Shown one piece after another: positions 1 to 64,000 of a stretch of DNA of 64,000 nt. The position numbers were made by a program, and so were the translations under genes. Numbering within the stretch: position 1 is the stretch's first letter; each line of letters starts with the position of its first letter. Source of the DNA: a virus. The stretch lies in the IMG/VR virus record IMGVR_UViG_3300005617_000581. The stretch is one strand, 5' to 3'. The notes beneath the pieces are model-generated. The model was not told where the DNA came from and made no database searches. It was given only the letters and a program-made list of their open reading frames with translations.

Positions 1-66
1 TTGAACGACGCCGAGCGTAAATCCGCCGGCGAACCCCTGACAATCGATCGCCGTGTATACCACGAG

Positions 67-516
67 CTAGACTGTATCACCAGCGCCGCAGTAACGCGTA
101 CTGCAGGTCACGGCTGGATCGTCTAGGGCGCGGTGACACCAAGGACACTTGGACGAGACGCCGTCGTAGCCGTCGGCCTGGCGCTTAGCGTTGAGACGAC
201 CCTTCGTCTCGTATCGGGCAAATACCTCGCGCGCGAGCTCGACCGGATCGTCGCCGAGCGCCAGCAGCATGTTGATCCAAAAGTGCAGCACGTCGACCAG
301 CTCGCCGACGTACGCGTCGCGCTCGATGTGCCGCGACGTTGCCCACGACTTCCAGCCAACCTCGTCGAGCGCCTCACACAGTTCCATGATCGCGGCCTGC
401 TGCATCTCGCGAATGTAGACGACGCGCTCGGCGGCGAGCATCCGCTGAAAGTTACGTCCGAACGACTCGGTCTGTAGGTCGTGCTGGAGTCGGAACAGTT
501 CCTCAAACCTATCCAT
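67..516 (-). CDS. MazG-like all-alpha nucleoside triphosphate pyrophosphohydrolase (possible dCTP/dUTP-clearing enzyme) with C-terminal Cys-rich tail
   Basis: The ELCEALDEVGWKSW and EL(a)DVLHF helices match the MazG/dimeric-dUTPase EExxE and WKxW pattern. There is a C-terminal CPWC...CSTRYC segment. It is translationally coupled to the upstream gene by an ATGA overlap. Confidence 0.5.
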   Translation of the reverse strand: MDRFEELFRLQHDLQTESFGRNFQRMLAAERVVYIREMQQAAIMELCEALDEVGWKSWATSRHIERDAYVGELVDVLHFWINMLLALGDDPVELAREVFARYETKGRLNAKRQADGYDGVSSKCPWCHRALDDPAVTCSTRYCGAGDTV

Positions 517-1208
517 CAGCGTTGCGCCTCATTCTTAATGATCTCGGCGATTGCCTCGGGCGTTCCGAGGTCGCGCGAACTTACCAACACGGTTCGGTTT
601 CGACCGCCGTGCATGAACTGGGCGAGGTACGGTCCGATCGGCAGCTCGTGACCCGGCTCGACGAAGTGAATCATGCGGTTGAGCACCGAGTAGATGTTGT
701 CGATGCTGCCGACGAACGGCCCGACCCAGCACGGAACGAACAGCTCTTCGGTGTGCGGTAGTACCTTCTCGCGCCAGACGTTGTCGTCGTCGAGGAACGT
801 GTACCGCTGGGCGTCCTCGACGTTCAACATGCGGACGCCGATCGCGCCGTTGTGCACGACCCGCCGGACGTCCTCGTCGGTCGACAGGTTGTCGCCGAGC
901 AGCACCAGCACCCGATCGTCATCGGCGCGACAGGACGTTACGCCGTACAACAGCGCGTGTCCGGGTCCGCGCGGAGACGGCTGCAGGACGAAGAAGACCT
1001 CGTCGACGTCCTCTACCTCGCGCACGATGTCGATCGAATTCTCGGGCGCGACGACGACGACGATCCGCTCGGCGCGCGCCTCGCGCGCGAGCAGCACCGC
1101 ACGGCGTACCAGCGAGACGCCGTCAATCTTAAGCAGTGGCTTACCATACGGACCGGTGATCGACTCGATACGCCGGCCGCGACCTGCGGCGAGAACTACC
1201 GCATCCAT
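516..1208 (-). CDS. Nucleotidyltransferase (sugar-phosphate / MobA-GlmU-like NTP-transferase fold)
   Basis: The N-terminus VVLAAGRGRR...GKPLL is the classic G-rich NTP-transferase signature. Length is 230 aa. Confidence 0.55.
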   Translation of the reverse strand: MDAVVLAAGRGRRIESITGPYGKPLLKIDGVSLVRRAVLLAREARAERIVVVVAPENSIDIVREVEDVDEVFFVLQPSPRGPGHALLYGVTSCRADDDRVLVLLGDNLSTDEDVRRVVHNGAIGVRMLNVEDAQRYTFLDDDNVWREKVLPHTEELFVPCWVGPFVGSIDNIYSVLNRMIHFVEPGHELPIGPYLAQFMHGGRNRTVLVSSRDLGTPEAIAEIIKNEAQR

Positions 1209-2074
1209 CGTTCGACCTCCTCGACCAGCTTGTTAACGAGGAGCTGGAGCTCGTGTCGAATAGGTTCGGCCGGCGCCGTTCGGACGCCGCGCGCGGTATG
1301 GATCGCCGCGAAGTAGACCGCGGCGCGCGCCTCGTTCAGGTCGAAGCCGCGGTCGTCGTCCAGCCACATGTTGAGTACCTCGGCCACGGCGACCCGCGGT
1401 GGGTGGACGTCCCACTTGTCGGCGACCTCGCGCCGGTTGTAGCGGATCCGCTCGTAGCCGACGGCGGTCTGGATGACGCGGCCGACGTCGAGAGCCTCCA
1501 CGTCCGGCAACGCGGAGCAGCTCGGAATCGGATCGATCAGAACCCACGAGGGCTTGGCGAACGGCAGGTCCTGACGATAGAGCAGGTTCTCGGCGATCGG
1601 ATCGCCGTGGGTCAACGCGCGTTGTAGCGACGGCCAGTCGATCGACGCGGCGTAGCGGTCCAGCGTCTTGCGGTGCTGCGCGAGTCCGGCCTGGTTGAGC
1701 AGCTTAGCGACGTAGCGCCGGTGCTGGCGCGCGTTGTAGTAGTTGAGAGCCTCGAACCCCATTCCACGCAACCCAAATCCCCACAGTCCGACCTGAAGGT
1801 TGTCGAGAATGATCTGACAGATGTTCGCCCGGTCGCAGATCAGGTCTTCCAGCTCGGGCTGCTTCAGCAGCTCCATCTCGTAGCCGTTCGCTAGCACCCG
1901 ATAGACCTGCGGAAGAGACGCAACAGTGGTGTGGTTGCGCAGCCAGATTCCCTGGTCGCGGACGCGCGTTCCGGTACGCGGGGCGTCGAACTTCTTAACC
2001 TCGTCCTTCTCGAACACCAGCGTGGCGCCCGAGGAACCGGTCTGGATGTTAGTCTTGATGTCGTCGTTACTCAC
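1196..2074 (-). CDS. APH/choline-kinase-fold phosphotransferase (possible anomeric sugar kinase)
   Basis: It has the Brenner motif HGDPIAENLL and a downstream VLIDPIP (D-x-D/E) typical of aminoglycoside/choline/hexosamine kinase-like kinases. GTG start with a 13-nt overlap with the next gene. Confidence 0.5.
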   Translation of the reverse strand: MSNDDIKTNIQTGSSGATLVFEKDEVKKFDAPRTGTRVRDQGIWLRNHTTVASLPQVYRVLANGYEMELLKQPELEDLICDRANICQIILDNLQVGLWGFGLRGMGFEALNYYNARQHRRYVAKLLNQAGLAQHRKTLDRYAASIDWPSLQRALTHGDPIAENLLYRQDLPFAKPSWVLIDPIPSCSALPDVEALDVGRVIQTAVGYERIRYNRREVADKWDVHPPRVAVAEVLNMWLDDDRGFDLNEARAAVYFAAIHTARGVRTAPAEPIRHELQLLVNKLVEEVERWMR

Positions 2075-3429
2075 AGTCCCAACCTCGACTCGATGATCTT
2101 AAGGTAGTCCAGCGCGGCGATCGCGTCCTCGAAGTGTCGCCGCTGAAGCGTTACGGCCCACGTCCAGACCTCGCGGTCCACGTGAACCATGCGCACGCGC
2201 CGCGCGAGCTCCTTCGGCGACTTGACGCGCAGGAAGTCGTGTAGCTCCGTCGGCGCGCCGTTCAGGACGTGGTCCTGGTCGTCGTAGCGCGGGTGAAAGA
2301 AGCAGACGACGCCGAGGGCGAACGCCTCCCACGGCTTAGCGGTCGCCCAGCCCGAACCGGACGCGGGGGTCGTCAGCGTGCTGTGAACCGTGTGCATCGT
2401 CCCGGGGTAGTCGGCGAGCGGCAGCGGCTCGATCTCGCGGTTCAGGATCCGCCGCGACGCCTCGGACCAGTGCCCGTGCACCCACGCCGGATCCAGGGGG
2501 AGCACGTACTCCTGGAGCGCGCGCAGCCGCGACCTCTGCGGGGCGACCTCGCGCTTGGTCTCGTTGACGACGATGCCGAACGCGGCGCGGCCGTCCCAGG
2601 TATCGTCGAACTGCAGCGTATCGCCGAACGGCGTTCCAGGAATAAGTGACGAGATCTCGAGCCGCGCGTAGACGTTGCGTACCCGCGATTCCCAGATGCC
2701 GTCGTAGCTCTTCGCGGGAAACGCGGCGAGCAGTTCGTCGCCGCGGCCGTAGCGCTCGTGCTTCGCCGTCGAGGTGAACGTGTACTGCGACAGTACCGGG
2801 TGGCACCACGCCCACGCGGCGTCGCGGAACTTGACGTAGTTGCGCGCGTCCGAGTTGAGCAGCACCTCCTCGCGCGCGATCGGGTCGACGTCGCGCCACG
2901 CGTTGACGTTGTGCAGCAGGTAGCCCGCGTACAGCGTCGCCCAGTCGTACGGCTTCGTCAGCGTCGACCGGTCGCGGATCGACGGCAGCGGCGAGTTCGA
3001 CGTGCCGTGCTGGCCGATCCACATGACGATCTCGTCGAGCGACGCGAACGTATCGCGTGTCAGATCCACCATGAGCTGACGAACCCTTAGGTGATCGTCG
3101 ATCGTCAGGTTCGAGTAGTTCAGCCCGTCGGCGTTGAGCCGTTGACGCAGGATCGGCGCCCAGGTGCGCCACGGATTGAGGACGTTCTCGGGTAGACCGA
3201 CATCGGTTGGCTCCTCGCCCGAGTTGCGGCCCACTAGGAGGAAGTCGACGTCCGGGTGTCGTTCGGCGAGCAGCTTGAGGGTCGGTACCATCTCGTGATC
3301 GCCGCCGAGGCTGCCGCAGTTGGCGAGCTGAAGCGGCATGCTGCGGCCGAGCTTCGCGTAGCCGATGATCTTCCGTCTCACTTTCGTCTCCCTCTCGTGG
3401 TGACCGAGGAGGACTGCGTCCTCGGCCAC
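2071..3429 (-). CDS. Hypothetical 452-aa protein; possible Rossmann/GT-B-like transferase acting with the adjacent kinase and nucleotidyltransferase
   Basis: The N-terminus KIIGYAKLGRS...DVDFLLVGRNSGEE is a Rossmann-like beta-alpha-beta. It sits at the head of the nucleotide-modification gene block. No decisive motif was found. Confidence 0.3.
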   Translation of the reverse strand: MAEDAVLLGHHERETKVRRKIIGYAKLGRSMPLQLANCGSLGGDHEMVPTLKLLAERHPDVDFLLVGRNSGEEPTDVGLPENVLNPWRTWAPILRQRLNADGLNYSNLTIDDHLRVRQLMVDLTRDTFASLDEIVMWIGQHGTSNSPLPSIRDRSTLTKPYDWATLYAGYLLHNVNAWRDVDPIAREEVLLNSDARNYVKFRDAAWAWCHPVLSQYTFTSTAKHERYGRGDELLAAFPAKSYDGIWESRVRNVYARLEISSLIPGTPFGDTLQFDDTWDGRAAFGIVVNETKREVAPQRSRLRALQEYVLPLDPAWVHGHWSEASRRILNREIEPLPLADYPGTMHTVHSTLTTPASGSGWATAKPWEAFALGVVCFFHPRYDDQDHVLNGAPTELHDFLRVKSPKELARRVRMVHVDREVWTWAVTLQRRHFEDAIAALDYLKIIESRLGL

Positions 3430-3469
3430 CGTACCAGTTCTAACCTACGCCCCGCAAGTCGGTCTTGAT

Positions 3470-4024
3470 CTAGCCGACCGGCGTCGTGAACGGGTCGTCC
3501 GGCGCTGGAACCGACGGCTGACGTCCGAGCTCGGCCGCGACCGCGGGCGGCGTAGAAGGCGACGACGGGCCGGCTGCGGCGGGCACGACGAATCCGCCGA
3601 GCTGCCCGCCGGAGCCTCCGCCGGGACCTCCGAGGGCCTTCTTGTACTCCTTGATGTTCTCCCGCATGGTGCCGTTCCACTCGCGCGGTTCGACGACGGC
3701 GACGGCCCGGCGGCCCAGCAGCGCCTGCGCAATGACGTCCAGCGGGGCGTTCGAGTTGCGCTGGAAGAAGCCGCTGTCCAGGCCGAAGATCGCCATCTGG
3801 CCGAAGAAGATCCGCATCGCGTTGCCGTTCTCGGCCGAGATGACGAACTGGTCGAACAGCGTCTGTCCCGCCTTCGGACCGGACTCGACGCGGTGCTTAA
3901 CCTTGATCATGGGTTTGTCGTTGGACGACTTCGTGGCGACGGATTCGACGACCACGACGGTGAACTCACCCTCGAGGATCGTTGTGGCGTCCTTGTGGAG
4001 GCTCGCCCAGTTGATGGTCGACAA
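3470..4024 (-). CDS. DUF669-like phage single-strand DNA-binding protein candidate with Gly/Pro-rich C-terminal tail
   Basis: 184 aa lying directly downstream of the Sak4-like ATPase, which is a conserved phage pairing. It has a low-complexity GGPGGGSGGQLGG tail. Confidence 0.4.
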   Translation of the reverse strand: MSTINWASLHKDATTILEGEFTVVVVESVATKSSNDKPMIKVKHRVESGPKAGQTLFDQFVISAENGNAMRIFFGQMAIFGLDSGFFQRNSNAPLDVIAQALLGRRAVAVVEPREWNGTMRENIKEYKKALGGPGGGSGGQLGGFVVPAAAGPSSPSTPPAVAAELGRQPSVPAPDDPFTTPVG

Positions 4025-4034
4025 CGCGTACTCC

Positions 4035-4802
4035 TTACCGGTTGGGATAGATCGCGGCCAGCATGTCCGCGATGTTCGGTTCCTGGATGATGTCGGGAAG
4101 CCGCCCCTGAACGCGCTCGCCGACGACGTACGCCGGGTTGATACCGGCGCCGATCAACAGCTTCTTGTGCTTGACGTTTCCCTCCGAGCCCGCCTCGACC
4201 TCGGTGTAGAGGACGCCGCAGATGTCGACCCAGTACGGAAGCGTGTCGCGGATGCCGCCCTGCATGAACGGCCGCCACTGGCCGTTGTGCATCGCCGTCT
4301 CGCAGTTGAAGACGACGCACCGGATCGTGTTCGGCTGGAGCGTCAGGTCGCGGAAGCCGCGGATCAAGCCGTCCATCTGGTCGAGCAGCTGTCCCCAGCG
4401 CTGCTGGTCCATCAGCGCCGAACCGGTCCGGATGTTGGCCTTGCACCGGCGCTGGATCTCGGTGATCGAGTCGAGCACGATCGAGACGAAGTCGTTGTCG
4501 TACTGGGTCAGCGCCTGAAAGACCGCGACCATCGTCTGCCACGAGTCGACGTGTACGCGCGCGACGTCCCACGTGCCGTCGTAGCGTGGGATCGGCTCGG
4601 TGACCGGGTTCCACGTGATCTTTCGGAGCGGCTTCGTGCCGCGGTAGCCGATGTGATCTATGAACTTCCAGCTACCCTCCGCGTCGATGACGAGGATCGG
4701 TGCCGGCGCGGTCGACGACAGCGTCGACTTACCCTCCTTGGACGCCGAGTGGATCAACATCGAGACGACGTGATCCTTATCGATGACGCGCTCGTACGTC
4801 AC
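4035..4802 (-). CDS. RecA-like NTPase (AAA_24 / Sak4-like recombination ATPase)
   Basis: Walker A is SASKEGKST, followed by a RecA-like core. Position between the SSB-like gene and the Cas4-like nuclease fits this call. Confidence 0.55.
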   Translation of the reverse strand: MTYERVIDKDHVVSMLIHSASKEGKSTLSSTAPAPILVIDAEGSWKFIDHIGYRGTKPLRKITWNPVTEPIPRYDGTWDVARVHVDSWQTMVAVFQALTQYDNDFVSIVLDSITEIQRRCKANIRTGSALMDQQRWGQLLDQMDGLIRGFRDLTLQPNTIRCVVFNCETAMHNGQWRPFMQGGIRDTLPYWVDICGVLYTEVEAGSEGNVKHKKLLIGAGINPAYVVGERVQGRLPDIIQEPNIADMLAAIYPNR

Positions 4803-5785
4803 TCAACCTCCCTCTCGATTCGATCCCCGTAGTAGTCCAGGGGATCGTGCCTTACGTACATGTCCTGGATCGCGTCCTCGACGCGTGAGCCGTCGTCGAA
4901 CATGCGGCAGATCTTAAAGAAGTCACACTTCCACACACAGTCGCGCGACGGGCGCGACGGCACGACGTCCTGCGACGGCTGGCCGGGACCCGTGGATAGG
5001 AACAGCGACGCCTGGACGATCTGGCCGATCGTCCGGTCGAGCTGGCGCCGGTAATTGGCAACCTCGTGTTGGTTGTGGTCGATCGCGACGCGCCCGTAGA
5101 ACGGGGGCCGCGCCTTGTCGGTTCGCTTCACCTTGCGCAGCATGTTGTACAGCGCGCCGGTCGCGCGCTCGAGCGGATCGCCCGGCTGCATCCAGTCGAT
5201 CAGGTGGTAGTGCAGCATCTGCTGGTTGATGCCGAGCGTCGCGTCCGTCAGCGACTGGACGCTCTTATGGTCGATGAAGCCGCGGCGTCCAGCTTCTGGG
5301 TAGAAGATCTTAGCGTCGAGCTTGCCGATGTAGCGAACCTGCGCGCCGTACATCTTAAGCAGCGGCGACTCGACGTAGGTCTCGGCCGCGACTACCTCGA
5401 ACGCCTGGTCGGCGCCCGTCTCCTCGATCCAGTCGAGGTACCCCTCGATCATCGCGCGCTCGAGGTCGAACACCGAGTGGAGCTTAAGTACCTCCTGCGA
5501 CCACCTGAAGTGGTCCTCGTCGTCCCGCGGTTCGTCCAGTCCGGTCTGGATCGCGTCCCGCTGCTGCGCGACGCGCAGCGCCGTCAGCGCGCCGGTCGTC
5601 TGCGCGGGATCGTAGTGCGACGCCAGCGCAACGTGAATCCGCGTACCGGTCGAGCGCGCGTCGGACGTCGTCGTCGCGCGCGGCTTAAGTGCTCTATGCC
5701 AGCCCAGCCACCACCTACGCGGGCAGTCCTTGAACGTCTGGACCTCGGAGTTCGACGCGAGAAATACACCGTCGACGAACGTCAC
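4799..5785 (-). CDS. Cas4/RecB-family PD-(D/E)xK exonuclease with Fe-S cysteine cluster
   Basis: There is an N-terminal CPRRWW, an IDHK (D-x-K) motif, and a C-terminal CVWKCDFFKIC triad, giving the four-Cys Cas4-type arrangement. Confidence 0.6.
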   Translation of the reverse strand: MTFVDGVFLASNSEVQTFKDCPRRWWLGWHRALKPRATTTSDARSTGTRIHVALASHYDPAQTTGALTALRVAQQRDAIQTGLDEPRDDEDHFRWSQEVLKLHSVFDLERAMIEGYLDWIEETGADQAFEVVAAETYVESPLLKMYGAQVRYIGKLDAKIFYPEAGRRGFIDHKSVQSLTDATLGINQQMLHYHLIDWMQPGDPLERATGALYNMLRKVKRTDKARPPFYGRVAIDHNQHEVANYRRQLDRTIGQIVQASLFLSTGPGQPSQDVVPSRPSRDCVWKCDFFKICRMFDDGSRVEDAIQDMYVRHDPLDYYGDRIEREVE

Positions 5786-7662
5786 TTCACATCTCCTAGG
5801 TTGCTATCCATGATTCGCTGTTCCTCGTCGTCGAGCTCGTGCGTCGACAGTCCCGCCGCGGCGAGCCGCGCGCGGTCGCGGGTAATCTCCTCGAGGCGCA
5901 TCGCCTTCTCCCACAGGCGACCGACCTGCGTCTCCTCGACCGTGCCCCGCGCCACGAGGTCCATGACCTGGATCGACTCGTGAACCTCGGATCCGATGCG
6001 GTGTACCCGGTCCTCGGCCTGGACGTTGTCGACCATTGACCACGAACGTTGCATGAACACTATCAGGTCTGCGGCCGTCATCGTCAGTCCCGTACCACCC
6101 GCCTTCAGGGTAAACAGCAGCACCGACAGCTGTCCCGACTGAAAGCTGTTCAGGATCGCGTTGCGTTCGTACGTCGACTGACCGCCGGTGATTAGGCCGT
6201 GGTGAACGTGCAGCTTCTCGAGGCGCGCGGCCGCGAGTTCGACCAGCTGGCGGTGCTCCGCGGCCGCGACGAACGGCCGCCCGGCGCGTTCCTCGACGAT
6301 CTCGACGAGCGCGTCGACCTTCGGCGACGGGTCGCACATGCGGTAGCCGTCGGGTGTCGAGTGCATGGAGGCGCTGGAGAACTGTAGTAGCCGGATCTGC
6401 GCCACGAGGTCGTCCTTGGCAACCATCAGGGAGCCGTCCTCGAGGCGCGTCACCAGCGACTCCTCGATCTCGCGGTAGGCCTTGAACTGCTTCGGCGTCA
6501 GCTCGACGTGGCGCGTCGTCCGGACCTTGGGCGGCAGCTGCGGCAGTACGATCTTCTTGAGCATCCGGCGAAACCTCGGATCGAGGATCTGATAGAACTC
6601 GTCCTTGTGCTCCGGGTTGACGCCCTTAACCTCGAGTCCGCCGTATGTTCCCCACGCGAGTAGGCAGTAGCGGTCGACGAACGCGGACCTACGCGGGTAC
6701 TCGACCGGGTCGACGAAGTGCCCGATCGACCACAGCTCGGACGGGTCGTTGGCGATCGGCGTCCCGGTCAGCGCGAGCCGCCGCGTCACGGTTTTACCGT
6801 GGCCGACGGCCCAGCACGCGCGCGTCTGCTTCGCGTGGGGATCCTTGATCCGGTGCGCCTCGTCGACGACGACCGTCCTAAACGCGATGTCGTTGAGCTG
6901 GCGCGGGTGCACCTCGCAGCGCGCCGCGGTGACGCGCGGATCCTGTCCCCCGCAGTCCGGACACGACGCGAGTCGGATCGAGCCGAACGGCGCGAGCCGC
7001 GAGTGGCCACGTACCGCCTCGATGTTGATGATCACCAGCGCGGAGTCGTCCTGCGCGGCCTCCTTGAGTATCTTCGCGCGCTCGGCGGCCGAGCCGTTGA
7101 TGACGTACGACCGGGCCCACGGGAACCACTTCCACGCCTCGTCGCGCCAGTTGAACTTCGTCGAGTTGGGGCAGATCACCAGCGCGGGAAGCGCGTCCTC
7201 GAGTTCGTTGAGCAGCGTCAGTACCTGGATCGTCTTACCCGTGCCCATCTCGTCGGCGAGCAGCGCCGAACCGGCGACGTGCAGCCAGTCGACGCCGACG
7301 CGCTGGAACGGGTAGAGCCTTCCGACGTCGCGGTCCGTCTGGCTGAGCTCGCGCAGCAGCAGCGACGGCTCAACGCGATCGCGCCGGTGCGCGACGATCA
7401 ACGCGCGCAGTCCGTCGCCGTACGTAATCGTCGGAAACATGTAGCGCAGCTGGACGCACGACGCCCAGGACGGCGACAGCGTCCACGCCTTGGTGGTCGA
7501 GTTCCAGCGCGCGCCGGGAATGCGCTTAATCTGCTCCTTCTCGTTCCACAGCGTCTGGACGACGATCCGGTCTTCGACGAGCTCGGCGTGGGGCACCGGG
7601 TGAACCTCTCGTTCTCTAGATTCCGACGATGCTGGCGAACGTCTCGGGAAACAGCGAGGCAA
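5782..7662 (-). CDS. SNF2-family DNA helicase/translocase with inserted zinc finger
   Basis: Motif I is LADEMGTGKT, motif II is DEAHRIKD, and there is an inserted CPDCGG...CEVH zinc finger. The C-terminal helicase domain has QSTYERN. Confidence 0.7.
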   Translation of the reverse strand: MPRCFPRRSPASSESREREVHPVPHAELVEDRIVVQTLWNEKEQIKRIPGARWNSTTKAWTLSPSWASCVQLRYMFPTITYGDGLRALIVAHRRDRVEPSLLLRELSQTDRDVGRLYPFQRVGVDWLHVAGSALLADEMGTGKTIQVLTLLNELEDALPALVICPNSTKFNWRDEAWKWFPWARSYVINGSAAERAKILKEAAQDDSALVIINIEAVRGHSRLAPFGSIRLASCPDCGGQDPRVTAARCEVHPRQLNDIAFRTVVVDEAHRIKDPHAKQTRACWAVGHGKTVTRRLALTGTPIANDPSELWSIGHFVDPVEYPRRSAFVDRYCLLAWGTYGGLEVKGVNPEHKDEFYQILDPRFRRMLKKIVLPQLPPKVRTTRHVELTPKQFKAYREIEESLVTRLEDGSLMVAKDDLVAQIRLLQFSSASMHSTPDGYRMCDPSPKVDALVEIVEERAGRPFVAAAEHRQLVELAAARLEKLHVHHGLITGGQSTYERNAILNSFQSGQLSVLLFTLKAGGTGLTMTAADLIVFMQRSWSMVDNVQAEDRVHRIGSEVHESIQVMDLVARGTVEETQVGRLWEKAMRLEEITRDRARLAAAGLSTHELDDEEQRIMDSNLGDVK

Positions 7663-8080
7663 GCGCGAGCAGCACGTGGCGCTGCGCGGCGTTCGCGTGC
7701 TGGTCGCGGGACGCGACGTACCAGCCCAGGTCGCGCAGCCGTTGATTAGACGCGATCCTTACCGCGGGACCCGGGTTCTGGTGCACCAGCTGCGCGCCGA
7801 GTTCGTTCGCGATCGCGTCGACCTGGCCGAGTACCTCCAGCGCGTGAGGCTGACGCGTCTTACGCGATCCCTGGACGAACCTCTCGATCGCGAAACACGT
7901 CGGACCCTGGGGTGTCGAACGCGGCGGCCAGTGGTGGTCGTCGAGCATGCGCCGGATCATCGTCCCGACGGACGACGCCTGGACCTCGGAGGTTTCCGGT
8001 CGGACGCAGTCGTCGCACCAGAGCGCGAGGCCGGTGACCTTGCCCGGATCGACGCCGAAGATAATCACTCGTCGACCCAC
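7616..8080 (-). CDS. RuvC-like Holliday junction resolvase
   Basis: The N-terminus IFGVDPGKVTGLALW matches the RuvC GIDPG-TG motif. Length is 154 aa. Confidence 0.65.
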   Translation of the reverse strand: MGRRVIIFGVDPGKVTGLALWCDDCVRPETSEVQASSVGTMIRRMLDDHHWPPRSTPQGPTCFAIERFVQGSRKTRQPHALEVLGQVDAIANELGAQLVHQNPGPAVRIASNQRLRDLGWYVASRDQHANAAQRHVLLALASLFPETFASIVGI

Positions 8081-9840
8081 TCCTTCTTGTCGCCCCAGCG
8101 TTCGCCGTACGAGACCGACGCGGTGATCGGCACCTCAAACTGCTGGTCGTCGTTCATCACCTGGCGCAGCGCGTGGACGGCGTCGGGAACGTCCTCGTTC
8201 GGTACCTCGAGGAAGATTTCGTCGTGGACCGGCGCGACCATGTAGTCGCCGAGTCCCGCGTCGGCGAGCTCGATCTGCTTACGCTTGAACAGCGCCGCGG
8301 CCCAGCCCTGGATCAGGTAGTTCACGAGCGCGTACTCCTTGCCGGGATCGGCCGGGTGCCGCCGGTCCGTCAGCGGGCAGACCGCGTAGGCGACTCCCTC
8401 CTCGTCGCGCCGTCGGACCGAGTCGCTAAAGACCTGCTGCGCGAACTTCTCGATGCCCGGGTATGCCGCGTTGAGTCCGTCGTTGACGTAGCGCATCTGG
8501 TCGTATGAGACGCCGGCCGTCGCGGCCTGGCGCGCGACACCCGCGCCGTAGATCTTCGCGTACATGGCGTTCTTCGTCGGCTGGCGCCGCGGGTCGGACT
8601 TGACCAGCGACGGATCGGAGAAGATGTTGCGCGCCACGGTGACGAAGAAGTCCTCAGGCGCCCGAAACGCGGCGACGAGTCCAGGATCCCGCGACATGAT
8701 CGCGAGGCCGCGCATCTCGATCTGGTCGAAGTCCGCCATCAGCAGCGTGTGGCCGGGCCGGGCGCGCACGCAGTTGCGGACGACCGTCGCCGCCGGGTTG
8801 TGCTCGTTTTTACGTGGTAGGTTCTGCAGGTTCGGGTGGTCCATCGAGCAGCGGCCGGTCCGCGTTCCGAGCGTGTTGATCGACGGGTGAACGCAGCCGT
8901 CGGACTGCGTGTGTTCCAGGTAGAACTTGAGGTACGTCGACGCCATCTTCTGGTACTGGCGCCGCCGTAGGACGGCCTGCGCGAGAGGGTGGTCGATTCC
9001 GTCGAGGACGCCCTTGTCCAGCGAGACGGCGCCGGACTTGGTGGCCTTGGAAAACTGGAAGCCCGCGTCCGCGAGGACGCGGATCACCTCGGCGTTGGAC
9101 CCGGGCTTGATGCCGTACTCGGCGGCGCACCAGCGCTCGACGCGCTCGGCGTAGTCGTTGAACAGCCCGTAGTTGTCGCGTACGTAGTCGACGTCGATCG
9201 GCGCGCCGTGCGCCTCCATCCGCTGCGCGACCCACTGGTACTCGTTCTCGAGTTCGTACGCGCGCGGCGCCTGGTCGAGCACCTTCGGTAGGTGGATGTC
9301 GCTGAGCCGCCGCGTCAGCACCGTGTCGAGCGCGCCGTAGAACCAGTACCCGGGATAGTCGGACGGTATCGTCGCCCACGTCCAGCCGTTCTCGGACATG
9401 GCGCGCTCGAGGACGCCCTGCGACGCGCGCGCCCGCGGGTCGACGTGCCGCGCGGCCTGGTTCTTGAGGGCGCGGGACTGCGTCGGTTCGAGGACGTGCG
9501 CCATGACGCCGACGTCACGAATCCGCGACCGGTCGACGCGGACCCCGGCCTGGTCGAGGAACGACCAGTCGAACTTAGCATTCATCATGTCGACCGGCCC
9601 GACGTGCTCGGCGACGGCTCCGGCGAACAACCCGGACCAGCGTCGCCAGGGCAGCGCCCAGCCGTCGTCGGCGTCGCCGATCTGGACGAGGCGGACGTAG
9701 TCGCCCGAGTGCCAGTAGAAGCCGGTCGTCTCGGTGTCGATCCCCAGCGGCTCGCCACGGCGCGCGCCGATCCACTCGGCGAACGCGCGGACGTCGTCGA
9801 GCGACTCGACGAGGTGCATCCGCGTGTCGTCCAGCGTCAC
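8065..9840 (-). CDS. polA: DNA polymerase I (family A) with 3'-5' exonuclease domain
   Basis: Exo I motif is LGIDTETTG. Pol motif A is DFDQIEMRGLA, motif B is RRQPTKNAMYAKIYGAG, and motif C is VHDEIFLEV. Confidence 0.85.
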   Translation of the reverse strand: MTLDDTRMHLVESLDDVRAFAEWIGARRGEPLGIDTETTGFYWHSGDYVRLVQIGDADDGWALPWRRWSGLFAGAVAEHVGPVDMMNAKFDWSFLDQAGVRVDRSRIRDVGVMAHVLEPTQSRALKNQAARHVDPRARASQGVLERAMSENGWTWATIPSDYPGYWFYGALDTVLTRRLSDIHLPKVLDQAPRAYELENEYQWVAQRMEAHGAPIDVDYVRDNYGLFNDYAERVERWCAAEYGIKPGSNAEVIRVLADAGFQFSKATKSGAVSLDKGVLDGIDHPLAQAVLRRRQYQKMASTYLKFYLEHTQSDGCVHPSINTLGTRTGRCSMDHPNLQNLPRKNEHNPAATVVRNCVRARPGHTLLMADFDQIEMRGLAIMSRDPGLVAAFRAPEDFFVTVARNIFSDPSLVKSDPRRQPTKNAMYAKIYGAGVARQAATAGVSYDQMRYVNDGLNAAYPGIEKFAQQVFSDSVRRRDEEGVAYAVCPLTDRRHPADPGKEYALVNYLIQGWAAALFKRKQIELADAGLGDYMVAPVHDEIFLEVPNEDVPDAVHALRQVMNDDQQFEVPITASVSYGERWGDKKEWVDE

Positions 9841-10343
9841 CGGTTGCTCCTGTCGAGGAATATGTCGGTGGACAGATCCTTATTGACGACGACGACGAGC
9901 CCGCAGTCGCGCATGAACCGGTACGAGTCGTCGCTGCGCCGGTGTTCGTGTTCCCGCTGCGAGTCCACGACGACGAACTGAAGGCCGGAGTTGGCGATGA
10001 GTTTAGCACAGGGCGTGCAGACGTGACTCGTGACGTAGAGCGTTCCACCCATGCGCAGCGTGCGGTCGCTCATGGTGATCGCGTTAGCCTCGGCGTGAAG
10101 CGCCGGGCAGTCCGAATAGTCGTTCGCCACCGGTTCGCCGTGGTTGCGACCGCGGGTGCACCAGTTGCCACAGCGCGCGTCCGCGTGGTCGAAGCCGCGT
10201 GGCGGTCCGTTGTATCCCTCGCCGATGACCTTACCTTCGACGTCGGTGATCAGCGCGCCGACCTGGTCGCGTTCGCATAGGCTGCGCTTCCCAAGGTCGC
10301 GCGCCATGGCGATGCGTACCTGGTGCCACGACGGTCGGGTCAC
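9837..10343 (-). CDS. dCMP deaminase
   Basis: Zinc-ligand motifs CPALHAEANAI (HAE) and CTPCAKLI (PCxxC) are both present. Confidence 0.8.
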   Translation of the reverse strand: MTRPSWHQVRIAMARDLGKRSLCERDQVGALITDVEGKVIGEGYNGPPRGFDHADARCGNWCTRGRNHGEPVANDYSDCPALHAEANAITMSDRTLRMGGTLYVTSHVCTPCAKLIANSGLQFVVVDSQREHEHRRSDDSYRFMRDCGLVVVVNKDLSTDIFLDRSNR

Positions 10344-11191
10344 TTCGCGACCACCAGCTCGGCGAACGTGTCCAGGTACCAGCGTTCGCTGTCCGTGGGC
10401 AGCGCGACGCTGCCGTTGCGGATCGCGCGGGCGCGCTGGCGGACGTCGTCGAAGTTGTCGCCGCCGTTGCCGATCCCGAAGTCGGGATAGCGTTCCTCGG
10501 TCGCGAGTCCCACCCGGTCAGTGACCTGGTACGACAGGTTGACGTGCTCGTGGTAGAGGTGCATCGACCACGCGGTGTGTGTGTACGTCCCGGGAAGGAC
10601 GCCGAGAACGTTGGCCAGCGTCAGCTGCAGCTGCGTGAACTGGAACATGTCGTACGGCAGGCCCAGCCACGCGTCGTTGGAGCGCATGGTGACGCGCATG
10701 TTCAGCGAGTCGTGGCGCGGACCGAGGCTGAAGCCGAGCGCGACGGTGCACGGGTAGTCGGCCTTGTTGCGGTAGTGGTTGTCCAGGTGGGAATCCCACA
10801 GCGTCACGACCGCTTGGCGACTCCACCAGTCGTCGCGCAGCTTGTCGACGACGAAGCCGAGCTGGTCGGCGACGCGCTCGCCGTAGGCGCCCCAGAAGTG
10901 GCCGTTGGGTTCGAGAAACTTCTTGAAGCTCGGGGCGATCCCGACCAGCCAGTCGGGATCGGAAAACCCGCCGATCAGCTGGATCGCCTCGGCGGCCGCG
11001 ATGCGCGCGTTGAGTCCCCGGCCGCAGCCGGTCGGCAGCGCGAACAGCGGCGACTCGACGTGGATCGTGTAGTCGTCCAGGTTGTACGTCAGTCCGTTGC
11101 GGGACGGGCGGCGCTGGCCGCGGCGGCGGAGGTCCTCGAGGACCTGGGGGTAGACGTCGCGACAGTAGCGACCGTCGATGAGTCGGGCCAC
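10340..11191 (-). CDS. Thymidylate synthase homologue (ThyA fold), possibly a pyrimidine hydroxymethylase/methylase with altered base specificity
   Basis: The catalytic Cys context YPCTVALGF is present. The RSNDAWLGLPYDMFQF block aligns to ThyA R(S)xD..LGxPFN, but carries Asp (PYD) where ThyA has the uracil-specifying Asn. Confidence 0.7.
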   Translation of the reverse strand: MARLIDGRYCRDVYPQVLEDLRRRGQRRPSRNGLTYNLDDYTIHVESPLFALPTGCGRGLNARIAAAEAIQLIGGFSDPDWLVGIAPSFKKFLEPNGHFWGAYGERVADQLGFVVDKLRDDWWSRQAVVTLWDSHLDNHYRNKADYPCTVALGFSLGPRHDSLNMRVTMRSNDAWLGLPYDMFQFTQLQLTLANVLGVLPGTYTHTAWSMHLYHEHVNLSYQVTDRVGLATEERYPDFGIGNGGDNFDDVRQRARAIRNGSVALPTDSERWYLDTFAELVVAK

Positions 11192-12159
11192 GTTCCTAGG
11201 TCCTCCTGCTTAGTAAGCGCGAGCGCGATCAGGTTACCGTACTCGCCGCGCTTAAGATGATGAAAGCGCCGGACGTACTGCGGGTGAGGTACGACGCCGT
11301 GGGGCACCGCGAGCTGCGCGAGTCGTCGCTGCGCGTTGCGGCCGAGCGCGACGGTACGCGGGCGTCCGAGCGAATCCCACAGCCGGCGCGGATCGTCGAC
11401 GTCGCACGCGTTGGCGAGCCCGTAGCGGATCGTCGTTCCCGCGTCGGCGAGCGCGCCGCGCAGGAAGTGTCCCGACGTACCCGGGAACGGCAGGAACGCC
11501 GGATCCGTGTTGGCGCGCGCCTCACGGGACGACGGGTCGACGTGGCGCAGCTCGTGGCGGACGTCGCCGAACAGCAGGAACTCTGGGTGCCGAGGTCCCG
11601 AGTACGTCGTCGTCACCAGGTCGACGACCGTGGACTCGCGGACGTGCGCCAACTTGACGACGCGTTCGACCTCCGAGTTCAGCGGCGACGACCACTGGTA
11701 GAACTGCTGCAGCTGGAACGAGCGCAGCCGCACGTCGCGGTAGGCCCTGTCGACCAGCGGCAGCTCGTCGAGCAGCGCGTCGACGTCCTCGCCGCGCTCG
11801 GCGTAGACGCGCCGGTACGTCGCCAGGTCGCCGTAGACGTAGACCACGAGGGCGCCGAGCCGGGCGAGCAGGGACTCGATGGCCCACCACGCGGCGTCGT
11901 CCAGCTGCGAGACGCGACCGCGCAGGGCGGGATAGACGCGCTCCCCCCAGTGCCAGCGGTCGAGGATTAGGTGCGGCGACCTGCCGGGTCGATACCCCGA
12001 GATCGGCCGGAGGTACTCGTCCAGTGGGTGGCCGACCGGGGGTCCCTTGTGCATCCGGACGACGCCGCGCGCGTGGTCGCGTTCGTCGAGAAATTCTTCC
12101 AGTGCCTCGGCGAGCGTCGTCTTACCGCCGCCGTCCGGGCCCTCTAGGATTATGAGCAC
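11089..12159 (-). CDS. Thymidylate-kinase-like P-loop kinase fused to a divergent uracil-DNA-glycosylase-superfamily domain
   Basis: The N-terminus LIILEGPDGGGKTTLAEAL is the dTMP-kinase signature. C-terminal LPFPGTSGHFL and HPQYVRRF resemble UDG family-4 motifs (PFVGxAGxLL, HPSxxxR). There is an approx 100-nt overlap with the downstream ThyA-like gene through a low-complexity tail. Confidence 0.5.
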   Translation of the reverse strand: MLIILEGPDGGGKTTLAEALEEFLDERDHARGVVRMHKGPPVGHPLDEYLRPISGYRPGRSPHLILDRWHWGERVYPALRGRVSQLDDAAWWAIESLLARLGALVVYVYGDLATYRRVYAERGEDVDALLDELPLVDRAYRDVRLRSFQLQQFYQWSSPLNSEVERVVKLAHVRESTVVDLVTTTYSGPRHPEFLLFGDVRHELRHVDPSSREARANTDPAFLPFPGTSGHFLRGALADAGTTIRYGLANACDVDDPRRLWDSLGRPRTVALGRNAQRRLAQLAVPHGVVPHPQYVRRFHHLKRGEYGNLIALALTKQEDLGTWPDSSTVATVATSTPRSSRTSAAAASAARPATD

Positions 12160-12683
12160 CGGTGCCTCATCGCCGGGTGGAGTACCTCGTCGTCGCCGCG
12201 CGCGAGCTCGACGAGCCGCTCGAGCCAGCCGACCCAGTAGATGGACTCGGTGGGTCGCCCGGGTAGTTCACCCTCCGGCGACGGCTCGCTGGTAAGCGCG
12301 TGGTCGCGCGCCGCGCGCAGCCGGTACGTCCGATGGAGGTAGCCGGTCTGCTCGGCCGTCGAGCGCTCGCGGCCGAACCAGTACGACTGGACCTGGTGCC
12401 GCCCGCGGTAGCGCGAACGGCGCCCCCAGTTGCGCGCTGCGCCCGCGACGTCGGCGAGTCCTAGGGCTAGCCACGACGTCGCGTCGCGGGTCGTAGCGAC
12501 GGCGCGACGCGCGCCTGCGGCGATCCGGCGCCGGACCTCGGGAAGCTCGGCGACGAGCTGACGCGTCGGCGTCGGCTGCGCGTAGATCGGGACGTCGTCG
12601 ATAGAAACGAGGAGGTCGCCGTCCCCGGTGGACTCGGGGACGGCGACCTCGGATTGGATTGGCAGTGCTGCGACTGTGGTCAC
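12150..12683 (-). CDS. Hypothetical protein
   Basis: 177-aa ORF in the leftward operon with a 10-nt overlap with the downstream gene. No recognisable motif. Confidence 0.45.
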   Translation of the reverse strand: MTTVAALPIQSEVAVPESTGDGDLLVSIDDVPIYAQPTPTRQLVAELPEVRRRIAAGARRAVATTRDATSWLALGLADVAGAARNWGRRSRYRGRHQVQSYWFGRERSTAEQTGYLHRTYRLRAARDHALTSEPSPEGELPGRPTESIYWVGWLERLVELARGDDEVLHPAMRHRCS

Positions 12684-12738
12684 TTGGGGGCCCTTCGGTT
12701 GAACTGGAGCAACCTAGGTATCCTACAACCGACCGATG

Positions 12739-13800
12739 CTATTGCATCAGCGTTCGCAGCGTCTCGGACAGGGCTTCGTACTTGGCGACCTTGGCGAGCA
12801 TCTCGTCCGAGACCGTCGGCGAATCGGCGATCTTCTTGAGTTCGCCGCGCAGCGCGTCGAACTGGCGCTGGACGTTGGCCGTCGTGACGATGAGCGTCGC
12901 GAACGCGTCGGCGAGCTGGTCGAGAATGCCGTAGACGGCCGCGAGGTGCGCGGACAGCGGCGTCCCGGTCGCTGCTGGGTGCTGTTGGGTAGGTGGTGTC
13001 ACGGTAAAGTTTATCCTCGTCTCTCGTTCTCGCTTGAGCTGTTCCTCGAGTTCCTGGCGCGCGGCCTCGGCGGCGCGGGCCGCGCGAACGGCGATCATCC
13101 GGGTGGAGTGAATCTTCAGGTGCGCCCGGATCGAACCCGGGTTGAATCCCCACGTCGTGCACTCGGGCGCGTTCGGCGAGTTGCACATGAACACGGTCCG
13201 GCCGTCCTCGAGGAGCGTCTCGAGGACGGTGCTCGTCGTGTACGGTCCGTGCGCGTTGCCGAACGGCATGACGGCGGGCTGCGCCGCGATCACCCGCGAA
13301 CCGTCGATCAGCGTCCGCGACGGCGCGCAGAACAGCGATACGTACGGACGGTCCGGGCGCGCGTCGTGCGCACCCGGGTCGACCAGCGCCATCCGGCGGG
13401 GTTGCTGGTGCTGCTGTGCGTCCGTCTCGGACGCGGCCGGTTCGTCGGGTTCGGTCCGCGAGCCGTCGCCTCCCCCGTTCGCGATCATCGCGGCGTTGAT
13501 CTCGTCGATGCGCGCCTGGTTCGCCGCGCGGTCGGCCGCGATCTTCAGCAGTCGGTTGTTCTCGCGTACCCGCGCCGTGGCGGCCTCCAGCTTGGCCAGT
13601 CCGTGTCGGTTCGCCTCGGCGATCGCGTTCTTTTCGACGTAGCCGCGGCCCGTCGGCGTCGACGCGAACGTAAACAGCAGCTTCGCGCGCTGGTCGAGCA
13701 CCTTGTAGTGTCCCGAGTTCGAGTAGACGACCTGCCAGCCGACGTCCTCGCAGCGTTCCTTGAGCTTGAGCGGCCACTCGCGGCCGGTGCTAACTCCCAC
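12739..13800 (-). CDS. Hypothetical protein with coiled-coil regions
   Basis: 353-aa ORF containing a C2H2-like FMCNSPNAPECTTWG..H..H segment and K/E-rich helical stretches. Confidence 0.45.
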   Translation of the reverse strand: MGVSTGREWPLKLKERCEDVGWQVVYSNSGHYKVLDQRAKLLFTFASTPTGRGYVEKNAIAEANRHGLAKLEAATARVRENNRLLKIAADRAANQARIDEINAAMIANGGGDGSRTEPDEPAASETDAQQHQQPRRMALVDPGAHDARPDRPYVSLFCAPSRTLIDGSRVIAAQPAVMPFGNAHGPYTTSTVLETLLEDGRTVFMCNSPNAPECTTWGFNPGSIRAHLKIHSTRMIAVRAARAAEAARQELEEQLKRERETRINFTVTPPTQQHPAATGTPLSAHLAAVYGILDQLADAFATLIVTTANVQRQFDALRGELKKIADSPTVSDEMLAKVAKYEALSETLRTLMQ

Positions 13801-14164
13801 TCTCTTCTCCCTCTCCTCGTAGATCGGCGTACAGGTCGCCGCCGCCGTCGGTGAACGGGGCCGTTCGCCAGTGGTAGTCGACCTCGACGAGGTACGCCAG
13901 CGCGAACGCCACCGAGTCGTCGCGGTATCTGTTCGATACGTTCATTGCGGCGACGGCCGTCGGGTCCCGGTCCGCGATCTGCTCGACGAGTTCGTCGAAC
14001 TGCGGCGAGTTCGGGGATACCCGCGCGTCGTGCACGGCCTGACGGCGCGCCCGCTCGAGCGCGTCGTCGACGTAGGCGCGCGCTCTGCGAAACTTGCCCA
14101 GCGACCGAAGCATGTCGCGGTACAGGTGCCGCGCGTTGACCAGGGGGCCGATGTTGTTTACCAA
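13790..14164 (-). CDS. Hypothetical protein (start is either TTG at 14164 preceded by a start-associated sequence, or upstream ATG at 14242)
   Basis: ORF track gives 13790..14242. An in-frame TTG at 14164 is immediately preceded on the minus strand by GAGAGGAGACGAGAAC, matching the conserved start motif of this genome. Confidence 0.4.
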   Translation of the reverse strand: MVNNIGPLVNARHLYRDMLRSLGKFRRARAYVDDALERARRQAVHDARVSPNSPQFDELVEQIADRDPTAVAAMNVSNRYRDDSVAFALAYLVEVDYHWRTAPFTDGGGDLYADLRGEGEESGS

Positions 14165-14330
14165 GTTCTCGTCTCCTCTCAACTCGGAACCTCGGGGGAC
14201 CGGGCCGCGGGCTAGCCGGTCCGGGCCCCGGAGGTCCGTCACGCCAAGCAGCCTGGGGATTCAAACCCCCGACCACCCGACGCCTAGTAATTGTACCGTA
14301 ACACAATCGTATGATCGTGTAAAACCGGGA

Positions 14331-14417
14331 CTAGTGGCGGCGTCGACCCAGCGCGTAGACGAGCATCGCGAGCCCGGTTACGACCAGTAGGACGCCGACG
14401 ACGAACAGTCCGTTCAC
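14331..14417 (-). CDS. Possible 28-aa membrane peptide
   Basis: GTG-initiated hydrophobic ORF (VNGLFVVGVLLVVTGLAMLVYALGRRRH) lying 4 nt after the upstream stop. Below the ORF-track size cut-off. Confidence 0.2.
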   Translation of the reverse strand: MNGLFVVGVLLVVTGLAMLVYALGRRRH

Positions 14418-14420
14418 GGC

Positions 14421-14894
14421 TTAGACCACCGCCCGGTTGACGTACGCGTCCCGGATGTCCGCGTCGAACTGGGACGCGACGGCCAGGGCGCGCGCGTGCT
14501 GCGGCGGCATGAACGTCTCGCCCGGCCGGTCCCCACCTGGGGGACGCCGAACGGTCAGGAACTCGACGACCTCGTACGCCGATTGGGTCTCGAGGACCTT
14601 CTCGAGCGTTACCTCGCCGGGCGCGCGCGACCGGCCGACCCGGACGACGACGTAGTCGTCGCGACTCGGCTCCACGTGGTGACGCCGGTAGATCGCCAGT
14701 TCGATCCAGCGGCACGCCGAGCACGTCGTGCCGCGCGGTACGACGCCGTCGGCGTCGTGCGGCCTCGCGTTGTGTCCTATCTTTTGACTGGAGGCGACGG
14801 CGAGGACGCGGCCGTCGAACTCGTAGCTTCGACCGTCGGCCGTGAACGTGATCCGGTGCAGTTCGCCGACGGCGAACCTAGGCATGGTAGTCAA
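14421..14894 (-). CDS. Hypothetical protein (first gene of leftward operon)
   Basis: 157-aa ORF whose start abuts the divergent control region. Confidence 0.45.
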   Translation of the reverse strand: MTTMPRFAVGELHRITFTADGRSYEFDGRVLAVASSQKIGHNARPHDADGVVPRGTTCSACRWIELAIYRRHHVEPSRDDYVVVRVGRSRAPGEVTLEKVLETQSAYEVVEFLTVRRPPGGDRPGETFMPPQHARALAVASQFDADIRDAYVNRAVV

Positions 14895-15071
14895 GTCAAT
14901 TCTCCTCTCATCTCCTTGTTGGTCTTCGGTTTCGGGTCGGTCCCCGCGGATAAAATCAGCATATGTTTTAGCCCCGAAACGCGCCCCCGGGATCGTCTCT
15001 GGCGAGTTCGATCCCGGGGGCGACGCGGTCCCTGGGGAGGACCGTGGAGCCCCGAAGGAGGCGCCCAGCTG
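14895..15071. promoter_or_regulatory. Divergent intergenic control region between leftward and rightward operons, carrying a 13-bp inverted repeat and an AT-rich near-palindrome
   Basis: CGCCCCCGGGATC at 14982-14994 pairs with GATCCCGGGGGCG at 15010-15022 across a 15-nt spacer. TAAAATCAGCATATGTTTTA lies at 14951-14970. The RBS GAAGGAGG precedes GTG at 15072. Confidence 0.4.
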
Positions 15072-17522
15072 GTGACTACACTACCACAAGCCCCGCTAGA
15101 ACCCCGCGACCAGGGGGAACGTATACTCGCGGCCGCGCGGGAGCACGCCGCGGCCGGAGTTCGGATCTTTCCGGTCCACGGACTGCGGCGCGTCGTTGCG
15201 CCCGAAACCGGGGGACTCGACGTCCGCACGGAGCTACGGTGCGGCTGCGGCGACGCCGCGTGCCCCAACCCCGGTAAGCACCCCGTCGGGCTGCTCGTCC
15301 CGAACGGGCACAACGGCGCGACGACCGAGCCGGGCACGATCGACCGGTGGTTTAGGCTGCCGTCGGCCCGCGACGCCAACGGCTGGATCCCGTACAACAT
15401 CGGCGTCGCGACCGGGCGCGGACTGGTCGTCGTCGACGCCGACGTCAAGCAGGCGCGACCCGACCTGCCGACGGGACTGGACGTACTGGACGACTGGGAG
15501 ACGTGGACCCAGGGGACGACGCTTCCCGACACGCTGACGATCCGCACCGGCGGCGGCGGCCGCCACCTGTGGCTGCGCGTCGATCGGAACGTCCGCGTCG
15601 CGGCGCGCAACCGGGTACTGCCCGGGATCGACCTGAAGGGCGACGGCGGCTACGTCCTGGCGACGCCGTCGCTGCACGTTTCGGGCCGCTACTACGAGGT
15701 AGCGCGCGACCTGGAGGCCGCCGAGGCGTCCGTCGAGCTGGTCGCGTGGCTGCTAACGGTCCGCGGCGGCCGCTACGTCACCAAGCGCGCGGGCGACGCC
15801 GCGGGCGTCGTCCCGGACGAGTACGACTTTAGGGCGATCGTCGGCGGCGTCCGCGGCTGCGCGGCCGGGCATCGGGACTACTTCGTCAACGACCTGTGCT
15901 TCAGGCTGCGGCGCGCCGGCTCGACGGTCGAGGAGGCCGCCCGGGCCCTCAGGCGCGAGTGGCTGCGCATGGAGCAGCCCGCGGGCGACGAGTTTCCGTG
16001 GGAGTCCTGCCTGTACAAGCTGCGCCGCGTCTGGGACGAGGTCACGCCGCAGGAGGTCGTCGACATACCGGCGTGGCGACCGCCGTCGGCCGCGTCGGCG
16101 ACGTCCGGCGCCGTCGAGCCCGAGGACGACGACGGACTCGGCGGGCTGTCGGCCGCCGAGGCGCTGGTCCGGCCGGAGCTGACGTTCCTGCTGACGGACA
16201 CCGGCAACGGGATCCGGTTCGCCCAGCGGATGCGCGAGGTCGTCCGCTACTGCCCGGGCGAAAATAGGTGGTACACCTGGGACGGACTCCGGTGGCGGCT
16301 GGACGCCAAGCGCGAGTCCTTCCTCCTAACGGAGGAGGTCGTCAAGGACCTGTACGTCGAGGCCTCGCGGCTGCCCGAGCACGAGCGCGACCGGGTCGAG
16401 CGCTGGGCGATCACCAGCCAGTCCGTCGCCCGCCGCGAGGCGATGCTGTCCGCCGCGGGGGCGCAGCCCGGGATCGCGATCGAACCGGACGACATGGATC
16501 GGGACCCGTGGCTGCTGGTCGTCCGCAACGGGACGCTGGACCTGCGGACCGGCGCGCTGCGCGCGTCGGACCCGCGGGACCTATGCACGCGGCTCGCCGA
16601 GGTCGACTTCGACGCCGGGTCGCGGGCGCCGCTGTGGCTGAAGCACGTCGAGTTCGTCACCGACGGCGACGACGTGCTCGCCGAGTGGCTGCGCAGGGCC
16701 GTCGGCTACACGCTGACGGGACTGACGGACGAGCAGAAGCTGTTCTTCCTGTGGGGCAACGGCGCCAACGGCAAGTCCACGTTCGTCGACGTCGTCGCCT
16801 CGATGCTCGGCTCGTACGCCGCGCAGGCGGACGCGGGACTGCTGGTCGGCGAGCGCGAGCACCCGACGCAGCTCGCCGGGCTGCGCGGGGCGCGGCTCGT
16901 CGTCGCGGACGAGACCGAGGCCGGGCGCAGGCTCGCCGAGCGCCGGATCAAGGCCCTGACCGGCGGCAAGAAGGTCCGGGCGCGCTACATGCGCCAGGAC
17001 TACTTCGAGTTCACGCCCCGCTTTAAGATCTGGATCACGGGCAACCACAAGCCGGAGGTCGCCGGTACGGACGGCGGGATCTGGCGCCGCCTCAAGCTCG
17101 TCCCGTTCCGCGCGACGCTGGACGACGACCGCCGGATCCTAGGATACGACGAGGTGCTCCACCAGGAGCTGCCGGGCATACTGAACTGGGCCTTAGACGG
17201 ACTCGCCGCCTGGCGGACGATCGGCGGACTCGGCGAGCCCGAGGTCGTCGGCGAGGCGACGCGCGAGTACCGGTCGGAGGAGGACACGATCGGGCTGTGG
17301 CTGTCGGAGCGCGCGGACCTGGGGGTACGGGACGCCGCCGCGGCGAACGCGCAGCTGTACGAGTCCTACCGCTGGTGGTGCCACGCCAACGGGATCCAGG
17401 ACGTCCGGTCGAACGTCGCGCTCGGCCGGGAGCTCGCCGCGCGCGGACTCAGGCGGGAGATCGTCAAGCTGGACGGCAAGACCACCCGCGTCTGGTACGG
17501 CGTCGCGCTGCGCGAGCAGTAG
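15072..17522 (+). CDS. Bifunctional DNA primase-polymerase / D5-type helicase (prim-pol N-terminus, P4-type primase C-terminal NTPase)
   Basis: The N-terminus GVRIFPVHG...HPVGLLVPNGH is prim-pol-like. The C-terminus has Walker A GNGANGKSTF and Walker B LVVADE. Start is placed at in-frame GTG 15072 with the GAAGGAGG RBS. The ORF track opens at 14496, but that stretch overlaps the divergent minus-strand gene. Confidence 0.8.
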   Translation: MTTLPQAPLEPRDQGERILAAAREHAAAGVRIFPVHGLRRVVAPETGGLDVRTELRCGCGDAACPNPGKHPVGLLVPNGHNGATTEPGTIDRWFRLPSARDANGWIPYNIGVATGRGLVVVDADVKQARPDLPTGLDVLDDWETWTQGTTLPDTLTIRTGGGGRHLWLRVDRNVRVAARNRVLPGIDLKGDGGYVLATPSLHVSGRYYEVARDLEAAEASVELVAWLLTVRGGRYVTKRAGDAAGVVPDEYDFRAIVGGVRGCAAGHRDYFVNDLCFRLRRAGSTVEEAARALRREWLRMEQPAGDEFPWESCLYKLRRVWDEVTPQEVVDIPAWRPPSAASATSGAVEPEDDDGLGGLSAAEALVRPELTFLLTDTGNGIRFAQRMREVVRYCPGENRWYTWDGLRWRLDAKRESFLLTEEVVKDLYVEASRLPEHERDRVERWAITSQSVARREAMLSAAGAQPGIAIEPDDMDRDPWLLVVRNGTLDLRTGALRASDPRDLCTRLAEVDFDAGSRAPLWLKHVEFVTDGDDVLAEWLRRAVGYTLTGLTDEQKLFFLWGNGANGKSTFVDVVASMLGSYAAQADAGLLVGEREHPTQLAGLRGARLVVADETEAGRRLAERRIKALTGGKKVRARYMRQDYFEFTPRFKIWITGNHKPEVAGTDGGIWRRLKLVPFRATLDDDRRILGYDEVLHQELPGILNWALDGLAAWRTIGGLGEPEVVGEATREYRSEEDTIGLWLSERADLGVRDAAAANAQLYESYRWWCHANGIQDVRSNVALGRELAARGLRREIVKLDGKTTRVWYGVALREQ

Positions 17523-17657
17523 GGACTCGGCGGGGACCGAGGTAGGGGACTCGTGTAGATGTTGGTAGATACGTTGTGCGCGGGTTCGCGGGTTGAGAAA
17601 TCGAGGTTGGTGCGCGCGAGAGCGTAACGGGAGGCCCGCGGGCGTAACCTGAATGTG

Positions 17658-17696
17658 AGTGAGAGGTGGGTTGCGGTTACGGACGGGTTACGGACG
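17658..17696. repeat. Iteron-like direct repeats GGGTTGCGG-[GTTACGGACG]x2-GGGTTGCGG
   Basis: Read directly. The tandem GTTACGGACG units are flanked by two GGGTTGCGG copies. Further CGTAACGG/GTTACGG copies occur at about 17619, 17643, 17797 and 17925. Confidence 0.5.
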
Positions 17697-17744
17697 AGGG
17701 TTGCGGGAGTGAGGGGCGTGATAAATCATGTGAGTGAGCGCGCT

Positions 17745-17935
17745 GAGCTGGTATCAGGTAGTAGTAGATCTAGTATTAGTGAATAAAAAAGTTACGGATA
17801 ACAGATTTAAAGCCCGCAACGAGTATAGTGCGCGCGACTACTGGAGATAGTTGACTACGCTCGATAGGATCACGACGAGCTGGGGAAACGAAAATCACTA
17901 TAGAGCAATGCACGAGTAATGTGTACCCGTAACGG
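17745..17935. promoter_or_regulatory. AT-rich non-coding core (candidate replication origin / early promoter region) downstream of primase gene
   Basis: The approx 450-bp gap 17523-17970 has no credible ORF. GC drops sharply (GTAGTAGTAGATCTAGTATTAGTGAATAAAAAAG). It is adjacent to the iteron-like repeats. Confidence 0.35.
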
Positions 17936-17970
17936 GATCGGGGGGACTCGGGCGGAAGGAATCGAGGAAC

Positions 17971-18714
17971 GTGGCAGGTAATCGACGTCGAATCTGGGGC
18001 TGGGAACCCGGGATGTCGACCGAGGAGCTCGCCGAGATCGAACGGTCGATCCGGGACGCGCAGGAGTTCATTCGGACGGGGAGGTACCTGCGGGTCGAGG
18101 TAGACAGGGACCCCAACGGGGAGGTAGTAGGCTGGGAACTACCTACGGGAAGGGGACCGGACACGCCGCCGTGCGGCGAGTTCCTGCGGTCGGATCCGAC
18201 GCGGACGTGCACGCGGTTCGCCGGGGCGGGGACGCAGCACCCGGGGGTAGGTCCCTGCGCGTGGCACGCACGAGGACTCGGACGAGGAACGGGAGCGTGG
18301 ATAGTGGCACACGCGTTCGCGCGGGCGCTCGACGTCAGTCCCTGGGAGGGGCTGCTGACGGCGGTCAAGATCGCCGCTGGGCGCGTGGCGTTCATCGAGG
18401 CGAAGCTGGGTGAGGCATCGTGCGACGATGACCTGCTTCCGTCCGGGTACCTATGGCACTGGGTCATACAGGCGGAGAAGTGGCACGAGCGCCTCGCCAA
18501 GGTGTCGAAGCTCGCGATCGACGCGGGCGTCGCCGAGCGCCTGGTTAGGCAGCTGGAACTCGAGGCGCAGCTGATGCTGCGCGCGACGTCGATCACGCTG
18601 GACGAACTGGGACTCGACGACGACACGAGGAGGCGAGCGCTGGGTATTATGAGTCGCACGCTCCTCGCCTTGGAAGCGGAGGAGTCCGGCGTAGTAAGGG
18701 AAGACGAGGAGTGA
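17971..18714 (+). CDS. Hypothetical protein (alternative ATG start at 18013)
   Basis: 247-aa ORF that is the first gene of the rightward small-gene block. Confidence 0.5.
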   Translation: MAGNRRRIWGWEPGMSTEELAEIERSIRDAQEFIRTGRYLRVEVDRDPNGEVVGWELPTGRGPDTPPCGEFLRSDPTRTCTRFAGAGTQHPGVGPCAWHARGLGRGTGAWIVAHAFARALDVSPWEGLLTAVKIAAGRVAFIEAKLGEASCDDDLLPSGYLWHWVIQAEKWHERLAKVSKLAIDAGVAERLVRQLELEAQLMLRATSITLDELGLDDDTRRRALGIMSRTLLALEAEESGVVREDEE

Positions 18715-18887
18715 CGACTCACGTGGAGCTCGTTGAGGACCTATCCGTTGACGAGGTCGTCGAGATCTTAAACGCCGCGTACGACCGCTACGACTACCCG
18801 CAGCTCGACAGGTACGTCATCGAGATGCTGATCAACCTCGCCGAGCGGGACGGCGTCAGGTTCTACCGAAAGTGGAGTGACAGGTGA
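18711..18887 (+). CDS. Hypothetical small protein (58 aa)
   Basis: GTG start overlapping the upstream stop (GTGA). Acidic protein. Confidence 0.35.
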   Translation: MTTHVELVEDLSVDEVVEILNAAYDRYDYPQLDRYVIEMLINLAERDGVRFYRKWSDR

Positions 18888-18981
18888 GTAACCGCGTTAA
18901 GATCAGGCCGCAACACCCACTGGCGGTTCCGTCCGTCGGGCGTAAGCGTCGGCGCAGGCATAAGGCGAGGAAGATCGTAAG

Positions 18982-19101
18982 ATGAACCTAGTCTGGCTGG
19001 CCGTGGCGTTCGTCATCGGCGTATCGATGGGAGCGATCATAACGATGGCGCTCGTCGCGGCGTCGATCCGTAGGCAGTTCCGGAACCACTTTTGGTCATA
19101 G
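18982..19101 (+). CDS. Possible 39-aa membrane peptide
   Basis: ATG ORF MNLVWLAVAFVIGVSMGAIITMALVAASIRRQFRNHFWS, which is one transmembrane helix. Confidence 0.3.
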   Translation: MNLVWLAVAFVIGVSMGAIITMALVAASIRRQFRNHFWS

Positions 19102-19113
19102 GGGAGGAACCTG

Positions 19114-19437
19114 ATGATCCAAGTCTTTCGCTACGAGGTTCCCGTCGACGAGGCGTGGCACGCGTACGATCTTAACGGCCCCGTGCTGCACGTCGGCTGC
19201 CGTAAGGTCGACGTCGTCGAATTTTGGGCGGAGGTCCACGGCGGCGTCCTGCCGGTCGTGCGCCGCCTGCGCGTCTACGGCACCGGCCAGCCGGTACCCA
19301 GCGGCGCGGCCTACCGCGGCACCGCGCTGACGCCGCCGTTTCTCAGCGGCAGCGCCGCACACGGCATTCAGGTCGCGTACGGCACCCTGGTCTGGCACCT
19401 CTACGAGCACCCGCTCGACACGGTGTCGGAGTCCTGA
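19114..19437 (+). CDS. Hypothetical protein
   Basis: 107-aa ORF with RBS GGGGAGGAA upstream. Confidence 0.5.
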   Translation: MIQVFRYEVPVDEAWHAYDLNGPVLHVGCRKVDVVEFWAEVHGGVLPVVRRLRVYGTGQPVPSGAAYRGTALTPPFLSGSAAHGIQVAYGTLVWHLYEHPLDTVSES

Positions 19438-19486
19438 GCTATCGTGATCGACGCGAAATATTTCGCCGAGGAGAGGAGAACGAGAC

Positions 19487-19948
19487 GTGAACCAGGAAAG
19501 AATTCGCCTGTGGGTCGAGGCCCTGCGCTCCGGTAGCTACAGGCAGGCCCGCCACAAGCTCAAGGTAGCCCTGCGCGACTCGGACGGAAATTTGACCGAG
19601 GACGTCGGCTACTGCTGCCTCGGCGTCATGTGTGAGGTGGCGATCGCGAACGGCCTGAACCTGGCCACCGAGGAGGAACCCGGCGACGCCGAGCCGTACT
19701 ACCGCTACGGCGTCCCGGGTCGGCCCGAGTCGTGGTCCGGAGGCTACCCGCCGAGCGTCGTCCTGGACTGGTACGGCATCGGCGGCACCGCTGACGGCGG
19801 CCCGATCTACGTCGGCAGCCACCCCGACGGGAAGCGCATCTACGCCGTCGAGGCGAACGACGACATCCGCTGGGACTTCAACAGGATCGCCGACGGCGTC
19901 GAGCGGATCTACCTGACCGATCCGACCGCCGAGGAGGTCGCGTCGTGA
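19487..19948 (+). CDS. Hypothetical protein, paralogue family member 1 (RYCCLGV family)
   Basis: Shares ER(I/V)xLWVxALRSGxY ... RYCCLGVxCEVA..NGL ... DWYG ... FxRIAD..ExIYL with three neighbouring genes. GTG start preceded by GAGAGGAGAACGAGAC. Confidence 0.6.
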   Translation: MNQERIRLWVEALRSGSYRQARHKLKVALRDSDGNLTEDVGYCCLGVMCEVAIANGLNLATEEEPGDAEPYYRYGVPGRPESWSGGYPPSVVLDWYGIGGTADGGPIYVGSHPDGKRIYAVEANDDIRWDFNRIADGVERIYLTDPTAEEVAS

Positions 19949-20364
19949 GCGTGAACAAGGAGCGGGTCGCGCTGCTCGTCGCGGCGCTGCGCTCGGGACG
20001 CTACGCCCAGGGGCGGGGCGCCCTGAAGCGCCAGCGTCCCGACGACCGGTACTGCTGCCTCGGCGTGGCGTGCGTCGTCGCGGCCGAGAACGGCCTGCAG
20101 CTGCGGACGGAAAATTTCGTAAACGCCGTCAAGTTCGGCGATCCCGGCGACTTCGCCGCCGACGCCAGCTGGTCGATCCTGCCGTCGTCGGTGCGCGACT
20201 GGTTCGGGTTCGTCCTGGGTGATCCGATCCTCACCGGCGAGGACGGCCGGAACAAGGGCGCCGCCGTCTGGAACGACGACTACGCGCGCGACTTCGCGTG
20301 GATCGCCGACGCCTTCGAGCGTACCTTCCTTACCGATACGCCGAACCAGGAGGTGCCGTCGTGA
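19945..20364 (+). CDS. Hypothetical protein, paralogue family member 2
   Basis: Same motif set as member 1 (RYCCLGVACVVA, DWFG, FAWIADAFE). GTGA-type overlap start. Confidence 0.6.
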   Translation: MSVNKERVALLVAALRSGRYAQGRGALKRQRPDDRYCCLGVACVVAAENGLQLRTENFVNAVKFGDPGDFAADASWSILPSSVRDWFGFVLGDPILTGEDGRNKGAAVWNDDYARDFAWIADAFERTFLTDTPNQEVPS

Positions 20365-20774
20365 ACGTCGACCGGGAGCGCGTTAAGCTGTGGGTAGACG
20401 CCCTGCGCTCGAGCGAGTTCGAGCAGGGATACAGCCTGCTCAGGACGCCCGAGGGGCGCTACTGCTGCCTGGGCGTCGCCTGCGAGGTCGCGCGCCGTAA
20501 CGGCCTCGAGCTGGACAGCTGGAAGGACGAGGACGGCGACGTGGCGTACGGCGAACGCCACGGCTCGGACTGGTCGACGACGCAGCTGCCGGGCCAGGTC
20601 GCGGATTGGTACGGCTTCGTCGACGACGCGGGCAACTCCGTGGTAGATCCGCCGCTCGGCCGCGGTCCCGACGCCTACGTCGCGACGTTCGTCAACGACT
20701 CGCTGGACGCAAATTTTTCGCGGATCGCGGACCTGGTCGAGCAGATCTACCTGGCCCCGAAGGAGGAGAAGTGA
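20361..20774 (+). CDS. Hypothetical protein, paralogue family member 3
   Basis: In-frame GTG 20361 overlaps the upstream stop. Motifs RYCCLGVACEVA, DWYG and FSRIADLVEQIYL are present. Confidence 0.6.
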   Translation: MNVDRERVKLWVDALRSSEFEQGYSLLRTPEGRYCCLGVACEVARRNGLELDSWKDEDGDVAYGERHGSDWSTTQLPGQVADWYGFVDDAGNSVVDPPLGRGPDAYVATFVNDSLDANFSRIADLVEQIYLAPKEEK

Positions 20775-21151
20775 CGGACAACCTACCGGCGGTTACCGAC
20801 GAGCAGGTCGCGGAGCTCGAGCGGCTCCACGCCGAGAACCGCGGTCGCGACGCCGTCGCCCTGCGCGAACCGGAGCGCGATCCGAACCGGCGGCGTACGC
20901 TTCCCGCGAACGCGTACGTCCGGCCGGGCCTCGGGGACCTGCCGCTGTCCGTGCAGCTGCGGGCGGCGTTCCGGCTGCTCAACGAGACGCTGCTGCCGCT
21001 GATCGACTCGGTCGAGGAGCAGCAGCCCGAGGTGCTGCAGTGCTCGGTCTGCCAGCGCAACCTCGGCGGCTGGCCGCTGCGCGTCCTGGAGGAGCACTAC
21101 TTCCAGCACACGTGGCTGCAGCGGCGCCTGGCGAAGATCGGAATCCGGTAG
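20771..21151 (+). CDS. Hypothetical protein
   Basis: GTG 20771 overlaps the upstream stop. About 126 aa with a CSVCQ segment. Confidence 0.45.
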   Translation: MTDNLPAVTDEQVAELERLHAENRGRDAVALREPERDPNRRRTLPANAYVRPGLGDLPLSVQLRAAFRLLNETLLPLIDSVEEQQPEVLQCSVCQRNLGGWPLRVLEEHYFQHTWLQRRLAKIGIR

Positions 21152-21160
21152 GAGGTCGCC

Positions 21161-21412
21161 GTGGCCTACACGCACGGTACCGCGGGAACGTATGGGCGCG
21201 GCTGCAGGTGCGCCGAGTGCCGCGAGGCCTGGCGGGTCTACAGCGTCGCCCGGCGCGCGGTTCGCGCCGAGCTGCTGCGCAACGATCCGACGCTGGTCGC
21301 CCACGGCCGGACGTCTACCTACGACAACTGGGGCTGCCGGTGCGACGAGTGCCGCGTCGCGGGGTCCGAGACCCTCCGGCGGCGTCGCCGCCACCGTCAC
21401 CGGTTTAGCTAG
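21161..21412 (+). CDS. Small Cys-rich protein with duplicated GTxGYxxGCRCxxCR motif (putative zinc-binding nucleic-acid-binding protein)
   Basis: AYTHGTAGTYGRGCRCAECREAW and GRTSTYDNWGCRCDECRVAG are two copies of one motif, followed by a basic tail RRRRRHRHR. Confidence 0.45.
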   Translation: MAYTHGTAGTYGRGCRCAECREAWRVYSVARRAVRAELLRNDPTLVAHGRTSTYDNWGCRCDECRVAGSETLRRRRRHRHRFS

Positions 21413-21436
21413 GAACGATCAGACAGGAGGAACAAG

Positions 21437-21901
21437 GTGACTAACCGCGAACGTATTCAGAAGTTCGTCGACGGGCTGCGCTTCGGCGGCTACCGGCAGT
21501 ACTACGGCGGCCTCGGGCGCCGCGAGCCCGGGACGGGCGACCGGTTCTGCGCGCTCGGCGTGGCCTGCGAGGTGGCCCGCGCGAACGGCCTGGACGTCGG
21601 CGTCGACTATTCGGCGTTCGGCGGCTTTGTGAGTTACTACGACCCGGCGGATCCGACCCTTAAGACGGCGGAGGTGCTGCCGCGGCTGGTCGCCGACTGG
21701 TACGGCGTCGCCGAGCTGGGCATGCCGGTCGGCGTGACGCACGACGAGGTGCTCGCGCTCAACCCCGGGATCGTCTTCGGCCCGGGCTACGACGGCCGCG
21801 CGACGGACCTGGTGTCGCTGAACGACGGCGTCCGCCTGACGTTCGCGCAGATCGCGGACCTGGTCGAGCGCACGTACCTGAAGGAGGACGACCCGGTCTA
21901 G
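21437..21901 (+). CDS. Hypothetical protein, paralogue family member 4
   Basis: Contains RFCALGVACEVARANGL, DWYG and FAQIADLVERTYL. Separated from members 1-3 by two unrelated genes. Confidence 0.55.
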   Translation: MTNRERIQKFVDGLRFGGYRQYYGGLGRREPGTGDRFCALGVACEVARANGLDVGVDYSAFGGFVSYYDPADPTLKTAEVLPRLVADWYGVAELGMPVGVTHDEVLALNPGIVFGPGYDGRATDLVSLNDGVRLTFAQIADLVERTYLKEDDPV

Positions 21902-22064
21902 CACCGTGTCGAACCGGCGTGCTACGGTGGTCGTAAGTTGCAGAATCCACGATCACCGCCCGACGTGCCCCGGTCCGAGTTCACCAGCTCGGCCGGGGCT
22001 CCGTCAACTTCGAGGATTGGCGAGTGAGGAAACCCGACACGATGTCGTCGAACGGACTACCCTG

Positions 22065-22616
22065 GTGCGCGTGACCGACTTTTTCGTCGCCGCGCAGGCG
22101 ATCCGCTACGACGGCACGAACGCCGTGGCAGTTAATGCGTTCGTTCAGACCGCCAACGTCCAGGTAGGTACGTACCTGGGCTGGGAAAACCCGACCGTCA
22201 CCGAGAACGCCGGGGTGTTGACCGTTACGACGCGCCCGCCTGAGTGGGCGCTGCCCCTGCAGGTCGCGACCGGCCAGTGGCTGGTGCTGGAGGACTCGCG
22301 GTTCCAGGCGTTCGACCACCCGGTGTTCACGGCGCTGCACCGCCGAAACCAGCCGAACATCACGACCGTCGCGGCGGCGCCCGTCCCGGGTATCGCCGCG
22401 CTGTCCAGCGTTCAGGTCAACGTTGACCTGCCGCTGGCGTTCTCCGCCACCGGCGCGTACCAGGCCACCGCGTACCTGGTCGGAGCGACGGCGGGAATCT
22501 CGATCGGACTGGTCGGCAAGCTCGACGTCGACACGGTGCGGGTGCGCGTCGACGCGACCGTCGCGTTTAGCGGCTCGGCGCAGGTCCTCGTCGTGGCGAC
22601 GGGGGATCCCGCCTAG
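22065..22616 (+). CDS. Hypothetical protein
   Basis: The ORF is open from 21906, but the first plausible in-frame start is GTG 22065/22071. A 165-bp gap with a hairpin precedes it. Confidence 0.4.
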   Translation: MRVTDFFVAAQAIRYDGTNAVAVNAFVQTANVQVGTYLGWENPTVTENAGVLTVTTRPPEWALPLQVATGQWLVLEDSRFQAFDHPVFTALHRRNQPNITTVAAAPVPGIAALSSVQVNVDLPLAFSATGAYQATAYLVGATAGISIGLVGKLDVDTVRVRVDATVAFSGSAQVLVVATGDPA

Positions 22617-22634
22617 GAGGTAAAAATCCAAGAT

Positions 22635-22919
22635 ATGGAACCCGGCGTGTCGGCTAGGTTGCGCTACGTCCGCACGAAGCGAGGCGAGCTGCGCTGTGCC
22701 TCGCCGTGGTGCAAAAAGATCATCTACAACACGCAGGCCGAGGCCGAGCGGGAGGCGCGCTACCTGGCGCGCCTGCGCGACGAACCGGTGATGCGGGCCT
22801 ACCGCGACCACGGAGGCTGGCACCTGACGTCGCGGACGAACGAGGACGTGCAGCGTAAGCGCCTGCTCCACCACATCTACTGGATGTTGTGGCGCGAACT
22901 ACGAAGGAGGGCGTCGTGA
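22635..22919 (+). CDS. Hypothetical protein
   Basis: 94-aa ORF with RBS GGAGGT. Confidence 0.45.
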   Translation: MEPGVSARLRYVRTKRGELRCASPWCKKIIYNTQAEAEREARYLARLRDEPVMRAYRDHGGWHLTSRTNEDVQRKRLLHHIYWMLWRELRRRAS

Positions 22920-23281
22920 CTCGACAGCTACTGTTCTCGGTTACGCTCAAGGACTGCGAGGTGCAGCACTTTCGCTCCGGCGGCAAGGGTGGCCAGAACC
23001 AGAACAAGCGCGACACCGGCTGCCGGATCATTCACCACCCGTCGGGCGCGCGCGGTGAATCGCGCGAGGAGCGCTCGCAGCTGCAGAACAAGCGCGCCGC
23101 GTTTAGGCGCATGGCCGCGACGTCGCAGTTTAAGATCTGGATCGCGCGCCAGACGTTCGAGTACGACCAGCGCAGCCGGCTCGGCGATCCGACCAAGCGG
23201 TGGTCCGGCGAGCTGCGCGACGAGGACCTACTGATCGAGGTTCGGCGTCACGGTATCTGGCACAGTGTCGAAAACCTATGA
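22916..23281 (+). CDS. GGQ-motif release-factor-like protein (ArfB/YaeJ-type peptidyl-tRNA hydrolase domain)
   Basis: HFRSGGKGGQNQNKRDTGCRIIHHPSG matches the class-I release-factor GGQ catalytic loop (SGxGGQxVNKxxSAVRxxH). GTG start overlaps the upstream stop, with RBS AAGGAGG. Confidence 0.6.
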   Translation: MTRQLLFSVTLKDCEVQHFRSGGKGGQNQNKRDTGCRIIHHPSGARGESREERSQLQNKRAAFRRMAATSQFKIWIARQTFEYDQRSRLGDPTKRWSGELRDEDLLIEVRRHGIWHSVENL

Positions 23282-23325
23282 TAGGGTCTACCCGGCCTAG
23301 AAAACCACGAGAGGAGAACGAGAAG

Positions 23326-23730
23326 ATGGACGAGCACGACAAGCACGACATATACCGGCGGGTCGCGCGCGGCGCGGCGCTGCTCGACGAGCAGGTTCCC
23401 AACTGGCGCGACCGGATCGACGTCGACCGGCTAAACATGAGGTCCTGTGAGAACTGCGTCCTCGGCCAGCTGTACCTCAACGAGTACGGCGCGCACGACT
23501 GGTCCGCGGGCCTGCAGGCGCTGGGCCTCACGGCCGGCGACACCGCGGACGAGGACTTCGATGACCTGCCCGGCTGTCCCATTGGGAGCGCGGCCAGCTA
23601 CGGGTTCGCGGTGTTCGACGACGAGTTCGAGACCTACGTCGCCGTCAACGACGCGCTCGGCGTCGCGTGGCGCGCGCTGCTGCGCGGCGACGAACCTACT
23701 ATGGCCACCGACGAGGAGGTAACGTCGTGA
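23326..23730 (+). CDS. Hypothetical protein, paralogue pair member A
   Basis: AALLDEQVPNWRDRIDVDRLNMRSCENCVLGQLY is repeated in the next gene. Preceded by CGAGAGGAGAACGAGAAG. Confidence 0.55.
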   Translation: MDEHDKHDIYRRVARGAALLDEQVPNWRDRIDVDRLNMRSCENCVLGQLYLNEYGAHDWSAGLQALGLTAGDTADEDFDDLPGCPIGSAASYGFAVFDDEFETYVAVNDALGVAWRALLRGDEPTMATDEEVTS

Positions 23731-24068
23731 CTACTAGTCCCCTCCTGGACCACCGTGTTCGCGCGGGGATCGCGCTGCTCGACGAGTCCGGACCGACGAA
23801 CTGGCGCGCGCGCGTCGACGTCGATAAGCTCGACCTGGAGAACCCCCGCAGCTGCGTCCTCGGCCAGGTCTACGGGACGTTCGACGACGGAATGGCCGCG
23901 CTGGACCTCAGCTTCTTCGAGGGGGCGCGCTACGGGTTCGTCACCGGCCTCGGGCTGCGCTACGACCGTGACTCCTGGCGTAACCTGACGGACGCCTGGC
24001 GGGACGCGTTCACATCCGTGCCTCCGCGTCGCCGCCGCTGGTTCTGGCCGTTCGCGCGGCGCGCCTGA
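23727..24068 (+). CDS. Hypothetical protein, paralogue pair member B
   Basis: IALLDESGPTNWRARVDVDKLDLENPRSCVLGQVY. GTG overlap start. Confidence 0.5.
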   Translation: MTTSPLLDHRVRAGIALLDESGPTNWRARVDVDKLDLENPRSCVLGQVYGTFDDGMAALDLSFFEGARYGFVTGLGLRYDRDSWRNLTDAWRDAFTSVPPRRRRWFWPFARRA

Positions 24069-24343
24069 TGTCCGATCCACGCGTGACCTGGGCGGGCGTG
24101 ATCGTCCGCCTGTCGGACGGTACGATCGTCGCGACCGAGTTCCCGAGCGGCTTCATTACCGCGGATGTGCACACGCTGCGGCCGTGGGATCCCGGGTCGA
24201 AGAACCAGACGCAGGACGAGGTCCGCATCACGGTGCAGGGCAACGGCCGGATCTGGATGGAGGGTGCCGACGTCGCACGCCGCGGGCACGTGGCGAGCAA
24301 CGTCATCGTCGACGAGCCGTACCGGAAGGAGCTCGAGTCGTGA
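24068..24343 (+). CDS. Hypothetical protein
   Basis: 91-aa ORF with ATGA overlap. Confidence 0.45.
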   Translation: MSDPRVTWAGVIVRLSDGTIVATEFPSGFITADVHTLRPWDPGSKNQTQDEVRITVQGNGRIWMEGADVARRGHVASNVIVDEPYRKELES

Positions 24344-24582
24344 ACACGATCAAGGTCGTGATCGAGCCGTCGACCGACGCGCTGGTCGAGGAGCTGCTGC
24401 CGCTGCTCTGGGAGGTAGATCCCGCGGTGCCGCGCGACATCATCACCGAGATCCGGTCGCTCGGCTACCAGATCGGTCGCCAGGTCGACGTTCCGCTAGC
24501 GGTAATCGAGGCGATCGAGTCCTCGATCGCGCACCCCGAACGCAACGTGCGCCGGGAACGTCCACGGCGAAACGAGGAGTGA
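24340..24582 (+). CDS. Hypothetical protein
   Basis: In-frame GTG 24340 overlapping the upstream stop. 80 aa. Confidence 0.4.
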   Translation: MNTIKVVIEPSTDALVEELLPLLWEVDPAVPRDIITEIRSLGYQIGRQVDVPLAVIEAIESSIAHPERNVRRERPRRNEE

Positions 24583-24585
24583 TTT

Positions 24586-25050
24586 TTGATGGAAATCAGC
24601 GGCTTTGAACGCCCGCTAACGGCGCCGGAGTACGGCGCTAAGACCGCGCAGCTGGTGTTGGAGATCATTCAGCTACACCCCGACATGCACGACCAGCAGG
24701 AGTTCATGTACTGCACAGAGTGTGACGGTAGCGTAAGCGACTGCGTGTGTACCGGCCTCGGCGGCGTCGCGCTGGAGCGTTCGACGTGCAACACGACGCT
24801 GTGTATCGCGGGCTGGACGCAGTTCATTCACGAGGGTCGCGTCGTCGACAGCTGCACGCGGTGCGTGGTCGACAACGTCCATCGCGGTCTACACACCGAG
24901 GTCATTCATGCGGCGGCGCGCTACCTCGGCCTGTCGCTCGGGGACGCCGACAAGCTGTTCTACGCGTCGAACGAACGGGCTCCGGTGGCGCTCGGCTACG
25001 TCGCGCGCGGCGAGCCGATCGACTGGGACGAGGTCTACGCCGGTGCCTGA
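24586..25050 (+). CDS. Hypothetical Cys-rich protein
   Basis: 154 aa with CTECDGSVSDCVC...C..LC...C.RC. Confidence 0.45.
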   Translation: MMEISGFERPLTAPEYGAKTAQLVLEIIQLHPDMHDQQEFMYCTECDGSVSDCVCTGLGGVALERSTCNTTLCIAGWTQFIHEGRVVDSCTRCVVDNVHRGLHTEVIHAAARYLGLSLGDADKLFYASNERAPVALGYVARGEPIDWDEVYAGA

Positions 25051-25339
25051 CGTCGTCGGCATGCACCTCAGCCCGCCACTCGTGGTCCACGACCCCGAGC
25101 GGTGCGCCGGGCAGACCTGCTGCATCCACAACCCGTCCGAGCACCGGATGATCGCGTGGCCGCAGCTGTGGCGGGCGGATCGCTACCTGATGGAGCGCGT
25201 CTGTCCGCACGGGATCGGTCACCCCGATCCGGACGACCTAGCGTATAGGCGCCGCGTCCGCGGCGCGGACGACGCGTACTGGGCGGGCGTTCACGGCTGC
25301 GACGGCTGCTGCGCGGGAGGATATCTTGAACAAGCCTAG
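25043..25339 (+). CDS. Hypothetical Cys/His-rich protein
   Basis: Has CAGQTCCIHNPSEH...CPHGIGHPDPDD...GCDGCC. GTG 25043 or ATG 25061. Confidence 0.4.
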   Translation: MPDVVGMHLSPPLVVHDPERCAGQTCCIHNPSEHRMIAWPQLWRADRYLMERVCPHGIGHPDPDDLAYRRRVRGADDAYWAGVHGCDGCCAGGYLEQA

Positions 25340-25808
25340 GGCCGTCGTCGTCGACGTCGACGGCACGATCACGATCTACTCGGCGGACCGCGCGACGCGC
25401 GCGCGCGACTCGCAGCCGCGCCGTGAGGTCATTGAGGTCGTTTACGCGCTGTACGCGTCGAGCTACGCGATCGTGTTCGTGACGGCTCGGCCGGAGGCGC
25501 AGCGCGCGGCGACGGGTGAATGGATCGCGCAGCACGTCTTTCGTGCCGCGTTCGACGGGGCGCTGTTACTGATGAAGGACACCGGCGACGACGAACCCGA
25601 CGTCGCCTGGAAGCGCCGGATCTACGACGAGGTGATCGAGCCGCGTTACGACGTGCAGCTCGCGATCGACGACATGGAGCGATCGGTGTCCGTCTGGCGC
25701 TCGCGCAACGTCACCGTACTGCAGGTTCGCGCCGCGCACGTTCACCCCGAGGCTCTCGTGAGGTGGCGCGACGCGGAGCACGCGACCGTCCTGGAGGGAG
25801 GAAAGTAG
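25326..25808 (+). CDS. HAD-superfamily phosphatase (polynucleotide 3'-phosphatase / nucleotidase-like)
   Basis: VVVDVDGTIT is the HAD motif I DxDGT. TTG start after GGAGGA. Confidence 0.5.
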   Translation: MNKPRAVVVDVDGTITIYSADRATRARDSQPRREVIEVVYALYASSYAIVFVTARPEAQRAATGEWIAQHVFRAAFDGALLLMKDTGDDEPDVAWKRRIYDEVIEPRYDVQLAIDDMERSVSVWRSRNVTVLQVRAAHVHPEALVRWRDAEHATVLEGGK

Positions 25809-25903
25809 TGACCGCAAAGATCTTTACGTGGATCGCGGCGGGAATCGCCGTCGGCGCGGCCGCGGCGTACGCCGTGCGCCGGTACAAGCAACGACAGGCC
25901 TAG
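25808..25903 (+). CDS. Possible 31-aa membrane peptide
   Basis: VTAKIFTWIAAGIAVGAAAAYAVRRYKQRQA. GTG overlapping the upstream stop. Confidence 0.3.
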   Translation: MTAKIFTWIAAGIAVGAAAAYAVRRYKQRQA

Positions 25904-25905
25904 CT

Positions 25906-26106
25906 TTGTCGACTATCAACGACATGCGTCTACGCGGTCGCGGACGGCTGTCGCCGCCCGCGGCGCGCGGCGACGACGAGCTGCGGCGCGTCCAGCTTCG
26001 GATCGCGCAGCTCGTCGTCGATAATCCGGCGATCGAACCTTGGGCCGAGCGCGCGAACCTGCGCGACGTGCTCGCGGCGCTCGGCCTGCTGCGTAGGATA
26101 GGGTAG
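25906..26106 (+). CDS. Hypothetical protein
   Basis: In-frame TTG 25906 (or ATG 25924). Confidence 0.35.
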   Translation: MSTINDMRLRGRGRLSPPAARGDDELRRVQLRIAQLVVDNPAIEPWAERANLRDVLAALGLLRRIG

Positions 26107-26111
26107 CGGTC

Positions 26112-26468
26112 GTGGCGCTATCGAACGACGAGCTGCGTAGGTACTGGACGGACGGACCGGGCGTCGAACACATCGGCGAACCTGCGGACGCGAGGTACGA
26201 GTACGCGGCGTTCAACGATCCGACCGTTCTCGAGGAGAGTTTCGCGCGGGGCGACATATCGGTCCAGATGCGGTTCGTCCTCGACGAGCCGCTGTACACC
26301 GGAACGCTGTGGTCCGTCGCGCGCTGGGTGCGCCTGATGAACGAGGAACGCGCGGCGAACGGTAAGCTGGACGAGGCTGGGTTAATCTTGATTAAGCGCC
26401 GGACCGTGGTCGAGACGCCGTGGGCGCAGGTATCCTACGACGAGGTCAACGAGTCGCTCGGTATCTAG
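26112..26468 (+). CDS. Hypothetical protein
   Basis: 118-aa ORF, GTG start. Confidence 0.45.
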   Translation: MALSNDELRRYWTDGPGVEHIGEPADARYEYAAFNDPTVLEESFARGDISVQMRFVLDEPLYTGTLWSVARWVRLMNEERAANGKLDEAGLILIKRRTVVETPWAQVSYDEVNESLGI

Positions 26469-26481
26469 GAAGGAAAGATCG

Positions 26482-26709
26482 GTGGGTTGGTTCAAGTCGT
26501 CGCGCAGCGTCTCCAACGGAAACTGCGTCGAGATCAAGTTTAGGACGTCGTCGCGTTCCAGCGGCGGCGAGTGCGTCGAGGTCGCGGCCTGCGTTCACGA
26601 GGTGCTGGTCCGCGACTCGAAGGACCGCGGGGGTCCCGTCTTGCGGTTTACGCCCGCGGAGTGGAAGGCGTTCGTCGACGGCGCGCGCGACGGTGAGTTC
26701 GACCTGTGA
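26482..26709 (+). CDS. DUF397-family protein (actinobacterial; duplicated CVE motif)
   Basis: WFKSSRSVSNGNCVEIKF and GGECVEVAACVHEVLVRDSKDRGGPVLRFTPAEWKAFV match the DUF397 consensus (KSSxSxxxGxCVEVA...VRDSKDPxGPxLxF...W.AF). Confidence 0.6.
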   Translation: MGWFKSSRSVSNGNCVEIKFRTSSRSSGGECVEVAACVHEVLVRDSKDRGGPVLRFTPAEWKAFVDGARDGEFDL

Positions 26710-26774
26710 TCGATTTGACACGGGTGATAGTGTCGACCACGTCATAGTTTTAGGTAAGAGATCGAGAGGAGATC

Positions 26775-27647
26775 GTGATGTTCATTAGTATTTTGATCTT
26801 ATTGTTGGTCGTGGCCGGACTGGTCGCCATCCTCAAGGGCAGCGTCGGCACGGGACAGGACGAGTTTTCGATCCGCTGGATCGGCGGGGTGCTGCTCGGC
26901 ATCGCGTTCGTCGTGTTCCTGCTCGCGACCATCGTGATCGTTCCGACTAAAAACGTCGGCGTCGTGACGGCGTTCGGCCGTCCGACGGGCACGCTTCACA
27001 ACGGCATTCACGTCGTCTGGCCGTGGGAATCGGTTACCGACTACGACGCGACGATCCAGACGTTGTCGACGTCTGACATGCACGTGCGAATGGTCAACGG
27101 CACCGCTACCGCGAACGTCAACGTGACACTTAACTGGCGCCTGGAAGGTGACATTCAGCAGATTCACGTCGACTGGCGCGAGTTTAGCCGCATCCAGACA
27201 TACGTCATTCAACCTCGACTGCAGGACGCGCTGAACAAGGAGTTCATCGACTTCGACCCACTCGTCGCGCTGAAGCAGACTGGCGGTAAGCCGATCTCGA
27301 TGGTGACCATGGAGCAGCGCGTCGCCGAGCGTCTGCAGCACAGCCTGCCCGCCGGTATCTTCGTCGATCACCTGCAGCTGCCGCTGGTCGTCTACCCCGC
27401 GGTCGTCCAGGACGCGCTGAACGCCTACCAGAAGGAACTGGCTAACACGCAGGTCGCGCTGCAGCAGAAGATCACGGCGCAGGCTCAGAAGGACGCGCTG
27501 GATATCTTGTCGCAGGTCCGGATGTCGCCGGAGGCGTTCCTGCAGCAGTGCCTGATCATGACCGAACGCCTGGCGCAGCAGGGTAAGATTATCTCGCAGA
27601 CCTGGTCGTGTGTGTCTGGTTCGGCCGGTACTGTAGCGATTAAGTAG
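26775..27647 (+). CDS. SPFH/band-7 (prohibitin/HflK-like) membrane protein
   Basis: N-terminal TM helix, then a TKNVGVVTAFGRP...HVRMVNGTATANVNVTLNWRL SPFH core and a coiled-coil tail. Lower GC than surrounding genes. Confidence 0.55.
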   Translation: MMFISILILLLVVAGLVAILKGSVGTGQDEFSIRWIGGVLLGIAFVVFLLATIVIVPTKNVGVVTAFGRPTGTLHNGIHVVWPWESVTDYDATIQTLSTSDMHVRMVNGTATANVNVTLNWRLEGDIQQIHVDWREFSRIQTYVIQPRLQDALNKEFIDFDPLVALKQTGGKPISMVTMEQRVAERLQHSLPAGIFVDHLQLPLVVYPAVVQDALNAYQKELANTQVALQQKITAQAQKDALDILSQVRMSPEAFLQQCLIMTERLAQQGKIISQTWSCVSGSAGTVAIK

Positions 27648-27672
27648 GAGGTTAAGGAAGGGACCGAGGTCC

Positions 27673-27861
27673 GTGCCGTCATTCGAACCCGGCACGGGCC
27701 TCCCCTCGTTTGACACGCCTGCTACATTAATCACTATGAGTGCTGTTGCCCAAACCACGATGGACTGGACGTCCGCGACCGTCGTCGCGATCGGCGTCGT
27801 CTTCCTGATCGCGTACCCGATCCTGTCGGCGTTCGGTCGTAGGAAGCCGCCGCGTCGGTAG
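27673..27861 (+). CDS. Hypothetical small membrane protein
   Basis: The C-terminal half is a TM helix (VVAIGVVFLIAYPIL). Start uncertain (27673 or ATG 27736). Confidence 0.35.
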   Translation: MPSFEPGTGLPSFDTPATLITMSAVAQTTMDWTSATVVAIGVVFLIAYPILSAFGRRKPPRR

Positions 27862-27873
27862 TATGATCGCTTC

Positions 27874-29355
27874 GTGCAGCCCAAGACGCGCGCGCAGCTG
27901 TTCGCCGAGCTCGCGGATCCCCCGCAGCTGAAGTGGCGGAGCGATCCGCGCGCGTGGGTGGTTGACCGCGCGCGCGTCGAGGTCTGGTCCCGGCAGCGCG
28001 AGATCCTCGAGGCGGTGCGTGACCACGAGAAGGTCGCGATCCCGTCCTGCCACTCCGCGGGTAAGAGCTTTACGATGGGCCTCCTGACGTGCTGGTGGAT
28101 CGACTGCCACCCCGTCGGCGAGGCCCGCGTCGTCTCGACGGCGCCGACGTCGAAGCAGGTCGACGCCGTCCTGTGGAACGAGATCAACCAGCACCACGCG
28201 CGGATCGGCCTCGGCGGGCGCACGAACAAGAACGAGTGGTACTTCGGTAGGTTCCTCGCGGGCCTGGGTCGCAAGCCACCCGACCACGTACAGGCGGCGT
28301 TTCAGGGTCTCCACGCCCTGTACCTGCTGGTCATCTTCGACGAGGCCTACGGCATTCCGAAGCACCTGTGGGACGAGGGCTCGTCGCTCGCGTCGAACCG
28401 CAACGCGCGGATGGTCGCCGTCGGCAACCCCGACGGACCCGGGGAGTTCGCCGAGATCTGCAAGCCGGGTAGCGGCTGGTACGTCATGCCGATCTCGTAC
28501 CGGGACACGCCGAACTTTACCGGCGAGGACGTCTCCGACCGGCTCAAGGACATGCTCATCGCGCCGACGTGGGTCGAGGACCGGCGTCGCAAGTGGGGCG
28601 AGAACTCGGCCCTGTTCCAGTCGAAGTGCGAGGGACGATTCCCAGCCGAGGGTTCGCCGTGGGACGTCATTCCACACGCCTGGGCCGCCGCGTGCCGCTA
28701 CCTCGACCTGCCGGTCGAGGGCGAACGCGAGGCTGGGATCGACATCGGCGCGGGAAACGACCGTACGGTGATAACGATCCGCCAGGGATCGGTGGTTCTC
28801 GACGTTAGGTGGTTCGTCAGCCCCGACCCGGTGCGGACCGTCGGCGACCTGGCGCTTCACATCCGTGACTGGAAGGTAAAGCGCGCGAAGGTCGACTCGA
28901 TCGGCGTCGGCTGGGGCGTCTACGGCGCGCTCAGCGAGGCCGTTCCGGACGTCGAGATCATTCCGATCAACGTCTCGATGCAGCCGTCGTCGGCCGACGC
29001 GCAGGAGAAGTACCTCAACAAGCGCGCCGAGATGTGGTGGGACGTCGGCCGCGAGCTGATCCGCGCGCGTCAGCTCGACCTGTCGCGGCTGCCCGAGGAC
29101 GTCCAGGACGACGTTATTCACGAGCTGTCGTGCCCGCGCTACGAGATCCTCGACTCGCGGGGTAAGATCAAGATCGAGCCGAAGGAGCGGATCATCGAGC
29201 GCCTCGGCGTCTCGCCGGACCTCGCGGAGTCGCTGCTGCTCGCGTTCGTCCCCGCCAACTGGACGGCCGAGCTGCAGGCGTCGGGTATGCTGGCGATGCC
29301 GTCGCTGCTGGAGGGCCTGCGGCCGTCGGACCTGACGGGCCGACGTAGCTGGTAG
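27874..29355 (+). CDS. Terminase large subunit
   Basis: Walker A is IPSCHSAGKSF. The N-terminal ATPase and C-terminal nuclease-like domain (VGNPDGPGEF...DIGAGNDRTVITI) fit TerL. GTG start lies 9 nt after a TAGTAT -10-like element. Confidence 0.8.
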   Translation: MQPKTRAQLFAELADPPQLKWRSDPRAWVVDRARVEVWSRQREILEAVRDHEKVAIPSCHSAGKSFTMGLLTCWWIDCHPVGEARVVSTAPTSKQVDAVLWNEINQHHARIGLGGRTNKNEWYFGRFLAGLGRKPPDHVQAAFQGLHALYLLVIFDEAYGIPKHLWDEGSSLASNRNARMVAVGNPDGPGEFAEICKPGSGWYVMPISYRDTPNFTGEDVSDRLKDMLIAPTWVEDRRRKWGENSALFQSKCEGRFPAEGSPWDVIPHAWAAACRYLDLPVEGEREAGIDIGAGNDRTVITIRQGSVVLDVRWFVSPDPVRTVGDLALHIRDWKVKRAKVDSIGVGWGVYGALSEAVPDVEIIPINVSMQPSSADAQEKYLNKRAEMWWDVGRELIRARQLDLSRLPEDVQDDVIHELSCPRYEILDSRGKIKIEPKERIIERLGVSPDLAESLLLAFVPANWTAELQASGMLAMPSLLEGLRPSDLTGRRSW

Positions 29356-29368
29356 CCGATCATCATAA

Positions 29369-29432
29369 ATAATTAGCCGAACGTCCGCGGTAATTATTCA
29401 CGACACAGTGCTGTGGTGTGATATAATATAGA
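29369..29432 (+). promoter_or_regulatory. Candidate promoter with extended -10 (TGaTATAAT) and operator-like inverted repeats
   Basis: TGATATAAT lies at 29419-29427. Inverted repeat AATAATTA...TAATTATT lies at 29369-29399 and palindrome CACAGTGCTGTG at about 29403-29414. It sits 45 nt upstream of the 29472 gene. Confidence 0.45.
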
Positions 29433-29471
29433 TAGGCGGGCGAACAGCTCGCCGACCGAGAGGAGAATGAG

Positions 29472-29792
29472 ATGAAGGTCGGAGACGTCCTAACCTGGGA
29501 TTACCAGAGCGACGTATTCCAAGGTCAGTACCAATTGGTCGAAGACCTGGGCCGAGGCACGTGGCGCGCCGAGCACCTAGAGCCGAACGACGAGCTGATC
29601 GAATCTGCTCGCGCATACTACCTGGAGTCCGAGCATCCCTACCTGGACTGGATCGATCCGTTCGGTCCGGAGCGGCGACGCGCTACCCGCCAAGAGTCCT
29701 TCGATGCAGAGATCCTGGATCGGATTGAGCGCGCGGGCCAGACATTCGAGGTCCAATTCGTTTCGGCTGAGCGTTACGCCGCAGCTTTTTAA
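29472..29792 (+). CDS. Hypothetical protein (start-associated-sequence gene)
   Basis: 106 aa, preceded by CCGAGAGGAGAATGAG-ATG. Confidence 0.5.
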   Translation: MKVGDVLTWDYQSDVFQGQYQLVEDLGRGTWRAEHLEPNDELIESARAYYLESEHPYLDWIDPFGPERRRATRQESFDAEILDRIERAGQTFEVQFVSAERYAAAF

Positions 29793-29880
29793 GATTGACC
29801 TAAGAGCGAAACGCCGGGAGGCGTCCGACGGTAGGGCCGTCGCTGAGGATGCTCTCAGAACACAAGAGAAGGAGAACGAG

Positions 29881-30195
29881 ATGTACCAGGGAACGCGCTA
29901 CTACATCCAGCGCCCGACCGGCTACATGAAGGAAGGCGAACCCGAGTGGGTCGACATGGAGTTCGAGCCTGGCAAGATCTGGCGCTCCGGCCGGTTCACC
30001 AGCGCCGCGGACCAGGTCAACCAGATGCGCGACGCGGGCGACCAGCGTCCCCTCCGGATCGTGCACCGCACCTTCCGCGAGGACGTCTGCGGCACCTACG
30101 ACCCGGGCCAGCTGGTCCAGCTCTGGAACGCCGACGCGGACCTCGAGATCAACGATGAATCGTTGAAGTTCGAGGCGCCCGAGGACGAGATTTAA
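29881..30195 (+). CDS. Hypothetical protein (start-associated-sequence gene)
   Basis: In-frame ATG 29881 preceded by AGAGAAGGAGAACGAG. Confidence 0.5.
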   Translation: MYQGTRYYIQRPTGYMKEGEPEWVDMEFEPGKIWRSGRFTSAADQVNQMRDAGDQRPLRIVHRTFREDVCGTYDPGQLVQLWNADADLEINDESLKFEAPEDEI

Positions 30196-30277
30196 AGAGA
30201 TCGAAACCTGATCGCCGGGAGGCAGAGCAGGTCCACCCGTTAGGCGGGTGCCGATGAGATCGAGAGGGAGAAACGAG

Positions 30278-30718
30278 ATGGAACGGTGCAAGATCGATGA
30301 TCTGGTCGTGCTCAACGAGCTGTACGCCACACCGGCGACGCGGGGCGTCGTCTACCGCGTGGTCGAGGTCCGCAAGGTCAACGTCGTCGGCGAGCCCCTC
30401 GGCGGTGGACGTCGACTGGCGGCCAAGCCCTACCAATTCGACCCAGCGCCCGAGGACGCGGCGAAGGTCGCGGTTGGGATTCCCTACGTGCCGCCGCTCT
30501 GGTCCGGCGAGGTCGTGACGATTGCAGGTCCGGGCTGGAAGCAGCCGAGCGACGTGCTTTGGGTCGTCATCAAGGACAACGCGGACCGTAAGGTCCGGGT
30601 CGCCCGCCTCGGCGGCGACGACGGTCGCTACTGGACGGTTCCGCGGGGCATGTTGACGGTCGTCGACAAGAAGCTGCTCCTCGAGGCGGTACTCACCATG
30701 GAAACTTCATCGAAGTAG
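30278..30718 (+). CDS. Hypothetical protein (start-associated-sequence gene)
   Basis: ATG 30278 preceded by CGAGAGGGAGAAACGAG. 146 aa. Confidence 0.5.
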   Translation: MERCKIDDLVVLNELYATPATRGVVYRVVEVRKVNVVGEPLGGGRRLAAKPYQFDPAPEDAAKVAVGIPYVPPLWSGEVVTIAGPGWKQPSDVLWVVIKDNADRKVRVARLGGDDGRYWTVPRGMLTVVDKKLLLEAVLTMETSSK

Positions 30719-30761
30719 ATCATACGAATCCGTAATTCGTGTGATACAATTTAAGAAGGTA

Positions 30762-30842
30762 GGGACCGAAGCTCACGGTGAGCGCAAGCAGCTGCGGCAA
30801 CTGGCAGCTAAGCAGGTTCGGGTTCGACTCCCGACGGTTCCA
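30762..30842 (+). tRNA. tRNA-like element (acceptor stem plus canonical T-arm; anticodon arm non-canonical)
   Basis: 5' GGGACCG pairs with 3' CGGTTCC (7 bp, one G-U). The T-arm is TCGGG-TTCGACT-CCCGA, and D-stem GCTC/GAGC is present. The central hairpin AGCTGC-GGCAACTG-GCAGCT has an 8-nt loop, so the anticodon is not assignable. The element lies in a 400-bp ORF-free region. Confidence 0.4.
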
Positions 30843-31115
30843 CGACCAGCTGCCCAGAAGGGGTGCGATGGGAATCCGGTTTTTAGGCCGGTAGCAACAG
30901 CGGCAGCCAAGAGAGCCCCTTCACAAAGCTCTGCCCGCCGTGTTGGCCCGAGCGGTATGGGGTTGGTTGGGGCAATCGGGCCTCCTAAAAAGTCCGCGTT
31001 GAGGTAACTCCGCGGCACATCTCCAAATCCTGTAAGCGGGTTCGCCGCGCGTTTGGCGCGCGCAGGTTCACGGCCTACGAACTCACGCCTCAATCAACCC
31101 AAAAGGAGGTTCCGC

Positions 31116-31844
31116 ATGGAACACAGGACAGAAGCCGCAAAACTCCGCTCGGAGTGGGCGCACAACGCGTCGGAAGTTATGATCGGCGTGGTGCGGGCGA
31201 TCACCAAGCGCTCAAAGTTGATCACGGGCCTCGCGCTCGGTGCGTCGACCCCACACCAGATCGTCTACCTGCTCGCCCTGTGCGTCCCGCACATGCACCT
31301 GAGTACTTCAGTTGACACCGTTCAACTGGTCCAGAACTACCTGGAAGCCCTGGGGATGATCATCATAGCCCTGGCGGTTCCGATCTGCACCGACATCACG
31401 ATCTACAGCTGCGTCGACACTCTCGGCGCGATGGCTGCGACCAAGACGTCAAAGATTCGTGCGTTCATCTTTCTTCTTATTCCACTCGGCGCGAGTGGTT
31501 TTGTAAACTTCCTCGCGCCGGCGCCGATGATCCTCAAGGGGCTCGCGGCGTTCCTGGTAGTACTCGTTATGATCTCCCAGGGACTTAAGTTCGTCGACAC
31601 GGACTGGGATAAGCTCGAGGAATTTGAGGCACAGAACACGATCGTCGAGGATGCGCCGTCGCGACCGGGACGCCGACCGGTTACGGCCCGTGAGCGTCGG
31701 GCGCGTGAGAGGGATCTCTACGCCGCGATGACCAAGACCGAGCAGTACAAGTGGCGCCTGAAGTGGGACGCCGACGAGCAAAAGCGACTGGCAAAGCTGC
31801 AGACCCAGCTCCCAGCGGTGCCCGAGACGGCTACCGTCGGATGA
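31116..31844 (+). CDS. Integral membrane protein (DUF2637-like) with basic/coiled C-terminal tail
   Basis: In-frame ATG 31116 after AAAAGGAGG. Four hydrophobic helices, then a KR-rich coiled tail. Confidence 0.5.
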   Translation: MEHRTEAAKLRSEWAHNASEVMIGVVRAITKRSKLITGLALGASTPHQIVYLLALCVPHMHLSTSVDTVQLVQNYLEALGMIIIALAVPICTDITIYSCVDTLGAMAATKTSKIRAFIFLLIPLGASGFVNFLAPAPMILKGLAAFLVVLVMISQGLKFVDTDWDKLEEFEAQNTIVEDAPSRPGRRPVTARERRARERDLYAAMTKTEQYKWRLKWDADEQKRLAKLQTQLPAVPETATVG

Positions 31845-31932
31845 GGTACACGAGGACCGCGAAATCTTCGCGGTCCTCGGCTACTTTGGCCGACAAAGTG
31901 ATATTATGAACAGGAAACGAGAGGAGAACGAG

Positions 31933-32982
31933 ATGAAGCTCAATAAGACACGCCGCTCGACGGCGACCCTGCTCGGGGTCGCGTTCGGGGACGCGATGGG
32001 ACGCAACACGGAGTTCGTCTACTCCGTCAAGGAGATCGTGCGCCGCAACCTGGTCGTGTACGACCTGCCGCGCCCGGCCCTGGTCACCGACGATACCGAC
32101 ATGACGCGCTACGTCTGTCGCGCGCTGTTGGCTGTCGACGACGTCGCTAACCTCGAACACGCGTTCGTCGAGCAGTTCATCGACTGGTACGACCAGATGG
32201 ACTCGGGCCGCAAGCCCGGCTCGTCGTGCATCCGCGCGGTGCGCAGCCTGATCGCGGACTCGAAGCACGACTGGCTGAGCAACACGGACCCGTTCGCCAA
32301 GGGATGCGGCGCCAACATGCGCGTCGCGCCGGTGGCGCTCGACACGCGCCTGGTGCCCGACTTCGAGGCCGTCGCGAACGTCGCGCAGCTCCAGTCGGCG
32401 ATCACGCACGCGCACCCGACCGCCCTGGCGGCCGCCGAACTGACGGCGTACGCGATCTGGCTGCTGCGCTGGGAGAACTTCGCGCTCGACGCGCGGCTCA
32501 TCGAGGCGCTGCTCGAACGGTGCGACTCGCAGCGCGGCGTCTACCGCGAGGACGTGCTCGGCGACCTGGCTAAGTATTGGTCCGACCGCAAGGCGATGGC
32601 TGGCTACGGTCGGCGCTGGAAGCCGGTCAACGCTAAGCGCGCGATGCAGCTCGGCTGGGACGAGGTGCTCGGCTCGATCCTCGACGTGTACGACGCGTAT
32701 ACGCTCGAGGACGTCGGCGACGACGTCTGTTCCTACACGGGAGGTGGCTGGATCGCCGAGGAGGCGCTAGCCGGTGCGCTGCTGGCGGCACTGTGGCACC
32801 CCGAAAATCCGGTCCGCGCACTGATGCGCGCCGCGACGACGTCGGGTGACTCGGATTCGCTGGCCAGCATCGCAGGCGCGCTTCACGGCGCGTGCTACGG
32901 GTACGACGCGTGGCCTCACGACTGGTACGCCCGCATCGAATTCGGCGACGAGCTCGCCGAATACGGCGAGCGCTGGGACTAG
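31933..32982 (+). CDS. ADP-ribosylglycohydrolase family protein (ARH/DraG-like)
   Basis: GVAFGDAMG, TEF and VTDDTDMT are the ARH-family Mg-binding signature. Preceded by ACGAGAGGAGAACGAG-ATG. Confidence 0.6.
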   Translation: MKLNKTRRSTATLLGVAFGDAMGRNTEFVYSVKEIVRRNLVVYDLPRPALVTDDTDMTRYVCRALLAVDDVANLEHAFVEQFIDWYDQMDSGRKPGSSCIRAVRSLIADSKHDWLSNTDPFAKGCGANMRVAPVALDTRLVPDFEAVANVAQLQSAITHAHPTALAAAELTAYAIWLLRWENFALDARLIEALLERCDSQRGVYREDVLGDLAKYWSDRKAMAGYGRRWKPVNAKRAMQLGWDEVLGSILDVYDAYTLEDVGDDVCSYTGGGWIAEEALAGALLAALWHPENPVRALMRAATTSGDSDSLASIAGALHGACYGYDAWPHDWYARIEFGDELAEYGERWD

Positions 32983-32986
32983 AAGG

Positions 32987-33148
32987 GTGGACGTCGCGGA
33001 ACTGCTGGACCGAATCGGCCGCTGCGAAGCGTGCGGCCGGTTCGTCGTCGAGGACGAACTAATCGAACTGCTAACCCTGTTGGTCTGTGAAGACTGCCGC
33101 GATGAACTTAAGAGAGAAGGAGAACGAGATGACCAAGATTCACGATGA
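32987..33148 (+). CDS. Possible small zinc-ribbon protein
   Basis: A GTG-initiated 53-aa ORF with CEACG...CEDC. It overlaps the start of the next gene by 20 nt. Confidence 0.25.
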   Translation: MDVAELLDRIGRCEACGRFVVEDELIELLTLLVCEDCRDELKREGERDDQDSR

Positions 33149-33578
33149 ACTACCGGGCGTGCTGACGTGCCCCGAGGGTCACTTTCACGGCTACGTGATC
33201 GTTCACCTAACGTGGGAATCGACGGAGCCGTTCGCGCTCGTCGTCGAGGTTACGCCGCAGGATCGGTGGATGCTCGGTTCGACGGTCCACGGCGTCGCGG
33301 AGCGCGAAACGTTCGCGCAGTGTGCCGCACACGGCGACGTATCGTGCGAGGTCTACGGCACGCCAGGCGCCGTCACGTTCAAGATAAGGGCCACCGAACA
33401 CGAGGTCATGACCATCGCGGTCCCACACGAACTTCCTGACGGCCGCAAGCGCGTCGTGCTGACGGCGTTCGAGCGCGCGTCCGCGATCGGCTTTATCACG
33501 CGGACCTACGACGAGGTTCCGGCCGGCCGCGAGGACTGCGACATCGACCACCTCGCAGCGCGCCTGCTATATTCATAA
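33129..33578 (+). CDS. Hypothetical protein (start-associated-sequence gene)
   Basis: ATG 33129 preceded by AGAGAGAAGGAGAACGAG. 149 aa. Confidence 0.5.
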   Translation: MTKIHDELPGVLTCPEGHFHGYVIVHLTWESTEPFALVVEVTPQDRWMLGSTVHGVAERETFAQCAAHGDVSCEVYGTPGAVTFKIRATEHEVMTIAVPHELPDGRKRVVLTAFERASAIGFITRTYDEVPAGREDCDIDHLAARLLYS

Positions 33579-33607
33579 CTAGCTTCGCAGGCGCTCGGCA
33601 CCCACCT

Positions 33608-33646
33608 AAGGCGCCCTACCTCTACCGAGGTAGGGCGCCTTTTTCG
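33608..33646 (+). terminator. Intrinsic (rho-independent) terminator
   Basis: A perfect 14-15-bp stem AAGGCGCCCTACCTC / GAGGTAGGGCGCCTT with loop TACC, followed by TTTTT. Confidence 0.8.
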
Positions 33647-33669
33647 TCTCCCGGTGTTAGTATCTCCTT

Positions 33670-34065
33670 GTGCTGACGAATCTTTCAACGTGGCTGCCGC
33701 TGCTGCTCGTGATCGCTGCGACGCCGCGCGCCACGCGGATCGTCACCCGGGATAAGCTGCCGCTGATCGCGATACCTCGTGACGCGTTCGTCCGCCGCTG
33801 GGGAGCCTACGAGGACGAACCGAACGACGACGCCGAGACGCGCCGCGAGCGCCGTAAGATCGCGATCGGCGGTAAGGCGACCAACGTCGTCATGTCGTCG
33901 CTAGCGTACCTGTGGGAGTGTGACTGGTGCGTCTCGATCTGGCTCGGCGGCCTGCTGACGTTCCTGACCTGGATGTGGCCCGAAACTATGATCTACGTGC
34001 TCGTTCCGCTGGTCGCGTCGTACGCCGCGGGCTGGAACGCGGACGCCGAAACCAAGGGTAAGTAG
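33670..34065 (+). CDS. Membrane protein (DUF1360-like), leaderless GTG start
   Basis: Two or three TM helices and a CDWC motif. GTG 33670 lies 6 nt after the TAGTAT element at 33658-33663. Confidence 0.45.
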   Translation: MLTNLSTWLPLLLVIAATPRATRIVTRDKLPLIAIPRDAFVRRWGAYEDEPNDDAETRRERRKIAIGGKATNVVMSSLAYLWECDWCVSIWLGGLLTFLTWMWPETMIYVLVPLVASYAAGWNADAETKGK

Positions 34066-34079
34066 GAGGGATCAGCGAG

Positions 34080-35669
34080 GTGGCCGATCGTCCCTCGGCG
34101 CGTACCCGCGTCGCAGCTTCAAGCCACGACGACCGTACGCCGCTCGTCGGCGCGTCGCAGATGCTGCTCGGTCTACCGGGTGAGGACTACGCGCAGCGCT
34201 ACAAGTCGTGGCAGGACGAGCTGTGGGACTACACGCGCAACGTCGGCGAGTACGGCGGCGTCATGGACTGGTTCGCGTCGGGGATCTCGCGCATGCACCT
34301 GGTCGCAGCTGTCCAGCGTCCGGGTGAGCAGCGCGAACCCGAGATCCTGGCCGACGGACCCGCGGCCGACCAGATGCACCAGCTCGCCGCGTACGCCGCG
34401 GGCGGCGAAACACAGTACCTCTATAAGTGGGGTCGACACCTCGGGGTGCCCGGCGTTGGTTTCTTCATCGCGTACGACAGGGACGGCATGCGTCAGTTCG
34501 ACGTCAAGTCCGCCAAGCAGATCAGGCGCTCCGAGAAGCCCTTCTACGACGCGCAGAACCGAATCATTAAGACGCCCAAGGGCGAGGTAATCCGCGGCTT
34601 CGACGTCGAGGTCGCCGAGGGGCGCTGGGAACAGCTTCCCTACGAGTCGCTGGTCGGCCGCATCTACCGGCCGGACGACGAGCTGGACTACGAGGTATCC
34701 TCGTGGTCGCGCGGCGCGCTGACGACGCTACGCGAGATCGACCTGCTGAACCGACACGTCGTCGCTACGCTGCTGTCCCGGCTCGTCTTCAACGGCATCC
34801 TGTTCATACCGAGCGAGGTCACGTTCCCGGTCAACCCGCAGTTCAAGGACGCGCCGGATCCGTTCATCGCGGAGCTGGCGGCCGTCGCGGCGCGCGGCAT
34901 CAAGGACCCGGGCTCGCCGCTGAGCGCGCTGCCGCTGCCGCTGCGCGTCAAGTCGGACATGATCGAGCACTTCAAGCACCTGGTCATCGCGACCGGGGTC
35001 GACCCTAAGATCAACGAACTGCGCGCCGCGGCGATCCAGCGCCTGGCGCAGCAGCTGCCCGCGCCGCCGAGCGCGATGGAGGGCACGCAGGACTCGAACC
35101 ACTGGAACGCGTGGAAGGACTCCGAGGACAACATCAAGCTGTACTTCGGACCGACCATGGAAATCCTATGTGGCGGACACACGGACATCTACCTGCGGCC
35201 GATGTTGAAGGCGGCCGGTCACCCCCTGGAGACCTCCGACGGCGGCCGGATCATCTGCTGGTACGACGCATCGGACCTGATCAACAAGCCGGACAACTCG
35301 GAGAACGCGCGCGACGCGCGCGAAAAGATCGTCATCTCGGACGGGTCGTACCTGCGTCAGCTCGGCATGGACGACGACGACATGGCGACGGACGAGGAAC
35401 GCCGCAAGCAGATCCTGACGACGCTCGCGATCCAGGGGCTTCCTATTCCCGACTCGTACTACCTGCTGTACCCCGACGATAAGCCGGAACCGGGCGTCGA
35501 CCAGCTCGGCAACCCGATCCCGCAACCCGGACTGGCGGCCGGTGGACCGTCGCCTAACGCTGGCCCGTCGGGCGGATCCGCCAACGGTCGACCGGCCGCC
35601 GACCAGTCAACCGTCAAGACGCGCGCGCCGAAGGCTGTACCTACCCCGAGCGGCCCACGGGGAGGTTAG
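34080..35669 (+). CDS. Portal protein
   Basis: 529 aa, first large gene of the head-morphogenesis block immediately upstream of the MuF-like gene. It has an acidic/Gly-Pro C-terminus. Confidence 0.6.
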   Translation: MADRPSARTRVAASSHDDRTPLVGASQMLLGLPGEDYAQRYKSWQDELWDYTRNVGEYGGVMDWFASGISRMHLVAAVQRPGEQREPEILADGPAADQMHQLAAYAAGGETQYLYKWGRHLGVPGVGFFIAYDRDGMRQFDVKSAKQIRRSEKPFYDAQNRIIKTPKGEVIRGFDVEVAEGRWEQLPYESLVGRIYRPDDELDYEVSSWSRGALTTLREIDLLNRHVVATLLSRLVFNGILFIPSEVTFPVNPQFKDAPDPFIAELAAVAARGIKDPGSPLSALPLPLRVKSDMIEHFKHLVIATGVDPKINELRAAAIQRLAQQLPAPPSAMEGTQDSNHWNAWKDSEDNIKLYFGPTMEILCGGHTDIYLRPMLKAAGHPLETSDGGRIICWYDASDLINKPDNSENARDAREKIVISDGSYLRQLGMDDDDMATDEERRKQILTTLAIQGLPIPDSYYLLYPDDKPEPGVDQLGNPIPQPGLAAGGPSPNAGPSGGSANGRPAADQSTVKTRAPKAVPTPSGPRGG

Positions 35670-35670
35670 T

Positions 35671-37812
35671 ATGACGAGGTTTGCCGGTTGGTCTGAGCGT
35701 GAGCTACTCCGGCGTGAGCGGGTGTTTGACGGCCTACTCAACAAGGCGACGCGATCCGTCGGGCGCGTCGTTGCGGCCAACATGCGCGCCGCGCTGACGG
35801 CCGCGGCGGCCCCGGACGACGAGTACGTTCCGAGCGGCTGGCAGCCCGCGGGCGGGGAAGTCGCGACCGCGTGGGCGTACCACGTCGACCACGAGCTGAT
35901 GCCGTACCTCGAGGACGCGTTCCTCGACTCGGCGGCCGACGTCCACGGCGCCGCCGAGCTCGCGGCCGGGGTATCGATCACGAAGGTCACCGACGAACTC
36001 GCGAGCGACTACCTCGCGGCGGCGCGCAACCGACTAGTCGGCGTCGGCGACCTGGTCTGGAACGCGATCCGCGTCGAGCTGTCCAGCGGCTACGCCGCCG
36101 GCGACGGCGTCGAACAGCTCGCGACGCGCGTACGTAAGATCGTCGACGTCACCGAGCCGCGTGCCCGGACGATCGCGCGGACCGAGCTGATCTCGGCCGT
36201 CAACGCGTCGAACCTGCTGCAGGTTAAGATCGCCGGGTTTACCGACGCCGAGTGCTCTAAGTGCTGGCTGGCGACCGACGACGAACGCACGCGGATCGCG
36301 CATCACCAGGCCGACGGGCAGTGCGTCGGGCTGTGGCAGCCGTTCATCGTCGGCGGCGAAGGCCTGCAGTTTCCGGGGGATCCGTCCGGGCGGCCCGACA
36401 ACGTCATCAACTGCCGGTGCAGCCTCGGGTATGAGTTCCACGACGACGATCCGCTAACCGCCGCGGAAGATTTCGGGCTCGACTGGGATCCGACCGAGCA
36501 TCCGCGCAACCCGGCGGACGGACGGTTCGTCGACGTCGTCGGCGCCGTCGAAAGGTTCATCGACGCCGACGAAGCTACCAGGATGCACGTCGCGATGACG
36601 AAGGGTAAGCCCTGGACGAAGGCACAGGACAAGGCCCTGGAGGGCTACGTCACGCGTACGTTCACGCCCGTTAATGGCGTGCTGCGCGGCGAGCAGGAAT
36701 CCGACGAACGAACCGACCAGGAAATCGCGAACATTCACGCCGCGATGAGGCCGACCACGCAGCCGATCCGCGTATCGCGACGCGTGCAGTCGACGGCGTT
36801 CGGAATTCCACCGGGCGTCGGGGCCGACCGCGACTACAGCGGCGACCTGCAGCACCTGGTCGGGCGAACGCTGCGCGAGCCGGGATTTCTGTCGACGTCG
36901 ACCAACGAACGATGGAGTAAGCCGACGCTGGTGGCGGGGCGCATGATCGTTATCGAGCTGGACGTACCGGCGGGCACGCCCGCGGCGTTTCTCGGCGCGC
37001 CCGGCGGACCCGGCATGTCACACGAGAGCGAGCTGCTGCTCGACCACGGCACCAAGTTCGTCGTCACTAAGGTGTTCAAGGAACCCAACGGCCCGACGCG
37101 CGTCTACGGCCGCGTCGTTACCGACACGCTCGTCGCCAAGTACGACCCGAAGGAGCTCCGCGACGACCACGGCCGCTGGACGGATACGCCCGGGTCGGGT
37201 GCCGCCTACAAGATGTTCGACTACCTGGCGGACCAGCGCGACCGGAACGACTTCGAGCGCGAGATGGACGACAACGGCCCCGCGCCGACGACGGAGCAGT
37301 TCAGCGAGCTGGAGCTCTACGCCGACAGCGGCTACGACGACATCAACACGGCGCTCCGCCGAAAGCGAACGCACGGCGAAGATCCGAGTGACGACGTACT
37401 CAACAGCATCACGCTCCTCAGGGACGCCATGCGCCCGACGCCGCGCGACGTTCAGGTACGTCGCCACGTCGAACCGGACGCGTTCGGCATTAAGACTAAC
37501 CACCAGGTCCTACTGAGCAAGCACCACGACTGGTCGAGCGAACTTAAGCACCTCGTGGGAAGGACGCTCGAGGAACCAGGATTCATGTCTACGTCGGTAG
37601 ATCCCAACTGGTCGAGCCACGCGACATACGGAATCATGATCGAGGTCAACGTGCCCGAGGGTACGCCGGCGTACTACATGGGAGGCATGGACGGTCCAGG
37701 CCTCGAAGGTGAGTTTGAGCTTCTCCTTAACGCGGGAACTCGGTTTAAGGTTTTGGACGTGGTACACGAGTCGGGACGGATCACGACGGTGCGCGCGGAG
37801 GTGGTTTCGTGA
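35671..37812 (+). CDS. MuF-like head-morphogenesis protein fused to two tandem C3/VIP2-type ADP-ribosyltransferase domains
   Basis: MuF core has RIAHHQADGQ...NCRCS. ART1 has YVTRTFTPVNGVLRG, VSRRVQ (Arg), FLSTST (STS) and SHESELLL (ExE). ART2 has YDDINTALR, QVRRHV, FMSTSV and EGEFELLL. Confidence 0.75.
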   Translation: MTRFAGWSERELLRRERVFDGLLNKATRSVGRVVAANMRAALTAAAAPDDEYVPSGWQPAGGEVATAWAYHVDHELMPYLEDAFLDSAADVHGAAELAAGVSITKVTDELASDYLAAARNRLVGVGDLVWNAIRVELSSGYAAGDGVEQLATRVRKIVDVTEPRARTIARTELISAVNASNLLQVKIAGFTDAECSKCWLATDDERTRIAHHQADGQCVGLWQPFIVGGEGLQFPGDPSGRPDNVINCRCSLGYEFHDDDPLTAAEDFGLDWDPTEHPRNPADGRFVDVVGAVERFIDADEATRMHVAMTKGKPWTKAQDKALEGYVTRTFTPVNGVLRGEQESDERTDQEIANIHAAMRPTTQPIRVSRRVQSTAFGIPPGVGADRDYSGDLQHLVGRTLREPGFLSTSTNERWSKPTLVAGRMIVIELDVPAGTPAAFLGAPGGPGMSHESELLLDHGTKFVVTKVFKEPNGPTRVYGRVVTDTLVAKYDPKELRDDHGRWTDTPGSGAAYKMFDYLADQRDRNDFEREMDDNGPAPTTEQFSELELYADSGYDDINTALRRKRTHGEDPSDDVLNSITLLRDAMRPTPRDVQVRRHVEPDAFGIKTNHQVLLSKHHDWSSELKHLVGRTLEEPGFMSTSVDPNWSSHATYGIMIEVNVPEGTPAYYMGGMDGPGLEGEFELLLNAGTRFKVLDVVHESGRITTVRAEVVS

Positions 37813-40800
37813 GCGCGCTCAGCGACGGTAAGAACGCGCTGTTCGTCCTCGTCGACGAGGACGAACCGCTGGCGGCCGCGCTGTCGCACAAGCAGGTCAA
37901 GGCGATGGATATCGCTGCTCAGGCGCTTAAGAACCTACCCGGATCCGGCGACTGGGATCCGAAGCTGCACCCGCGGAACCCGAACACCGGGGAGTTCATC
38001 GACAAGGGCACGTCGATCGTTAAGATCTCGAAGGACGACATCGGGCACATCATTGCGCTGGATCCGTCGGCGTTCAACGACTGGTTCATCAAGATAGGTC
38101 CACATACTAAGAAGAGCTGGGACGCGCAGGCGCCGGGTACGCAGAAGATTCTTAAAAACCTCGCGGCTAAGTACGCGGCCGCGGGACAGGGCGCCGACGC
38201 GTTCGACCTCATTCAAGTTTTCGAACACGTGGCAACGCACGGTAAGCTCACTGGCATCAAGTGGGATGCTCCACTCAAGCTGGACGAGCTCGGTCAGAGT
38301 GATTTCTTCGACTGGTTTCACGACATCTTCGTTTCGGGGGACAGCCACCATGATAAGCAGGCCTGGAACGAACTGTCAACGAAGCAAAAGGGTGAGGTCA
38401 TCGCGGAGGTCGCGAAGCTTCTAAGCTCACCTCATACAACCGACGCATACGTTAAGAACCTCGCGAAGAAGATCAACCAGCTCGAGGGTACCCCCGTCCT
38501 GAAGGTCGATACGCCGCCGTCGGCGTTCGTGCCGCAGCCGGCGCAGCCGATCGGCGTCGGAACGGTGCCCGTGGTCGGCGTTCCGTTGAAGATTAACACG
38601 CCGTTCGTCTACAAGACCGCGTTTATGAACAACACGATCATCGCTGAGAAACTGCAGCACGATCCGCCGCTGCGGATAATCTTTAAGAACAGTAAGTTTC
38701 ACATCCAATCGCAGGACGCCAGCGGCACGTGGGCAACGCCGAGCGTGGGGCTGACGCAAAAGCTCGGGATCGCCGGTCCGTACGGTAAGCCGCTCGGTAA
38801 GGGCGAGCTCTATAAGGCGTTTAAGAACGACGTCGGCTGGACGTCGCCCCTCAATACGCAGGCACACTTTAAGACTCCGAGCTCGGCTCCCCCACTGTCC
38901 GCCGAGACTCAGGCCGTGATCGAAGAGATCAAGATGATGTCTGGGCCGGAGTTCGTCGGATTCATGGACGACAACTATGACGAGATACTCGCTATGTGGA
39001 ATACCGCGCCCGACGAGGAGAAGAAGGTACTCAAGGACAAGGCAACCGAAGTCCTAACTCACCCGAAGGCGAATGGGTTCGTCTCGCCGAGCGACAAATC
39101 ATACCTGAAGCCGTACCAGCAGCTCCAGGAGATCGAAAAGCAGGTCAGCAACATGCTGAAGTCGACGACACCTCCCAAGGGGGCTGTCTATGGCACGTCG
39201 ACATTCGCGGTGCCGGGTAACCTGAACACGTACAGTAACGTCAACATCAACCAGTTCTACGACAGCATCACACAGGCCGACTGGGACTCGTTTGACAAGC
39301 CGACCAAGACCTACCTGCAGAAGATCGCGGATCAGTTCGAGCACGACGGTAACGACGAACCAGGCGCCGCGCTAATCGCCTTAAAGAACAACGAGGGACC
39401 CGGTTCGCCTTGGGCGAGCATGCCGACGCTGTCGCAGATGTCGCCGGAGATCTCGAAGATGGATTCGCTGCAGTTTAAGGAGTGGCTGGACAACCAGACC
39501 GCGCAGACGCTGAGCGAACTCAACCACAAGGAGCAGGTTCACCTGTTCGACGTCGCGGCGAACCACACCCTGACGAACTACCTACACGACGTCATCAGCT
39601 CGACGGCGTCGACGTTGACGGATCCACAGTTGTCGCCGCAGGCGAACCCGAACGTGCCGAGTACGCCAAACGTGCCGACGACGCCCGGCGTTCCGGGCAA
39701 CCCGATCCTGCAGTCGATCCACGAAAACGTGCACGTCAACGTCAAGCCGATCGGTCAGATCGGCACGCCGATATCCGACGACCAGGTCGGTGCGTACGCG
39801 TCGATAACGCCGCTCGCGGCGCAGCACATGCAGGCCGAGATGCTTAAGCAGTCCGGTAAGACCTGGACGTCCGCGGAGATCAACTCCGTCGCGAAGTACA
39901 CGACGTCCGAGGGCTACCAGTCGATGAACGCGGTGCTGCGCAACGACCAGGTGCGCATGAAGAAGTTCTCGCAGCAGGCTCTTAAGGCCGCGGGTATGAA
40001 CGCGCGTGATCTTCAAAACGCCATGACGCCGACGACGACGAGCCTGCAGCTGTTCCGAGGAACGGGCGCGCACGCGTTCGGCTTCGACTCGGACCACGCG
40101 CCGAGCCTCGACGCGCTGAAGGCGCTCGAGGGGAAGCTGATCACCGACCGCGGGTTCACGTCGACGTCGATCGTCGACAAGACCGGCGTCGGCTGGGACT
40201 ACACCAAGAAGCCGATCCGCATCGAGATCAAGGTGCCGAAGGGCGCGCCCGCGCTGTACGTCTCGTCCGCGACCCCGGGCTACAAGACCGAGGAGGAACT
40301 GATCCTCGGCGCGGGTACGACGTTCCGGATCGACGAGGTTCGCGCCGCTACCGCGGCCGAGAAGGCGAAGCACGGCGGCGCGCTGGAGCACGTCGTCTCG
40401 GTAACCGTCGTCCCGCGCGCGAATCACCCCGGGCCGAAGAAGTTTCCGTCGTCCGTCGCGTCGCCGCTGTCGGCCGTCGACGCCGCGCAGGTGCCGCAGT
40501 CGCTTAAGCCGAACCCCAGTACGACGGCGACGCCGGGCGCGAAGCCGAAGGTTGGTGGAACGCCGTTCAAGTTCAACACGTCGACCATCTACAAGGTCGC
40601 GTACACGCCCGGCCAGACCGTCGCCGAACGACCGGGGCCCGACGGCGACATTAAGATGGTGTGGAACGTCAAGGGAAAGACGGGTAAGTTCCAGCTTTGG
40701 AAGAACGATCCGAACCTCAACAAGTGGCTGCTCGTCAAGGAGTACGGCAAGGGCGACGCGTACACGGCGTTTAAGAACGACTCGGGCTGGTTCGAGCCCG

Positions 40801-41870
40801 GATCCGTTGGGCAGCCGGACCTGGCGCAGCCGCTCGGCCTAACCGTGTCGCCGAAGAAGATCAGTAAGTACGACGCGAACGCCATCAAGGCCGAGCACGG
40901 CGACACGTACCTGTTTGGGTACGACGAAAAGGAGAGCCTCTACCAGCACTTTAAGAAGAACACCAGCCTCGGCTTCATAATGCTGAATACGCAGCCGCCG
41001 ACCGTCTTTAAGGCCCTCGCCCTGGCCGTCGCCAAGTGGAACAAGGATCACCCGGCGGACCACATGAACATGCTGCAGGGCATTAAGATCATCGACGAGT
41101 TCGGCCACATACACGCGCCCGCCGGAACGCCTAAGCAGACGTTGTGGGAAACCAAGGTCGTCGACTGGCTGACGACCGCGTCCGGTAAGAAGAACGCCGC
41201 CGGGTTCATCAACTGGGCCGAGGACTACGTCAACGCGCCGACGTCGACGACATCGTCCGGTGCGGTCGTACATCTTAAGCTGCCGATCGAGATCGGTACG
41301 CCGGACGCGAGCGAAACGAACTTCCCCGCCATCAAGTCGGCCGAGGCGATGGCCATGCATAAGAAGGCGATGACCAAGCACGGCGTGTGGAACAAGATGC
41401 AGACCGACGTGATCTACGACTACACCGGATCGGGATCCGGATACATCAACGGCGCGCTTCGCAGCGGCAACACGAACGGCAGCGGCTACCAATCCGCCAT
41501 CAAGATGCAGTCCGCGATGTACCCGGCCGAAAAGAGCTTCCAGGTGTTCCGCAACACCGAGAGCGTCGGCGCCGCGTTCAACGGATACACGCTGGAAGAC
41601 TGGCAAAAGATGGTTGGACAGACGCTTCTTGAGCCGGGATTTTCGTCGACCGCGGTCGGTAAGTCGGTGTTCGGGGGAAGAAAGTTCCACCTCGAGATCG
41701 AGGTTCCGAAGGGCACGCCGGGGGCGTACGTCAAGTCCGCGTCGGCCAACGCATACGAAAACGAGTACATAATCGCGGCGGGTACGAAGTTTCGCGTCCT
41801 GAGCGTGGCTAAGAAACCCGGCATCGGCAGCACCTACGGCTTTAACATACGACTGAGGGTGGTGTCTTAG
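37809..41870 (+). CDS. Large polyvalent virion protein (1353 aa) with two ADP-ribosyltransferase domains
   Basis: ART3 has YTTSEGYQSMNAVLR, LFRGTG, FTSTSI and KTEEELILG. ART4 has YTGSGSGYINGALR, VFRNTE, FSSTAV and YENEYIIA. N-terminal HPRNPNTGEFID motif. Lower GC. Confidence 0.7.
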   Translation: MSALSDGKNALFVLVDEDEPLAAALSHKQVKAMDIAAQALKNLPGSGDWDPKLHPRNPNTGEFIDKGTSIVKISKDDIGHIIALDPSAFNDWFIKIGPHTKKSWDAQAPGTQKILKNLAAKYAAAGQGADAFDLIQVFEHVATHGKLTGIKWDAPLKLDELGQSDFFDWFHDIFVSGDSHHDKQAWNELSTKQKGEVIAEVAKLLSSPHTTDAYVKNLAKKINQLEGTPVLKVDTPPSAFVPQPAQPIGVGTVPVVGVPLKINTPFVYKTAFMNNTIIAEKLQHDPPLRIIFKNSKFHIQSQDASGTWATPSVGLTQKLGIAGPYGKPLGKGELYKAFKNDVGWTSPLNTQAHFKTPSSAPPLSAETQAVIEEIKMMSGPEFVGFMDDNYDEILAMWNTAPDEEKKVLKDKATEVLTHPKANGFVSPSDKSYLKPYQQLQEIEKQVSNMLKSTTPPKGAVYGTSTFAVPGNLNTYSNVNINQFYDSITQADWDSFDKPTKTYLQKIADQFEHDGNDEPGAALIALKNNEGPGSPWASMPTLSQMSPEISKMDSLQFKEWLDNQTAQTLSELNHKEQVHLFDVAANHTLTNYLHDVISSTASTLTDPQLSPQANPNVPSTPNVPTTPGVPGNPILQSIHENVHVNVKPIGQIGTPISDDQVGAYASITPLAAQHMQAEMLKQSGKTWTSAEINSVAKYTTSEGYQSMNAVLRNDQVRMKKFSQQALKAAGMNARDLQNAMTPTTTSLQLFRGTGAHAFGFDSDHAPSLDALKALEGKLITDRGFTSTSIVDKTGVGWDYTKKPIRIEIKVPKGAPALYVSSATPGYKTEEELILGAGTTFRIDEVRAATAAEKAKHGGALEHVVSVTVVPRANHPGPKKFPSSVASPLSAVDAAQVPQSLKPNPSTTATPGAKPKVGGTPFKFNTSTIYKVAYTPGQTVAERPGPDGDIKMVWNVKGKTGKFQLWKNDPNLNKWLLVKEYGKGDAYTAFKNDSGWFEPGSVGQPDLAQPLGLTVSPKKISKYDANAIKAEHGDTYLFGYDEKESLYQHFKKNTSLGFIMLNTQPPTVFKALALAVAKWNKDHPADHMNMLQGIKIIDEFGHIHAPAGTPKQTLWETKVVDWLTTASGKKNAAGFINWAEDYVNAPTSTTSSGAVVHLKLPIEIGTPDASETNFPAIKSAEAMAMHKKAMTKHGVWNKMQTDVIYDYTGSGSGYINGALRSGNTNGSGYQSAIKMQSAMYPAEKSFQVFRNTESVGAAFNGYTLEDWQKMVGQTLLEPGFSSTAVGKSVFGGRKFHLEIEVPKGTPGAYVKSASANAYENEYIIAAGTKFRVLSVAKKPGIGSTYGFNIRLRVVS

Positions 41871-42859
41871 TGGGAGCTCTAACCGAGGATACACCCTTCG
41901 AGTTCGAGGTGGTACCGGACCAGGGATACACGACGGACGAGGCCTACGCGCTGCTCGCGGGCCTCGGCCCAAACACGTCCGAGCTGCCCGCGCCGCAGAC
42001 GGCCGCCGGATTCAATCCGCGTCAGCTGCGCGACTGGCACGGCCGCTGGGAAAAGCTTAAGCAGTCGTTCAAGCCCGCCGGTAGCGGCGACAAGTTTAAC
42101 TTCATCGAACACCTTGGGCGCGTAGAGCGCGCGGTATCCGAATCGCACAAGGCGCTGTCGACGGAGAACACGCACACGTACAAGGGAGCGTGGCTGCCGG
42201 AGCGCGACAAGCTGCACCGCCAGATCGTCGACGACCTCTACAAGCAGGCCGCGAACGTCCCAAACCAGGGACGCGCGATCATGCTCGGCGGACCGGCCGG
42301 AGCGGGAAAGAGCACCGTGCTTGAGGGTAAGCTGCGTGTCAAGCCGGGTAGCTTCCTGGTCATCAATCCGGACGACATCAAGGAGGAGCTGGCGCGCCGC
42401 AACCTGGTGCCCGAGATTCCCGGGTACGACGACCTGTCGCCGATGGACCGGACGACGCTGGTTCACCGCGAATCGGTTCGGATCGCGGACATGCTGGCGG
42501 ACCGCGCGTATCGCGATCGAAAGAACCTGATCTGGGATACGACGATGACGCGTTCGGACCTAGCGCTGTACCGCATCAAGCGGATGCGCCAGAGCGGCTA
42601 CGACGACATTCGAGGCGTCTTCGTCAACGCCGACGACCACGTCGCGATCCAGCGCGTTCGCGCACGCTACATGCGGGGCGCGCACGACTACAGCCAGGGA
42701 AAGGGCCTCGGAGGTCGGTTCGTACCGCAGGCCATCCAGGACCAGATGTCGACGGGCGAGACGCGCGCGTCGTTCAAGTACGTCCGTAGGTACTTCGACG
42801 ACTGGAAGATGTACGACAACTCGGGAAGTTCACCGCGACTGCACTCGGAGAAGAACTAG
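41870..42859 (+). CDS. Zeta-toxin-like P-loop kinase
   Basis: Walker A is IMLGGPAGAGKST and Walker B-like is FLVINPDD. An N-terminal approx 100-aa extension carries the LRDWHGRW motif. Confidence 0.55.
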   Translation: MGALTEDTPFEFEVVPDQGYTTDEAYALLAGLGPNTSELPAPQTAAGFNPRQLRDWHGRWEKLKQSFKPAGSGDKFNFIEHLGRVERAVSESHKALSTENTHTYKGAWLPERDKLHRQIVDDLYKQAANVPNQGRAIMLGGPAGAGKSTVLEGKLRVKPGSFLVINPDDIKEELARRNLVPEIPGYDDLSPMDRTTLVHRESVRIADMLADRAYRDRKNLIWDTTMTRSDLALYRIKRMRQSGYDDIRGVFVNADDHVAIQRVRARYMRGAHDYSQGKGLGGRFVPQAIQDQMSTGETRASFKYVRRYFDDWKMYDNSGSSPRLHSEKN

Positions 42860-43095
42860 TGGCAACGGTACGACAGCTTCTCGACGGATACGCCGCGCGT
42901 CGGGTAACGCTCGACCAGCTCGCGGCGAACTTTCGCGCGCGTCGCTGGCCGACGACGGTCGTCGACGAGTGGGCCGTCGAGGATCCGCCGCCGGGCGACG
43001 ATTCCTTCGACGTCGTCGCGGCGGATTCACGACTAACGGCCGCGGAGTATGCGCGCCTGCAGGCCGCCTACCAAACCGCGGTTTCGTCGACATAG
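42859..43095 (+). CDS. Hypothetical small acidic protein
   Basis: 78 aa with GTG overlap start, immediately downstream of the zeta-like kinase. Confidence 0.4.
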   Translation: MATVRQLLDGYAARRVTLDQLAANFRARRWPTTVVDEWAVEDPPPGDDSFDVVAADSRLTAAEYARLQAAYQTAVSST

Positions 43096-43131
43096 TGATA
43101 ACGTAAATCACCAGCACCGGGAGGTGATTTA

Positions 43132-45165
43132 ATGCCCTGGGAAGTTCGCCCGCGCGACGGTAAGTTCTGCGTCGTTAAGATCGCCGACAGTAGCGTCGTC
43201 GCGTGCCACGCGACGTCGGACAAGGCGAACGCGCAGGTGCGCGCGCTGTACGCGTCCGAGGCAAACGCGGCGCTGGACGCGCTGGCGACGTTTACCCGCG
43301 AATCCGACGTGAACATTCCCGTCGGCGGCGGGCACAACCTGCGCGACTACTGGGTCCGTGGTGAGGGCGCCGCCAAGATCCGCTGGAACACCGAGGGCGA
43401 CGGCACGCGCTGCATCAAGCACCTGCGGAAGTACGTCCGCGACCCGGGTGGACTGTGTCAGGAGTATCACCGCATGGCGACCGGTAAGAGCATGCATCCC
43501 CACCCCGGACGGCTGACGGAGGCTGAGGAGATGGAAGAATTCGCGGACACACCGGCCGAGCCCTACGGCGACGTCACGTACGCCGACCCGGGGTACCGCG
43601 GCCGTAAGCGCTACCCGATCGATACGCCGAAGCACGTTCGCGCGGCGTGGGCGTACATCAACATGCCGAAGAACGCCGCTAAGTACTCGACCGACCAGCT
43701 TAGGTCGATCAAGGCGAAGATCCAAAAGGCGATGTCTGGAATCGGCGCCGAGGTCGCCGCGGACGACGAGCTGGTTACCGCGGCCGGCTGTCCGCCGGGG
43801 CACCACAAGATGCCCGACGGCAGCTGCATGGCCGACGAGGACATGCAGGACTACGCGGTGCACATCGACGACGAGGGCGACGACGCGACGCCCGACGAAC
43901 CGTGGGAGGGCCCCCTGGTCGTCGAGGACGTCGAATCTGGCGACGGCCGCATGTTCTCGGCCGGGTCGCTCGACTGGGCCGACCTGCCGCAGCCGCTGAT
44001 GTACCAGCCCGCTAACGTCGGCGGGCACAACGGCTCGATCATGGTCGGCGAGATCCAGCACATGCGCCGCAAGGGCGCCGTCATCCACGGCCGCGGTCGA
44101 ATCTTCGGTCACATCGTCGACGGGGAGCACGGGGACGACGTACTGCAGATGGTTCGGACCGGCGGTGTTTCCGTCGACGTCGACAGCGTTAAGAACGCCG
44201 ACGTCGAGATGATCTACGCGGCCGACGACAAGGAGGGTTTCTTCTCGAAGCCCGAGATGACCGTCTACCATCGAGGTCGCATCCGCGGCGCGACGCTGGT
44301 CGCGTTTCCCGCGTTCGCCGACATGAAGCTCCAGCTTCTTAATGATCAACTAACGGCGTCCGGCGACGGAGGCTGCGATTGCGAGGACCGCTATGTCGAG
44401 CCGATCGTCGCGGCCGCGCACGCGATCACGATTCCGGACCTTCCGCCGCGCGGGTGGTTCGACGAGCCGACGGACGTCGAGCTGTCCGGCGCGCTGACGA
44501 TCACCGACGAGGGCCGCGTCTATGGAATCCTGGCGCCCGGGGGAACGCGCCACCGTAACCACGACGTCACCGTTCCGTTCCACAACGTCGACTACACCCG
44601 GTTCCACAAGGGCGAGACGATCGTCGACGGTGGAGGTCGCGTCGTCACGGGCGTCATCACCGCCGACTGTGGGCACGCGCCGACGCAGAACTACGGCACG
44701 CTGCAGGCGCGAATGGACCACTACGACAACTCGTGCTCGGTGCTGGCCAACGTCCGCGTCGGCGAATCGGCGAAGGGATACGTCTGGGTCGCGGGCGCGC
44801 TCAACCTGGGGGCGCAGCCTCACCAGGTCGCGCAGGCGCTCGGCTGCGCGCTGTCGGGCGACTGGCAGGGACACCCGGATCGGCCGGGCGTACGCGAGTT
44901 TATCGCGGCTCACCTCGTCCCGGTACCGGGATTCCCACTGGCGCGCACCAAGGCGTCGGTAACGCTTGAGGACGGCGTCGTCACGGCGTCGTGGCTTCCC
45001 GTTCGTCACGAGCCGACGCGCGAGCTCGCCGCGATCAACGACGCCAAGGCCGAGCTCGCGCGCCGGTTCGGCGTCGACCCGGCGAGCCGAAAGTCCAGGA
45101 TCTACGCCAAGTCGAGGAAGGTGAGGGCAACGTGTGCGCTTGCGGACATAGCCGCACTGAGGTAG
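43132..45165 (+). CDS. Capsid maturation (prohead) protease, HK97 gp4/S78 family, with extra N- and C-terminal domains
   Basis: The central block FSAGSLDW...NVGGHNGSIMVGEI...GVSVDV...RGATLVAFPAFADM aligns with HK97-type protease (IAPGAF...HD...GCSFGF...VSLVTFPAYEDT). Confidence 0.65.
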   Translation: MPWEVRPRDGKFCVVKIADSSVVACHATSDKANAQVRALYASEANAALDALATFTRESDVNIPVGGGHNLRDYWVRGEGAAKIRWNTEGDGTRCIKHLRKYVRDPGGLCQEYHRMATGKSMHPHPGRLTEAEEMEEFADTPAEPYGDVTYADPGYRGRKRYPIDTPKHVRAAWAYINMPKNAAKYSTDQLRSIKAKIQKAMSGIGAEVAADDELVTAAGCPPGHHKMPDGSCMADEDMQDYAVHIDDEGDDATPDEPWEGPLVVEDVESGDGRMFSAGSLDWADLPQPLMYQPANVGGHNGSIMVGEIQHMRRKGAVIHGRGRIFGHIVDGEHGDDVLQMVRTGGVSVDVDSVKNADVEMIYAADDKEGFFSKPEMTVYHRGRIRGATLVAFPAFADMKLQLLNDQLTASGDGGCDCEDRYVEPIVAAAHAITIPDLPPRGWFDEPTDVELSGALTITDEGRVYGILAPGGTRHRNHDVTVPFHNVDYTRFHKGETIVDGGGRVVTGVITADCGHAPTQNYGTLQARMDHYDNSCSVLANVRVGESAKGYVWVAGALNLGAQPHQVAQALGCALSGDWQGHPDRPGVREFIAAHLVPVPGFPLARTKASVTLEDGVVTASWLPVRHEPTRELAAINDAKAELARRFGVDPASRKSRIYAKSRKVRATCALADIAALR

Positions 45166-45173
45166 TAACCACG

Positions 45174-45299
45174 GTGCAGGCGGAGCAGCAGTTGGTCGAA
45201 CAGCAGGCGTACGCGCAGCTGATGCAGCAGACCGTCGCCGACGCCGAACAGTACCTACGCTCGGCCGCGCAGGCCGCGCGCAACGCCAACTCGGAGTAA
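45174..45299 (+). CDS. Possible 41-aa Gln/Ala-rich helical peptide (scaffold-like?)
   Basis: GTG ORF VQAEQQLVEQQAYAQLMQQTVADAEQYLRSAAQAARNANSE lying between protease and capsid genes. Weak call. Confidence 0.2.
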   Translation: MQAEQQLVEQQAYAQLMQQTVADAEQYLRSAAQAARNANSE

Positions 45300-45402
45300 C
45301 CGCAACACGGTGTCGTTTGCACTACGGTGTTGTGGTCGGTAGTATCTCGAACCAGACGGGCCAGGTCGACAGCTTTACGTTTTCCACGAGAGGGTTTGAC
45401 CG

Positions 45403-47127
45403 GTGCCCGAGCACGAGCAGAACCTGAGCCTCCCCGAGGACATCACCGGCCTCGGCGTGGAGGAACTGAATCAATTCATCGCCGCTGCGAGCGCTCGGAT
45501 GTCCGAACTGGCAAACAGCGGCACCGTCGAGCTGGCGGCCGCCACGGCCGAGGCCGACGAGATGGACGCCCTGGCCGGCGAGATCGAACGCGTCGCGCTC
45601 GAGAAGGCCCGCCGCAAGCAGGTCGCCGCCGCGAACCGCGCGAAGAAGGCCGCGGCGCAGGCGCGTATCGAGGCGTCGGACGACGCGGACGAACCGGACG
45701 GCGAATCCGAGGACGACGACGAACCAGACGGCGAACCCGACGCCGAGCTCGCGGACGACGAACCCGTCACCGCGTCGAAGCGGCCGAAGGGCGGCGCTAA
45801 GACCAAGCCGCGCAGCGAGAACGCCAACTTCCGCAACCCGTCGCTCGCCGACGCGCAGCGCCAGGCGCCGACGGTTCCGACGCGCGCGCCGGAGCCCGTG
45901 TTGACGGCGTCGGCCGACATCCCGAACTTCAACCTCGGGCAGAAGCTCGACGGCATGGACGGCCTCGTCGCCGCGATGCAGGCCCGCGCCCGGACGCTTC
46001 CGATCACCAACCGAGGCGACGACGCGCCGCGCGTACCGATCGCCTCGATGGTGCGCGACTTTACGTTTAACCTCGACCCGAACGCGACGCCCGCGCAGAT
46101 CAACGAGGTTCTAACGGCCGCCGCGGACCCGGGCATCCTAACCGCCGCGGGCGGCTGGTGCTCGCCCAGCGAGATCCGGTACGACTTCTTCAACATCGTC
46201 GCCTCGGACGGCGCGATCGACCTGCCGACGGTCGGCATCAACCGCGGCGGCGTCCGCTGGCCGACCAGTCCGTCGTTCGCCGACGTCGTCCTGGGCAACG
46301 CGCTGTGGGTCTGGTCCGAGACGCAGGACATCGCGGCCGTCACGGGTACCGCGCAGTCCGGCACGAAGACCTGCGGTCGGGTTCCCTGCCCGTCGTTCAA
46401 CGAGGCGCGCCTCGGCTGCGACGGCGTCTGTCTAACGGTCGGCAACCTGACCGAGGACGCCTACCCCGAGCTGATCGCCAACCACACCAAGCTGCTGTTC
46501 GCGGCACACGCGCACAAGATGAACCGCAAGTACATCGACGCAGTTCGTACGCTGGGCGCGGGCTTCACGGTTACGAACGGCTCCGCGGGCGCGGGCGTCG
46601 TCGCCAACGTCCTCGGTGCGATCGAACTGCAGGCGCGCGACTACCGCGAGCGCTACGCGATGGCCGAGGGTTCGACGCTCGAGGTTATCGCCCCGCGCTG
46701 GCTGCGCGGCCCGATGCGCTCCGACCTACGTCGGCGCATGGGCGCGCCGACGGACACGCTGTCCGCGACCGACGCGATGTTGATGGGGCTGTTCGACGCG
46801 GCTAACGTCCGCATCCAGTGGGTCAACGACTACCAGGTCCGGACCGCGGGCTTCCCGGGCGTTCCCGGAACGCTGCCGACGGCCTGGCCGCTGACCGTCG
46901 AGATCATGATGTACGCGCCGGGCACGGTCGTCAAGGGCAACGGCCTGCGACTCGACCTAGGCATCATCCGCGACTCGGTGCTCAACGCGACCAACGACCA
47001 CACGGCCGAGTGGATGGAAGAGTGCTGGCTGATCTTCCAGCCCGGCCACGAGGTTCGTCGTCTCACGATCAGCATCTGCCCCGACGGTACGACCGGCGCC
47101 GCGGACCTGACCGAGTGCGGCGTCTAA
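45403..47127 (+). CDS. Major capsid protein (HK97-like) with N-terminal scaffold/delta domain
   Basis: GTG start. N-terminal coiled-coil and acidic repeats DDADEPDGESEDDDEPDGEPD (delta-like), then approx 300 aa capsid-like. Confidence 0.6.
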   Translation: MPEHEQNLSLPEDITGLGVEELNQFIAAASARMSELANSGTVELAAATAEADEMDALAGEIERVALEKARRKQVAAANRAKKAAAQARIEASDDADEPDGESEDDDEPDGEPDAELADDEPVTASKRPKGGAKTKPRSENANFRNPSLADAQRQAPTVPTRAPEPVLTASADIPNFNLGQKLDGMDGLVAAMQARARTLPITNRGDDAPRVPIASMVRDFTFNLDPNATPAQINEVLTAAADPGILTAAGGWCSPSEIRYDFFNIVASDGAIDLPTVGINRGGVRWPTSPSFADVVLGNALWVWSETQDIAAVTGTAQSGTKTCGRVPCPSFNEARLGCDGVCLTVGNLTEDAYPELIANHTKLLFAAHAHKMNRKYIDAVRTLGAGFTVTNGSAGAGVVANVLGAIELQARDYRERYAMAEGSTLEVIAPRWLRGPMRSDLRRRMGAPTDTLSATDAMLMGLFDAANVRIQWVNDYQVRTAGFPGVPGTLPTAWPLTVEIMMYAPGTVVKGNGLRLDLGIIRDSVLNATNDHTAEWMEECWLIFQPGHEVRRLTISICPDGTTGAADLTECGV

Positions 47128-47176
47128 CCGCGTCCCGCCCGACTAGGACGACGCCGACAGAGAGGAGGGTGGCGAC

Positions 47177-48076
47177 GTGGTAAGCATGCGGGATACGACG
47201 TCGCCGCCCGCCTTCCAGCCGCTTCAGACGCGGCTACAGGACGCCGTCGACGGGCCGTACCCGTTCACCGCGCACACGAAGCTCGGCGCGCAGTACCTGC
47301 CCGACGCCTGCGTGTTTCCGCTGCAGACGTCCGCGGCCTGCGTCACCGGCGTCGGCGCCACCAAGATCGCACAGTCCGGGGTAAACTGGCGCGCGACGGA
47401 CCCGTTCATCGTCTACACGTGGCTCGACTGTCCCCTGGTCGGATCCGATCCGGACGAGGTCCGCGAACGCATTCGCGTGGCGCACGAACACGGCGCGCCA
47501 ACGGTCGTCGAAACGGTCTTCTGGACGGGCGGTGATTTCAACGTCTCGCAACACCTGGCCGAGGACACGCCGATCACCGAGGTTAGCGGCGGCTCGATCG
47601 TCACGCTGCAGACCGGCGCTACCACGATCACGGGCACGTACGACGTCGTCGAGGCAGTCGGCGTCCTCGAGGAGACGATGGCCTCGTGCTACGGCGGCAC
47701 GCCGTTGATCCACGTGCCGCGCGGCGCGACGGCGCACCTGGTAAACAGCCAGATCGTCCGCGAACAGGGTCCGAAGCTGGTCACCGTCGGCAACAGGTCG
47801 GTCGTTATTCCGGCGCCGGGATACAAGCGCACCGGACCGGACGGCGCGCAGGCACCCGCGGGACACGCGTGGTTCTACGCGACCGGCGCGGTCAAGATGT
47901 GGAAGTCTAGCCTAGAGTTTTACACACGCGACGTCCGCGAGTTTCTTAAGCGCGACACGAACGACGTCGTCCTCGTCGGCGAGCAGCGCTTTATGCTCGG
48001 CTGGGACTGCTGCCACTACGCGATACTCGTCAAGCTCGGCGGCGTCATCTCTGGCGCCGTTGCATCGCCCTCGTAA
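47177..48076 (+). CDS. Virion structural protein (second capsid-like protein or major tail subunit candidate)
   Basis: 299 aa. GTPLIHVPRGATAHL...KLVTVGNRSVVIPAPG...VVLVGEQRFMLGWD resembles HK97-type capsid C-terminal strands. Confidence 0.35.
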   Translation: MVSMRDTTSPPAFQPLQTRLQDAVDGPYPFTAHTKLGAQYLPDACVFPLQTSAACVTGVGATKIAQSGVNWRATDPFIVYTWLDCPLVGSDPDEVRERIRVAHEHGAPTVVETVFWTGGDFNVSQHLAEDTPITEVSGGSIVTLQTGATTITGTYDVVEAVGVLEETMASCYGGTPLIHVPRGATAHLVNSQIVREQGPKLVTVGNRSVVIPAPGYKRTGPDGAQAPAGHAWFYATGAVKMWKSSLEFYTRDVREFLKRDTNDVVLVGEQRFMLGWDCCHYAILVKLGGVISGAVASPS

Positions 48077-48085
48077 GGAGACGAC

Positions 48086-48769
48086 ATGGTTGCCCAGTGC
48101 GGAGCCGCAGCACAGGGAACGGTGCTGCGTCTTGTCAAGCTCAACACCTGCGGAGCGCCTGTTACCGGCGCCTCGTCGGCCGTCGTCGTCACCGACGGCT
48201 ACATCAGCGTCCAGTCCGAGGCGCAGTACGAGGACGGCGACGCGATCCGCACCAAGAAGGCAAGTGGCCAGCTCTGCATCAACCGGACGGGACCGAATGC
48301 GTACGTCAACTCCAAGCTGACGATCGCGATGTGCGTCCTCGACCCAGACGCGAACACGCTCATCATGGGTTCACGCCTGATCACCTCCGGCTCGGTGACC
48401 GGAACCGGTACCGCGTACGGCTACAACAACGCGGCGGCGCACTACTCGCTCGAAACGTGGCAGCCCATCTCGGGTCAGGGCGCGTGCGACCCGAACACGG
48501 GTCTGCAGCGCTACGTCTACTGGGCGTGGCCGCACGTGTGGAACACTAAGCTGCTCGCGTTTACGATCGAAAACGGCGCGCTGAGCCTCAGCTACGAGGC
48601 GATAACCGACTACCCGTCGGCGCTATGGGGCGACGGGCCGGGTACGGGTACGTCGTGGCTGCCTGCCGTGATCGACACGTCGGTGTACTTCGACGACTTC
48701 CTGTGGAACATCACAACGACGGCACCGCCGACCCCGCCCGCGGCCTGCGGCGCGTTCCTGCTGACGTAG
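48086..48769 (+). CDS. Cys-rich virion structural protein (head-tail connector or tail protein)
   Basis: 227 aa containing 8 Cys. Confidence 0.35.
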   Translation: MVAQCGAAAQGTVLRLVKLNTCGAPVTGASSAVVVTDGYISVQSEAQYEDGDAIRTKKASGQLCINRTGPNAYVNSKLTIAMCVLDPDANTLIMGSRLITSGSVTGTGTAYGYNNAAAHYSLETWQPISGQGACDPNTGLQRYVYWAWPHVWNTKLLAFTIENGALSLSYEAITDYPSALWGDGPGTGTSWLPAVIDTSVYFDDFLWNITTTAPPTPPAACGAFLLT

Positions 48770-48779
48770 GAGGTTCGGC

Positions 48780-49586
48780 GTGACGGCTTATCAGTTTGGG
48801 CCGTGTACGCCGTGGACGCCGACGTGGACGTGCGACATCGACACGATCGTTGGTGCCGCGGCGGTAACCGGCGTCGCGCTCGAGATCGCGTCCGAGGTGC
48901 TGTACCACGCGACGGCGCAGCGGTTCGACGAGTGCTCGGTCACGATTCGACCCTGTCGTCAGGAGTGCGTCAACTTGTTCGGCGCGCTCGGATCGTGGTG
49001 GCAGTACGGCACGTACCCGCGTCCGTACTGGTGGAACGGCACGTGGTTCAACCTAATTTGTGGTTCCGGCTGTCCGTCTAACTCGTGCTCCTGCGTGACG
49101 ATCGACGAGGTCGTCCTCCCCGGACCGGTCGACGTCACGCAGGTCAAGGTCGACGGCGTCGTCCTGGTCGAGAACGTCAACTACCGCGTCGACGACTACC
49201 GCAAGGTCGTCCGGATCGACGGCGTCCTGTGGCCGTTCTGCCAGGACCTGTCGAAGGCCGACACCGAGGTTGGTACGTGGTCGATGACCGTCACCTTCGG
49301 CGAACCTGTACCGGCGCTGGGAAAGCTCGCCGTGGGCGAGCTCGCGCTCGAGGTGGTTAAGTATCTTATCTGCGCGAACGATTGTCAGCTGCCGCAGGGC
49401 GTCGTCGACATATCCCGGCAGGGCATCTCTATGACCGTCGGGGCGATCTCCGAGATCCTCAAGAACGGGTTCATCCAGCTGCGCTGGTGCGACCTGTTCA
49501 TCAGCACGGCGAACCCACACCACCTGCAGGTGCGGTCCGCGATCATCGACCTCGACAGTCCCGACTTTAGGGTGGTAGGGACGTGA
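48780..49586 (+). CDS. Cys-rich virion structural protein
   Basis: 268 aa containing 17 Cys (CSVTIRPCRQEC, CGSGCPSNSCSC). GTG start. Confidence 0.35.
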   Translation: MTAYQFGPCTPWTPTWTCDIDTIVGAAAVTGVALEIASEVLYHATAQRFDECSVTIRPCRQECVNLFGALGSWWQYGTYPRPYWWNGTWFNLICGSGCPSNSCSCVTIDEVVLPGPVDVTQVKVDGVVLVENVNYRVDDYRKVVRIDGVLWPFCQDLSKADTEVGTWSMTVTFGEPVPALGKLAVGELALEVVKYLICANDCQLPQGVVDISRQGISMTVGAISEILKNGFIQLRWCDLFISTANPHHLQVRSAIIDLDSPDFRVVGT

Positions 49587-50128
49587 CGCTAGGCGCGCTT
49601 ACGGCGGCCGCGGTCGTCACCGGCGTCGGTATGTGTATCGACGCGCAGCTCGACGCGACGCCCGAGTCCGGCGGCGGGCTGGGACGCAACCCAACCATGC
49701 GGCGCTGCCTCCTCGTACCGGGAAACATCGCGTGGGACGGCTGCGACTGTGGCCAGCTCGCGCTGACCATCCAGCGTATCTATCCGTCACAGCGTTTTCC
49801 CGGCGACCAGTCCGAGGAACCGGCCACGGGTGGTTGCGCCGTCGGGCCGCGCGCCGTTCAGGCGCTCGCGTCGCTGACGCGCTGCGTACCGGCGCTTAAG
49901 GTCAGCCTCGGCGGACAGGGCGTCATTCCGTCGTGCGCCGATCTACTTCCGGCCGGAATCGTCATGGCCGCGGACGCGTACGCGATGGACCTCGCGGTCC
50001 GGTGCTGCCTCGCGCAGTTTAAAACCGACCGCGTCATCTGGGACTACCGCGTCGGGGGAGTGAACTTCGTCGGTCCGGAGGGCGCCTGCGCCGGGGTCGA
50101 ACTAACGTTTAAGTTCCAGCTGATGTAG
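49583..50128 (+). CDS. Cys-rich virion structural protein
   Basis: 181 aa containing 12 Cys. GTGA overlap start. Confidence 0.35.
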   Translation: MTLGALTAAAVVTGVGMCIDAQLDATPESGGGLGRNPTMRRCLLVPGNIAWDGCDCGQLALTIQRIYPSQRFPGDQSEEPATGGCAVGPRAVQALASLTRCVPALKVSLGGQGVIPSCADLLPAGIVMAADAYAMDLAVRCCLAQFKTDRVIWDYRVGGVNFVGPEGACAGVELTFKFQLM

Positions 50129-50135
50129 GTCGCCG

Positions 50136-50594
50136 ATGCCCGTTCACGTAACGCACGTCTTCAACGAGGCGCAGTTTCAGTTTCTTATACACAGCCCGCT
50201 CGGCGGCGTCGCTAAGGACCTAATCAAGCGCGGTAAGCGGGTAGAGACGCGCGCGAAGCAGAACCTCGGCGGATCGACCGGCAGCGGCCCGCGGCGCATC
50301 AACACCGGGCTGCTCCGCGCGAGCATCACGAGCCAGCTCATCACGCGCAGGAATGAATTGGCGGTACGCGTCGGTACGAACGTCTACTACGCGCGCTGGG
50401 TACACGACGGCACCGGAATCTACGGCCCTCACAAGGTAAAGATCACGCCTAAGACGGCGCGTGCGCTCGTCTTTAGGTCGAAGATCTACGGCGCGAAGCA
50501 CGGAAAGTGGGCCGGAAAGGTCGTCGTCCGATCGGTCAAGGGTATGCGCGGCAACCCGTTCCTCGCCGACGCGATCGGCGCGTTTAACGACTAG
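50136..50594 (+). CDS. HK97 gp10-family head-tail connector/neck protein
   Basis: VGTNVYYARWVHDGTG matches the gp10-family VGTNVEYAxYVEFGT motif. Confidence 0.55.
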   Translation: MPVHVTHVFNEAQFQFLIHSPLGGVAKDLIKRGKRVETRAKQNLGGSTGSGPRRINTGLLRASITSQLITRRNELAVRVGTNVYYARWVHDGTGIYGPHKVKITPKTARALVFRSKIYGAKHGKWAGKVVVRSVKGMRGNPFLADAIGAFND

Positions 50595-50640
50595 TTCATC
50601 ACTGTAGTGAGGTGGAAAAAGTTGAGTTAGCGTCTGTAAG

Positions 50641-51060
50641 GTGCCGGGAAAAGATTTCACCAAGAAGCGCGAACCCGTGTGGTTCACGATAAACGAGTAT
50701 CGGTATGACTGCTATCCATCGCTGGTTCTCGAGGACCTCAAGGCGCTAAGGCAGGTGGTTAAGAGCGGCATCACCGAGGAAGACGCGATCGAGAAGATCG
50801 AGCAGGTCTTTGAGATCATCATGGAACCCGAGTCGTACAAAACGTACATCGAGGTGAAGAAGGATCGTAAGAACGCCTGGGATCACGAACAGCTGCGCGA
50901 CGTTCTCGAGTGGATGCTGGAGACGTACACGGGCCGCCCTACCGAGTCGCCCTCGAACTCTGCGAATGGATCACCGAGCGGCGACACTGGATCCGGTTCG
51001 ACGGCTGGTGCGTCGGTCGAGGTATCGATCCCCTCGGACTCGATGCGGAACGTGCTCTAA
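50641..51060 (+). CDS. Tail assembly chaperone (gpG-like)
   Basis: Acidic, helical 139-aa protein immediately upstream of the tape measure. An overlapping -1 frame ORF is present. Confidence 0.5.
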   Translation: MPGKDFTKKREPVWFTINEYRYDCYPSLVLEDLKALRQVVKSGITEEDAIEKIEQVFEIIMEPESYKTYIEVKKDRKNAWDHEQLRDVLEWMLETYTGRPTESPSNSANGSPSGDTGSGSTAGASVEVSIPSDSMRNVL

Positions 51061-51296
51061 ACCTGGTGCACTGGTGGCTGCTCCACGTTTGGCTCGGCGA
51101 GCCGTACAGCGACGAGGGGCGCGCCGAACGCGAACGGATCGACGACTACCTGTCGGCCGAGGTTCGGCCAAAGGACGAGGAACTACCGAAGCACGGCATT
51201 AAGCCGCCGAGCTTCTGGCGCGGCCCGGCGACCGGTGAGATCGAGATCACCAACGTCGAGGCACTGGCGGCCGCGATGAGGGGACGAAGGGGGTAG
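50910..51296 (+). CDS. Tail assembly chaperone frameshift extension (gpGT-like -1 frame ORF)
   Basis: An ORF in the -1 frame overlaps the last 150 nt of the G-like gene and runs to the tape-measure start. Slippery site not pinpointed. Alternatively an independent GTG 51066 gene. Confidence 0.35.
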   Translation: MDAGDVHGPPYRVALELCEWITERRHWIRFDGWCVGRGIDPLGLDAERALNLVHWWLLHVWLGEPYSDEGRAERERIDDYLSAEVRPKDEELPKHGIKPPSFWRGPATGEIEITNVEALAAAMRGRRG

Positions 51297-51300
51297 GACG

Positions 51301-53232
51301 GTGACGCAGCCGATCGACATCGCGTACGTCGAGATCGTTGCGCGCACCAAGGACCTTCGCCGCGAGATCAAGGACATCACCGAGAACGACGTAAAGAAGC
51401 TCGAAAAGTCGTTCGACGACGCTACGAAGTCGATCGACAAGGAGCTCGAACACACCGCGGTGGTCGCGGATAAGTCGTTTCGAAGTATCTCCGACGACAG
51501 TAAGACGTCGGCGCGCCGCGTTGAGGACTCGTTCGACAACGTGTTCAGTAGGATCGACGACCACTTCCGACGTACCAAAAATCGGATTCACGACGTCTTC
51601 GACGGCATCGACGAGGACGGCCGCAACGCCGAACGACGACTGCGTAACCGGTTCTTCGTTCCCGTCGAGAACGCGCTGCGTCGCCTCGGCAACGTCGCGG
51701 GAGACGTCGGACGCAACCTTGGCCAGCTCTTTAGCTCGCTAGGTGGGTTCGCGGCCGGGCACCCACTGGCGGCTCTGATCATCTTTCTCATTCCTCCGAT
51801 CATTGCGCTTACGGCCGCGCTGAAGGACCTATTCGGCGTCATTGGTTTGCTACCCGCGGGCATCGCGGTGCTCGCGGCGACGATCATTCCGGCCGTCGTC
51901 GCGTTCCAAAACTTCGGCGACGCGCTGTCGGCGCTGGCGAGTGGCGACACCGAGAAGATTAACGAGGCGTTGAAGAAACTAGCGCCCGCCGCGCGCAGCG
52001 TCGCCGTTGAGATGGCCGCGCTGATTCCGATCCTAAAGGACATTCAACTTCAGGTTCAGCAGGGATTCTTTCAGCCGTTGATCGGACGGTTCTCGACGTT
52101 GGCCAAGGTGCTCGCGACGCCGCTTAAGAACGGAATGACGACGGTATCGTCCGCGCTGGGTAACCTGGTTGCGAAGCTGCTGAAGTTCTTCAGCTCGGCG
52201 CAGAGCGTCGACCTGATCAATAAGTTATTCGCGTCGACGGGGCGGATCATCAACGCGCTGGCGGATCCACTGGTTCGGTTCCTCGGAGCTATGTCGAACT
52301 CCGTCGTCGCGGCGCTGCCGTTCGTTGAGCGGCTCGGCGCGGCGTTCGGTAGATTCCTCGATAAGTTTGCGCGCTTCATCAACGAAGGTATCGAAAGCGG
52401 CGGCTTCGATAAGTTCATTGAGGACGCGTTCACGATCACTAAGGAGCTGCTCCAGCTCGGTAAGGCGCTAACAGGATTCCTCGGCACCCTGTTCGCGGGC
52501 ACCGAGGAGTCGGGGCACGACCTGATCCAGACTCTTACCGATCTGACGAATAAGTTAAACGATTTTCTGAATACCGAAGACGGACAGATGGCCCTCAAGG
52601 AGCTGGTCATACTCGTCAAGCTCTTCGGGGCGAGCCTAGAAGCACTGCTTCTACTGTTCATCTCTTCGCAGCAGGTCTTTTCTCAATTCATAGATTTCCT
52701 ACACCTCATTGGCGTGGCCGTCACGGAGCTCGCCATCAACCACTTCGGTATCTTAATTCACGCGGCGGCTGCGGCATTTGGGTGGATCCCGGGACTCGGT
52801 CCTAAGCTACAGAAGGCGGCCGACGACTTCGACGCGTGGGCGGACGAGGTCCTACGTCATATCAACAGGGTAAACAACAAGACGATCACCATCACAATTA
52901 AGGCCGTTTCAAACGCGGTAGCCGTAGGTGCCCTAGGTGGAGCGATGCCTCACCTCGCCGAGGGTGGCCTCGTCAGGGCACGTCCCGGCGGAATCCTGGC
53001 CAACATCGGTGAGGGTCGCGAGGACGAGATCGTTTCGCCACTGTCGAAGCTCAAGGCGATGATCGCCGAGGTAGGAGGCGCCACCTTCGGGCCGGGCGCG
53101 ATAGTGATCAACTTGAACGGGCAGCAGCCAACGCTGTCCGAGGCACGCGGCATCGGCCAGGCGGTCGGACGCGGAGTAATGTCCATCATTGACCGCACCG
53201 ACGTGCAGGCGACCGCGAAGGCGATGTTCTAA
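51301..53232 (+). CDS. Tape measure protein
   Basis: 643 aa, alpha-helical and repetitive, with hydrophobic segments (AALIIFLIPPIIALTAAL). It has a marked AT-richer composition. GTG start. Confidence 0.75.
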   Translation: MTQPIDIAYVEIVARTKDLRREIKDITENDVKKLEKSFDDATKSIDKELEHTAVVADKSFRSISDDSKTSARRVEDSFDNVFSRIDDHFRRTKNRIHDVFDGIDEDGRNAERRLRNRFFVPVENALRRLGNVAGDVGRNLGQLFSSLGGFAAGHPLAALIIFLIPPIIALTAALKDLFGVIGLLPAGIAVLAATIIPAVVAFQNFGDALSALASGDTEKINEALKKLAPAARSVAVEMAALIPILKDIQLQVQQGFFQPLIGRFSTLAKVLATPLKNGMTTVSSALGNLVAKLLKFFSSAQSVDLINKLFASTGRIINALADPLVRFLGAMSNSVVAALPFVERLGAAFGRFLDKFARFINEGIESGGFDKFIEDAFTITKELLQLGKALTGFLGTLFAGTEESGHDLIQTLTDLTNKLNDFLNTEDGQMALKELVILVKLFGASLEALLLLFISSQQVFSQFIDFLHLIGVAVTELAINHFGILIHAAAAAFGWIPGLGPKLQKAADDFDAWADEVLRHINRVNNKTITITIKAVSNAVAVGALGGAMPHLAEGGLVRARPGGILANIGEGREDEIVSPLSKLKAMIAEVGGATFGPGAIVINLNGQQPTLSEARGIGQAVGRGVMSIIDRTDVQATAKAMF

Positions 53233-55754
53233 TGGGAAACTACAACCCACACGCGCCCTACATCCTCGGTCAGGAGTGGGTGCCGATCCGGCAGGCGAAC
53301 TACCTACCGGACGACAGCGCTGAACGCGGATACATCTTCCGACTGCAGCACACGACGACACCGGTTAGTGGCGCGTACTACATCGCGCAGGTACCCGACT
53401 TTCGCGTCGGTAGCGTCAATGACCTGGTCGCCGTCTACCCCGCGACGACCGCAAAACTGACCGGACCCATCAAGAAGGTAAACATCCCGGTATCGGCGAT
53501 CGCCGTCACGGGTGGATCGTTCATAACGACCGACGGGTTCCAGGCACTCAACAACCCGTCCGACGACAAGGCGATCATATTTAACAACTCGGGCTTCTCG
53601 GGAAACGACTTCATCACGTTTCAGTTCGACATGGACGGATACTCGCAGCAGCTGTTCGGCAAGCGCATCCTCGACGTGAAGATCCGCTACTCGATGAAGG
53701 GTATTCCGAGCGAGATCTCCAGCACCGGGCCCATCGCGAGCGGTGTGTTTATGTACGTTGGGTTCGCGAAGAACCTAAGCGACACGTTCTTCTACGGGAC
53801 GCCTGAGGTAGCGCCGATCGTCTCCTTCCAGTTCAACCAACCACACGAGGTCATCAACTCGTTCAGTCTTAAAAACGTCAACCCGTTTTGGGACGCCGCC
53901 GCGACCAACTGGACGCAGCGCGACGTCTATCCGTGGCGGTATCAGGAGCTCAGCCGGTTCCGCGCTACCGAGGGTCCATCCACGAGGATGTGCGTCGCGT
54001 TTCAGAACAGCTTGACCCTGGCGACGACCGCGGCGCGTATGTACTTCATGGACATGGAGGTCACGTACTGTGAGGAGACGCGGCTCGCGTACGGCGGCCG
54101 TCGTACGGCGTACGTCAACGGAACGCCGAACAGCAACGACGCGTACACTGTGGGCCCACAGTTCGTTAGGCTCCGCGACACCAGCTTTAACCTCGGCGCG
54201 TCGCTAACTCCTAACGAATACCTCGTTACGCTCGTTCACACCGACTCTAACTTTGCGAACCTGGACGGTGCCCCGTCGGTCAACGCCGTCCGCGAGTTGT
54301 ACCAGCTACCGACGCAGCGCGGCGTCGAGCTCGACCAGACGCTGGTCGTCAACGACGAGTTCGTGCAGGAGGACACGGACGTACTAACGCACATAACGCT
54401 GCATACCGCGGCCGGTGTCGTCACCGGAGTTCACGCGTACGGCCAGGTCTACGGCGCACCCGTCTACGGGTCGACCAGCCCGATCCAGGAAATCGAGGAC
54501 GACCCCGTCGGATCGGCTGCGCTATTTCCGCAGGTTCGGTTCTACGCGCGTCGCTTCGGCGCGACGACGGTTCCGCTGACGCTCGTCGACGTCGCGACCG
54601 GGTTGTCTACGGCGAGCATCTCGGTGGCCGACTTCGACGCGCTACCCGAGATCGTCGACGGCTGGCGCGAGGTCAACCTACGCTTTGCTACGGCGCCGTC
54701 GTTCGCGACGGCGGCGGGCGACGTCGACTGGAAGTGGACCGCCGCGGGCGAGCTAGCTGGAAACCAGTGGCAGGTCCTAGCGGCGTCCGGTCCGAGCCCC
54801 GTGGGAACGCAGTCGATCGGCAAGGCGACGTACTACGCGCCGCAGGGCGACACGGTCGACCTGACGTGGTTGTCGCCCAGCGTCTCGGGCGCGGCCGAGG
54901 ACACCCTGGGCGACGCTGTATTGATCTTCTCGCAGGATCCGATGCCCGTCTCCGGGTTCGCGCAGACGCGGACGAGCCAGTCGCTGACGTACGCGCAGCG
55001 CTGCGGCGTCACCAGCCCGAACGTGCCGACGGCGCTCAGCTACGTCAACCTGACGTGGTCCGCGCAGGGATTCCTACCGGTGACCGGCTTCGGCCAGTAT
55101 GAGCTGGAGCGCTACGACGCCGTCGACGGGGCCTGGCGGCAGATCATGTCGGCGTCGACGCCGTCCGTCACCGGGTTCGCCGACTACGAGGCCCGCGTCG
55201 GCGTCGCGACGTACTACCGGATCCGGACATGCAACCTGCTCGACTTCTGTGGACCGTGGATCACCGGCGGCCCGATCACCGTCACCGGAAGCGGCGTCAC
55301 GATCGGCGGCGACGGCAACTCACTACTTATGTTCTCTAGCAACCGACAGCCGTCGCTGAACGTCGCGTACACCATGTCGTTCGATACCGAGGTGATCGAG
55401 GCGTTCGCGCTGCCCGAGGCCGACGAGGTACAGCTGCAGCGTATGTACGGTCGCGACTACTTCACGGCGTTCTTCCCAACCGAACGGGGAGGTGAACAGT
55501 TCTCAAGATTGATCTTGGTGAACGCGGGCGCGATCTCGCCGCCGTCGCTACCCGACGCGATCGGCATGCGCGACCTGGCGCACGCGGCGCTGCGCTACGT
55601 CTGCGTTCGCGACGAGCTGGGTAACCGATGGTTCGCGAACGTGCGCGTACCCGAGGACGCCGTCCGTATGAACCGCGAGGTCTACGTCGTACGCGTCGAC
55701 ATCACGAAGCTGACCGATACACCCGATCCGATCAACCCGGGGGTAGTGACGTGA
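53232..55754 (+). CDS. Minor tail protein (840 aa)
   Basis: First large ORF after the tape measure, with ATGA overlap. Confidence 0.55.
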   Translation: MGNYNPHAPYILGQEWVPIRQANYLPDDSAERGYIFRLQHTTTPVSGAYYIAQVPDFRVGSVNDLVAVYPATTAKLTGPIKKVNIPVSAIAVTGGSFITTDGFQALNNPSDDKAIIFNNSGFSGNDFITFQFDMDGYSQQLFGKRILDVKIRYSMKGIPSEISSTGPIASGVFMYVGFAKNLSDTFFYGTPEVAPIVSFQFNQPHEVINSFSLKNVNPFWDAAATNWTQRDVYPWRYQELSRFRATEGPSTRMCVAFQNSLTLATTAARMYFMDMEVTYCEETRLAYGGRRTAYVNGTPNSNDAYTVGPQFVRLRDTSFNLGASLTPNEYLVTLVHTDSNFANLDGAPSVNAVRELYQLPTQRGVELDQTLVVNDEFVQEDTDVLTHITLHTAAGVVTGVHAYGQVYGAPVYGSTSPIQEIEDDPVGSAALFPQVRFYARRFGATTVPLTLVDVATGLSTASISVADFDALPEIVDGWREVNLRFATAPSFATAAGDVDWKWTAAGELAGNQWQVLAASGPSPVGTQSIGKATYYAPQGDTVDLTWLSPSVSGAAEDTLGDAVLIFSQDPMPVSGFAQTRTSQSLTYAQRCGVTSPNVPTALSYVNLTWSAQGFLPVTGFGQYELERYDAVDGAWRQIMSASTPSVTGFADYEARVGVATYYRIRTCNLLDFCGPWITGGPITVTGSGVTIGGDGNSLLMFSSNRQPSLNVAYTMSFDTEVIEAFALPEADEVQLQRMYGRDYFTAFFPTERGGEQFSRLILVNAGAISPPSLPDAIGMRDLAHAALRYVCVRDELGNRWFANVRVPEDAVRMNREVYVVRVDITKLTDTPDPINPGVVT

Positions 55755-56845
55755 GCCGCTGGGCCCGAACGCTGCGAACGGCGACGGCGAACGCAACCCT
55801 GGACCTGCCGCGATCGGTCGGGCAGCGCTCGACGACGTTCAGGTTCTCGATCGTCGACGTCGTCACCGGCTACCGGGTCGAGGTAAACCCGGTGCGTAGT
55901 CCAGCGCCGCAGTGGTCACACGATACGGCGCGGATGATTAAGCGTCAGATCACCGGGCTCAACCTCGGCGTCGCCGATACTGCGCGGTTCAGTAGCGTCT
56001 CGTCGCGGCTCGAGATCGAGATGATCGTCGCGGGCACGTCGTATCCGATGGGACGCTACGTTCCCTACGCCGACCAGCGGCTGCCGTCGACCGGCGGAAC
56101 CCGGTCGATCGACAGCTTCTACGACGAGATGTACATCGTCGACCAGGAGATCACCGAGGGCTTCGGTATCGGCATCGTCACGTCGGGCAGCATCGAGTTT
56201 GGAATCACCGACCTGCTGACGCCGCTGCCGATCACGTTCGACGTCGAACCGTCGACGTACGCCAACGTCTCGTCATGGGGAATCGGGACGCACCGGGGGC
56301 AGATCTGCGAACAGCTCGCGCTCGACGGCGACTACATGTCCCCGTGGTTCGACAACGACGGCGTCATGCGCTTCGTCCGGACGTTCGATCCGATGGATGA
56401 GGTTCCGACGCTGGACTACGACACGGACGGCGGCGTCATACGCAGCGAGATCGTGACGAGCAACACGCTGGTTGATGCGCCGAACAGGTTCGTCGTCATC
56501 TCCAACGGCAGTTCGGCGATTGGCGACGACGCCGAACCCGTCGCGGGAATCTACGACATACCCGATTCGGCGCCACACTCGATCAGCAACCGAGGTGGGT
56601 TCGTCATCCAGAGCACCGATACGCGGCAGCTTCAGTCCAACGCGCAGGCGACGGCGATCGCGCGCAGCCTAGGTATGCGGCACACGCTGGTCGAACAGCT
56701 ACAGCTGCAGACGGCCGCCGATCCGCGCTACGACTCGTATGACGTCGTTCGCTGGCAGGGCGTCAACTGGCTGGAGATCTCGCGCTCGATGCAGCTGACG
56801 AACGGCGCTCCGATGCAGCACATCTTTAGGAGAACCTACCGATGA
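55751..56845 (+). CDS. Minor tail protein
   Basis: In-frame GTG 55751 overlapping the upstream stop. About 364 aa. Confidence 0.5.
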   Translation: MSRWARTLRTATANATLDLPRSVGQRSTTFRFSIVDVVTGYRVEVNPVRSPAPQWSHDTARMIKRQITGLNLGVADTARFSSVSSRLEIEMIVAGTSYPMGRYVPYADQRLPSTGGTRSIDSFYDEMYIVDQEITEGFGIGIVTSGSIEFGITDLLTPLPITFDVEPSTYANVSSWGIGTHRGQICEQLALDGDYMSPWFDNDGVMRFVRTFDPMDEVPTLDYDTDGGVIRSEIVTSNTLVDAPNRFVVISNGSSAIGDDAEPVAGIYDIPDSAPHSISNRGGFVIQSTDTRQLQSNAQATAIARSLGMRHTLVEQLQLQTAADPRYDSYDVVRWQGVNWLEISRSMQLTNGAPMQHIFRRTYR

Positions 56846-57519
56846 CGTCACCTAGAACTCCGTCGATCGACGACGTCGCCGAGGCGATCCGCATCACGCA
56901 CACCCAGGGACAAGATCCGGACCGGTGGGGACTAAGCTTCGGCAGCGTACAGGATCCGAACAACGCGGACATACCTAACGTCATCCTCGACGGCGACACG
57001 GCCTTAATTCCCGCGATCTCACTCATCGGTGTTAACCTCGCCACCGGCGCGCGGGTATCCGTACTCAGCATTCCACCGAGCGGTAACTACATCATAGCCG
57101 AGCAGATGACGCGCGCGGTTAACGTCTTTTCGAGCGTCGTCTTTACGACGACGAGCACGTCATACACAGCCGTCGGCGCGGTGTTCTGCGGCGTCGCGTT
57201 CGTAGCACCACCTAGCGGGCGTGTGACGATTCACTGGTCGGCCGAGGTCCAAGGTTCCACTACCGCTACGGTCTGCCTCGTTAGCCCGCAGGTAGCCACC
57301 GGTAGCGTCGTCGGCTCGGGCTCGGTCGTCACCGGGTGGGCCGCCAACGACAACCGGCAGGTTCGCGCCGACGTGACGACGCCGGTTCGTACGGCGGACA
57401 TGGACATCGTGGACGGCCTAGTGCCGCGACAGATCTACAACGTCGCGCTGTATCACCGCGTCGTCTCGGGTACCGGAACCATCGGACGGCGGCGCATCGT
57501 CGTCTCACCCGTCGGTTAA
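56842..57519 (+). CDS. Minor tail protein
   Basis: 225 aa, Gly/Ser/Thr/Val-rich beta-type protein. ATGA overlap. Confidence 0.5.
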   Translation: MTSPRTPSIDDVAEAIRITHTQGQDPDRWGLSFGSVQDPNNADIPNVILDGDTALIPAISLIGVNLATGARVSVLSIPPSGNYIIAEQMTRAVNVFSSVVFTTTSTSYTAVGAVFCGVAFVAPPSGRVTIHWSAEVQGSTTATVCLVSPQVATGSVVGSGSVVTGWAANDNRQVRADVTTPVRTADMDIVDGLVPRQIYNVALYHRVVSGTGTIGRRRIVVSPVG

Positions 57520-57534
57520 TAGTACAGTAATCAC

Positions 57535-58233
57535 GTGGCCACCGGTGTTAAAACCACGCGCTACGCGGTGATCCCAACACACAATCGGATCGAACAGCTC
57601 ACCGCGCTGATACGTACGCTCAAGGCGCAGAACTGCGACCACATAATCATCATCGACAACGCGTCGGATCCACCGGTATCCGAGCTCTGGCTACGAACGC
57701 AGACCGACGCGCCTACCGTCGTCGTGCGCGACGAGGAACAGCCGCCGAACCTGTATCGAATGTGGAACCGCGGGTTCGGTCTAGTTGAGATGACGGCGCG
57801 GACGTTTCGTGAGGTTACCTGGGACGTCGTCGTTCTCAACGACGACGCCGAGCTTCCCGACGGCTGGCTCGACTACGTCACGTCGGGCCTGCGTCAGGTG
57901 GAATCGGCCGTCGTGGCCTGCACCGATCCGTACGGAACGCTTCATGGGGCGCTGCTTAAGACCCAGCCCGACGGCAACATCCAGACGCGCATGTGCCCGT
58001 GGGCGTTCGTCGTCCGCGGCGAGCGCGGACTACGCGCCGACGAATCGCTGCGCTGGTGGTGGGGCGATACGGACTTCGACTGGCAAGCCTGCTCTGCCGG
58101 AGGTGTGCTGCTACTACCCGGCTACACAACGAAAAACACGTGCGCCAACTCGACGACGCACGGGGCGCTGGCCGAGCAGGCCGGACGCGATGGCCAGACG
58201 TTCGCACAGAAGTGGGGATGGCGGCCGTGGTAG
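57535..58233 (+). CDS. Glycosyltransferase family 2 (GT-A)
   Basis: YAVIPTHNRIEQL...IIIIDNASD...VVLNDDAE has the GT2 N-terminal signature and DxD. Confidence 0.6.
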   Translation: MATGVKTTRYAVIPTHNRIEQLTALIRTLKAQNCDHIIIIDNASDPPVSELWLRTQTDAPTVVVRDEEQPPNLYRMWNRGFGLVEMTARTFREVTWDVVVLNDDAELPDGWLDYVTSGLRQVESAVVACTDPYGTLHGALLKTQPDGNIQTRMCPWAFVVRGERGLRADESLRWWWGDTDFDWQACSAGGVLLLPGYTTKNTCANSTTHGALAEQAGRDGQTFAQKWGWRPW

Positions 58234-58859
58234 TCGCGTATGGCTGCTGCGTCGGCTCGTGGGAGAAGTATCATGCCTACGTCGAGCCGTGGATCTTCGC
58301 CGAAACGATCGGGCGTCCGATCGTTTTGATCGAAAATCCGCCGTCGATCGGCGTGGCATACAACCAGATGCTCGACTCGTATCGGAGTTGGGCCGTCGAC
58401 GCCGTCGTGCTGCTACACGATGACCTAGAGATCACCGATCCACGAGCCGAGGTTAAGTTCCTCGAGGCGCTAGCCACGGACCCGGAGATCGCGCTGGTCG
58501 GCGTCGCCGGTGGGCACGGCGTCGGCTCGCTCGCGTGGTGGAACGCCAACACTGTCGGTCACCAGCTGATCGACTCTGGCATGCTGGACTTCGGCGAGCG
58601 CACCGGCTACGTCGACCTGCTGGAGGGCAGCATCCTCGTCTTCTCACCCTGGGCTGTCGAGAACCTTCGGTTCGACGAGGACTTCGCCGGATTTCACGGT
58701 TACGACGACGTCGCGATGATCGCGCACTCGTACGGCATGCGCGCCTACGTCACCGACGTCGATACACACCACCACACGCAGCTCGGCTTTAAGTCCGAGG
58801 AGAGCGCGCGGGCGTGGTTCGCGGCCGACGAACGATTCCGTCAAAAGTGGGGATTCTAG
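58218..58859 (+). CDS. Glycosyltransferase-like protein (GT-A-like, HDD motif)
   Basis: VVLLHDDLEI is DxD-like. 16-nt overlap with the upstream gene. Confidence 0.4.
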   Translation: MAAVVVAYGCCVGSWEKYHAYVEPWIFAETIGRPIVLIENPPSIGVAYNQMLDSYRSWAVDAVVLLHDDLEITDPRAEVKFLEALATDPEIALVGVAGGHGVGSLAWWNANTVGHQLIDSGMLDFGERTGYVDLLEGSILVFSPWAVENLRFDEDFAGFHGYDDVAMIAHSYGMRAYVTDVDTHHHTQLGFKSEESARAWFAADERFRQKWGF

Positions 58860-60065
58860 ATGCGCCGAACCAGCTGCAGCGCCTGCGGCTACAACGACCT
58901 ACATACGTTCCTCGACCTCGGGCTGTCGCCGATCGCGGACGCGTACACTAAGAGCCCCAACGAACTGGTCGAGATGCACCCGCTTCAGCTGGCGGTCTGC
59001 ACCGGCTGCTGGCTCGTCCAGCTGCTCGAGGTCGTCGACCCAAAGACGCTGTTCGGGACGGGCTACTCGTTCTACTCGTCGGCGTCGGCGCCGCTGTCCA
59101 ACTACCACGCGGACTACGCAGCCGACGTGCTCTTCCGCTACGACGGCCTAGCTCGCCGCGGCGTCGTCGAGATCGGCTGCAACGACGGGGACATGCTGCG
59201 CTGGTTCGCGCAGCGCGGCTGCCCGAGCATTGGCGTCGACCCGGCGACCGGGCCGGTCGACGTCGCGCGACGGCGCGGACTCAACGTCATGGAAACCGAG
59301 TTCACCTTCGACGTCGCCGAGTCGATCGCCGCCGAGGGTGGTAAGCCGGGGATCATCATCGCCAACCACGTCCTAGCGCACGTCGCCGACGTAGCCGAGG
59401 TACTGCGCGGCGTCGCGGCGTTACTGGCCGTCGACGGCGTCGCGTTCGTCGAGGTCCAGTACCTACCCGACCTGCTGACGGGTAACGCGTTCGACCTGGT
59501 CTACCACGAGCACCGCAACTTCTTCTCGTTGACGAGCCTGGAGAAGGCCGCGAAGCGCTGGGGTCTACACGTCGCCGACGCACGGCTTACCGATCGCCAG
59601 GGAGGATCGCTACGCGTCGAGCTACGCCGTACGCGCGGCGCCCTCAACCTCATCGAGAACATACGCGCGTCCGAGTCGTGGCTATCGCAACGCAGCTCGT
59701 ACGACGGCTTTCAGGGGCGGATCGAACGCGTTCGGACGCGACTACGCGACATGTTGATCACATCGGCGACCGGTCACGTCGCCGGATACGGCGCACCCGC
59801 GAAGGCGACGACGCTGCTTAACTTCTGCGGCATCGATTCCGAACAGGTCGGCTTCACGATCGATACGACGGCCGCTAAGCAGGGCCGCTTCGTCCCGGGT
59901 ACCGGCATTCCGATTCGACCGCCTGATGTCATCGAGTCGCGGCGGGTAGATACATTTCTACTACTGGCGTGGAACTACGCGCCGGAGATCATGCGCCGCG
60001 AACTCGAATTCACGCACAACGGCGGACGCTGGATCGTTCCGATCCCGGTTCCGACGCTGTTCTAG
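58860..60065 (+). CDS. SAM-dependent methyltransferase with N-terminal Zn-ribbon (sugar C-/O-methyltransferase-like family)
   Basis: CSACGYNDLHTFLDLGLSPIADAY...CTGCWLVQL zinc ribbon is followed by a class-I MTase core VVEIGCNDG. Confidence 0.55.
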   Translation: MRRTSCSACGYNDLHTFLDLGLSPIADAYTKSPNELVEMHPLQLAVCTGCWLVQLLEVVDPKTLFGTGYSFYSSASAPLSNYHADYAADVLFRYDGLARRGVVEIGCNDGDMLRWFAQRGCPSIGVDPATGPVDVARRRGLNVMETEFTFDVAESIAAEGGKPGIIIANHVLAHVADVAEVLRGVAALLAVDGVAFVEVQYLPDLLTGNAFDLVYHEHRNFFSLTSLEKAAKRWGLHVADARLTDRQGGSLRVELRRTRGALNLIENIRASESWLSQRSSYDGFQGRIERVRTRLRDMLITSATGHVAGYGAPAKATTLLNFCGIDSEQVGFTIDTTAAKQGRFVPGTGIPIRPPDVIESRRVDTFLLLAWNYAPEIMRRELEFTHNGGRWIVPIPVPTLF

Positions 60066-60073
60066 GAGGACGA

Positions 60074-60586
60074 TTGAACCTGAACCTCGGCTGCGGCGAA
60101 CAGTACGCACCCGGCTGGGTCAACGTCGACCACGAGGGCAGTCCGCACCGGCGTGACCAGACCGTCGACCTGACGGGCGAGCTGCCCTGGCCGCAGGGCA
60201 GCGTCGACGCCGTCTACGCGGGTCACCTACTGGAGCACCTAACACTCGACGAGTGTCGCGGCCTCCTGGTCCGGCTTCGGACGTGCGTCAAGCCCGCGGG
60301 TATGATCATGGTGGTAGGTCCCGACGTCGAGGTCGCCGCGCGGATGGAACGCGACGGCGCGACGCTGGAGGTTCCGCTCGACCAGCTGCGCTTCGGCGCC
60401 GGGCGCTGGCTCGGCGACGTGCACCGCTGGGAGTGCACCCTCGCCGGGCTTACCGTTCTGCTGATCGAATCCGGTTGGTCGAAGGTCACGCACTTCGGTA
60501 TCGACGAGGTCGGCGCGTTCTGGCCGGTCGCGTTCCGCGGGCCGCGCTGGCAGGTCGCCGTGCGGGCGGAGGTACCGGTAGCGTGA
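60074..60586 (+). CDS. Class I SAM-dependent methyltransferase
   Basis: In-frame TTG 60074 after AGGAGG. LNLGCGEQ (motif I) and VDAVYAGHLLEHL (Methyltransf_11-like). Confidence 0.55.
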   Translation: MNLNLGCGEQYAPGWVNVDHEGSPHRRDQTVDLTGELPWPQGSVDAVYAGHLLEHLTLDECRGLLVRLRTCVKPAGMIMVVGPDVEVAARMERDGATLEVPLDQLRFGAGRWLGDVHRWECTLAGLTVLLIESGWSKVTHFGIDEVGAFWPVAFRGPRWQVAVRAEVPVA

Positions 60587-61155
60587 AGATGGACGTCACC
60601 GTCGCGATGCCGGCGATCCCGCCGCGGGTCGGCGGACAGCTGTTCCTGGACGCCGTCAACAGCGTACGTAGCCAGACGCTGCCTCCCGAGGGCGGCATCT
60701 CGTGCGCCCTGGACGTCGACCGCAACGGGGCCGCGGTAACCCGCCAGCGCGCCCTGGACGGCGTCCGGACGACGTGGACGGCGTTCCTGGACGACGACGA
60801 CTACTTCTACCCGAACCACCTCGAGACGCTGAAGAACCTGGCGATCGATACCGGCGCGGACTTCGTGTACTCGTGGTTCGACGGCAACAACCCGTTCCCG
60901 ATGCACCGCGGCCGCCAGTTCAACCGCGATGAGCCCCACCATACGACGATGACCGTCATGGTCCGGACGGCCCTGGCGCGCGAGGCCGGGTTCCTGCTGC
61001 CGAACGGCCCGCTTCACCAGGACTGGATGGGCGAGGACTGGCAGTTCATCCTGCGCTGCGCCGACGCGGGCGCGATCTTCGCGGGTTCGGCCGAGATAAC
61101 GTGGCACTACCGCGTCCACGGCACCAACACCAGCGGCCTACCGACGAGGTGGTGA
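60583..61155 (+). CDS. Glycosyltransferase family 2-like protein (paralogue A)
   Basis: AFLDDDDYFYPNHLETL and EDWQF are shared with the next gene. Confidence 0.5.
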   Translation: MKMDVTVAMPAIPPRVGGQLFLDAVNSVRSQTLPPEGGISCALDVDRNGAAVTRQRALDGVRTTWTAFLDDDDYFYPNHLETLKNLAIDTGADFVYSWFDGNNPFPMHRGRQFNRDEPHHTTMTVMVRTALAREAGFLLPNGPLHQDWMGEDWQFILRCADAGAIFAGSAEITWHYRVHGTNTSGLPTRW

Positions 61156-61157
61156 CG

Positions 61158-61745
61158 ATGCTCGACAGCGTGACGGTGATCGTTCCGCACATTCCGACGC
61201 GGGTCGCCGAGCTGGAACGCGCGCTCGCGAGCGTCTGGCGACAGACGCACCAACCCGACGCGGTCATCGTCCAGACGGACAATCGGCGCGTCGGCTCGGC
61301 GCTGACGCGCAACAGGGCGCTGTGCTACAACCTGTCGACCAACTGGGTCGCGTTCCTGGACGACGACGATGAACTGCTGCCGAACCACCTCGAGGCGCTG
61401 CTGAGCCGCGCCGCGCACGACCTTCCGGGGGTCGTCTACTCCGGCTGTCGCGTCGTCGACAGGTTCGGCTTCGAGGTTCCACAGCGTGAGGAGTGGGGGC
61501 GCTTTGGGCAGGAGTTCGACGCGGACCTGCTGCGGCGGCGTTCGTACATACCGGTGACGAGCCTGGTGAGCGTCTACGTCGCGCAGAAGGCGTTCTTCGA
61601 AGCACCGGCCGGCAGCGACTACGACGACTGGGGCTTCTACCTGCGTGCCCTGGACAACGGCGCGCGGTTTGTGCACGTCCCCGAGGTGACGTGGATCTGG
61701 CACCACCACGGGCACAACACGAGTGGGAGGCCCGATCGATGGTAG
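61158..61745 (+). CDS. Glycosyltransferase family 2-like protein (paralogue B)
   Basis: VIVPHIPTR...AFLDDDDELLPNHLEALL...DDWGFYLR parallels paralogue A. Confidence 0.5.
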   Translation: MLDSVTVIVPHIPTRVAELERALASVWRQTHQPDAVIVQTDNRRVGSALTRNRALCYNLSTNWVAFLDDDDELLPNHLEALLSRAAHDLPGVVYSGCRVVDRFGFEVPQREEWGRFGQEFDADLLRRRSYIPVTSLVSVYVAQKAFFEAPAGSDYDDWGFYLRALDNGARFVHVPEVTWIWHHHGHNTSGRPDRW

Positions 61746-61990
61746 AGATTCCCGAGGAACGTAAGGGTGACGGTCCGTGTCAAAACTGTGCACAGGAATA
61801 CTTCGACTGGTCAGCCGATAATGCGTTCTGGAATAATGTCATAGCGGAGTGGAAGGGTGTTGACTGGACCGGAGGGGATCCTGGAGCGATTCTCTGCATA
61901 ACCTGCTTTGGCGTCATCGCGCATAATCTAGGTTACGACATGATCGGCTTTCGTATGACGCCTGAGTGGCGTTGGCAGCGACGTCTATGA
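61739..61990 (+). CDS. Hypothetical small protein (83 aa), lower GC
   Basis: In-frame ATG 61739. CQNCAQEY...ILCITCFG. Confidence 0.35.
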   Translation: MVEIPEERKGDGPCQNCAQEYFDWSADNAFWNNVIAEWKGVDWTGGDPGAILCITCFGVIAHNLGYDMIGFRMTPEWRWQRRL

Positions 61991-63063
61991 AGGTCTACGT
62001 CTTTCCCGCGGACCACCACGGCTGTGGACACTACCGAATGATCTGGCCCGCCGAGGCGCTGATCGCGCAGGGTCACGACGTGCACGTCGTCGCGCCGGAC
62101 GAGCGCGATCGAATGCTCCAGGGCGCGATGCGTGGCGACAAGATGGTCGAGGTCAACATTCCGCGCGACGCCGACGTCATCGTGCTGCAGCGCGTGGTAC
62201 ACCGCTACATCGTCCAGGCGATCCAGCTGATCCGTAAGAAGCGCGTCGCCGTGATCGTCGACATCGACGACGACCTTACGTGCATCCATCCCGCGAACCC
62301 GGCGTTCACGCTCTTCCACCCGAACAGCGGCGATCCCAACTACTCGTGGCAGAATACGCTTCACGCCGCGGAGGCCGCGACGATAACGACCGTCTCGACG
62401 CCCGCGCTGGTTCAGCGCTACGGACGCCGCGGCAACGCGCACGTTCTCTACAACGGCGTTCCGGCGCGAATGCTGGACGTCCCCCGGGTAGATTCCGATG
62501 TCATCGGCTGGGCGGGTTCGGTACCGAGTCACCCGACCGACCTGCAGGCGATGGGACCCGCGCCCGCGCAGCTGATCCAGGCCGGCTGCCGCTGGAGGAT
62601 CGCGGGTCCGATCGTCGGGGTCCACGAGGCGCTCGGCGTTCCTACGACGACCAACATTGAGTCGACGGGCGTGATCCCGAACATCTACCACTGGCCACTC
62701 GCCGTTGCCAGTCTAGGCATCGGCGTCGCGCCCCTGGCGGACACGCGGTTCAACTCCGCGAAGTCGTGGCTGAAGATGGCCGAATACGCCGCGGCGGGGG
62801 TTCCCTGCGTCGGCTCGCCGCGCGCCGAATACGTCCGGCTCAACAAGCTCGGCGTCGGCTGGCTAGCTAAGACGCCGAACGACTGGAAGGCTAAGCTGCG
62901 AACGCTGGTCGAATCGCAGACCGCGCGTGAGGAGCTGTCCGAACGGGGGCGGTTCGTCATGCAGGAGTACACGATCGAGAGGACGGCGTGGCGCTGGATG
63001 GAGACGTGGCAGCGCGCGCTGTCGCTCGAACGTTCGACGCCCCTCAAGCGCGTCGAGGTCTAA
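61987..63063 (+). CDS. Glycosyltransferase, GT-B fold (GT4-like)
   Basis: Start placed at ATG 61987 (MKVYVFP), overlapping the upstream stop. N-domain FPADHHGCGHYRMIWPAEAL, and the C-domain has an E..E..G-type donor-binding region. Confidence 0.5.
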   Translation: MKVYVFPADHHGCGHYRMIWPAEALIAQGHDVHVVAPDERDRMLQGAMRGDKMVEVNIPRDADVIVLQRVVHRYIVQAIQLIRKKRVAVIVDIDDDLTCIHPANPAFTLFHPNSGDPNYSWQNTLHAAEAATITTVSTPALVQRYGRRGNAHVLYNGVPARMLDVPRVDSDVIGWAGSVPSHPTDLQAMGPAPAQLIQAGCRWRIAGPIVGVHEALGVPTTTNIESTGVIPNIYHWPLAVASLGIGVAPLADTRFNSAKSWLKMAEYAAAGVPCVGSPRAEYVRLNKLGVGWLAKTPNDWKAKLRTLVESQTAREELSERGRFVMQEYTIERTAWRWMETWQRALSLERSTPLKRVEV

Positions 63064-63071
63064 AAAGACGA

Positions 63072-63110
63072 AAAAGCCGCACGTCGTTCTACTACGACGT
63101 GCGGCTTCTA
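63072..63110. terminator. Bidirectional intrinsic terminator between convergent genes
   Basis: 12-bp stem GCCGCACGTCGT / ACGACGTGCGGC with a 6-nt loop, flanked by AAAAAGACGAAAAA upstream and TTCT downstream. Confidence 0.6.
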
Positions 63111-63136
63111 CGTGCTGTATAAGAGACGTACGGCGC

Positions 63137-63445
63137 CTACGTTAGCCACGATAGGCCACACGAGACGCAGACCTCGGAGTATCCGTCCGAGAACAACGTC
63201 CGGTTGGCGCAGCCGGGACACGAGCGTCGCTCGCCGCCGCGCTTCAGCGCGCGACGCTCGTCGTCCGTCGTGCCGCCCCAGATGCCGTAGACCTCGGAGA
63301 ACGACAGCGCGAAGTCGAGGCAGCTCGGCTGAACGCGGCACCGCGAGCAGTACGCCTTCGCCGTTTCGACGTGGTCGGGGTCCTCGAAGATCTCGGGGTT
63401 CGCGCCCGCGCAGAGCGCTCGCTTCTGCCACAGGGGCTCCTGCAT
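63137..63445 (-). CDS. whiB: WhiB-family transcriptional regulator
   Basis: Four Cys residues (ALCAG, CSRC, CLDFAL) and the GIWGG turn, followed by a basic tail. It is transcribed convergently with the structural arm. Confidence 0.7.
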   Translation of the reverse strand: MQEPLWQKRALCAGANPEIFEDPDHVETAKAYCSRCRVQPSCLDFALSFSEVYGIWGGTTDDERRALKRGGERRSCPGCANRTLFSDGYSEVCVSCGLSWLT

Positions 63446-63456
63446 CGCCGATCCCC

Positions 63457-64000
63457 CTAGACGCCCGATAGCAGCAGTCCTGCTGTTCGATTGATGCGCT
63501 TGTGGGTTTCACCCTCGAGCGCGTTGATGAACCGCGACTCGGGCGAGCCACCCGGGCGGTACCAGTCCATGTACTCGGAGACCGCGTTGACGAGGCCCCA
63601 CGCCGTACCGGCGTAGGCGACCGTCGGCGACGACTGCCACAGCGACATGATTGTGGCGAGCCGTTCCTCCCACTGGAGCTGCGTCCGCGGCGTCTTCCCC
63701 TTGGGCTGAGGAATGACGATCTTTAGCACCTCGCGGGCCTTGGTCGCCGTCACGCTGCGATCGGCGAGGCGGTCGGCGAGCTCCTCGAAGCGCTTGACGT
63801 AGAGGCCGATGTTCTTGAGCGACGTCTTAGCCTCATCCAGCTTTGCCTTCATCGTGCTGGTGTGCTTGATCGCCCAGCGGTACTTCACGTCGTTGGTGAA
63901 CGAACGCAGCGTCAGTTGGTTCATGCAGCGGCCGCGCAGCATCATGACCGAGACCTCGACGGCGCGCGAGCAGTCGTGGCTGGTGCGCAGCACCGCGAAG
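63457..64000 (-). CDS. Hypothetical protein, 5' end beyond window (partial)
   Basis: The minus-strand ORF is open to the window edge. Confidence 0.4.
   Translation of the reverse strand, partial: FAVLRTSHDCSRAVEVSVMMLRGRCMNQLTLRSFTNDVKYRWAIKHTSTMKAKLDEAKTSLKNIGLYVKRFEELADRLADRSVTATKAREVLKIVIPQPKGKTPRTQLQWEERLATIMSLWQSSPTVAYAGTAWGLVNAVSEYMDWYRPGGSPESRFINALEGETHKRINRTAGLLLSGV

Follow-up and report, generated by a model that had tools for sequence, protein, structure and literature searches.

A 64,000-nucleotide stretch of viral DNA (IMG/VR record IMGVR_UViG_3300005617_000581; hereafter the window) raises the question of what separates its large terminase gene (TerL) from its portal gene. The two are 4724 bp apart, whereas the nearest cultured phages have no gap at all and the portal directly follows TerL, as a preliminary description of this DNA had held to be normal. 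That description read the block at 29356-34079 as a single 4.7-kb moron or anti-defence island inserted with its own promoter and terminator. Every feature it listed is present and the block is real, although two hammerhead ribozymes and three additional promoter-like sites were overlooked, and the range takes in an unlisted gene, DUF1360 (33670-34065), which is core rather than cargo. The block and its context contain the following features:

27874-29355: TerL (phrog_2)
29363-29403, + strand: AT-rich inverted repeat with 13-nt arms (29363-29375/29391-29403), from a repeat search
29400-29427, + strand: P1, putative sigma-70-like promoter, ACGACA-16-TGATATAAT (ACGACA-16 nt-TG-n-TATAAT)
29472-29792, + strand: gene A, 106 aa, preceded by the RBS cassette GGAGAATGAGATG
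29804-29856, + strand: HH1, predicted hammerhead of type II layout, core GAAA / GUC / CUGAGGA (covariance model R1)
29881-30195, + strand: gene B, 104 aa
30199-30262, + strand: HH2, predicted type II hammerhead with extended stem III, core GAAA / GUC / CCGAUGA
30278-30718, + strand: gene C, 146 aa
30742-30750, + strand: P2, putative promoter, extended -10 TGATACAAT
30762-30842, + strand: tRNA-Ala-like element (Rfam RF00005, 31.8 bits)
30843-31115, + strand: untranslated leader from the tRNA-like element to Mem
31116-31844, + strand: Mem, helical membrane protein without known family, 242 aa
31852-31907, + strand: hairpin (11-bp stem, 31852-31878), then putative promoter P3
31933-32982, + strand: ARH, ADP-ribosylglycohydrolase of the ARH/DraG family, 349 aa (PF03747, E = 1.9e-51)
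32987-33148, + strand: Zn-ribbon peptide, 53 aa, CEAC...CEDC (CxxC...CxxC), GTG start
33129-33578, + strand: F, SsgA-like protein (SALP), 149 aa (PF04686 family matches)
33608-33646, + strand: intrinsic terminator, 15-bp stem, 4-nt loop, T-run
33655-33672, + strand: P4, candidate promoter by consensus match, -10 TGTTAGTAT
33670-34065, + strand: DUF1360 membrane protein, 131 aa (PF07098)
34080-35669: portal (phrog_776)
35668-37812, + strand, outside the block: MuF head protein fused to two ART domains (PF04233, PF03496, PHROGs)
37809-41870, + strand, outside the block: 1353-aa protein with two more ART domains (PF03496, PHROGs)

Comparison of related phages makes it evident that the block is a genuine slot, found throughout the clade, for interchangeable accessory genes. 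TerL and portal are separated in 13 of the 13 related contigs in which both genes are visible, by 1.4-6.0 kb in 12 of them and by >10 kb in L004, where the gap holds 26 tRNAs. The slot contents change between relatives and include ARH, an FAD monooxygenase, 1-26 tRNAs and small ORFs. The preliminary description was therefore right to consider the region accessory and variable: the comparison it proposed yields presence/absence differences, and relatives, rather than all having the same genes, carry different ones at the same place. Genes B, Zn-ribbon, SsgA-like and DUF1360 nevertheless recur in several relatives. In each of the 18 loci with a visible portal, DUF1360 is the gene directly upstream, and since it always adjoins the portal, it belongs to the core; its substitutions are all synonymous (6/6). 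We hold this architecture and its reading as a hotspot with high confidence.

The ADP-ribosylglycohydrolase reported in the block is indeed encoded there. It matches PDB 6dre, DraG and ARH1/3, a chain of 6dre being the best match among solved structures, and its TDDT and GDSDS motifs are invariant. Relative to L081/L082, 16 of 20 substitutions fall at third codon positions and, judging by its sequence, the gene came from a host and has been kept intact by purifying selection. It derives from a large host ARH family, and chromosomal homologs are found in housekeeping contexts without an ART. In the clade, ARH was inserted between P3 and the Zn-ribbon gene in a lineage-specific manner: a 75% ortholog occupies the same place in L086, ARH lies upstream of TerL in L004/L087, and no ARH lies within 10 kb of TerL in L001-L003, L006-L008, L166-L169 and L173. 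The hairpin-P3 arrangement is retained in relatives lacking ARH, which contradicts the placement of ARH within a single-promoter island; a host-derived gene would instead have dropped into a pre-existing P3 unit.

With regard to ARH function, we give roughly even chances to the view that it acts on marks made by the phage's own ARTs. The R / STS(A) / ExE motifs are found in 4/4 of the phage's ART domains, which are likely the writers whose marks ARH erases. An ART occurs within 10 kb in 23 of 80 ARH-centred viral loci vs 0 of 72 controls, a statistic that counts related contigs as independent, and this association speaks for an ADP-ribosylation cycle of the phage itself no less strongly than for counter-defence. 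ARH would strip the ADP-ribose that the four virion-borne ART domains, which are of ExE type, attach to arginine, such that the ART effect would be limited or timed, or the cell protected while still producing phage. Both MuF-ART fusions and phage ART/ARG coupling have been described (Iyer 2022, PMC9503650). Like the phage MuF-ART polyvalent head proteins (Iyer PMC9503650; Jamet 2017 PMC5576092), the window has ARTs joined to MuF, which implies that they are delivered together with the DNA. Similarly, Tre1-Tri1 (PDB 6dre/6drh) and DraT-DraG combine an Arg-type (ExE) ART and a DraG/ARH-fold eraser in one element; for the window proteins, toxin binding and enzymatic rescue are both putative. Unlike ART/ARH immunity pairs, however, the window ARH is located 2.7 kb from the ART genes in a separate transcription unit, and most of the clade members retaining the ARTs lack it. 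As ART genes are universal in the clade, while ARH is sporadic and position-shifting, ARH is not an obligatory antidote.

The main rival is a counter-defence role of the orphan-antitoxin type, in which ARH would act independently of the phage ARTs and remove ADP-ribose placed on phage or host macromolecules by a host ART-based defence. We consider this possible, at perhaps half the likelihood of the former scenario. The sporadic, shifting distribution of ARH is typical of counter-defence genes, its derivation from a large host family would suit such a role, macromolecular ADPr has been noted as the probable substrate of phage ARG domains (Iyer 2022, PMC9503650), and phage NADAR glycohydrolases that neutralise DarTG1 provide a precedent (PMC11825919). 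Despite this, counter-defence does not predict the strong enrichment of phage ARTs on ARH-bearing viral contigs, it has no known host target, and the DNA-directed defence ARTs known so far are countered by macro or NADAR domains rather than the DraG/ARH fold. PADLOC, whose models describe defence and not anti-defence systems, returned zero matches among the block proteins.

The 149-aa ORF downstream was previously listed as an unknown. The ORF is present, but it can be placed among the SsgA-like proteins through its family: 5/5 members match PF04686 (best E = 6e-10), although the window copy itself reaches only 18.6 bits against a gathering score of 25. The family profile also matches PDB 6slc (2e-5) and 3cm1 (2e-4), and the L168 homolog has a precomputed SsgA match. 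As in SALPs such as SsgA and SsgB, the profile similarity extends over the full SsgA domain and covers the C-terminal Y/F-x-VP-x-E...D motif region. Unlike the SALPs of sporulating actinomycetes, F is phage-encoded, carries an extra N-terminal TCPxGHxHG motif, is highly diverged and is always preceded by the Zn-ribbon peptide. The Zn-ribbon ORF, correctly noted in the preliminary description, overlaps the start of F and has homologs in L001, L003, L086, L166, L167 and L169, with CxxC...CxxC conserved in the first three. A literature search did not find a description of a phage SALP. From its family membership, F probably interferes with FtsZ/septum placement in a hyphal host. A further, unlikely scenario is that ARH and F are both host-takeover factors, which reset endogenous ADP-ribosylation and development or cell division (e.g. 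by blocking sporulation septation) instead of acting on phage-made marks. Both genes stem from actinomycete housekeeping or developmental families and share one predicted transcription unit from P3 to the terminator, but some relatives that lack ARH have the SsgA-like gene, and the two are therefore not an obligate pair.

As for transcription, the promoter and terminator attributed to the island both exist, whereas the block contains four promoter-like sites and its terminator marks a clade-conserved boundary. The extended -10 of P1 (29419-29427; predicted start near 29434) has 10/12 consensus matches with TG present and is 82% conserved in L086; the flanking inverted repeat sits straight after the TerL stop codon and overlaps the P1 -35 region. 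P2, with a palindrome (ACGAAT-N5-ATTCGT) 5' of its -10, is kept in L086, and the extended -10 of P3 (TGATATTAT) lies at 31899-31907. In the terminator stem 10/15 pairs are G-C, hairpin and T-run together spanning 33608-33641, and L001, L002 and L003 keep its structure but not its sequence (covarying hairpins). P4, which follows, is 82% conserved in L002 and L003, and its -10 is 6 nt from the DUF1360 GTG start, the mRNA being predicted to be leaderless; the promoters and this leaderless start are consensus matches only. TGnTAnnnT-type sites on the + strand of the 64 kb are concentrated in the block, with 4/5 in 7% of the window (binomial ~1e-4, our own calculation). Presumably, the block comprises three short units with host-type extended -10 promoters: P1 would drive A, HH1, B, HH2 and C; P2 the tRNA-like element, leader, Mem and hairpin; and P3 ARH, Zn-ribbon and the SsgA-like gene up to the strong terminator. 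Another promoter type, (T/G)TAGTAT, would then restart transcription at the leaderless DUF1360-portal message. The earlier suggestion that the block is transcribed separately from the structural genes is supported.

Gene turnover within the slot proceeds one by one, as A+HH1, C and ARH each vary independently. The three small unknowns of the preliminary description correspond to A, B and C, with refined coordinates. Gene A, missing from L086, has zero matches in Pfam, PHROG and PADLOC; B has family members in L086 (87%), L001, L002 and L003, and a search of 1.84 billion representatives yields just 6 relatives; C is missing from L086, with a 43% homolog in L166. All four exact copies of a 13-nt RBS cassette (GGAGAAYGAGATG) in the 64 kb sit at block gene starts. 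The cassette bounds the A+HH1 indel, and sequence comparison shows it to be the recombination joint; it may serve likewise in the turnover of other block genes. The membrane protein Mem, present as described and all-helical in its predicted model, is clade-restricted (16 homologs), and its allele is 22% diverged from that of L082, a variant otherwise ~95-99% identical. A single recent insertion of a 4.7-kb moron or anti-defence island, with a promoter at its start and a terminator at its end, would agree with P1, the terminator, the slightly lower GC content of the block (62.8% vs ~67% in the flanks) and the adjoining TerL and portal of cultured relatives, but it is very improbable: synteny contradicts it through the gap in every clade member, B, Zn-ribbon, SsgA-like and DUF1360 are common to relatives, there are four promoter-like sites rather than one, the terminator/P4 and hairpin/P3 junctions are kept in relatives with other cargo, and turnover is gene by gene. 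The slot resembles the morons and plasticity regions of tailed phages in its variable genes amid conserved structural genes, its host-type promoters and terminator, and its presence/absence polymorphism between relatives. It differs in that it is itself ancestral to the clade and partly conserved, its ARH came without its own promoter or terminator, its joints coincide with a common RBS cassette, and it is also home to tRNAs and ribozymes.

The ribozymes belong to the first of these putative units. HH1, which was outside the R1 training set, scores 39.1 bits against this model (E = 3e-8) and aligns end to end with Rfam Hammerhead_II at 19.3 bits (gathering score 37); HH2, a training member, scores 94.8 bits. 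With a cut-off of E <= 5e-4, the R1 search recovered 11 copies, each of them on the + strand and within the gap, and additional loci gave 13 further hits, with copies recurring in 13 contigs; hits in L083 re-find the L004 copies, as both loci are on one contig. In the 11-copy alignment, which had been fitted to the model, 100% of 179 cells pair vs 77% in shuffles and <=44% in slid controls, compensatory pairs number 10/18, and all three stems covary with zero mispairs. The core nucleotides are invariant, except for C at position 4 in 5/11 copies. HH1 homologs in L001 and L004 carry compensatory changes, and HH2 is 77-89% conserved in L001, L002, L003 and L004, where the neighbouring proteins are barely alignable. 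Both minimum free energy folds agree with the hammerhead model, that of HH1 being a three-way junction, with modest z-scores of -1.3 and -1.8. A hammerhead fold is accordingly very probable on comparative grounds, and self-cleavage would be expected at 29825/29826 and 30233/30234, although catalysis by HH2 may be slowed by the C that replaces U at its core position 4. Gene B is bracketed by HH1 and HH2, and the pair would cut the first transcript on both sides of it, releasing 29826-30233 as a monocistronic RNA of 408 nt whose ends would be a 5'-OH and a 2',3'-cyclic phosphate. Active, clustered hammerheads flank single genes of other phages and prophages (Perreault 2011, PMC3088659). Those elements (Hammerhead_II, RF02276) are likewise type II with a GAAA / NUH / CUGANGA core and three stems, a pair flanks one small gene amid small phage genes, and polycistronic RNA processing was proposed for them. 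In contrast, the present copies occupy a fixed genomic position between TerL and portal in actinomycete phages of high GC content, score under the Rfam gathering threshold, have C at position 4 in about half of clade copies and, in some, an extra U after A9, and flank a gene B that is conserved in four phages, while flanked genes are not constant in the published set (PMC3088659). That the elements are inactive relics or chance matches, with the small genes co-translated from a polycistronic RNA, might be suggested by the Rfam scores, C4 variants and modest z-scores, but is hardly credible given the otherwise invariant core, the covarying stems, conservation exceeding that of adjacent proteins, and the exclusive strand and location in 13 contigs.

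The second unit would begin with the tRNA-like element, found as described in the ~400-bp ORF-free stretch (30719-31115). Its 31.8 bits (gathering score 29) come from a narrow sensitive search, and because ARAGORN at default settings and a whole-window Rfam gathering scan both omit it, we regard it as borderline. It has a 7-bp acceptor stem with G3:U70 and A73, canonical D and T arms and a cloverleaf as its minimum free energy fold (z = -2.1). It thus shares with phage tRNAs the canonical arms and the location of the relatives' tRNA genes (1-26), including real tRNAs at the matching position in L166, L167, L168 and L176, but departs from them in an abnormal anticodon arm (6-bp stem, 8-nt loop GGCAACUG) and its rejection by standard tRNA finders. 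Its nearest sequences are the L004 tRNA-Ala(ggc) and an odd L004 tRNA (12537-12609). It is probably not a decoding tRNA and most likely represents a decaying tRNA-Ala gene where relatives have working tRNAs, though it may remain an RNase P/Z processing handle. The leader behind it folds into nothing special (z = +0.16), differs at 1/154 nt in the part covered by L082 (30962-31115) and retains part of what was a second tRNA-like site, still intact in L086.

Taken as a whole, our explanation, embracing the slot, its units, the ribozymes, the tRNA relic, gene turnover and the roles of ARH and the SsgA-like protein, is in our estimation somewhat better than an even bet. The block would represent, in this phage, a cargo slot shared by the whole clade and dividing TerL from a conserved DUF1360-portal-MuF/ART head operon. 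The clade bearing this slot would consist of uncultured phages of filamentous actinomycetes, the window itself being from an uncultured soil actinomycete phage.

The interval between the large terminase gene (TerL, 27874-29355) and the portal gene (34080-35669), both confirmed with PHROGs, is, as far as sequence can define it, a mosaic, multi-promoter cargo slot punctuated by ribozymes and tRNAs, for which we infer every functional step. Every item listed for it in the preliminary description is present, with revised starts for genes B (29881), C (30278) and F (33129), the Zn-ribbon peptide (GTG at 32987) and the ADP-ribosylglycohydrolase gene ARH, which begins at 31933 rather than 31906. Both hammerhead ribozymes had been overlooked, and the proposal of a single inserted island was not borne out, since the TerL-portal gap is clade-wide and its gene content is mosaic.

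Features between TerL and the portal, with the loci in which genes were found (W, this window; L numbers, related phage contigs)
29400-29427, + strand: promoter-like site P1 (extended -10 at 29419)
29472-29792: gene A; W only
29804-29856, + strand: predicted hammerhead HH1
29881-30195: gene B; family in W, L086, L001-L003
30199-30262, + strand: predicted hammerhead HH2
30278-30718: gene C; W and L166 only
30742-30750, + strand: promoter-like site P2
30762-30842: tRNA-like element
31116-31844: membrane protein Mem; W, L086, L001, L166-L169
31899-31907, + strand: promoter-like site P3
31933-32982: ARH; in this place, after Mem and before Zn-ribbon, only in L086 and the W lineage (with L081/L082, about 95% identical)
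32987-33148: Zn-ribbon peptide; most relatives
33129-33578: F, putative SsgA-like protein; W, L086, L001-L003, L168
33608-33641: terminator
33655-33672, + strand: promoter-like site P4
33670-34065: DUF1360 gene
Cargo of relatives: FAD-dependent monooxygenase (PF01494); L166 (4860-6020), L167 (4934-6094)

The relatives were drawn from IMG/VR and other assemblies, with TerL identities of 49-88%. In all 12 that show both genes, TerL and the portal are 1.4-6.0 kb apart, and in L004 a stretch of over 10 kb, holding 26 tRNA genes, lies 3' of TerL; in JackieB and Amigo, the closest cultured phages, the portal lies 13 and 56 nt past TerL. DUF1360 directly precedes the portal in 18/18 loci showing the portal and is thus a core gene. 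ARH is missing between Mem and the Zn-ribbon gene in L001 and L166-L169, and is, by this comparison, a lineage-specific addition to the slot. As in a moron, ARH is present or absent between otherwise syntenic relatives, but it brought neither a promoter nor a terminator of its own. An identical RBS string, GGAGAAYGAGATG, fixes four starts (A, B, ARH and F); its only exact copies in 64 kb are these four within the block, against about 0.2 expected by chance. A 409-nt segment carrying A and HH1 has the cassette at each end as a direct repeat, and L086 is without A and HH1, the junction falling exactly within the cassette. This comparison shows that recombination used the cassette as a joint at least once.

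Exchange is also suggested by Mem, a clade-restricted helical membrane protein whose allele (31116-31844) is 22% diverged from L082 156-893 (63/243 aa), in genomes otherwise 95-99% identical. The noncoding DNA flanking Mem is at least 99% identical between the two, with 0-1 differences, and divergence amid near-identical flanks therefore indicates a probable allele swap or diversifying locus. The AlphaFold model of Mem from 16 sequences (pLDDT 61, pTM 0.34) was too poor for a fold search. Elsewhere, L081 (4565-5215) and L082 (4849-5499) carry an insertion of ~650 nt near the portal end and MuF N-terminus (window 35798-35830), and in L082 another ~230 nt are inserted close to where the 1353-aa ADP-ribosyltransferase protein begins.

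A scan of the + strand for extended -10 sites (TGnTAnnnT type) found five in the window, four of them within the block (29419, 30742, 31899 and 33655). Three elements were confirmed: the promoter ACGACA-16-TGATATAAT (29400-29427), an inverted repeat (29363-29375/29391-29403) and the terminator with its 15-bp stem. The terminator hairpin is kept in L001-L003, where the sequences differ yet remain complementary, and is followed by TTGTAGTAT, 6 nt and the GTG of DUF1360; given this conservation, the terminator is a clade-level boundary and not the end of an island. A leaderless start of the DUF1360-portal operon is predicted behind TTGTAGTAT and is probable. An Rfam match to the Pseudomonas sRNA P11 at 33610-33692 is merely the terminator hairpin. 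Upstream, P2 is kept in L086, and a hairpin and P3 following Mem are kept in the ARH-less L001, L168 and L169, so that ARH entered a pre-existing predicted unit running from P3 through the Zn-ribbon and SsgA-like genes to the terminator; a promoter belonging to ARH is thereby ruled out. No terminator was found between ARH and the Zn-ribbon gene. A separate motif, GGTAGTAT / GTTAGTAT, occurs at window positions 27859, 33658 and 45340, 5' of TerL, DUF1360-portal and the major capsid gene, with a GTG start 6-9 nt on at the TerL and DUF1360-portal copies; structural genes may have in this motif a promoter class of their own, unlike the TGTGATAYAAT type that serves the cargo. In L002 (~11785, 12156) and L003 (~11640, 12396), promoters lie on a near-perfect palindrome (TCACATTAATGTGA, or ATTATTGTGAC-N4-GTCACAATAAT) overlapping the region upstream of the -10, a candidate operator site for a phage or host regulator. 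P1-P3 of the window each have a different short palindrome in the same place.

On either side of gene B lie two noncoding pieces that are conserved better than the neighbouring proteins and in which, by eye, a complete hammerhead core of type II permutation is present (C3-U4-G5-A6-N7-G8-A9, G12-A13-A14 and an A15.1-U16.1 pair being the core tested). HH1 has CUGAGGA, GAAA and the A-U pair (A15.1-U16.1), HH2 has the U4C variant CCGAUGA with the rest complete, and both fold as three-way junctions, with predicted cleavage at 29825/26 and 30233/34, respectively. The whole-window Rfam scan at gathering thresholds was empty. A search with Rfam Hammerhead_II (RF02276) aligned end to end at 29804-29860 with 19.3 bits for HH1 (gathering 37) and did not report HH2; mir-718, MEG8 and similar Rfam matches were noise. 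As the score fell under the gathering threshold, an independent test was made with our own covariance model, built from five copies with a long stem III. This model gave 11 matches (E <= 5e-4) in the window and L001-L004, on the + strand only and all in the gap, six of them outside the training set, HH1 among these at 39 bits. The core is invariant over the 11 copies except at positions 4 and 7, and the cleavage triplet (N-U-H) is GUC in 11/11. Across the three helices, with stem II open, the 18 pairs are paired in 179/179 cells (100%) of the 11-copy alignment, which is model-fitted and so biased toward the structure, against 77% for shuffles and at most 44% for a slid partner; double changes occur at 10/18 pairs, and covariation is 0.544 versus 0.165 (0/500 shuffles). 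Thirteen further matches were found in other fetched loci (5 in L086 and L087, 5 in L166-L169, 3 in L176 and L177), those in L083 not being new because it overlaps L004 on the same contig. The model found zero matches in the more distant L006-L008, as did blastn of HH2 against GenBank phages.

The arrangement of gene B between two hammerheads is kept in the window, L001, L002 and L003; a deep search for gene B returned just six relatives, giving no function. Hammerhead self-cleavage leaves 2',3'-cyclic phosphate and 5'-OH ends, and the U4C core change, present in 5/11 copies, may slow cleavage according to mutational data. PNKP-type enzymes heal 2',3'-cyclic phosphate ends such as those made by hammerheads and anticodon nucleases; a 160-aa protein with a PNKP-type HAD phosphatase domain (PF25109) is encoded at 25326-25808, 2 kb 5' of TerL, and also in L169. 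L004 has three hammerheads ahead of its 26 tRNA genes (11690-17836). Perreault et al. 2011 (PMC3088659) showed activity for clustered hammerheads placed around single genes of phages and proposed a role in mRNA processing, a precedent that makes the present arrangement one of a known kind.

Beginning 12 nt past the -10 of P2 is a tRNA-like element that matched Rfam RF00005 in a narrow search (31.8 bits, gathering 29) and was not reported by ARAGORN at default settings or by the default-filter whole-window Rfam scan. Relaxed ARAGORN thresholds gave several overlapping, unconvincing calls, some tmRNA-like, and only the Rfam-supported call was kept. The element has a canonical 7-bp acceptor stem (G3:U70, A73) and canonical D and T arms (GTTCGANTC), and its MFE fold is a cloverleaf. 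Its anticodon region spans 29 nt versus the 17 expected, with an 8-nt loop, and departs from the standard arm of a 5-bp stem and a 7-nt loop with a readable anticodon. The nearest relatives are a tRNA-Ala(ggc) of L004 and an atypical L004 tRNA whose anticodon loop is 6 nt long (12537-12609, likewise G3:U70). Behind the same promoter, L086 has a tRNA-like domain split by an insert of 114 nt (1119-1270; acceptor GGGUCGG/CCGAUCC, G3:U70, perfect T arm; Rfam tmRNA match of 16.3 bits, E = 3e-4); at the equivalent window site (about 30960-30985) the T loop is lost. Ordinary tRNAs occupy the same position 5' of Mem in L166, L167, L168 and L176, and L084 has 15 tRNAs near its ARH (4732-6989). The simplest reading is that the element is a decaying tRNA gene, which may retain a processing role. 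The 359-nt ORF-free stretch folds no more stably than shuffles (z = +0.16), and hence no large structured RNA is claimed.

A joint reading of these parts, which we regard as improbable, is that the slot is a cassette array with RBS recombination joints and selected non-decoding tRNA-Ala-like RNAs. The 13-nt RBS joint of each small cargo gene would double as a recombination site, hammerheads and tRNA-like handles would free cargo genes singly from a common transcript, and the G3:U70/A73 elements (window 30762-30842, L004 12537-12609 and L086 1119-1270, with anticodon arms that are 6-nt, 8-nt or greatly expanded) would be selected as AlaRS-chargeable or RNase P-recognised RNAs, not pseudogenes.

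ARH matches PF03747 over its full length (175.9 bits versus a cut-off of 26.2, covering 2-286 of 287). Its metal-site motifs, T52-D53-D54-T55 and G305-D306-S307-D308-S309, are invariant in 12 homologs and align to DraG and 6dre; among solved structures, the closest to it are 6dre, DraG and ARH1/3. Relative to L081/L082, 16/20 substitutions fall at third codon positions. Downstream of the portal, the MuF protein (35668-37812) is fused to two ADP-ribosyltransferase (ART) domains and the 1353-aa protein (37809-41870) holds two more, with R / STS(A) / ExE present in 4/4. Among R-S-E ARTs, R / STS / ExE marks specificity for arginine, and Arg-ADP-ribose is what enzymes of the DraG/ARH1 type hydrolyse. 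The virion module at 35668-42859 has an unusual toxin load, with a 329-aa Zeta-toxin/AAA_33 kinase-domain protein (PF06414) after the ART proteins; L167 has MuF-NUDIX-ART.

Most likely, ARH belongs with the ARTs that the phage itself encodes. An ART lies within 10 kb of 23/80 ARH-centred IMG/VR loci versus 0/72 controls (Fisher p = 7e-8, relatedness uncorrected), often 0.3-1.9 kb upstream. MuF-ART fusions, and the presence of ARG domains in actinophages, have both been noted (Iyer et al. 2022, PMC9503650). ARH belongs to a large family found on actinomycete chromosomes, with identities of 44-48%; the chromosomal Micromonospora member has a housekeeping neighbourhood and no ART. In the Tre1-Tri1 pair, the ARH adjoins and is co-transcribed with its ART; the window ARH instead lies 2.7 kb 5' of the first ART gene with a terminator between, and ARH-ART adjacency was seen only in other viral clades. 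MuF-ART is universal in the clade, whereas ARH is sporadic and changes position, which counts against a strict antidote role. It is possible, if rather doubtful, that ARH is instead a counter-defence enzyme: phage counter-defence has a precedent (Johannesman et al. 2025, PMC11825919), but the enzyme concerned has a different fold from ARH. No block protein matched the defence models of PADLOC. The ARH of McProf-type mycobacterial prophages was discarded as a guide to pairing, as no ART adjoins it.

The gene for F lies two genes beyond ARH. The window protein scores 18.6 bits (E = 0.0018) against PF04686, for which the Pfam cut-off is 25, while 5/5 family members match PF04686 (best E = 6e-10) and the family profile matches PDB 6slc and 3cm1. 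On these profile matches, F is a predicted SsgA-like protein; a literature search for phage SALPs found no paper. Its single-sequence AlphaFold model (pLDDT 38) was unusable for a fold search. The window is a tailed-phage genome segment of high GC (about 60-70%), the region of which gave zero megablast matches to GenBank phages, and its TerL is at most 41% identical to those of deposited phages. A search of GTDB genomes gave no portal relative and hence no sign of a prophage. The DUF397 and SsgA-like domains and the closest named relatives of ARH (Micromonosporaceae, Pseudonocardiaceae, Streptomyces) suggest a filamentous actinomycete host. At 26482-27647, just 5' of TerL, lie the DUF397 protein and an SPFH/Band-7 membrane protein, both kept in L001 and L169; the rightward gene set begins with a 1008-aa PrimPol-D5 primase-helicase (14496-17522).

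All components are of known kinds; the novelty is in how they are combined and where they lie, in the predicted SsgA-like protein of a phage and in the hammerhead variants. F would add a cell-division-type protein to the phage repertoire, and natural type II hammerheads, the U4C core variant included, are extended into high-GC phages. With an ARH eraser linked to four virion-delivered ART writers, a reversible, phage-controlled ADP-ribosylation cycle would become directly testable. The slot, with its fixed location, host-type promoters, ribozymes predicted to cut out one conserved gene and RBS string marking the joints, is a concrete, testable case of how accessory genes are organised and exchanged in an uncultured actinomycete phage lineage.

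Follow-up and report, generated by a model that had tools for sequence, protein, structure and literature searches.

What does a phage gain from an ADP-ribosylglycohydrolase (ARH) whose gene is placed between the large terminase and the portal, in a genome that also encodes four ADP-ribosyltransferase (ART) domains? The ARH gene occupies 31933..32982 on the + strand of the window, the 64-kb stretch of DNA analysed here, whose source is an uncultured high-GC actinophage. Judging from sequence, we propose with a probability of roughly 55% that the ARH is an eraser for arginine ADP-ribosylation written by the phage's own capsid-delivered ARTs.

The ARH gene and its predicted activity

The 349-aa reading frame of this ARH/DraG-superfamily member runs from an ATG at 31933 to a TAG stop at 32980-32982. 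A competing longer ORF would begin at 31906, a start that is less likely because the GAGAGGAG Shine-Dalgarno sequence ends 7 nt ahead of 31933 and because the leader GAGA(A)GGAGAACGAGATG also precedes two neighbouring genes. Its GC3 of 0.906 is similar to that of TerL and the major capsid protein, and we therefore regard the frame as coding. The product matched Pfam PF03747 at E=1.7e-51 and 176 bits, against a score cutoff of 26.2 bits, over profile positions 2-286 of 287; this family match is far above chance, and PHROG 22100 and PHROG 6572 were matched in addition. GDAMG falls at residues 19-23 (nt 31987-32001), TDDTDM at residues 52-57 (nt 32086-32103) and GDSDS, the C-terminal metal-binding motif, at residues 305-309, so that the first-pass annotation's assignment to the ARH/DraG family on the first two motifs is borne out by both profile match and motif positions. 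A near-identity DNA search of the ARH region against cultured phages returned no match; the gene is common only to metagenomic contigs with 99% (L006, L007, L010) or 75% (L166) identity, and the ORF is intact in these relatives.

The gene heads a small unit bordered by a strong hairpin on its 5' side and an intrinsic terminator on its 3' side. The hairpin, at 31836..31894 (+), spans the stop codon of the upstream gene, has 28-nt arms and folds as RNA with a stability of -41.8 kcal/mol (z = -7.0; none of 200 shuffles as stable); a hairpin stands at the equivalent place in the syntenic relative L016. It has no U tail and is probably a factor-independent terminator or an RNA-stability element. 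The motif match GTGATATTAT at 31898..31907 (+) resembles an extended -10 promoter element (TGn + TATTAT), stands 25 nt upstream of the ARH start codon and has the counterpart GTGATATAGT in L016. The underlying motif GTGATATWRT has six matches in the window, five of them on the + strand, where 2.1 are expected, and those at 26724, 29418 and 31898 lie ~30-50 nt upstream of gene starts, a pattern from which we infer that GTGATATTAT acts as a promoter. Between this element and the ATG is a conserved translation-initiation leader, GAGAGGAGAACGAG, at 31917..31932 (+); its repeated 18-mer, GAGAAGGAGAACGAGATG, recurs at 29866 and 33114 against a chance expectation of 0.02 matches.

Two small genes follow on the same strand. 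The ORF at 32990..33148 encodes a 52-aa Cys-rich (CxxC...CxxC) protein with no assigned function that, by its position, is likely to be co-transcribed with the ARH; in L016, which has no ARH there, its homologue directly follows the promoter-like element. The last gene of the unit (33129..33578, +) carries the conserved leader at 33114-33131 and encodes a 150-aa protein, also represented in L016, whose sole family match, to SsgA, was weak and fell short of the threshold (E=0.0024). The terminator at 33608..33641 (+), a 15-bp stem with a U run (-31.3 kcal/mol, z = -5.9 by RNA folding), forms the 3' border. No tRNA genes were found in the window.

The catalytic apparatus appears complete. Residues E27, D53, D54, T55, D306, D308 and S309 are invariant across 40 homologues, and the invariant motifs GDAxG..EF, VTDDT, KGCGANMRV, TH.HP and GDSDS are all present. 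E27, T52-D53-D54-T55 and D306-S307-D308-S309 align with DraG E28/D60/D61 and GGDADT and with GDSDS of ARH1, and the metal ligands align with those of DraG, ARH1 and Tri1. An AlphaFold (AF2) model of 20 helices (pLDDT 94.7, pTM 0.94) has the all-alpha ARH fold, with Foldseek matches in the PDB at probability 1.00 and TM 0.70-0.76 to ARH3, ARH1 and MJ1187. From alignment and model, the ARH is predicted to be a catalytically competent, metal-dependent ADP-ribosyl-protein hydrolase.

We consider it very improbable that the protein is an inactive relic or pseudo-enzyme that merely binds ADP-ribose or an ART. In favour of a relic, the position of the catalytic Asp D97 of DraG is K94 here, and is Ala in most of the ARH subfamily; yet human ARH1 likewise has no Asp at this position (GRAPG, where the phage ARH reads GRKPG), and the metal ligands and family-invariant residues are kept in homologues of 43-76% identity. 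The GC3 of 0.906, the ORF intact in both 99%- and 75%-identity relatives and the lack of a Tri1-like N-terminal extension for binding also argue against it.

The substrate class is less sharply defined. A subfamily profile search gave human ARH1 as best match over the full length (E=2.2e-29), with DraG (7e-29), Tri1 (1e-27) and ARH3 (2e-26) nearly as good, and by single-sequence, profile and fold searches the phage enzyme is about equally distant from all four. Foldseek put ARH3 first and did not separate ARH1 from ARH3, and substrate specificity is therefore a matter of inference, with ADP-ribosyl-arginine the most likely target on sequence grounds.

Head-module ART domains and their association with ARH genes

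The ARH shares strand and head module with the ARTs and lies 3.6 kb upstream of the first ART domain. The portal gene (34080..35669, +; PHROG 776, E=3.8e-75) is followed, with a probable ATG at 35671 directly behind its stop, by a gene at 35671..37812 (+) for a MuF-like head protein that carries a fused pair of R-S-ExE ART domains. This product contains PF04233 at residues 175-295 (E=2.2e-13) and PF03496 in two stretches (E=3.6e-44; ART domains 1 and 2, 36559-37176 and 37234-37809, +), and thereby has the MuF polymorphic toxin layout of an N-terminal MuF domain and a C-terminal toxin within a packaging module. The next gene (37809..41870, +; PHROG 3895) encodes a 1353-aa multi-domain head-module protein with two further PF03496 stretches (E=9.9e-43; ART domains 3 and 4, 39804-40385 and 41331-41867, +), so that the four ART domains ascribed to this phage by the first-pass annotation are present, two in each protein. 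Pfam found no match in the non-ART parts of the 1353-aa protein, nor in the extra domains of a 99%-identical relative. All four domains carry an R / STS or STA / ExE signature, and the R / S-T-S / E-x-E signature goes with arginine specificity, as in C2/iota/VIP2-type ARTs.

A zeta-toxin-like kinase (41870..42859, +; PF06414, E=5.2e-20) follows and has the junction motif NPRQLRDWHGRW in common with the ART proteins, making it a candidate for a further head-delivered effector. This kinase has no recognisable antidote, and head-packaged effectors are therefore not obviously in need of one. None of the ARH, the ART proteins, the kinase and an SPFH protein matched a PADLOC model. The large ORFs of the 64-kb window yielded neither an integrase nor a repressor, and lysogeny is therefore not established for this phage, whose genome is probably longer than the window because its relatives reach 99-104 kb.

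Across the phages compared, an R-S-ExE ART lies 0.15-1.7 kb upstream of the ARH, on the same strand, in 40 of 88 ARH loci examined. In every case this ART is the C-terminal domain of a MuF fusion or of a giant head-module protein, encoded by a large ORF (~415-1700 aa where complete); examples are L018 and the low-GC phage L086. In the tree, ART-linked ARHs are spread over at least three separate ARH clades. As a base rate, 17 of 52 ARH-negative portal-anchored relatives have an ART. Of the ARH-positive contigs that are window-clade or portal-related, the two long enough to judge both encode ARTs, with at least six domains in L008/L153 (98.9 kb) and at least two in L027/L099 (103 kb). In the temperate phage McProf, the genes for a MuF-ART fusion (gp54) and an ARH (gp86) are 25 kb apart, and the authors of that genome regard the gp86 region as lysogeny-expressed (PMC9434293); Gordonia phage Sixama also encodes both an ARH and an ART.

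The association is not obligatory. In the syntenic relative L016, which has two ART domains, no ARH lies at the equivalent site or in the 10 kb around the portal, and this is true also of the ART-bearing L096, L097, L098 and L102-L104; because such relatives do without it, the ARH is an accessory gene, and its distribution among close relatives is patchy and indel-like. A difference in catalytic motif between ARH-linked and ARH-free ARTs was considered and rejected, nearly all of both being R/S-x-S/ExE. Conversely, some phage ARH clades, those of jumbo phages and of Rhodococcus phages, have no ART within 10 kb; for Logan contigs L003-L005, Trina and Phrappuccino, 'no ART' covers 10 kb around the ARH and not the genome. 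Among cultured phages, VIP2-like ARTs occur in many cluster-A mycobacteriophages, whereas the ARH was matched by only 21 phage records. A tblastn search with one window ART domain returned five Microbacterium records and is too insensitive to count cultured-phage ARTs, for which the McProf ART domain is the better query.

The closest non-phage homologues form a sister clade of chromosomal actinobacterial ARHs set among housekeeping genes. Derivation of the phage gene from one of the published 'ARG-centric' systems is not supported, because the neighbourhoods of the Micromonospora and Saccharothrix homologues contained neither an ART nor Nudix, WYL or phosphatase partners.

Candidate roles of the hydrolase

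The reading that we favour is built on the observed family, intact catalytic residues, fold and gene context of the ARH and on the ARH-ART genomic linkage. According to it, the four R-S-ExE domains would be made late, within head proteins (the MuF fusion and the 1353-aa protein), packaged and presumably injected with the DNA, and would then modify host proteins. The ARH would be made from the phage genome inside the infected cell, cleave the Arg-ADP-ribose bond and limit ART damage in the cell in which that genome is expressed. The benefit could be less self-intoxication as the fusions accumulate before packaging, an end to the injected pulse, or both, and the enzyme would act through catalysis alone, without a Tri1-like N-terminal plug. 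The packaging and injection of the ARTs, the timing of ARH expression and the protective role are presumed in this model.

The family and fold competence of the ARH suggests such a role together with the R-S-ExE signature of the ARTs, which matches the arginine-specific ARH1, DraG and Tri1; the ART-ARH linkage across phages, McProf and Sixama included, points the same way, as by analogy does the precedent of Imm-ARG and Tri1. A tempering of the phage's own ARTs had been offered by the first-pass annotation as one of two possibilities, and the comparative evidence favours it: phage ARHs recur just downstream of head-module R-S-ExE ART fusions, and ARTs are also present in the ARH-bearing L153, L099, McProf and Sixama. 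Against it, many ART-bearing phages, including L016, have no ARH; the window ARH stands in a small unit of its own and not in the classical toxin-then-immunity position; the zeta-like kinase has no recognisable antidote; the enzyme is about equally far from ARH1, ARH3, DraG and Tri1 and has K94 in place of D97; and its closest non-phage homologues are chromosomal, with no adjoining ART.

The other possibility raised by that annotation was counter-defence, for example against DarT-like toxins, and in its DarT form it is not supported. The target of DarT2 is thymine. In DNA, guanine is the base that DarT1 modifies; the enzymes that undo DarT marks have a NADAR (DarG1) or macrodomain (DarG2) fold rather than that of the ARHs, and the phage protein described as countering DarT1 belongs to NADAR, not to the ARHs (PMC11825919). 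A DarG-type anti-DarT hydrolase was rejected as a candidate, PF03747 being the sole domain and its fold differing from macrodomain and NADAR. Characterised DraG-like ARHs have other substrates, namely Arg- and Ser-linked protein ADP-ribose, PAR and OAADPr (PMC8120803), and the PADLOC search was without a match. More broadly, the ARH might strip ADP-ribose put on phage proteins or nucleic acids by some host ADP-ribosylating defence, independently of the phage ARTs. The NADAR protein AdfN, an enzymatic 'orphan antitoxin' against DarT1, gives a precedent (PMC11825919), the patchy distribution and private promoter-like element are typical of accessory conflict genes, and the position of host-type chromosomal ARHs as closest homologues in the tree is consistent with host capture. 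This idea leaves unexplained, however, why a phage ART closely precedes the ARH, in every case on the same strand, at 40 of 88 ARH loci; no defence system is known to place ADP-ribose on arginines of phage proteins, and we rate the idea as quite unlikely. Still less probable is a role on soluble ADP-ribose derivatives (O-acetyl-ADP-ribose, immune signals), or in reversing host regulatory ADP-ribosylation so as to reprogramme actinobacterial metabolism or development. ARH3-type enzymes do cleave OAADPr and ribose-ribose bonds (PMC8120803), the fold search ranked ARH3 as high as ARH1, the sister clade lies among housekeeping genes, and the jumbo-phage and Rhodococcus-phage clades showed no ART within 10 kb. 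Such a role again fails to account for the strong positional linkage to ARTs, the surroundings of the ARH showed no gene related to Thoeris, sirtuins or NAD salvage, and Iyer et al. argued on phyletic grounds that macromolecular conjugates are the preferred targets of viral ARH domains (PMC9503650).

Protection against foreign rather than own toxins, in which the ARH would shield an infected cell or lysogen against the injected ARTs of related, competing phages, like the kin immunity of polymorphic toxins, is an unlikely account that overlaps our main reading and is inseparable from it by sequence. MuF-ART arsenals are common among the related soil phages of the same collection (17 of 52 ARH-negative relatives), the McProf-type ARH sits in a putatively lysogeny-expressed region 25 kb from the MuF-ART gene (PMC9434293), host ARG-centred systems are predicted to counter viral ARTs (PMC9503650), and Jamet et al. 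proposed that prophage immunity protects lysogens (PMC5576092). The tight ART-then-ARH adjacency in many phages nevertheless points first to the phage's own toxin, and the window lacks any integrase or repressor that we could find. A combined scheme, which we offer only tentatively and also hold to be unlikely, starts from a probably lytic phage whose capsid would deliver a pulse of arginine ADP-ribosylation by the four ART domains, together with the zeta-like kinase, to take over the host; an ARH captured from the host's chromosomal ARH lineage would then, from a private promoter, act as timer and shield, erasing the marks after takeover and also immunising the cell against competitors' ARTs; if true, this would be a reversible phage writer/eraser cycle, as opposed to the one-way modification known from T4.

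Taken as the eraser of the phage's own marks, the ARH would be a fairly ordinary case of a known toxin/antidote theme. Earlier work has described its family, the class of toxin and the principle of immunity, and ARHs are annotated in cultured actinophages; what it contributes is therefore one more example and a distribution rather than a new principle. A functional pairing would mean that the phage controls its own injected ADP-ribosylating effectors by an enzyme, not a binding inhibitor. The occurrence of 40 of 88 ARH loci behind a head-module ART, yet the frequent absence of ARHs from ART phages, provides a testable handle, and the pattern bears on the function of MuF-ART toxins and on when a phage must undo ART action.

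Comparison with known systems

The 'ADP-ribosyl glycohydrolase' genes of actinophages McProf (gp86), Sixama (gp56), Trina and Phrappuccino belong to the same Pfam family and come from phages of actinobacterial hosts, and McProf and Sixama also encode R-S-E ARTs. They differ from the window ARH in sequence (31-38% identity), ARH clade and genome position, and no experimental characterisation of them was found in the literature searched.

Human ARH1 (PDB 3HFW, 6G28, 6IUX) undoes the modification made by R-S-E arginine-specific ARTs. The phage ARH has its GRKPG (GRAPG), GCGA.MR, TH.HPT and GDSDS motifs, whereas overall identity is only ~22% and ARH1 is a eukaryotic, cytosolic enzyme that lacks a toxin-partner gene. 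In fold and dinuclear metal site, DraG of the DraT/DraG system (PDB 2WOC, 2WOD, 2WOE) resembles the phage ARH; it is specific for Arg-ADPr and belongs to a writer/eraser pair. Unlike DraG, the phage ARH has ~50 extra residues (roughly 205-255) and no nitrogenase context; membership in the DraG equivalog TIGR02662 was rejected (73.1 bits against a cutoff of 337), D97 not being conserved.

For the ART T4 Alt, packaging into the head and injection along with the DNA have been shown. The same route has been proposed for MuF toxins (Jamet et al. 2017, PMC5576092), to which the MuF-ART fusion and the multi-ART head-module protein of the window correspond. MuF-ART toxins are expected to need immunity, in the form of small (<150 aa) non-enzymatic ORFs directly downstream, and MuF toxins were reported only in temperate phages (PMC5576092). 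The candidate antidote here is instead a 349-aa enzyme upstream of the portal, in a phage with no lysogeny genes found in its 64 kb.

The closest parallel in partnership is with Imm-ARG immunity proteins, whose association with R-S-E ART toxins is strict (Zhang et al. 2012, PMC3482391), and with Tri1, which reverses the action of Tre1 (PMC8120803). Tri1 of Serratia proteamaculans (Tre1-Tri1, PDB 6DRE) was the best single-sequence PDB match (5.7e-14) and the best NCBIfam match of the phage ARH. Assignment to the Tri1 equivalog NF041672 was rejected (77.3 bits where 490 are required, with the alignment beginning at model position 68), the scores for the Tri1 and DraG equivalogs being 5-6 times under their cutoffs. 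Unlike Tri1, the phage ARH has no ART-occluding N-terminal extension (11 residues precede GVAFGDAMG), sits in a phage head module and not a T6SS, and has Lys where both DraG and Tri1 have their third catalytic Asp. Like Imm-ARG and Tri1, it is an ARH-fold hydrolase, with a possible genomic coupling to R-S-ExE ARTs, and its expected mechanism is reversal of Arg-ADP-ribosylation; if the pairing is functional, the writer/eraser logic of Tre1/Tri1 would extend from bacterial secretion systems to capsid-delivered toxins of phages.

The ARH gene and its predicted active site

The reading frame that the first-pass annotation had assigned to an ADP-ribosylhydrolase (ARH), as well as the ARH/DraG signature it had recognized, is borne out: the + strand ORF at 31933-32982 opens with ATG at 31933, closes with TAG at 32980-32982, and encodes a 349-aa protein in which GDAMG occupies residues 19-23 and TDDTDM residues 52-57. 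The Pfam PF03747 profile (ADP-ribosylglycohydrolase) aligns with this protein along 286 of its 287 positions (E=1.7e-51), PHROGs 22100 and 6572 match it as well, and the GC3 of its gene (0.906) is similar to that of the terminase and capsid genes. A longer ORF starting at 31906 is possible but unlikely, because a ribosome-binding site, GAGAGGAG, ends 7 nt 5' of the ATG at 31933 and because the leader GAGA(A)GGAGAACGAGATG is found again at the neighbouring gene starts 29866 and 33114, with 0.02 matches expected by chance. A phage ARH does exist at this locus, and the first pass named it correctly.

Alignments of 21 and 40 homologues (43-76% identity) revealed invariant G-D-A-x-G...E-F (E27), V-T-D-D-T (D53, D54, T55), K-G-C-G-A-N-M-R-V, T-H-x-H-P, G-x-G-W-x-A-E and G-D-S-D-S (D306, D308, S309) motifs, which correspond to residues that bind metal or take part in catalysis in DraG, Tri1 and ARH1. 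The AlphaFold2 model is very confident (pLDDT 94.7, pTM 0.94) and displays the ARH fold, with Foldseek TM values of 0.70-0.76 against ARH3, ARH1 and MJ1187. Since the invariant motifs coincide with known active sites on a confidently modelled ARH fold, we predict the enzyme to be catalytically competent.

A single-sequence search of solved proteins placed Tri1 nearest (6DRE, 5.7e-14), followed by DraG, ARH3 and ARH1, and a sub-family profile search placed human ARH1 first (2e-29, full length), followed by DraG, Tri1 and ARH3, all within three orders of magnitude. Assignment to the DraG or Tri1 equivalogs was ruled out (73 bits against a cutoff of 337 and 77 bits against 490, respectively). The position of D97, the third residue of the DraG/Tri1 'E-D-D' triad (PMC8120803), is K94 in the window ARH and Ala in most relatives; the surrounding stretch reads GR(A/K)PG, compared with GRAPG in ARH1, and GCGA.MR, TH.HPT and GDSDS are common to ARH1 and the window ARH, which lacks the N-terminal extension of Tri1. 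As ARH1, DraG and Tri1 are all ADP-ribosyl-arginine hydrolases, ADP-ribosyl-arginine specificity is our best guess.

The phage and the three-gene ARH unit

The window derives from a high-GC (65%) tailed phage of an actinobacterial host, known from metagenomes only. No near-DNA match was found among cultured phages, and the major capsid protein is ~33% identical to counterparts in Gordonia, Streptomyces and Microbacterium phages; the ARH gene recurs at 99% identity in IMG/VR contigs L006, L007 and L010 and at 75% in one JGI contig, L166. Genes for a family A DNA polymerase, an SNF2 helicase and a PD-(D/E)XK nuclease occupy the - strand at the left end, and the + strand encodes, in order, a primase-polymerase/D5 helicase (14496), an SPFH/Band-7 membrane protein (26775-27647) just 5' of the large terminase (27874-29355), several small genes, a 263-aa ORF (31053-31844), the ARH, a 52-aa CxxC ORF, a 150-aa ORF (33129-33578), a DUF1360 protein, the portal (34080), the head-module proteins described below, a scaffold/protease (43132-45165) and the major capsid protein (45403). 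No integrase or tRNA was seen in the window. A Band-7-like membrane protein is also encoded by the cultured actinophage McProf (gp16).

The ARH is the first gene of a small three-gene unit. A very stable hairpin (31836-31894; -41.8 kcal/mol, z = -7.0) straddles the stop codon of the preceding 263-aa ORF, an extended -10-like element, GTGATATTAT (31898-31907), lies between hairpin and ARH, and a classical terminator followed by a U run (33608-33641; -31.3 kcal/mol) lies 3' of the third gene, ahead of the DUF1360 gene. The motif GTGATATWRT (also given as GTGATAnnAT) has six copies in the window where 2.1 are expected; all but one, five in number, are on the + strand (26724, 29418, 30741, 31898 and 43124), and those at 26724, 29418 and 31898 stand ~30-50 nt 5' of gene starts. 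Near-identical copies of the leader, at 26760, 29454, 29866, 31917 and 33114, precede several genes between terminase and portal. The repeated -10-like element and leader suggest that this interval is a set of small, separately promoted units.

L016, the closest syntenic relative without identity (portal 65%, terminase 75%), is arranged like the window, with a homologue of the 31053 ORF, the hairpin, GTGATATAGT and the leader, which there leads directly into the CxxC ORF, an ARH being absent. The ARH occupies the same site in the 75%-identical relative L166. From this comparison at one site, the ARH is a single-gene presence/absence difference directly 3' of a promoter-like element, and behaves as an accessory gene.

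The 150-aa ORF, whose L016 homologue occurs without an ARH, has a weak Pfam match to SsgA, which acts in cell division and sporulation of Streptomyces. The match falls below threshold (E=0.0024; 18 bits, cutoff 25); if real, it would hint at a sporulating actinomycete host.

ADP-ribosyltransferases in the head module and their linkage to ARH

The four ADP-ribosyltransferase (ART) domains claimed at first pass are present, PF03496 matching twice in each of two + strand head-module proteins: a MuF fusion (35671-37812; domains at 36559-37176 and 37234-37809) and a 1353-aa protein (37809-41870; domains at 39804-40385 and 41331-41867). All four retain the catalytic Arg, S-T-S (S-T-A in the fourth) and E-x-E; this R-S-ExE signature of C2/iota/VIP2-type enzymes is associated with arginine-specific mono-ADP-ribosylation. 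One of the two domain pairs is fused to MuF, a portal-bound head protein, an architecture described as MuF polymorphic toxins for which injection with the DNA has been proposed, as for T4 Alt (PMC5576092, PMC9503650). The zeta-toxin-like kinase that follows (41870-42859, +; PF06414, E=5e-20) is probably a further effector delivered by the capsid; nothing recognisable as an epsilon-type antitoxin was found near it.

A short motif, with the instances WDPTEHPRNPADGRF, WDPKLHPRNPNTGEF, YDPKELRDDHGRW, FNPRQLRDWHGRW and FDPTELRDEHGRW, recurs where the effector domains of head-module proteins join (window 36499-36528, 37968-37997 and ~42010-42055, the last being zeta residues 48-62; MuF-ART residues ~548-562; L010 ~4860-4900), and could mark a site of processing, act as a signal for packaging or serve as a recombination joint through which domains are shuffled. 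The 99%-identical L010 has three in-frame insertions absent from the window, each without a Pfam match: a ~200-aa domain in the MuF protein with the junction motif on its flanks (4860-5462), ~72 aa in the 1353-aa protein (7700-7915) and ~120 aa in the scaffold/protease (13449-13817). Near-identical phages are gaining or losing effector modules.

For the comparison across phages, we collected viral loci with 10 kb flanks by an alignment-based ARH query (80) and a portal query (79), and searched every ORF in them with ARH, ART, portal and MuF HMMs. An R-S-ExE ART lies 0.15-1.7 kb upstream of the ARH on the same strand in 40 of 88 ARH loci, and farther off in 8 more. Counted among the 88 are the window itself, the McProf record, contigs from Logan assemblies, a few near-duplicates and several loci whose length does not allow a judgement. 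In every case the adjacent ART forms the C-terminal domain of a large ORF (complete ones ~415-1700 aa). Examples include a ~57-kb actinophage, L018 (portal, MuF, a 1570-aa protein with terminal ART, ~1.3 kb, a 388-aa ARH, scaffold), and a low-GC phage, L086 (a 663-aa MuF-ART, a 72-aa ORF, a 276-aa DraG-like ARH). Because ART-adjacent ARHs fall in at least three separate clades of a rough neighbour-joining tree, the association is not one inherited accident. As a comparison rate for the ARH loci, 17 of 52 ARH-negative, portal-anchored relatives carry an ART. ARTs were also found in both ARH-positive relatives with enough sequence to judge.

These two relatives are the 98.9-kb contig L008/L153 (IMGVR_UViG_3300049306_000006), of the window's ARH clade, and a portal-related 103-kb contig, L027/L099. 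L008/L153 has its ARH upstream of terminase rather than portal, and at least six ART domains in series (L153 11675-21417; one with Q-x-E for E-x-E) after a 64%-identical portal; in L027/L099 the ARH precedes the portal by 3 kb, and at least two ART domains follow the portal. The temperate McProf encodes a MuF-ART fusion (gp54, R/STS/ExE confirmed) directly after its portal and an ARH (gp86) 25 kb from it, in a region its authors regard as lysogeny-expressed (PMC9434293), and Gordonia phage Sixama encodes both an ARH (gp56) and an ART (gp75). Conversely, no ARH was found within 10 kb of the portal in ART-bearing L016, L096, L097, L098, L102-L104 and others, and ART-bearing cluster-A mycobacteriophages are numerous whereas only 21 cultured-phage records have ARH matches. 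ARH usually occurs with ART, whereas ART often occurs without ARH, as expected if ARH acts on ART products while ARTs are independent of ARH.

Proposed role and alternatives

The best-supported account, to which we assign a probability of about 0.55, is that the ARH erases the marks of the phage's own injected ARTs. ART-bearing head proteins would be made late, packaged and injected, as their MuF fusion, head-module position and precedent suggest; the injected ARTs, judged by R-S-ExE, would ADP-ribosylate arginines on host proteins; the ARH, expressed during infection from the small unit that it heads, would hydrolyse those Arg-ADP-ribose bonds, as family, intact site and linkage indicate; and the producing cell would be shielded from self-intoxication, the injected pulse ended, or both. 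Against this account, the ARH is dispensable in relatives, its position in the window, 3.6 kb upstream of the first ART, is non-canonical, no antidote is visible for the zeta-like kinase nearby, and ARH specificity, expression, packaging and activity are predictions.

The first-pass interpretation stands in part: tempering of the phage's own ARTs, or self-immunity, is supported by the ARH-ART linkage across phages, but counter-defence of the DarT type is not, and counter-defence against a host ADP-ribosylating system in general we consider unlikely. DarT1 modifies guanine in DNA; NADAR (DarG1) or macrodomain (DarG2) enzymes serve as the DarT antitoxins, and a NADAR protein is what phages have so far been found to use against DarT (PMC11825919). 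PADLOC returned no match, and counter-defence leaves the ART adjacency of ARH loci unexplained. Slightly less improbable is protection against ARTs injected by competing phages, made plausible by the position of the McProf ARH, in a region regarded as lysogeny-expressed, and by predicted host ARG-centred anti-ART systems (PMC9503650); it overlaps with the eraser account. More doubtful still is the proposal that the ARH acts on a soluble ADP-ribose derivative or on regulatory ADP-ribosylation of the host; in its favour, the sister clade consists of actinobacterial ARHs encoded on chromosomes amid housekeeping genes, and in some clades of phage ARHs no ART is nearby. That the ARH is an inactive relic we regard as very improbable, given its predicted competence.

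The chromosomal homologues (45-48% identity) include two paralogues either side of a 190-aa ORF, with a PHD-like antitoxin gene adjoining, in Saccharothrix (L165 7098-10383), and an ARH adjoining a PemK toxin gene and ligA in Micromonospora (L164 8001-9577); neither locus has an ART adjacent to the ARH.

'ADP-ribosyl glycohydrolase' is a standing annotation among cultured actinophages, and earlier work has noted ARH domains in actinophages of medium size, ART-ARH pairs in phages, and fusions of MuF with ART (PMC9503650, PMC5576092, PMC3482391). The literature searched yielded no experimental study of a phage ARH and does not spell out the regularity of phage ARHs right behind head-module ART fusions, or its one-way dependence, which we regard as a modest comparative addition and no new principle. 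The eraser account agrees with the Imm-ARG immunity principle: in 2012 Imm-ARG ARHs were described as the only known enzymatic immunity proteins, occurring strictly with R-S-E ART toxins (PMC3482391), and Tri1/Tre1 is a characterised example of such ARH-type immunity (PMC8120803).

Follow-up and report, generated by a model that had tools for sequence, protein, structure and literature searches.

The 64,000-nucleotide stretch of DNA analyzed here (the window) comes from an uncultured soil actinobacteriophage whose tail-gene operon closes with a compact block of eight genes (g1 to g8) for making and transferring sugars, a rare branched methyl-sugar among them. The most likely target of these genes is the virion particle, which would probably receive a coat of glycan. 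Virion glycosylation is the best reading of g1 to g8, held tentatively and with a little under even confidence, and it ranks above glycosylation of the phage DNA, which we regard as rather unlikely. The presence of five glycosyltransferases together with a sugar-nucleotide tailoring enzyme fits a complex surface glycan. Virion glycosylation had been proposed in an earlier note on this DNA; the gene content, the placement after the tail genes, and the analogy with the phages Corndog, Che8, and Myrna speak for it, whereas homology, acceptor signal, and the antibody rationale do not.

The enzyme families and operon structure of g1 to g8 are established. The eight genes (57535 to 63063) are co-oriented and nearly gap-free, with intergenic gaps of -16 to +15 nt, and begin 15 nt past the end of the last minor tail gene, mt3 (56842 to 57519, + strand). 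They encode four GT-A glycosyltransferases (g1, g2, and the paralogues g5 and g6), one GT4-type GT-B glycosyltransferase (g8), an NDP-sugar 3-C-methyltransferase (g3), a small S-adenosylmethionine (SAM) methyltransferase (g4), and a Cys-rich open reading frame (g7). The cluster described in the earlier note is therefore real, with the called genes at or within a few bases of where it had placed them directly after the minor tail genes, and the content bears out its four probable and one weak candidate glycosyltransferase and its two methyltransferases, of which g3 is the sugar C-methyltransferase with the Zn domain. A hairpin terminator at 63072 to 63109, whose 16-bp stem includes nine G-C pairs and is flanked on each side by T/A runs, closes the late operon running rightward and the WhiB/DUF932 operon that converges on it. 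On the + strand of the cluster upstream of this hairpin, no promoter-like and no strong terminator-like site was found. From the gene order, we infer that the cluster is expressed late.

All five glycosyltransferase genes lie on the + strand. The g1 product (57535 to 58233, 232 amino acids [aa]) is a GT-A (GT2) enzyme that matches PF00535 (E value of 7.7e-6; 26.4 bits, above the cut-off of 23.3) and shares 39% identity with the "glycosyltransferase" gp108 of Streptomyces phage Zuko. The GT-A-like enzyme g2 (58218 to 58859, 213 aa), previously called a weak candidate, passes the threshold of PF13712 (Glyco_tranf_2_5) with 33.4 bits against a cut-off of 27 (E value of 4.9e-8). The small GT-A paralogues g5 (60583 to 61155, 190 aa) and g6 (61158 to 61745, 195 aa) are 42% identical to each other and match PF00535 (1.4e-7 and 2.6e-9, respectively) and phrog_14775 (3e-34 and 2.7e-34). 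More than 1,000 homologues of g6 were found, mainly on metagenomic contigs, many of which are about 65 to 68 kb long, and a DDDD motif is invariant in this family. The AlphaFold model of g6 (pLDDT of 90) has RmlT, TarP, K4CP, and AvpGT as its top PDB matches (5e-12 to 1e-10). The GT4-type GT-B enzyme g8 (61987 to 63063, 358 aa) matches phrog_7162 (1.8e-36); its scores against the Pfam GT-B families, at about 22 bits, fall under the cut-offs. Its AlphaFold model (pLDDT of 93) has a GT-B fold and matches MshA and PimA at 5e-14 to 2e-13, and the Foldseek matches, which span 5e-14 to 1e-10, also include BshA, PglA, and SdgB. With a pI of 8.8, g8 is the only basic protein in the cluster. The GT2 gene at 57535, the paralogous GT2-like pair at 60583 and 61158, and the GT4/GT-B gene at 61987 had all been named beforehand, and these profile matches and, for g8, the modeled fold bear them out.

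The methyltransferase g3 (58860 to 60065, + strand, 401 aa) is an NDP-hexose 3-C-methyltransferase of the TylC3/TcaB9/MtmC/KijD1 type, with a PF08421 Zn domain (4e-17), a PF13489 SAM methyltransferase domain (3e-21), and a PF08484 domain (3e-41). It aligns end to end with the antibiotic-pathway enzymes (6e-76 to 2e-67), the full-length phmmer matches including MtmC (4rv9; 6e-76), TcaB9 (3ndi; 1e-70), and KijD1 (5t64; 2e-67), and shares with them the three-domain layout, the four zinc cysteines in two CxxC pairs, and the Y-x-E-H motif (YHEH in g3). Unlike those enzymes, g3 is phage encoded. It has no companion gene for a 2,3- or 4,6-dehydratase, an aminotransferase, or a ketoreductase and must therefore draw its substrate from the host; the sugar it makes presumably goes into a glycan and not into an antibiotic. 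Among actinophage isolate records, none yielded a homologue of g3 at the search threshold. The small class I SAM methyltransferase g4 (60074 to 60586, + strand, about 170 aa) matches PF08241 (6.6e-5; 23.9 bits, above the cut-off of 21.2) and the methyltransferase family phrog_6636 (2e-5), and its start is better set at the TTG at 60074, which is preceded by a GGAGGA ribosome-binding site and followed by the motif I sequence LNLGCG. Between g6 and g8, the accessory gene g7 (61739 to 61990, + strand, 83 aa) encodes two CxxC pairs and has no Pfam or PHROG match.

These genes may constitute a late-expressed glycan-synthesis module that is cotranscribed with the tail genes and acts in the cytoplasm of the infected actinobacterium, where virion proteins would be O-glycosylated before or during assembly. 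No transmembrane segment was detected in the g1 to g8 proteins, and no flippase, membrane-anchored glycosyltransferase, or lipid-carrier enzyme is found among them, which places the chemistry in the cytoplasm. What we infer from the genes is which acceptor is used, in what order the steps run, and which sugars are involved. Host enzymes would provide TDP-4-keto-6-deoxyhexose and other NDP-sugars, to which the phage's own sugar-1-phosphate nucleotidylyltransferase (516 to 1208, minus strand) may contribute. A methyl branch would then be placed at C3 of the keto-sugar nucleotide by g3, and the resulting sugar would be transferred by g2, its probable transferase because g2 always travels with g3. 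A sugar hydroxyl may next be methylated by g4, while the core oligosaccharide would be begun and lengthened by g8, a retaining GT4 enzyme, together with g1 and the paralogues g5 and g6. As for the acceptor, no glycosylation-specific feature was found in the capsid (45403 to 47127), the tail tube (48086 to 48769), or the minor tail protein. The mt3 product, whose C terminus matches the minor tail protein family phrog_7565 weakly (0.005) and whose homologues occupy the same position in related loci, had been suggested as a Ser/Thr-rich acceptor; its Ser-plus-Thr content of 19.6% is mildly elevated, yet marginally so beside the 18.1% of the major tail protein and the 17.5% of the preceding tail protein. 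The capsid C terminus, also suggested, carries no extension. The Thr/Pro-rich C terminus of the tail tube is a family-wide trait common to Smarties, Twister6, and Baddon.

Conservation and synteny were established by comparison with relatives. The glycan module belongs to the core genes of a large family of ~65-kb soil phages, and its content differs among relatives: g1 is found in most related clusters, g2, g3, and g4 are gained or lost as one unit, and g7 has a homologue only in locus L005 (48% identity), while in L004, which lacks g7, g6 directly abuts g8. Since relatives differ in their cluster genes in the manner of O-antigen loci, the displayed glycan would be specific to each phage. Throughout the closest family, the cluster lies 3' of the minor tail genes; it is found between the portal and major capsid genes in L034 and L050 and just upstream of the portal gene in L128 to L132. 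Recognizable virion genes occur within 10 kb in 37 of 80 related loci, on the same strand as the cluster in all 37, and replication genes within that distance in only 7. Five loci, in which the cluster glycosyltransferases are nearer to replication genes, count against a virion target.

The virions of Corndog, Che8, and Myrna are reportedly O-glycosylated by such phage-encoded clusters, including Corndog gp35 to gp38 and Che8 gp108 to gp110 (Freeman et al. 2023, Cell Host Microbe 31:1216, as cited in PMC12363180 and PMC11256854). In Corndog, gp35 to gp38, a methyltransferase and three glycosyltransferases, sit between the portal/protease and capsid genes. The present cluster resembles it as a group of multiple glycosyltransferases with methyltransferase in an actinobacteriophage, inside and co-oriented with the structural operon; the GT-A enzymes are similarly small (~200 aa), and the L034 and L050 modules fill the same portal-to-capsid slot. 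It differs in being larger, with five glycosyltransferases and two methyltransferases, in having g3, and in that virion glycosylation is here a prediction. The comparison drawn earlier with these phages is thus legitimate in content and slot but is one of analogy only, as g1 to g8 show no homology beyond a generic GT2 fold to the essential Che8 gp110 and Corndog gp38 or to other enzymes of those two phages. The antibody-recognition rationale attached to it is inapplicable, because in a phage of a soil actinobacterium antibody shielding is not the selective force. True homologues of g1, g5/g6, and g8 occur in the Streptomyces phages Zuko and KimJongPhill and the Arthrobacter phages Atuin, Racecar, Mimi, and Talia1610: Zuko gp108 for g1, Zuko gp106 and Atuin gp169 for the paralogues (about 40% identity to g5 and 32 to 40% to g6), and Atuin gp165 (36%) and Zuko gp5 (27%) for g8. 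These are accompanied by a methyltransferase or nucleotidyltransferase; g2, g3, and g4 are lacking. Unlike the present cluster, they form two groups beside a UDP-glucose dehydrogenase gene and do not follow tail genes, lying at the genome ends in Zuko and, which speaks against a virion target, among DNA/RNA-metabolism rather than virion genes in Atuin.

The left arm of the window carries a T4-like cytosine-modification set, absent from the earlier note, which consists of a MazG-type NTP pyrophosphatase (67 to 525), a dCMP deaminase (9837 to 10343), and a thymidylate synthase (TS)-fold enzyme (10340 to 11191), all on the minus strand, and a P-loop kinase adjoining the last. A sixth, divergent GT-B enzyme (2071 to 3429, minus strand), likewise absent from that note, is encoded in the replication operon beside the sugar nucleotidylyltransferase. 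This combination makes DNA glycosylation a real, if doubtful, rival: cytosine would be converted to 5-hydroxymethylcytosine (5hmC) before replication, and some or all of g1 to g8 would add a mono- to oligosaccharide before packaging, giving protection in the next host against both classical and modification-dependent restriction. In T-even phages, 5hmC DNA is a glycosyltransferase substrate. The T4-like set predicts DNA with 5-hydroxymethyl- or 5-methylcytosine. The best solved relatives of the TS-fold enzyme are the MilA CMP hydroxymethylases; its ThyA score is 57 bits, where the cut-offs exceed 300, and it has the cytosine-specific Asp at the substrate-specifying Asn position of ThyA. The genome probably makes 5hmC DNA, which counts against a virion target, but the enzyme could instead be a dCMP methylase, needing no glycosyltransferase. 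The kinase/TS-like/deaminase/PolA block is kept in the phage family, and Zuko combines the g1, g5/g6, and g8 families with ThyX and a second, divergent TS-like gene, in which a manual alignment seems to place the same Asp. Against this, Atuin has the g5/g6 and g8 families and ThyX yet no TS-like gene at HMM sensitivity in its complete genome, and L128 to L132 have the cluster with no TS-like gene within 10 kb on either side of PolA. As in T4, with its alpha- and beta-glucosyltransferases, and in metagenomic 5hmC systems, where phage GT-A and GT-B enzymes making mono- to trisaccharides are documented with TarP as the top PDB match, glycosyltransferases occur here alongside a TS-fold pyrimidine-modifying enzyme, more than one can work in series, and g6 also matches TarP (Pyle et al., bioRxiv 10.1101/2023.12.21.572611). 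The basic g8 is compatible with a DNA target, but T4 beta-glucosyltransferase is not among its top 50 structural matches. Measured across the presumed circular junction, only about 14 kb separate the cluster from the TS-like gene; the two are nevertheless not adjacent, and the cluster is encoded on the other strand as part of the late structural operon and is always co-oriented with virion genes. The divergent GT-B enzyme is the better-placed DNA-glycosyltransferase candidate and is enough to explain any glycosylation of the DNA. A set of five glycosyltransferases, a 3-C-methyltransferase, and another methyltransferase goes beyond every DNA glycan described, and none of these glycans, to our knowledge, requires a sugar C-methyltransferase.

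It is improbable that g1 to g8 instead modify a host cell wall glycopolymer (a teichoic acid-like polymer, arabinogalactan linker, or lipoglycan) or a small molecule, which could block superinfection, keep progeny from adsorbing to debris, or inactivate a host-made antiphage metabolite. Pointing that way, g6 is closest, among solved structures, to the wall teichoic acid glycosyltransferases RmlT and prophage-encoded TarP and to AvpGT, a nucleoside glycosyltransferase; g8 matches, among others, PimA, MshA, BshA, and TarM, whose targets are lipids, small molecules, or teichoic acids; and the PHROGs category of these families is "moron, auxiliary metabolic gene and host takeover." The lack of membrane-anchored and lipid-carrier enzymes noted above argues against it, as does the position at the end of the tail operon, where expression would come too late for wall remodeling. 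The phage also looks lytic in the window, no integrase or repressor being noticed among the scanned open reading frames, and the module is a core one lying among virion genes rather than a moron-like insertion near an integration or immunity region.

The eight genes of the cluster (g1 to g8) lie on the + strand between 57535 and 63063, with 15 nt separating g1 from the last minor tail gene upstream, and follow one another at distances of -16 to +15 nt. g1 (57535-58233) encodes a GT2 enzyme and is followed by g2 (58218-58859), a further glycosyltransferase gene, and by g3 (58860-60065), whose product combines a zinc domain, an SAM domain, and a C-methyltransferase C-terminal domain. g4, which starts at a TTG codon (60074) with a GGAGGA site ahead of it, encodes a small SAM methyltransferase. 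Two GT2 paralogues (phrog_14775), g5 and g6, share 42% identity, g7 is an 83-aa Cys-rich ORF without hits, and g8 encodes a GT-B enzyme (phrog_7162). Membrane segments were found in none of the eight proteins, and the g8 protein has a pI of 8.8, all the others being acidic. Consensus scans of the + strand from the tail genes to g8 gave no convincing promoter-like or terminator-like site; a 16-bp hairpin (63072-63109) separates the cluster from the convergent WhiB and DUF932 genes. In every close relative, the cluster's end is faced by the DUF932 gene (63137-63993 region, - strand) and the WhiB gene. In Arthrobacter phage Atuin, a DUF932-like gene (gp167; L001 11487-12494 entry) and a gene for a band-7 protein are located between the g8-like and g5/g6-like glycosyltransferase genes; a band-7/SPFH protein is also encoded in the window (26775-27647), and the neighbourhood of glycosyltransferase and DUF932 genes recurs.

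PF00535 is matched by the g1, g5, and g6 proteins and PF13712 by the g2 protein, in every case above the gathering score. The cluster as outlined in the earlier note is confirmed, the fifth glycosyltransferase (g2) included. The DDDD motif is invariant across the g5/g6 family. The model of g6 (pLDDT 90) has a GT-A fold, with query-normalised TM-scores of 0.70 to 0.79 against RmlT, TarP, and K4CP; the closest solved structures are the teichoic-acid glycosyltransferases RmlT and TarP, together with K4CP and AvpGT, and Che8 gp108 is one among many viral-model matches. The features of GT-A/GT2 enzymes, namely, a profile match above cut-off, a DxD-type acidic motif, and a Rossmann-like fold, were all found. 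The g8 protein scores about 22 bits against the Pfam GT-B families, which is under their cut-offs, and matches phrog_7162 at 2e-36, and its AlphaFold model (pLDDT 93) aligns with MshA, PimA, BshA, and PglA at E values of 5e-14 to 1e-11. SdgB and a methylmannose-polysaccharide mannosyltransferase are also among its closest structures. By its predicted structure, g8 belongs with the GT4-type GT-B enzymes, which are marked by two Rossmann domains, the C-terminal one binding the nucleotide sugar.

The g3 protein contains all three Pfam domains of the NDP-hexose 3-C-methyltransferases (4-Cys zinc, class-I SAM, and PF08484) and can be aligned along its entire length to TDP-sugar 3-C-methyltransferases of solved structure, namely, MtmC (6e-76; residues 4-400), TcaB9 (1e-70), and KijD1 (2e-67). 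Both CxxC pairs (the cysteines of CSACG...CTGCW) are kept, and its VYHEH motif is aligned to IYHEH, as expected of a member of the TylC3/TcaB9/MtmC/KijD1 family. The predicted substrate would be a nucleotide sugar rather than a finished glycan, which implies a C-branched deoxysugar. Homologues of g3 were found in only seven phage records, with no actinophage isolate among them.

This gene cluster is genuine, and it is conserved. In a large protein collection, more than 1000 homologues were counted for the g6 family and likewise for the g8 family; nearly all of them are metagenomic, and many are located on contigs of about 65 to 68 kb. When g6 was used to scan IMG/VR, 141 relatives were recovered, from which 80 loci were retained; recognisable virion genes are present within 10 kb of the cluster in 37 of these 80, always on the same strand (37/37), and replication genes in 7 of 80. 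Scans with single proteins (tail tube, thymidylate-synthase-like [TS-like], PolA, and minor tail queries) yielded 6 to 13 close relatives each. Throughout the closest family, the cluster's position is constant, with the minor tail genes on one side and the convergent WhiB/DUF932 pair on the other, and a cluster was present in all six further relatives that were fetched via the minor tail gene and had enough downstream sequence. Other lineages have it between the portal and capsid genes (L034 and L050) or between PolA and the portal gene (L128 to L132). The usual core is g1, g5/g6, and g8; g2, g3, and g4 are gained or lost as one block in related loci (L004-L083 and L119-L124), and in some relatives the cluster opens with a second g8-like gene, or the g5/g6 paralogue is present in a third copy. 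This variation resembles that of a polysaccharide locus. The only cultured phages with homologues of g1, g5/g6, and g8 are Streptomyces phages Zuko and KimJongPhill and Arthrobacter phages Atuin, Racecar, Mimi, and Talia1610, in which their neighbours encode UDP-glucose dehydrogenase, a methyltransferase, or a nucleotidyltransferase.

The window has a G+C content of 65% and covers nearly the entire genome of an actinobacteriophage of the lytic type. A leftward replication arm (SNF2 helicase, PolA, PD-(D/E)XK nuclease, and AAA_24 ATPase) is opposed by a rightward arm that encodes primase-polymerase, large terminase, portal, a MuF/ADP-ribosyltransferase fusion, capsid (phrog_777), tail tube (phrog_792), tape measure, and three minor tail proteins. 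The WhiB gene indicates an actinobacterial host. In three relatives (L004, L005, and L008), the genes found at the right end of the window after DUF932 continue into its leftmost genes (those for MazG, a nucleotidyltransferase, and the proteins at 1196-2074 and 2071-3429), and the genome is therefore circularly permuted, with a length of about 65 to 67 kb. A prophage or seroconversion reading of the cluster was set aside, because the window looks like a nearly complete, circularly permuted genome of the lytic type and because the ORFs that were scanned showed no sign of an integrase. The phage is without a close cultured relative, and none of 50,697 phage records was matched by the cluster in a megablast search. 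IMG/VR fragments 95 to 100% identical to the window were found (L099, L104, L112, and L118). tRNA genes were not found in the window.

The most likely product of the cluster is a glycan, methylated and partly C-branched, that is made in the cytoplasm at a late stage of infection. As its acceptor we tentatively favour virion proteins, with a chance that falls a little short of even. The earlier note had likened the cluster to those used by mycobacteriophages such as Che8 and Corndog for virion glycosylation, and this likeness holds for the kind of genes and their placement: five glycosyltransferases and two methyltransferases are co-oriented with virion genes, and Corndog gp35-38 (a methyltransferase and three glycosyltransferases) occupies the same slot between the portal/protease and capsid genes as the clusters of L034 and L050. 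It does not extend to homology of the enzymes. When all cluster proteins were compared by BLASTP with Che8 gp108-111 and Corndog gp34-41, no more than marginal or short matches were obtained, the best being g6 with gp108 (47 aa, E 6e-5) and with gp110 (E 0.09), and hhalign against gp110 plus gp38 was not significant for the g5/g6 family (probability, 0.7%) or g1 (2.7%). No homologue of the small glycosyltransferase represented by Che8 gp110 and Corndog gp38, which are reported to be essential (Freeman et al. 2023, as cited in PMC12363180, PMC11256854, and PMC13313380), was thus detected in the cluster, and it is in kind and position, rather than in family, that the systems resemble each other. 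The Che8/Corndog type of system is defined in part by O-glycans at the C termini of its capsid and tail tube subunits. A specific acceptor signal on virion proteins was not found in the sequence, and the acceptors named in the earlier note are guesses: the capsid protein ends ...DGTTGAADLTECGV with no C-terminal extension, and the minor tail protein has an S+T content of 19.6% versus 17.5 to 18.1% for its neighbours. The tail tube protein (48086-48769) ends NITTTAPPTPPAACGAFLLT, and this NITTT(A/P)PPTPP..CGAFLLT end, conserved in the close family, is kept in all 12 of the close relatives whose C terminus is complete (L087-L098). The Thr/Pro-rich end was rejected as a specific acceptor signature, since Thr/Pro-rich ends homologous to it, and like its NITTTAPPTPP motif in form, occur in Smarties, Twister6, and Baddon and the Thr run is missing in more distant cluster-bearing lineages. 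Transfer of the glycan to a host envelope polymer or another acceptor is less likely than to the virion and appears improbable, the teichoic-acid enzymes among the closest structures of g6 notwithstanding.

The genome's left arm encodes a set of T4-like cytosine-modification enzymes, all on the - strand: a MazG-type NTP pyrophosphatase (67-525) and, in a block beside PolA (9837-12159), a dCMP deaminase (9837-10343), a thymidylate-synthase-fold protein (10340-11191), and an adjoining 355-aa P-loop kinase. This kinase/TS-like/deaminase block is conserved in the phage family. The TS-like protein scores 57 bits against ThyA models, for which the cut-offs exceed 300; its best solved relatives are the MilA CMP 5-hydroxymethylases, and the catalytic Cys is present. 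Its Asp180, invariant in its family, was aligned by the tools used with the Asn of real thymidylate synthases and with the Asp of MilA, and this position is that of Escherichia coli ThyA Asn177 and T4 gp42 Asp179. The residue at this site sets specificity for uracil versus cytosine, so that 5-hydroxymethyl- or 5-methyl-dCMP is the probable product in this phage, as in T4 or XP12, and DNA with 5-hydroxymethyl- or 5-methyl-cytosine is predicted from the set; the sequence is consistent with a hydroxymethylase and a dCMP methylase alike. Neither ThyX nor an ordinary ThyA was seen in the window. Zuko (L086 41555-45479; genes 73-77, gene 48) has, besides ThyX, a divergent second "thymidylate synthase" (gene 76), which appears to have the cytosine-type Asp by manual alignment and lies beside genes for MazG, a kinase, and dCMP deaminase; this suggests that Zuko has modified cytosine as well.

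The modification set raises the main rival explanation, which the earlier note had missed, that g1 to g8 act on hydroxymethylcytosine DNA. There are documented phage GT-A and GT-B enzymes that add one to three sugars to 5hmC and for which TarP is the top match in the PDB (bioRxiv 10.1101/2023.12.21.572611), and Zuko combines glycosyltransferase families in common with the window with a divergent TS-like gene. Taken together, these observations make DNA glycosylation by the cluster a real possibility, yet we consider it unlikely. g6 matches TarP, as the DNA GT-A enzymes do, but it also matches many generic GT2 enzymes, and T4 beta-glucosyltransferase is absent from the top 50 structural matches of g8. 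The cluster is separated from the TS-like gene by more than 46 kb in the window, or by about 14 kb over the presumed circular junction, and it lies on the opposite strand in a late operon. A glycosyltransferase gene clustered with the ThyS/5mYOX gene, with both recurring together from genome to genome, marks the T4-type pathways and those of Pyle et al. and was not found for g1 to g8. In the whole genome of Atuin, whose replication module is collinear with that of the window, reading and an HMM scan revealed the g5/g6 and g8 families and only ThyX, with no TS-like gene, and L128 to L132 carry the cluster without a TS-like, deaminase, or kinase gene within 10 kb of PolA on either side, in a stretch that covers only about half of that genome. 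Moreover, five transferases and a sugar-nucleotide tailoring enzyme on the other strand, in the tail operon, exceed the needs of known DNA glycans.

A better-placed candidate for a DNA glycosyltransferase lies in the nucleotide/replication operon. The 452-aa protein encoded at 2071-3429 (- strand) is a putative sixth glycosyltransferase of divergent GT-B-like type; it has no hit of its own, and the assignment rests on 16 of 32 family members that match PF13524 (best E value, 4e-7). MazG is encoded beside it as well. With the adjacent 292-aa protein (1196-2074, - strand) and sugar-1-phosphate nucleotidylyltransferase (516-1208, - strand), it forms a candidate DNA-glycosylation trio (516-3429), which is kept in L004, L005, and L008 and was not found in Atuin or Zuko. 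Searches of the PDB by phmmer and with profiles returned nothing for the proteins at 2071-3429 and 1196-2074, and the 2071-3429 and g8 families gave no match that was significant overall when compared by hhalign. The phage may even have two glycosylation systems, an early one in which the TS-like protein, as a dCMP hydroxymethylase, together with the 2071-3429 protein and the nucleotidylyltransferase would sugar-coat the DNA, and a late one in which g1 to g8 would cover the capsid or the tail with a glycan that varies between strains and includes a 3-C-methyl branched sugar; this, or the more novel variant in which the g1-g8 glycan is placed on hydroxymethylcytosine DNA, seems rather doubtful. 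If true, a branched, methylated oligosaccharide made by g1 to g8 on hydroxymethylcytosine would be an undescribed class of DNA hypermodification. The probable modified cytosine and the sixth glycosyltransferase in the same genome make this one phage well suited to telling apart phage glycosyltransferases that are directed at DNA and those directed at protein, a distinction that annotation from sequence cannot make at present, and Zuko would be a convenient isolate in which to establish a link between the glycosyltransferase families and DNA modification, or the lack of one.

To our knowledge, glycosylation of phage virions has been shown only for a few mycobacteriophages. New here are the other enzyme families, the phage-borne 3-C-methyltransferase, and the wide spread in uncultured soil phages; the gene set looks like one that is richer than and nonhomologous to the mycobacteriophage systems and that is a core feature of a very abundant uncultured soil phage family. 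Should these glycans be carried by the virion, glycosylated particles would be common among environmental actinophages as a diversifying trait, with uses unrelated to antibodies, such as particle stability, adhesion, and masking from host receptors or proteases. A phage-borne sugar 3-C-methyltransferase would also mean that phages are able to tailor nucleotide sugars themselves.

Several features of the virion genes were observed in addition. The capsid, tail tube, adaptor, and phrog_810 proteins are unusually Cys-rich, often near their ends. Alignment of the 574-aa major capsid protein (45403-47127) with its homologues from cultured phages starts only at about residue 145, and the N-terminal stretch, which is acidic and Ala/Glu-rich, looks like a fused scaffold (delta-like) domain. 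For the second minor tail gene (55628-55754 region), the listed ATG at 55628 overlaps the previous gene by 127 nt, and a GTG at 55751 that overlaps the upstream stop codon (GTGA) is the more likely start. The head region (31906-32982, 35542-37812, and 37809-41870) encodes two large proteins with ADP-ribosyltransferase toxin-like domains, one of them fused to a MuF/head-morphogenesis domain and the other 1353 aa in length, and an ADP-ribosylglycohydrolase a few kilobases upstream, which together look like an injected ADP-ribosyltransferase effector with its antidote.
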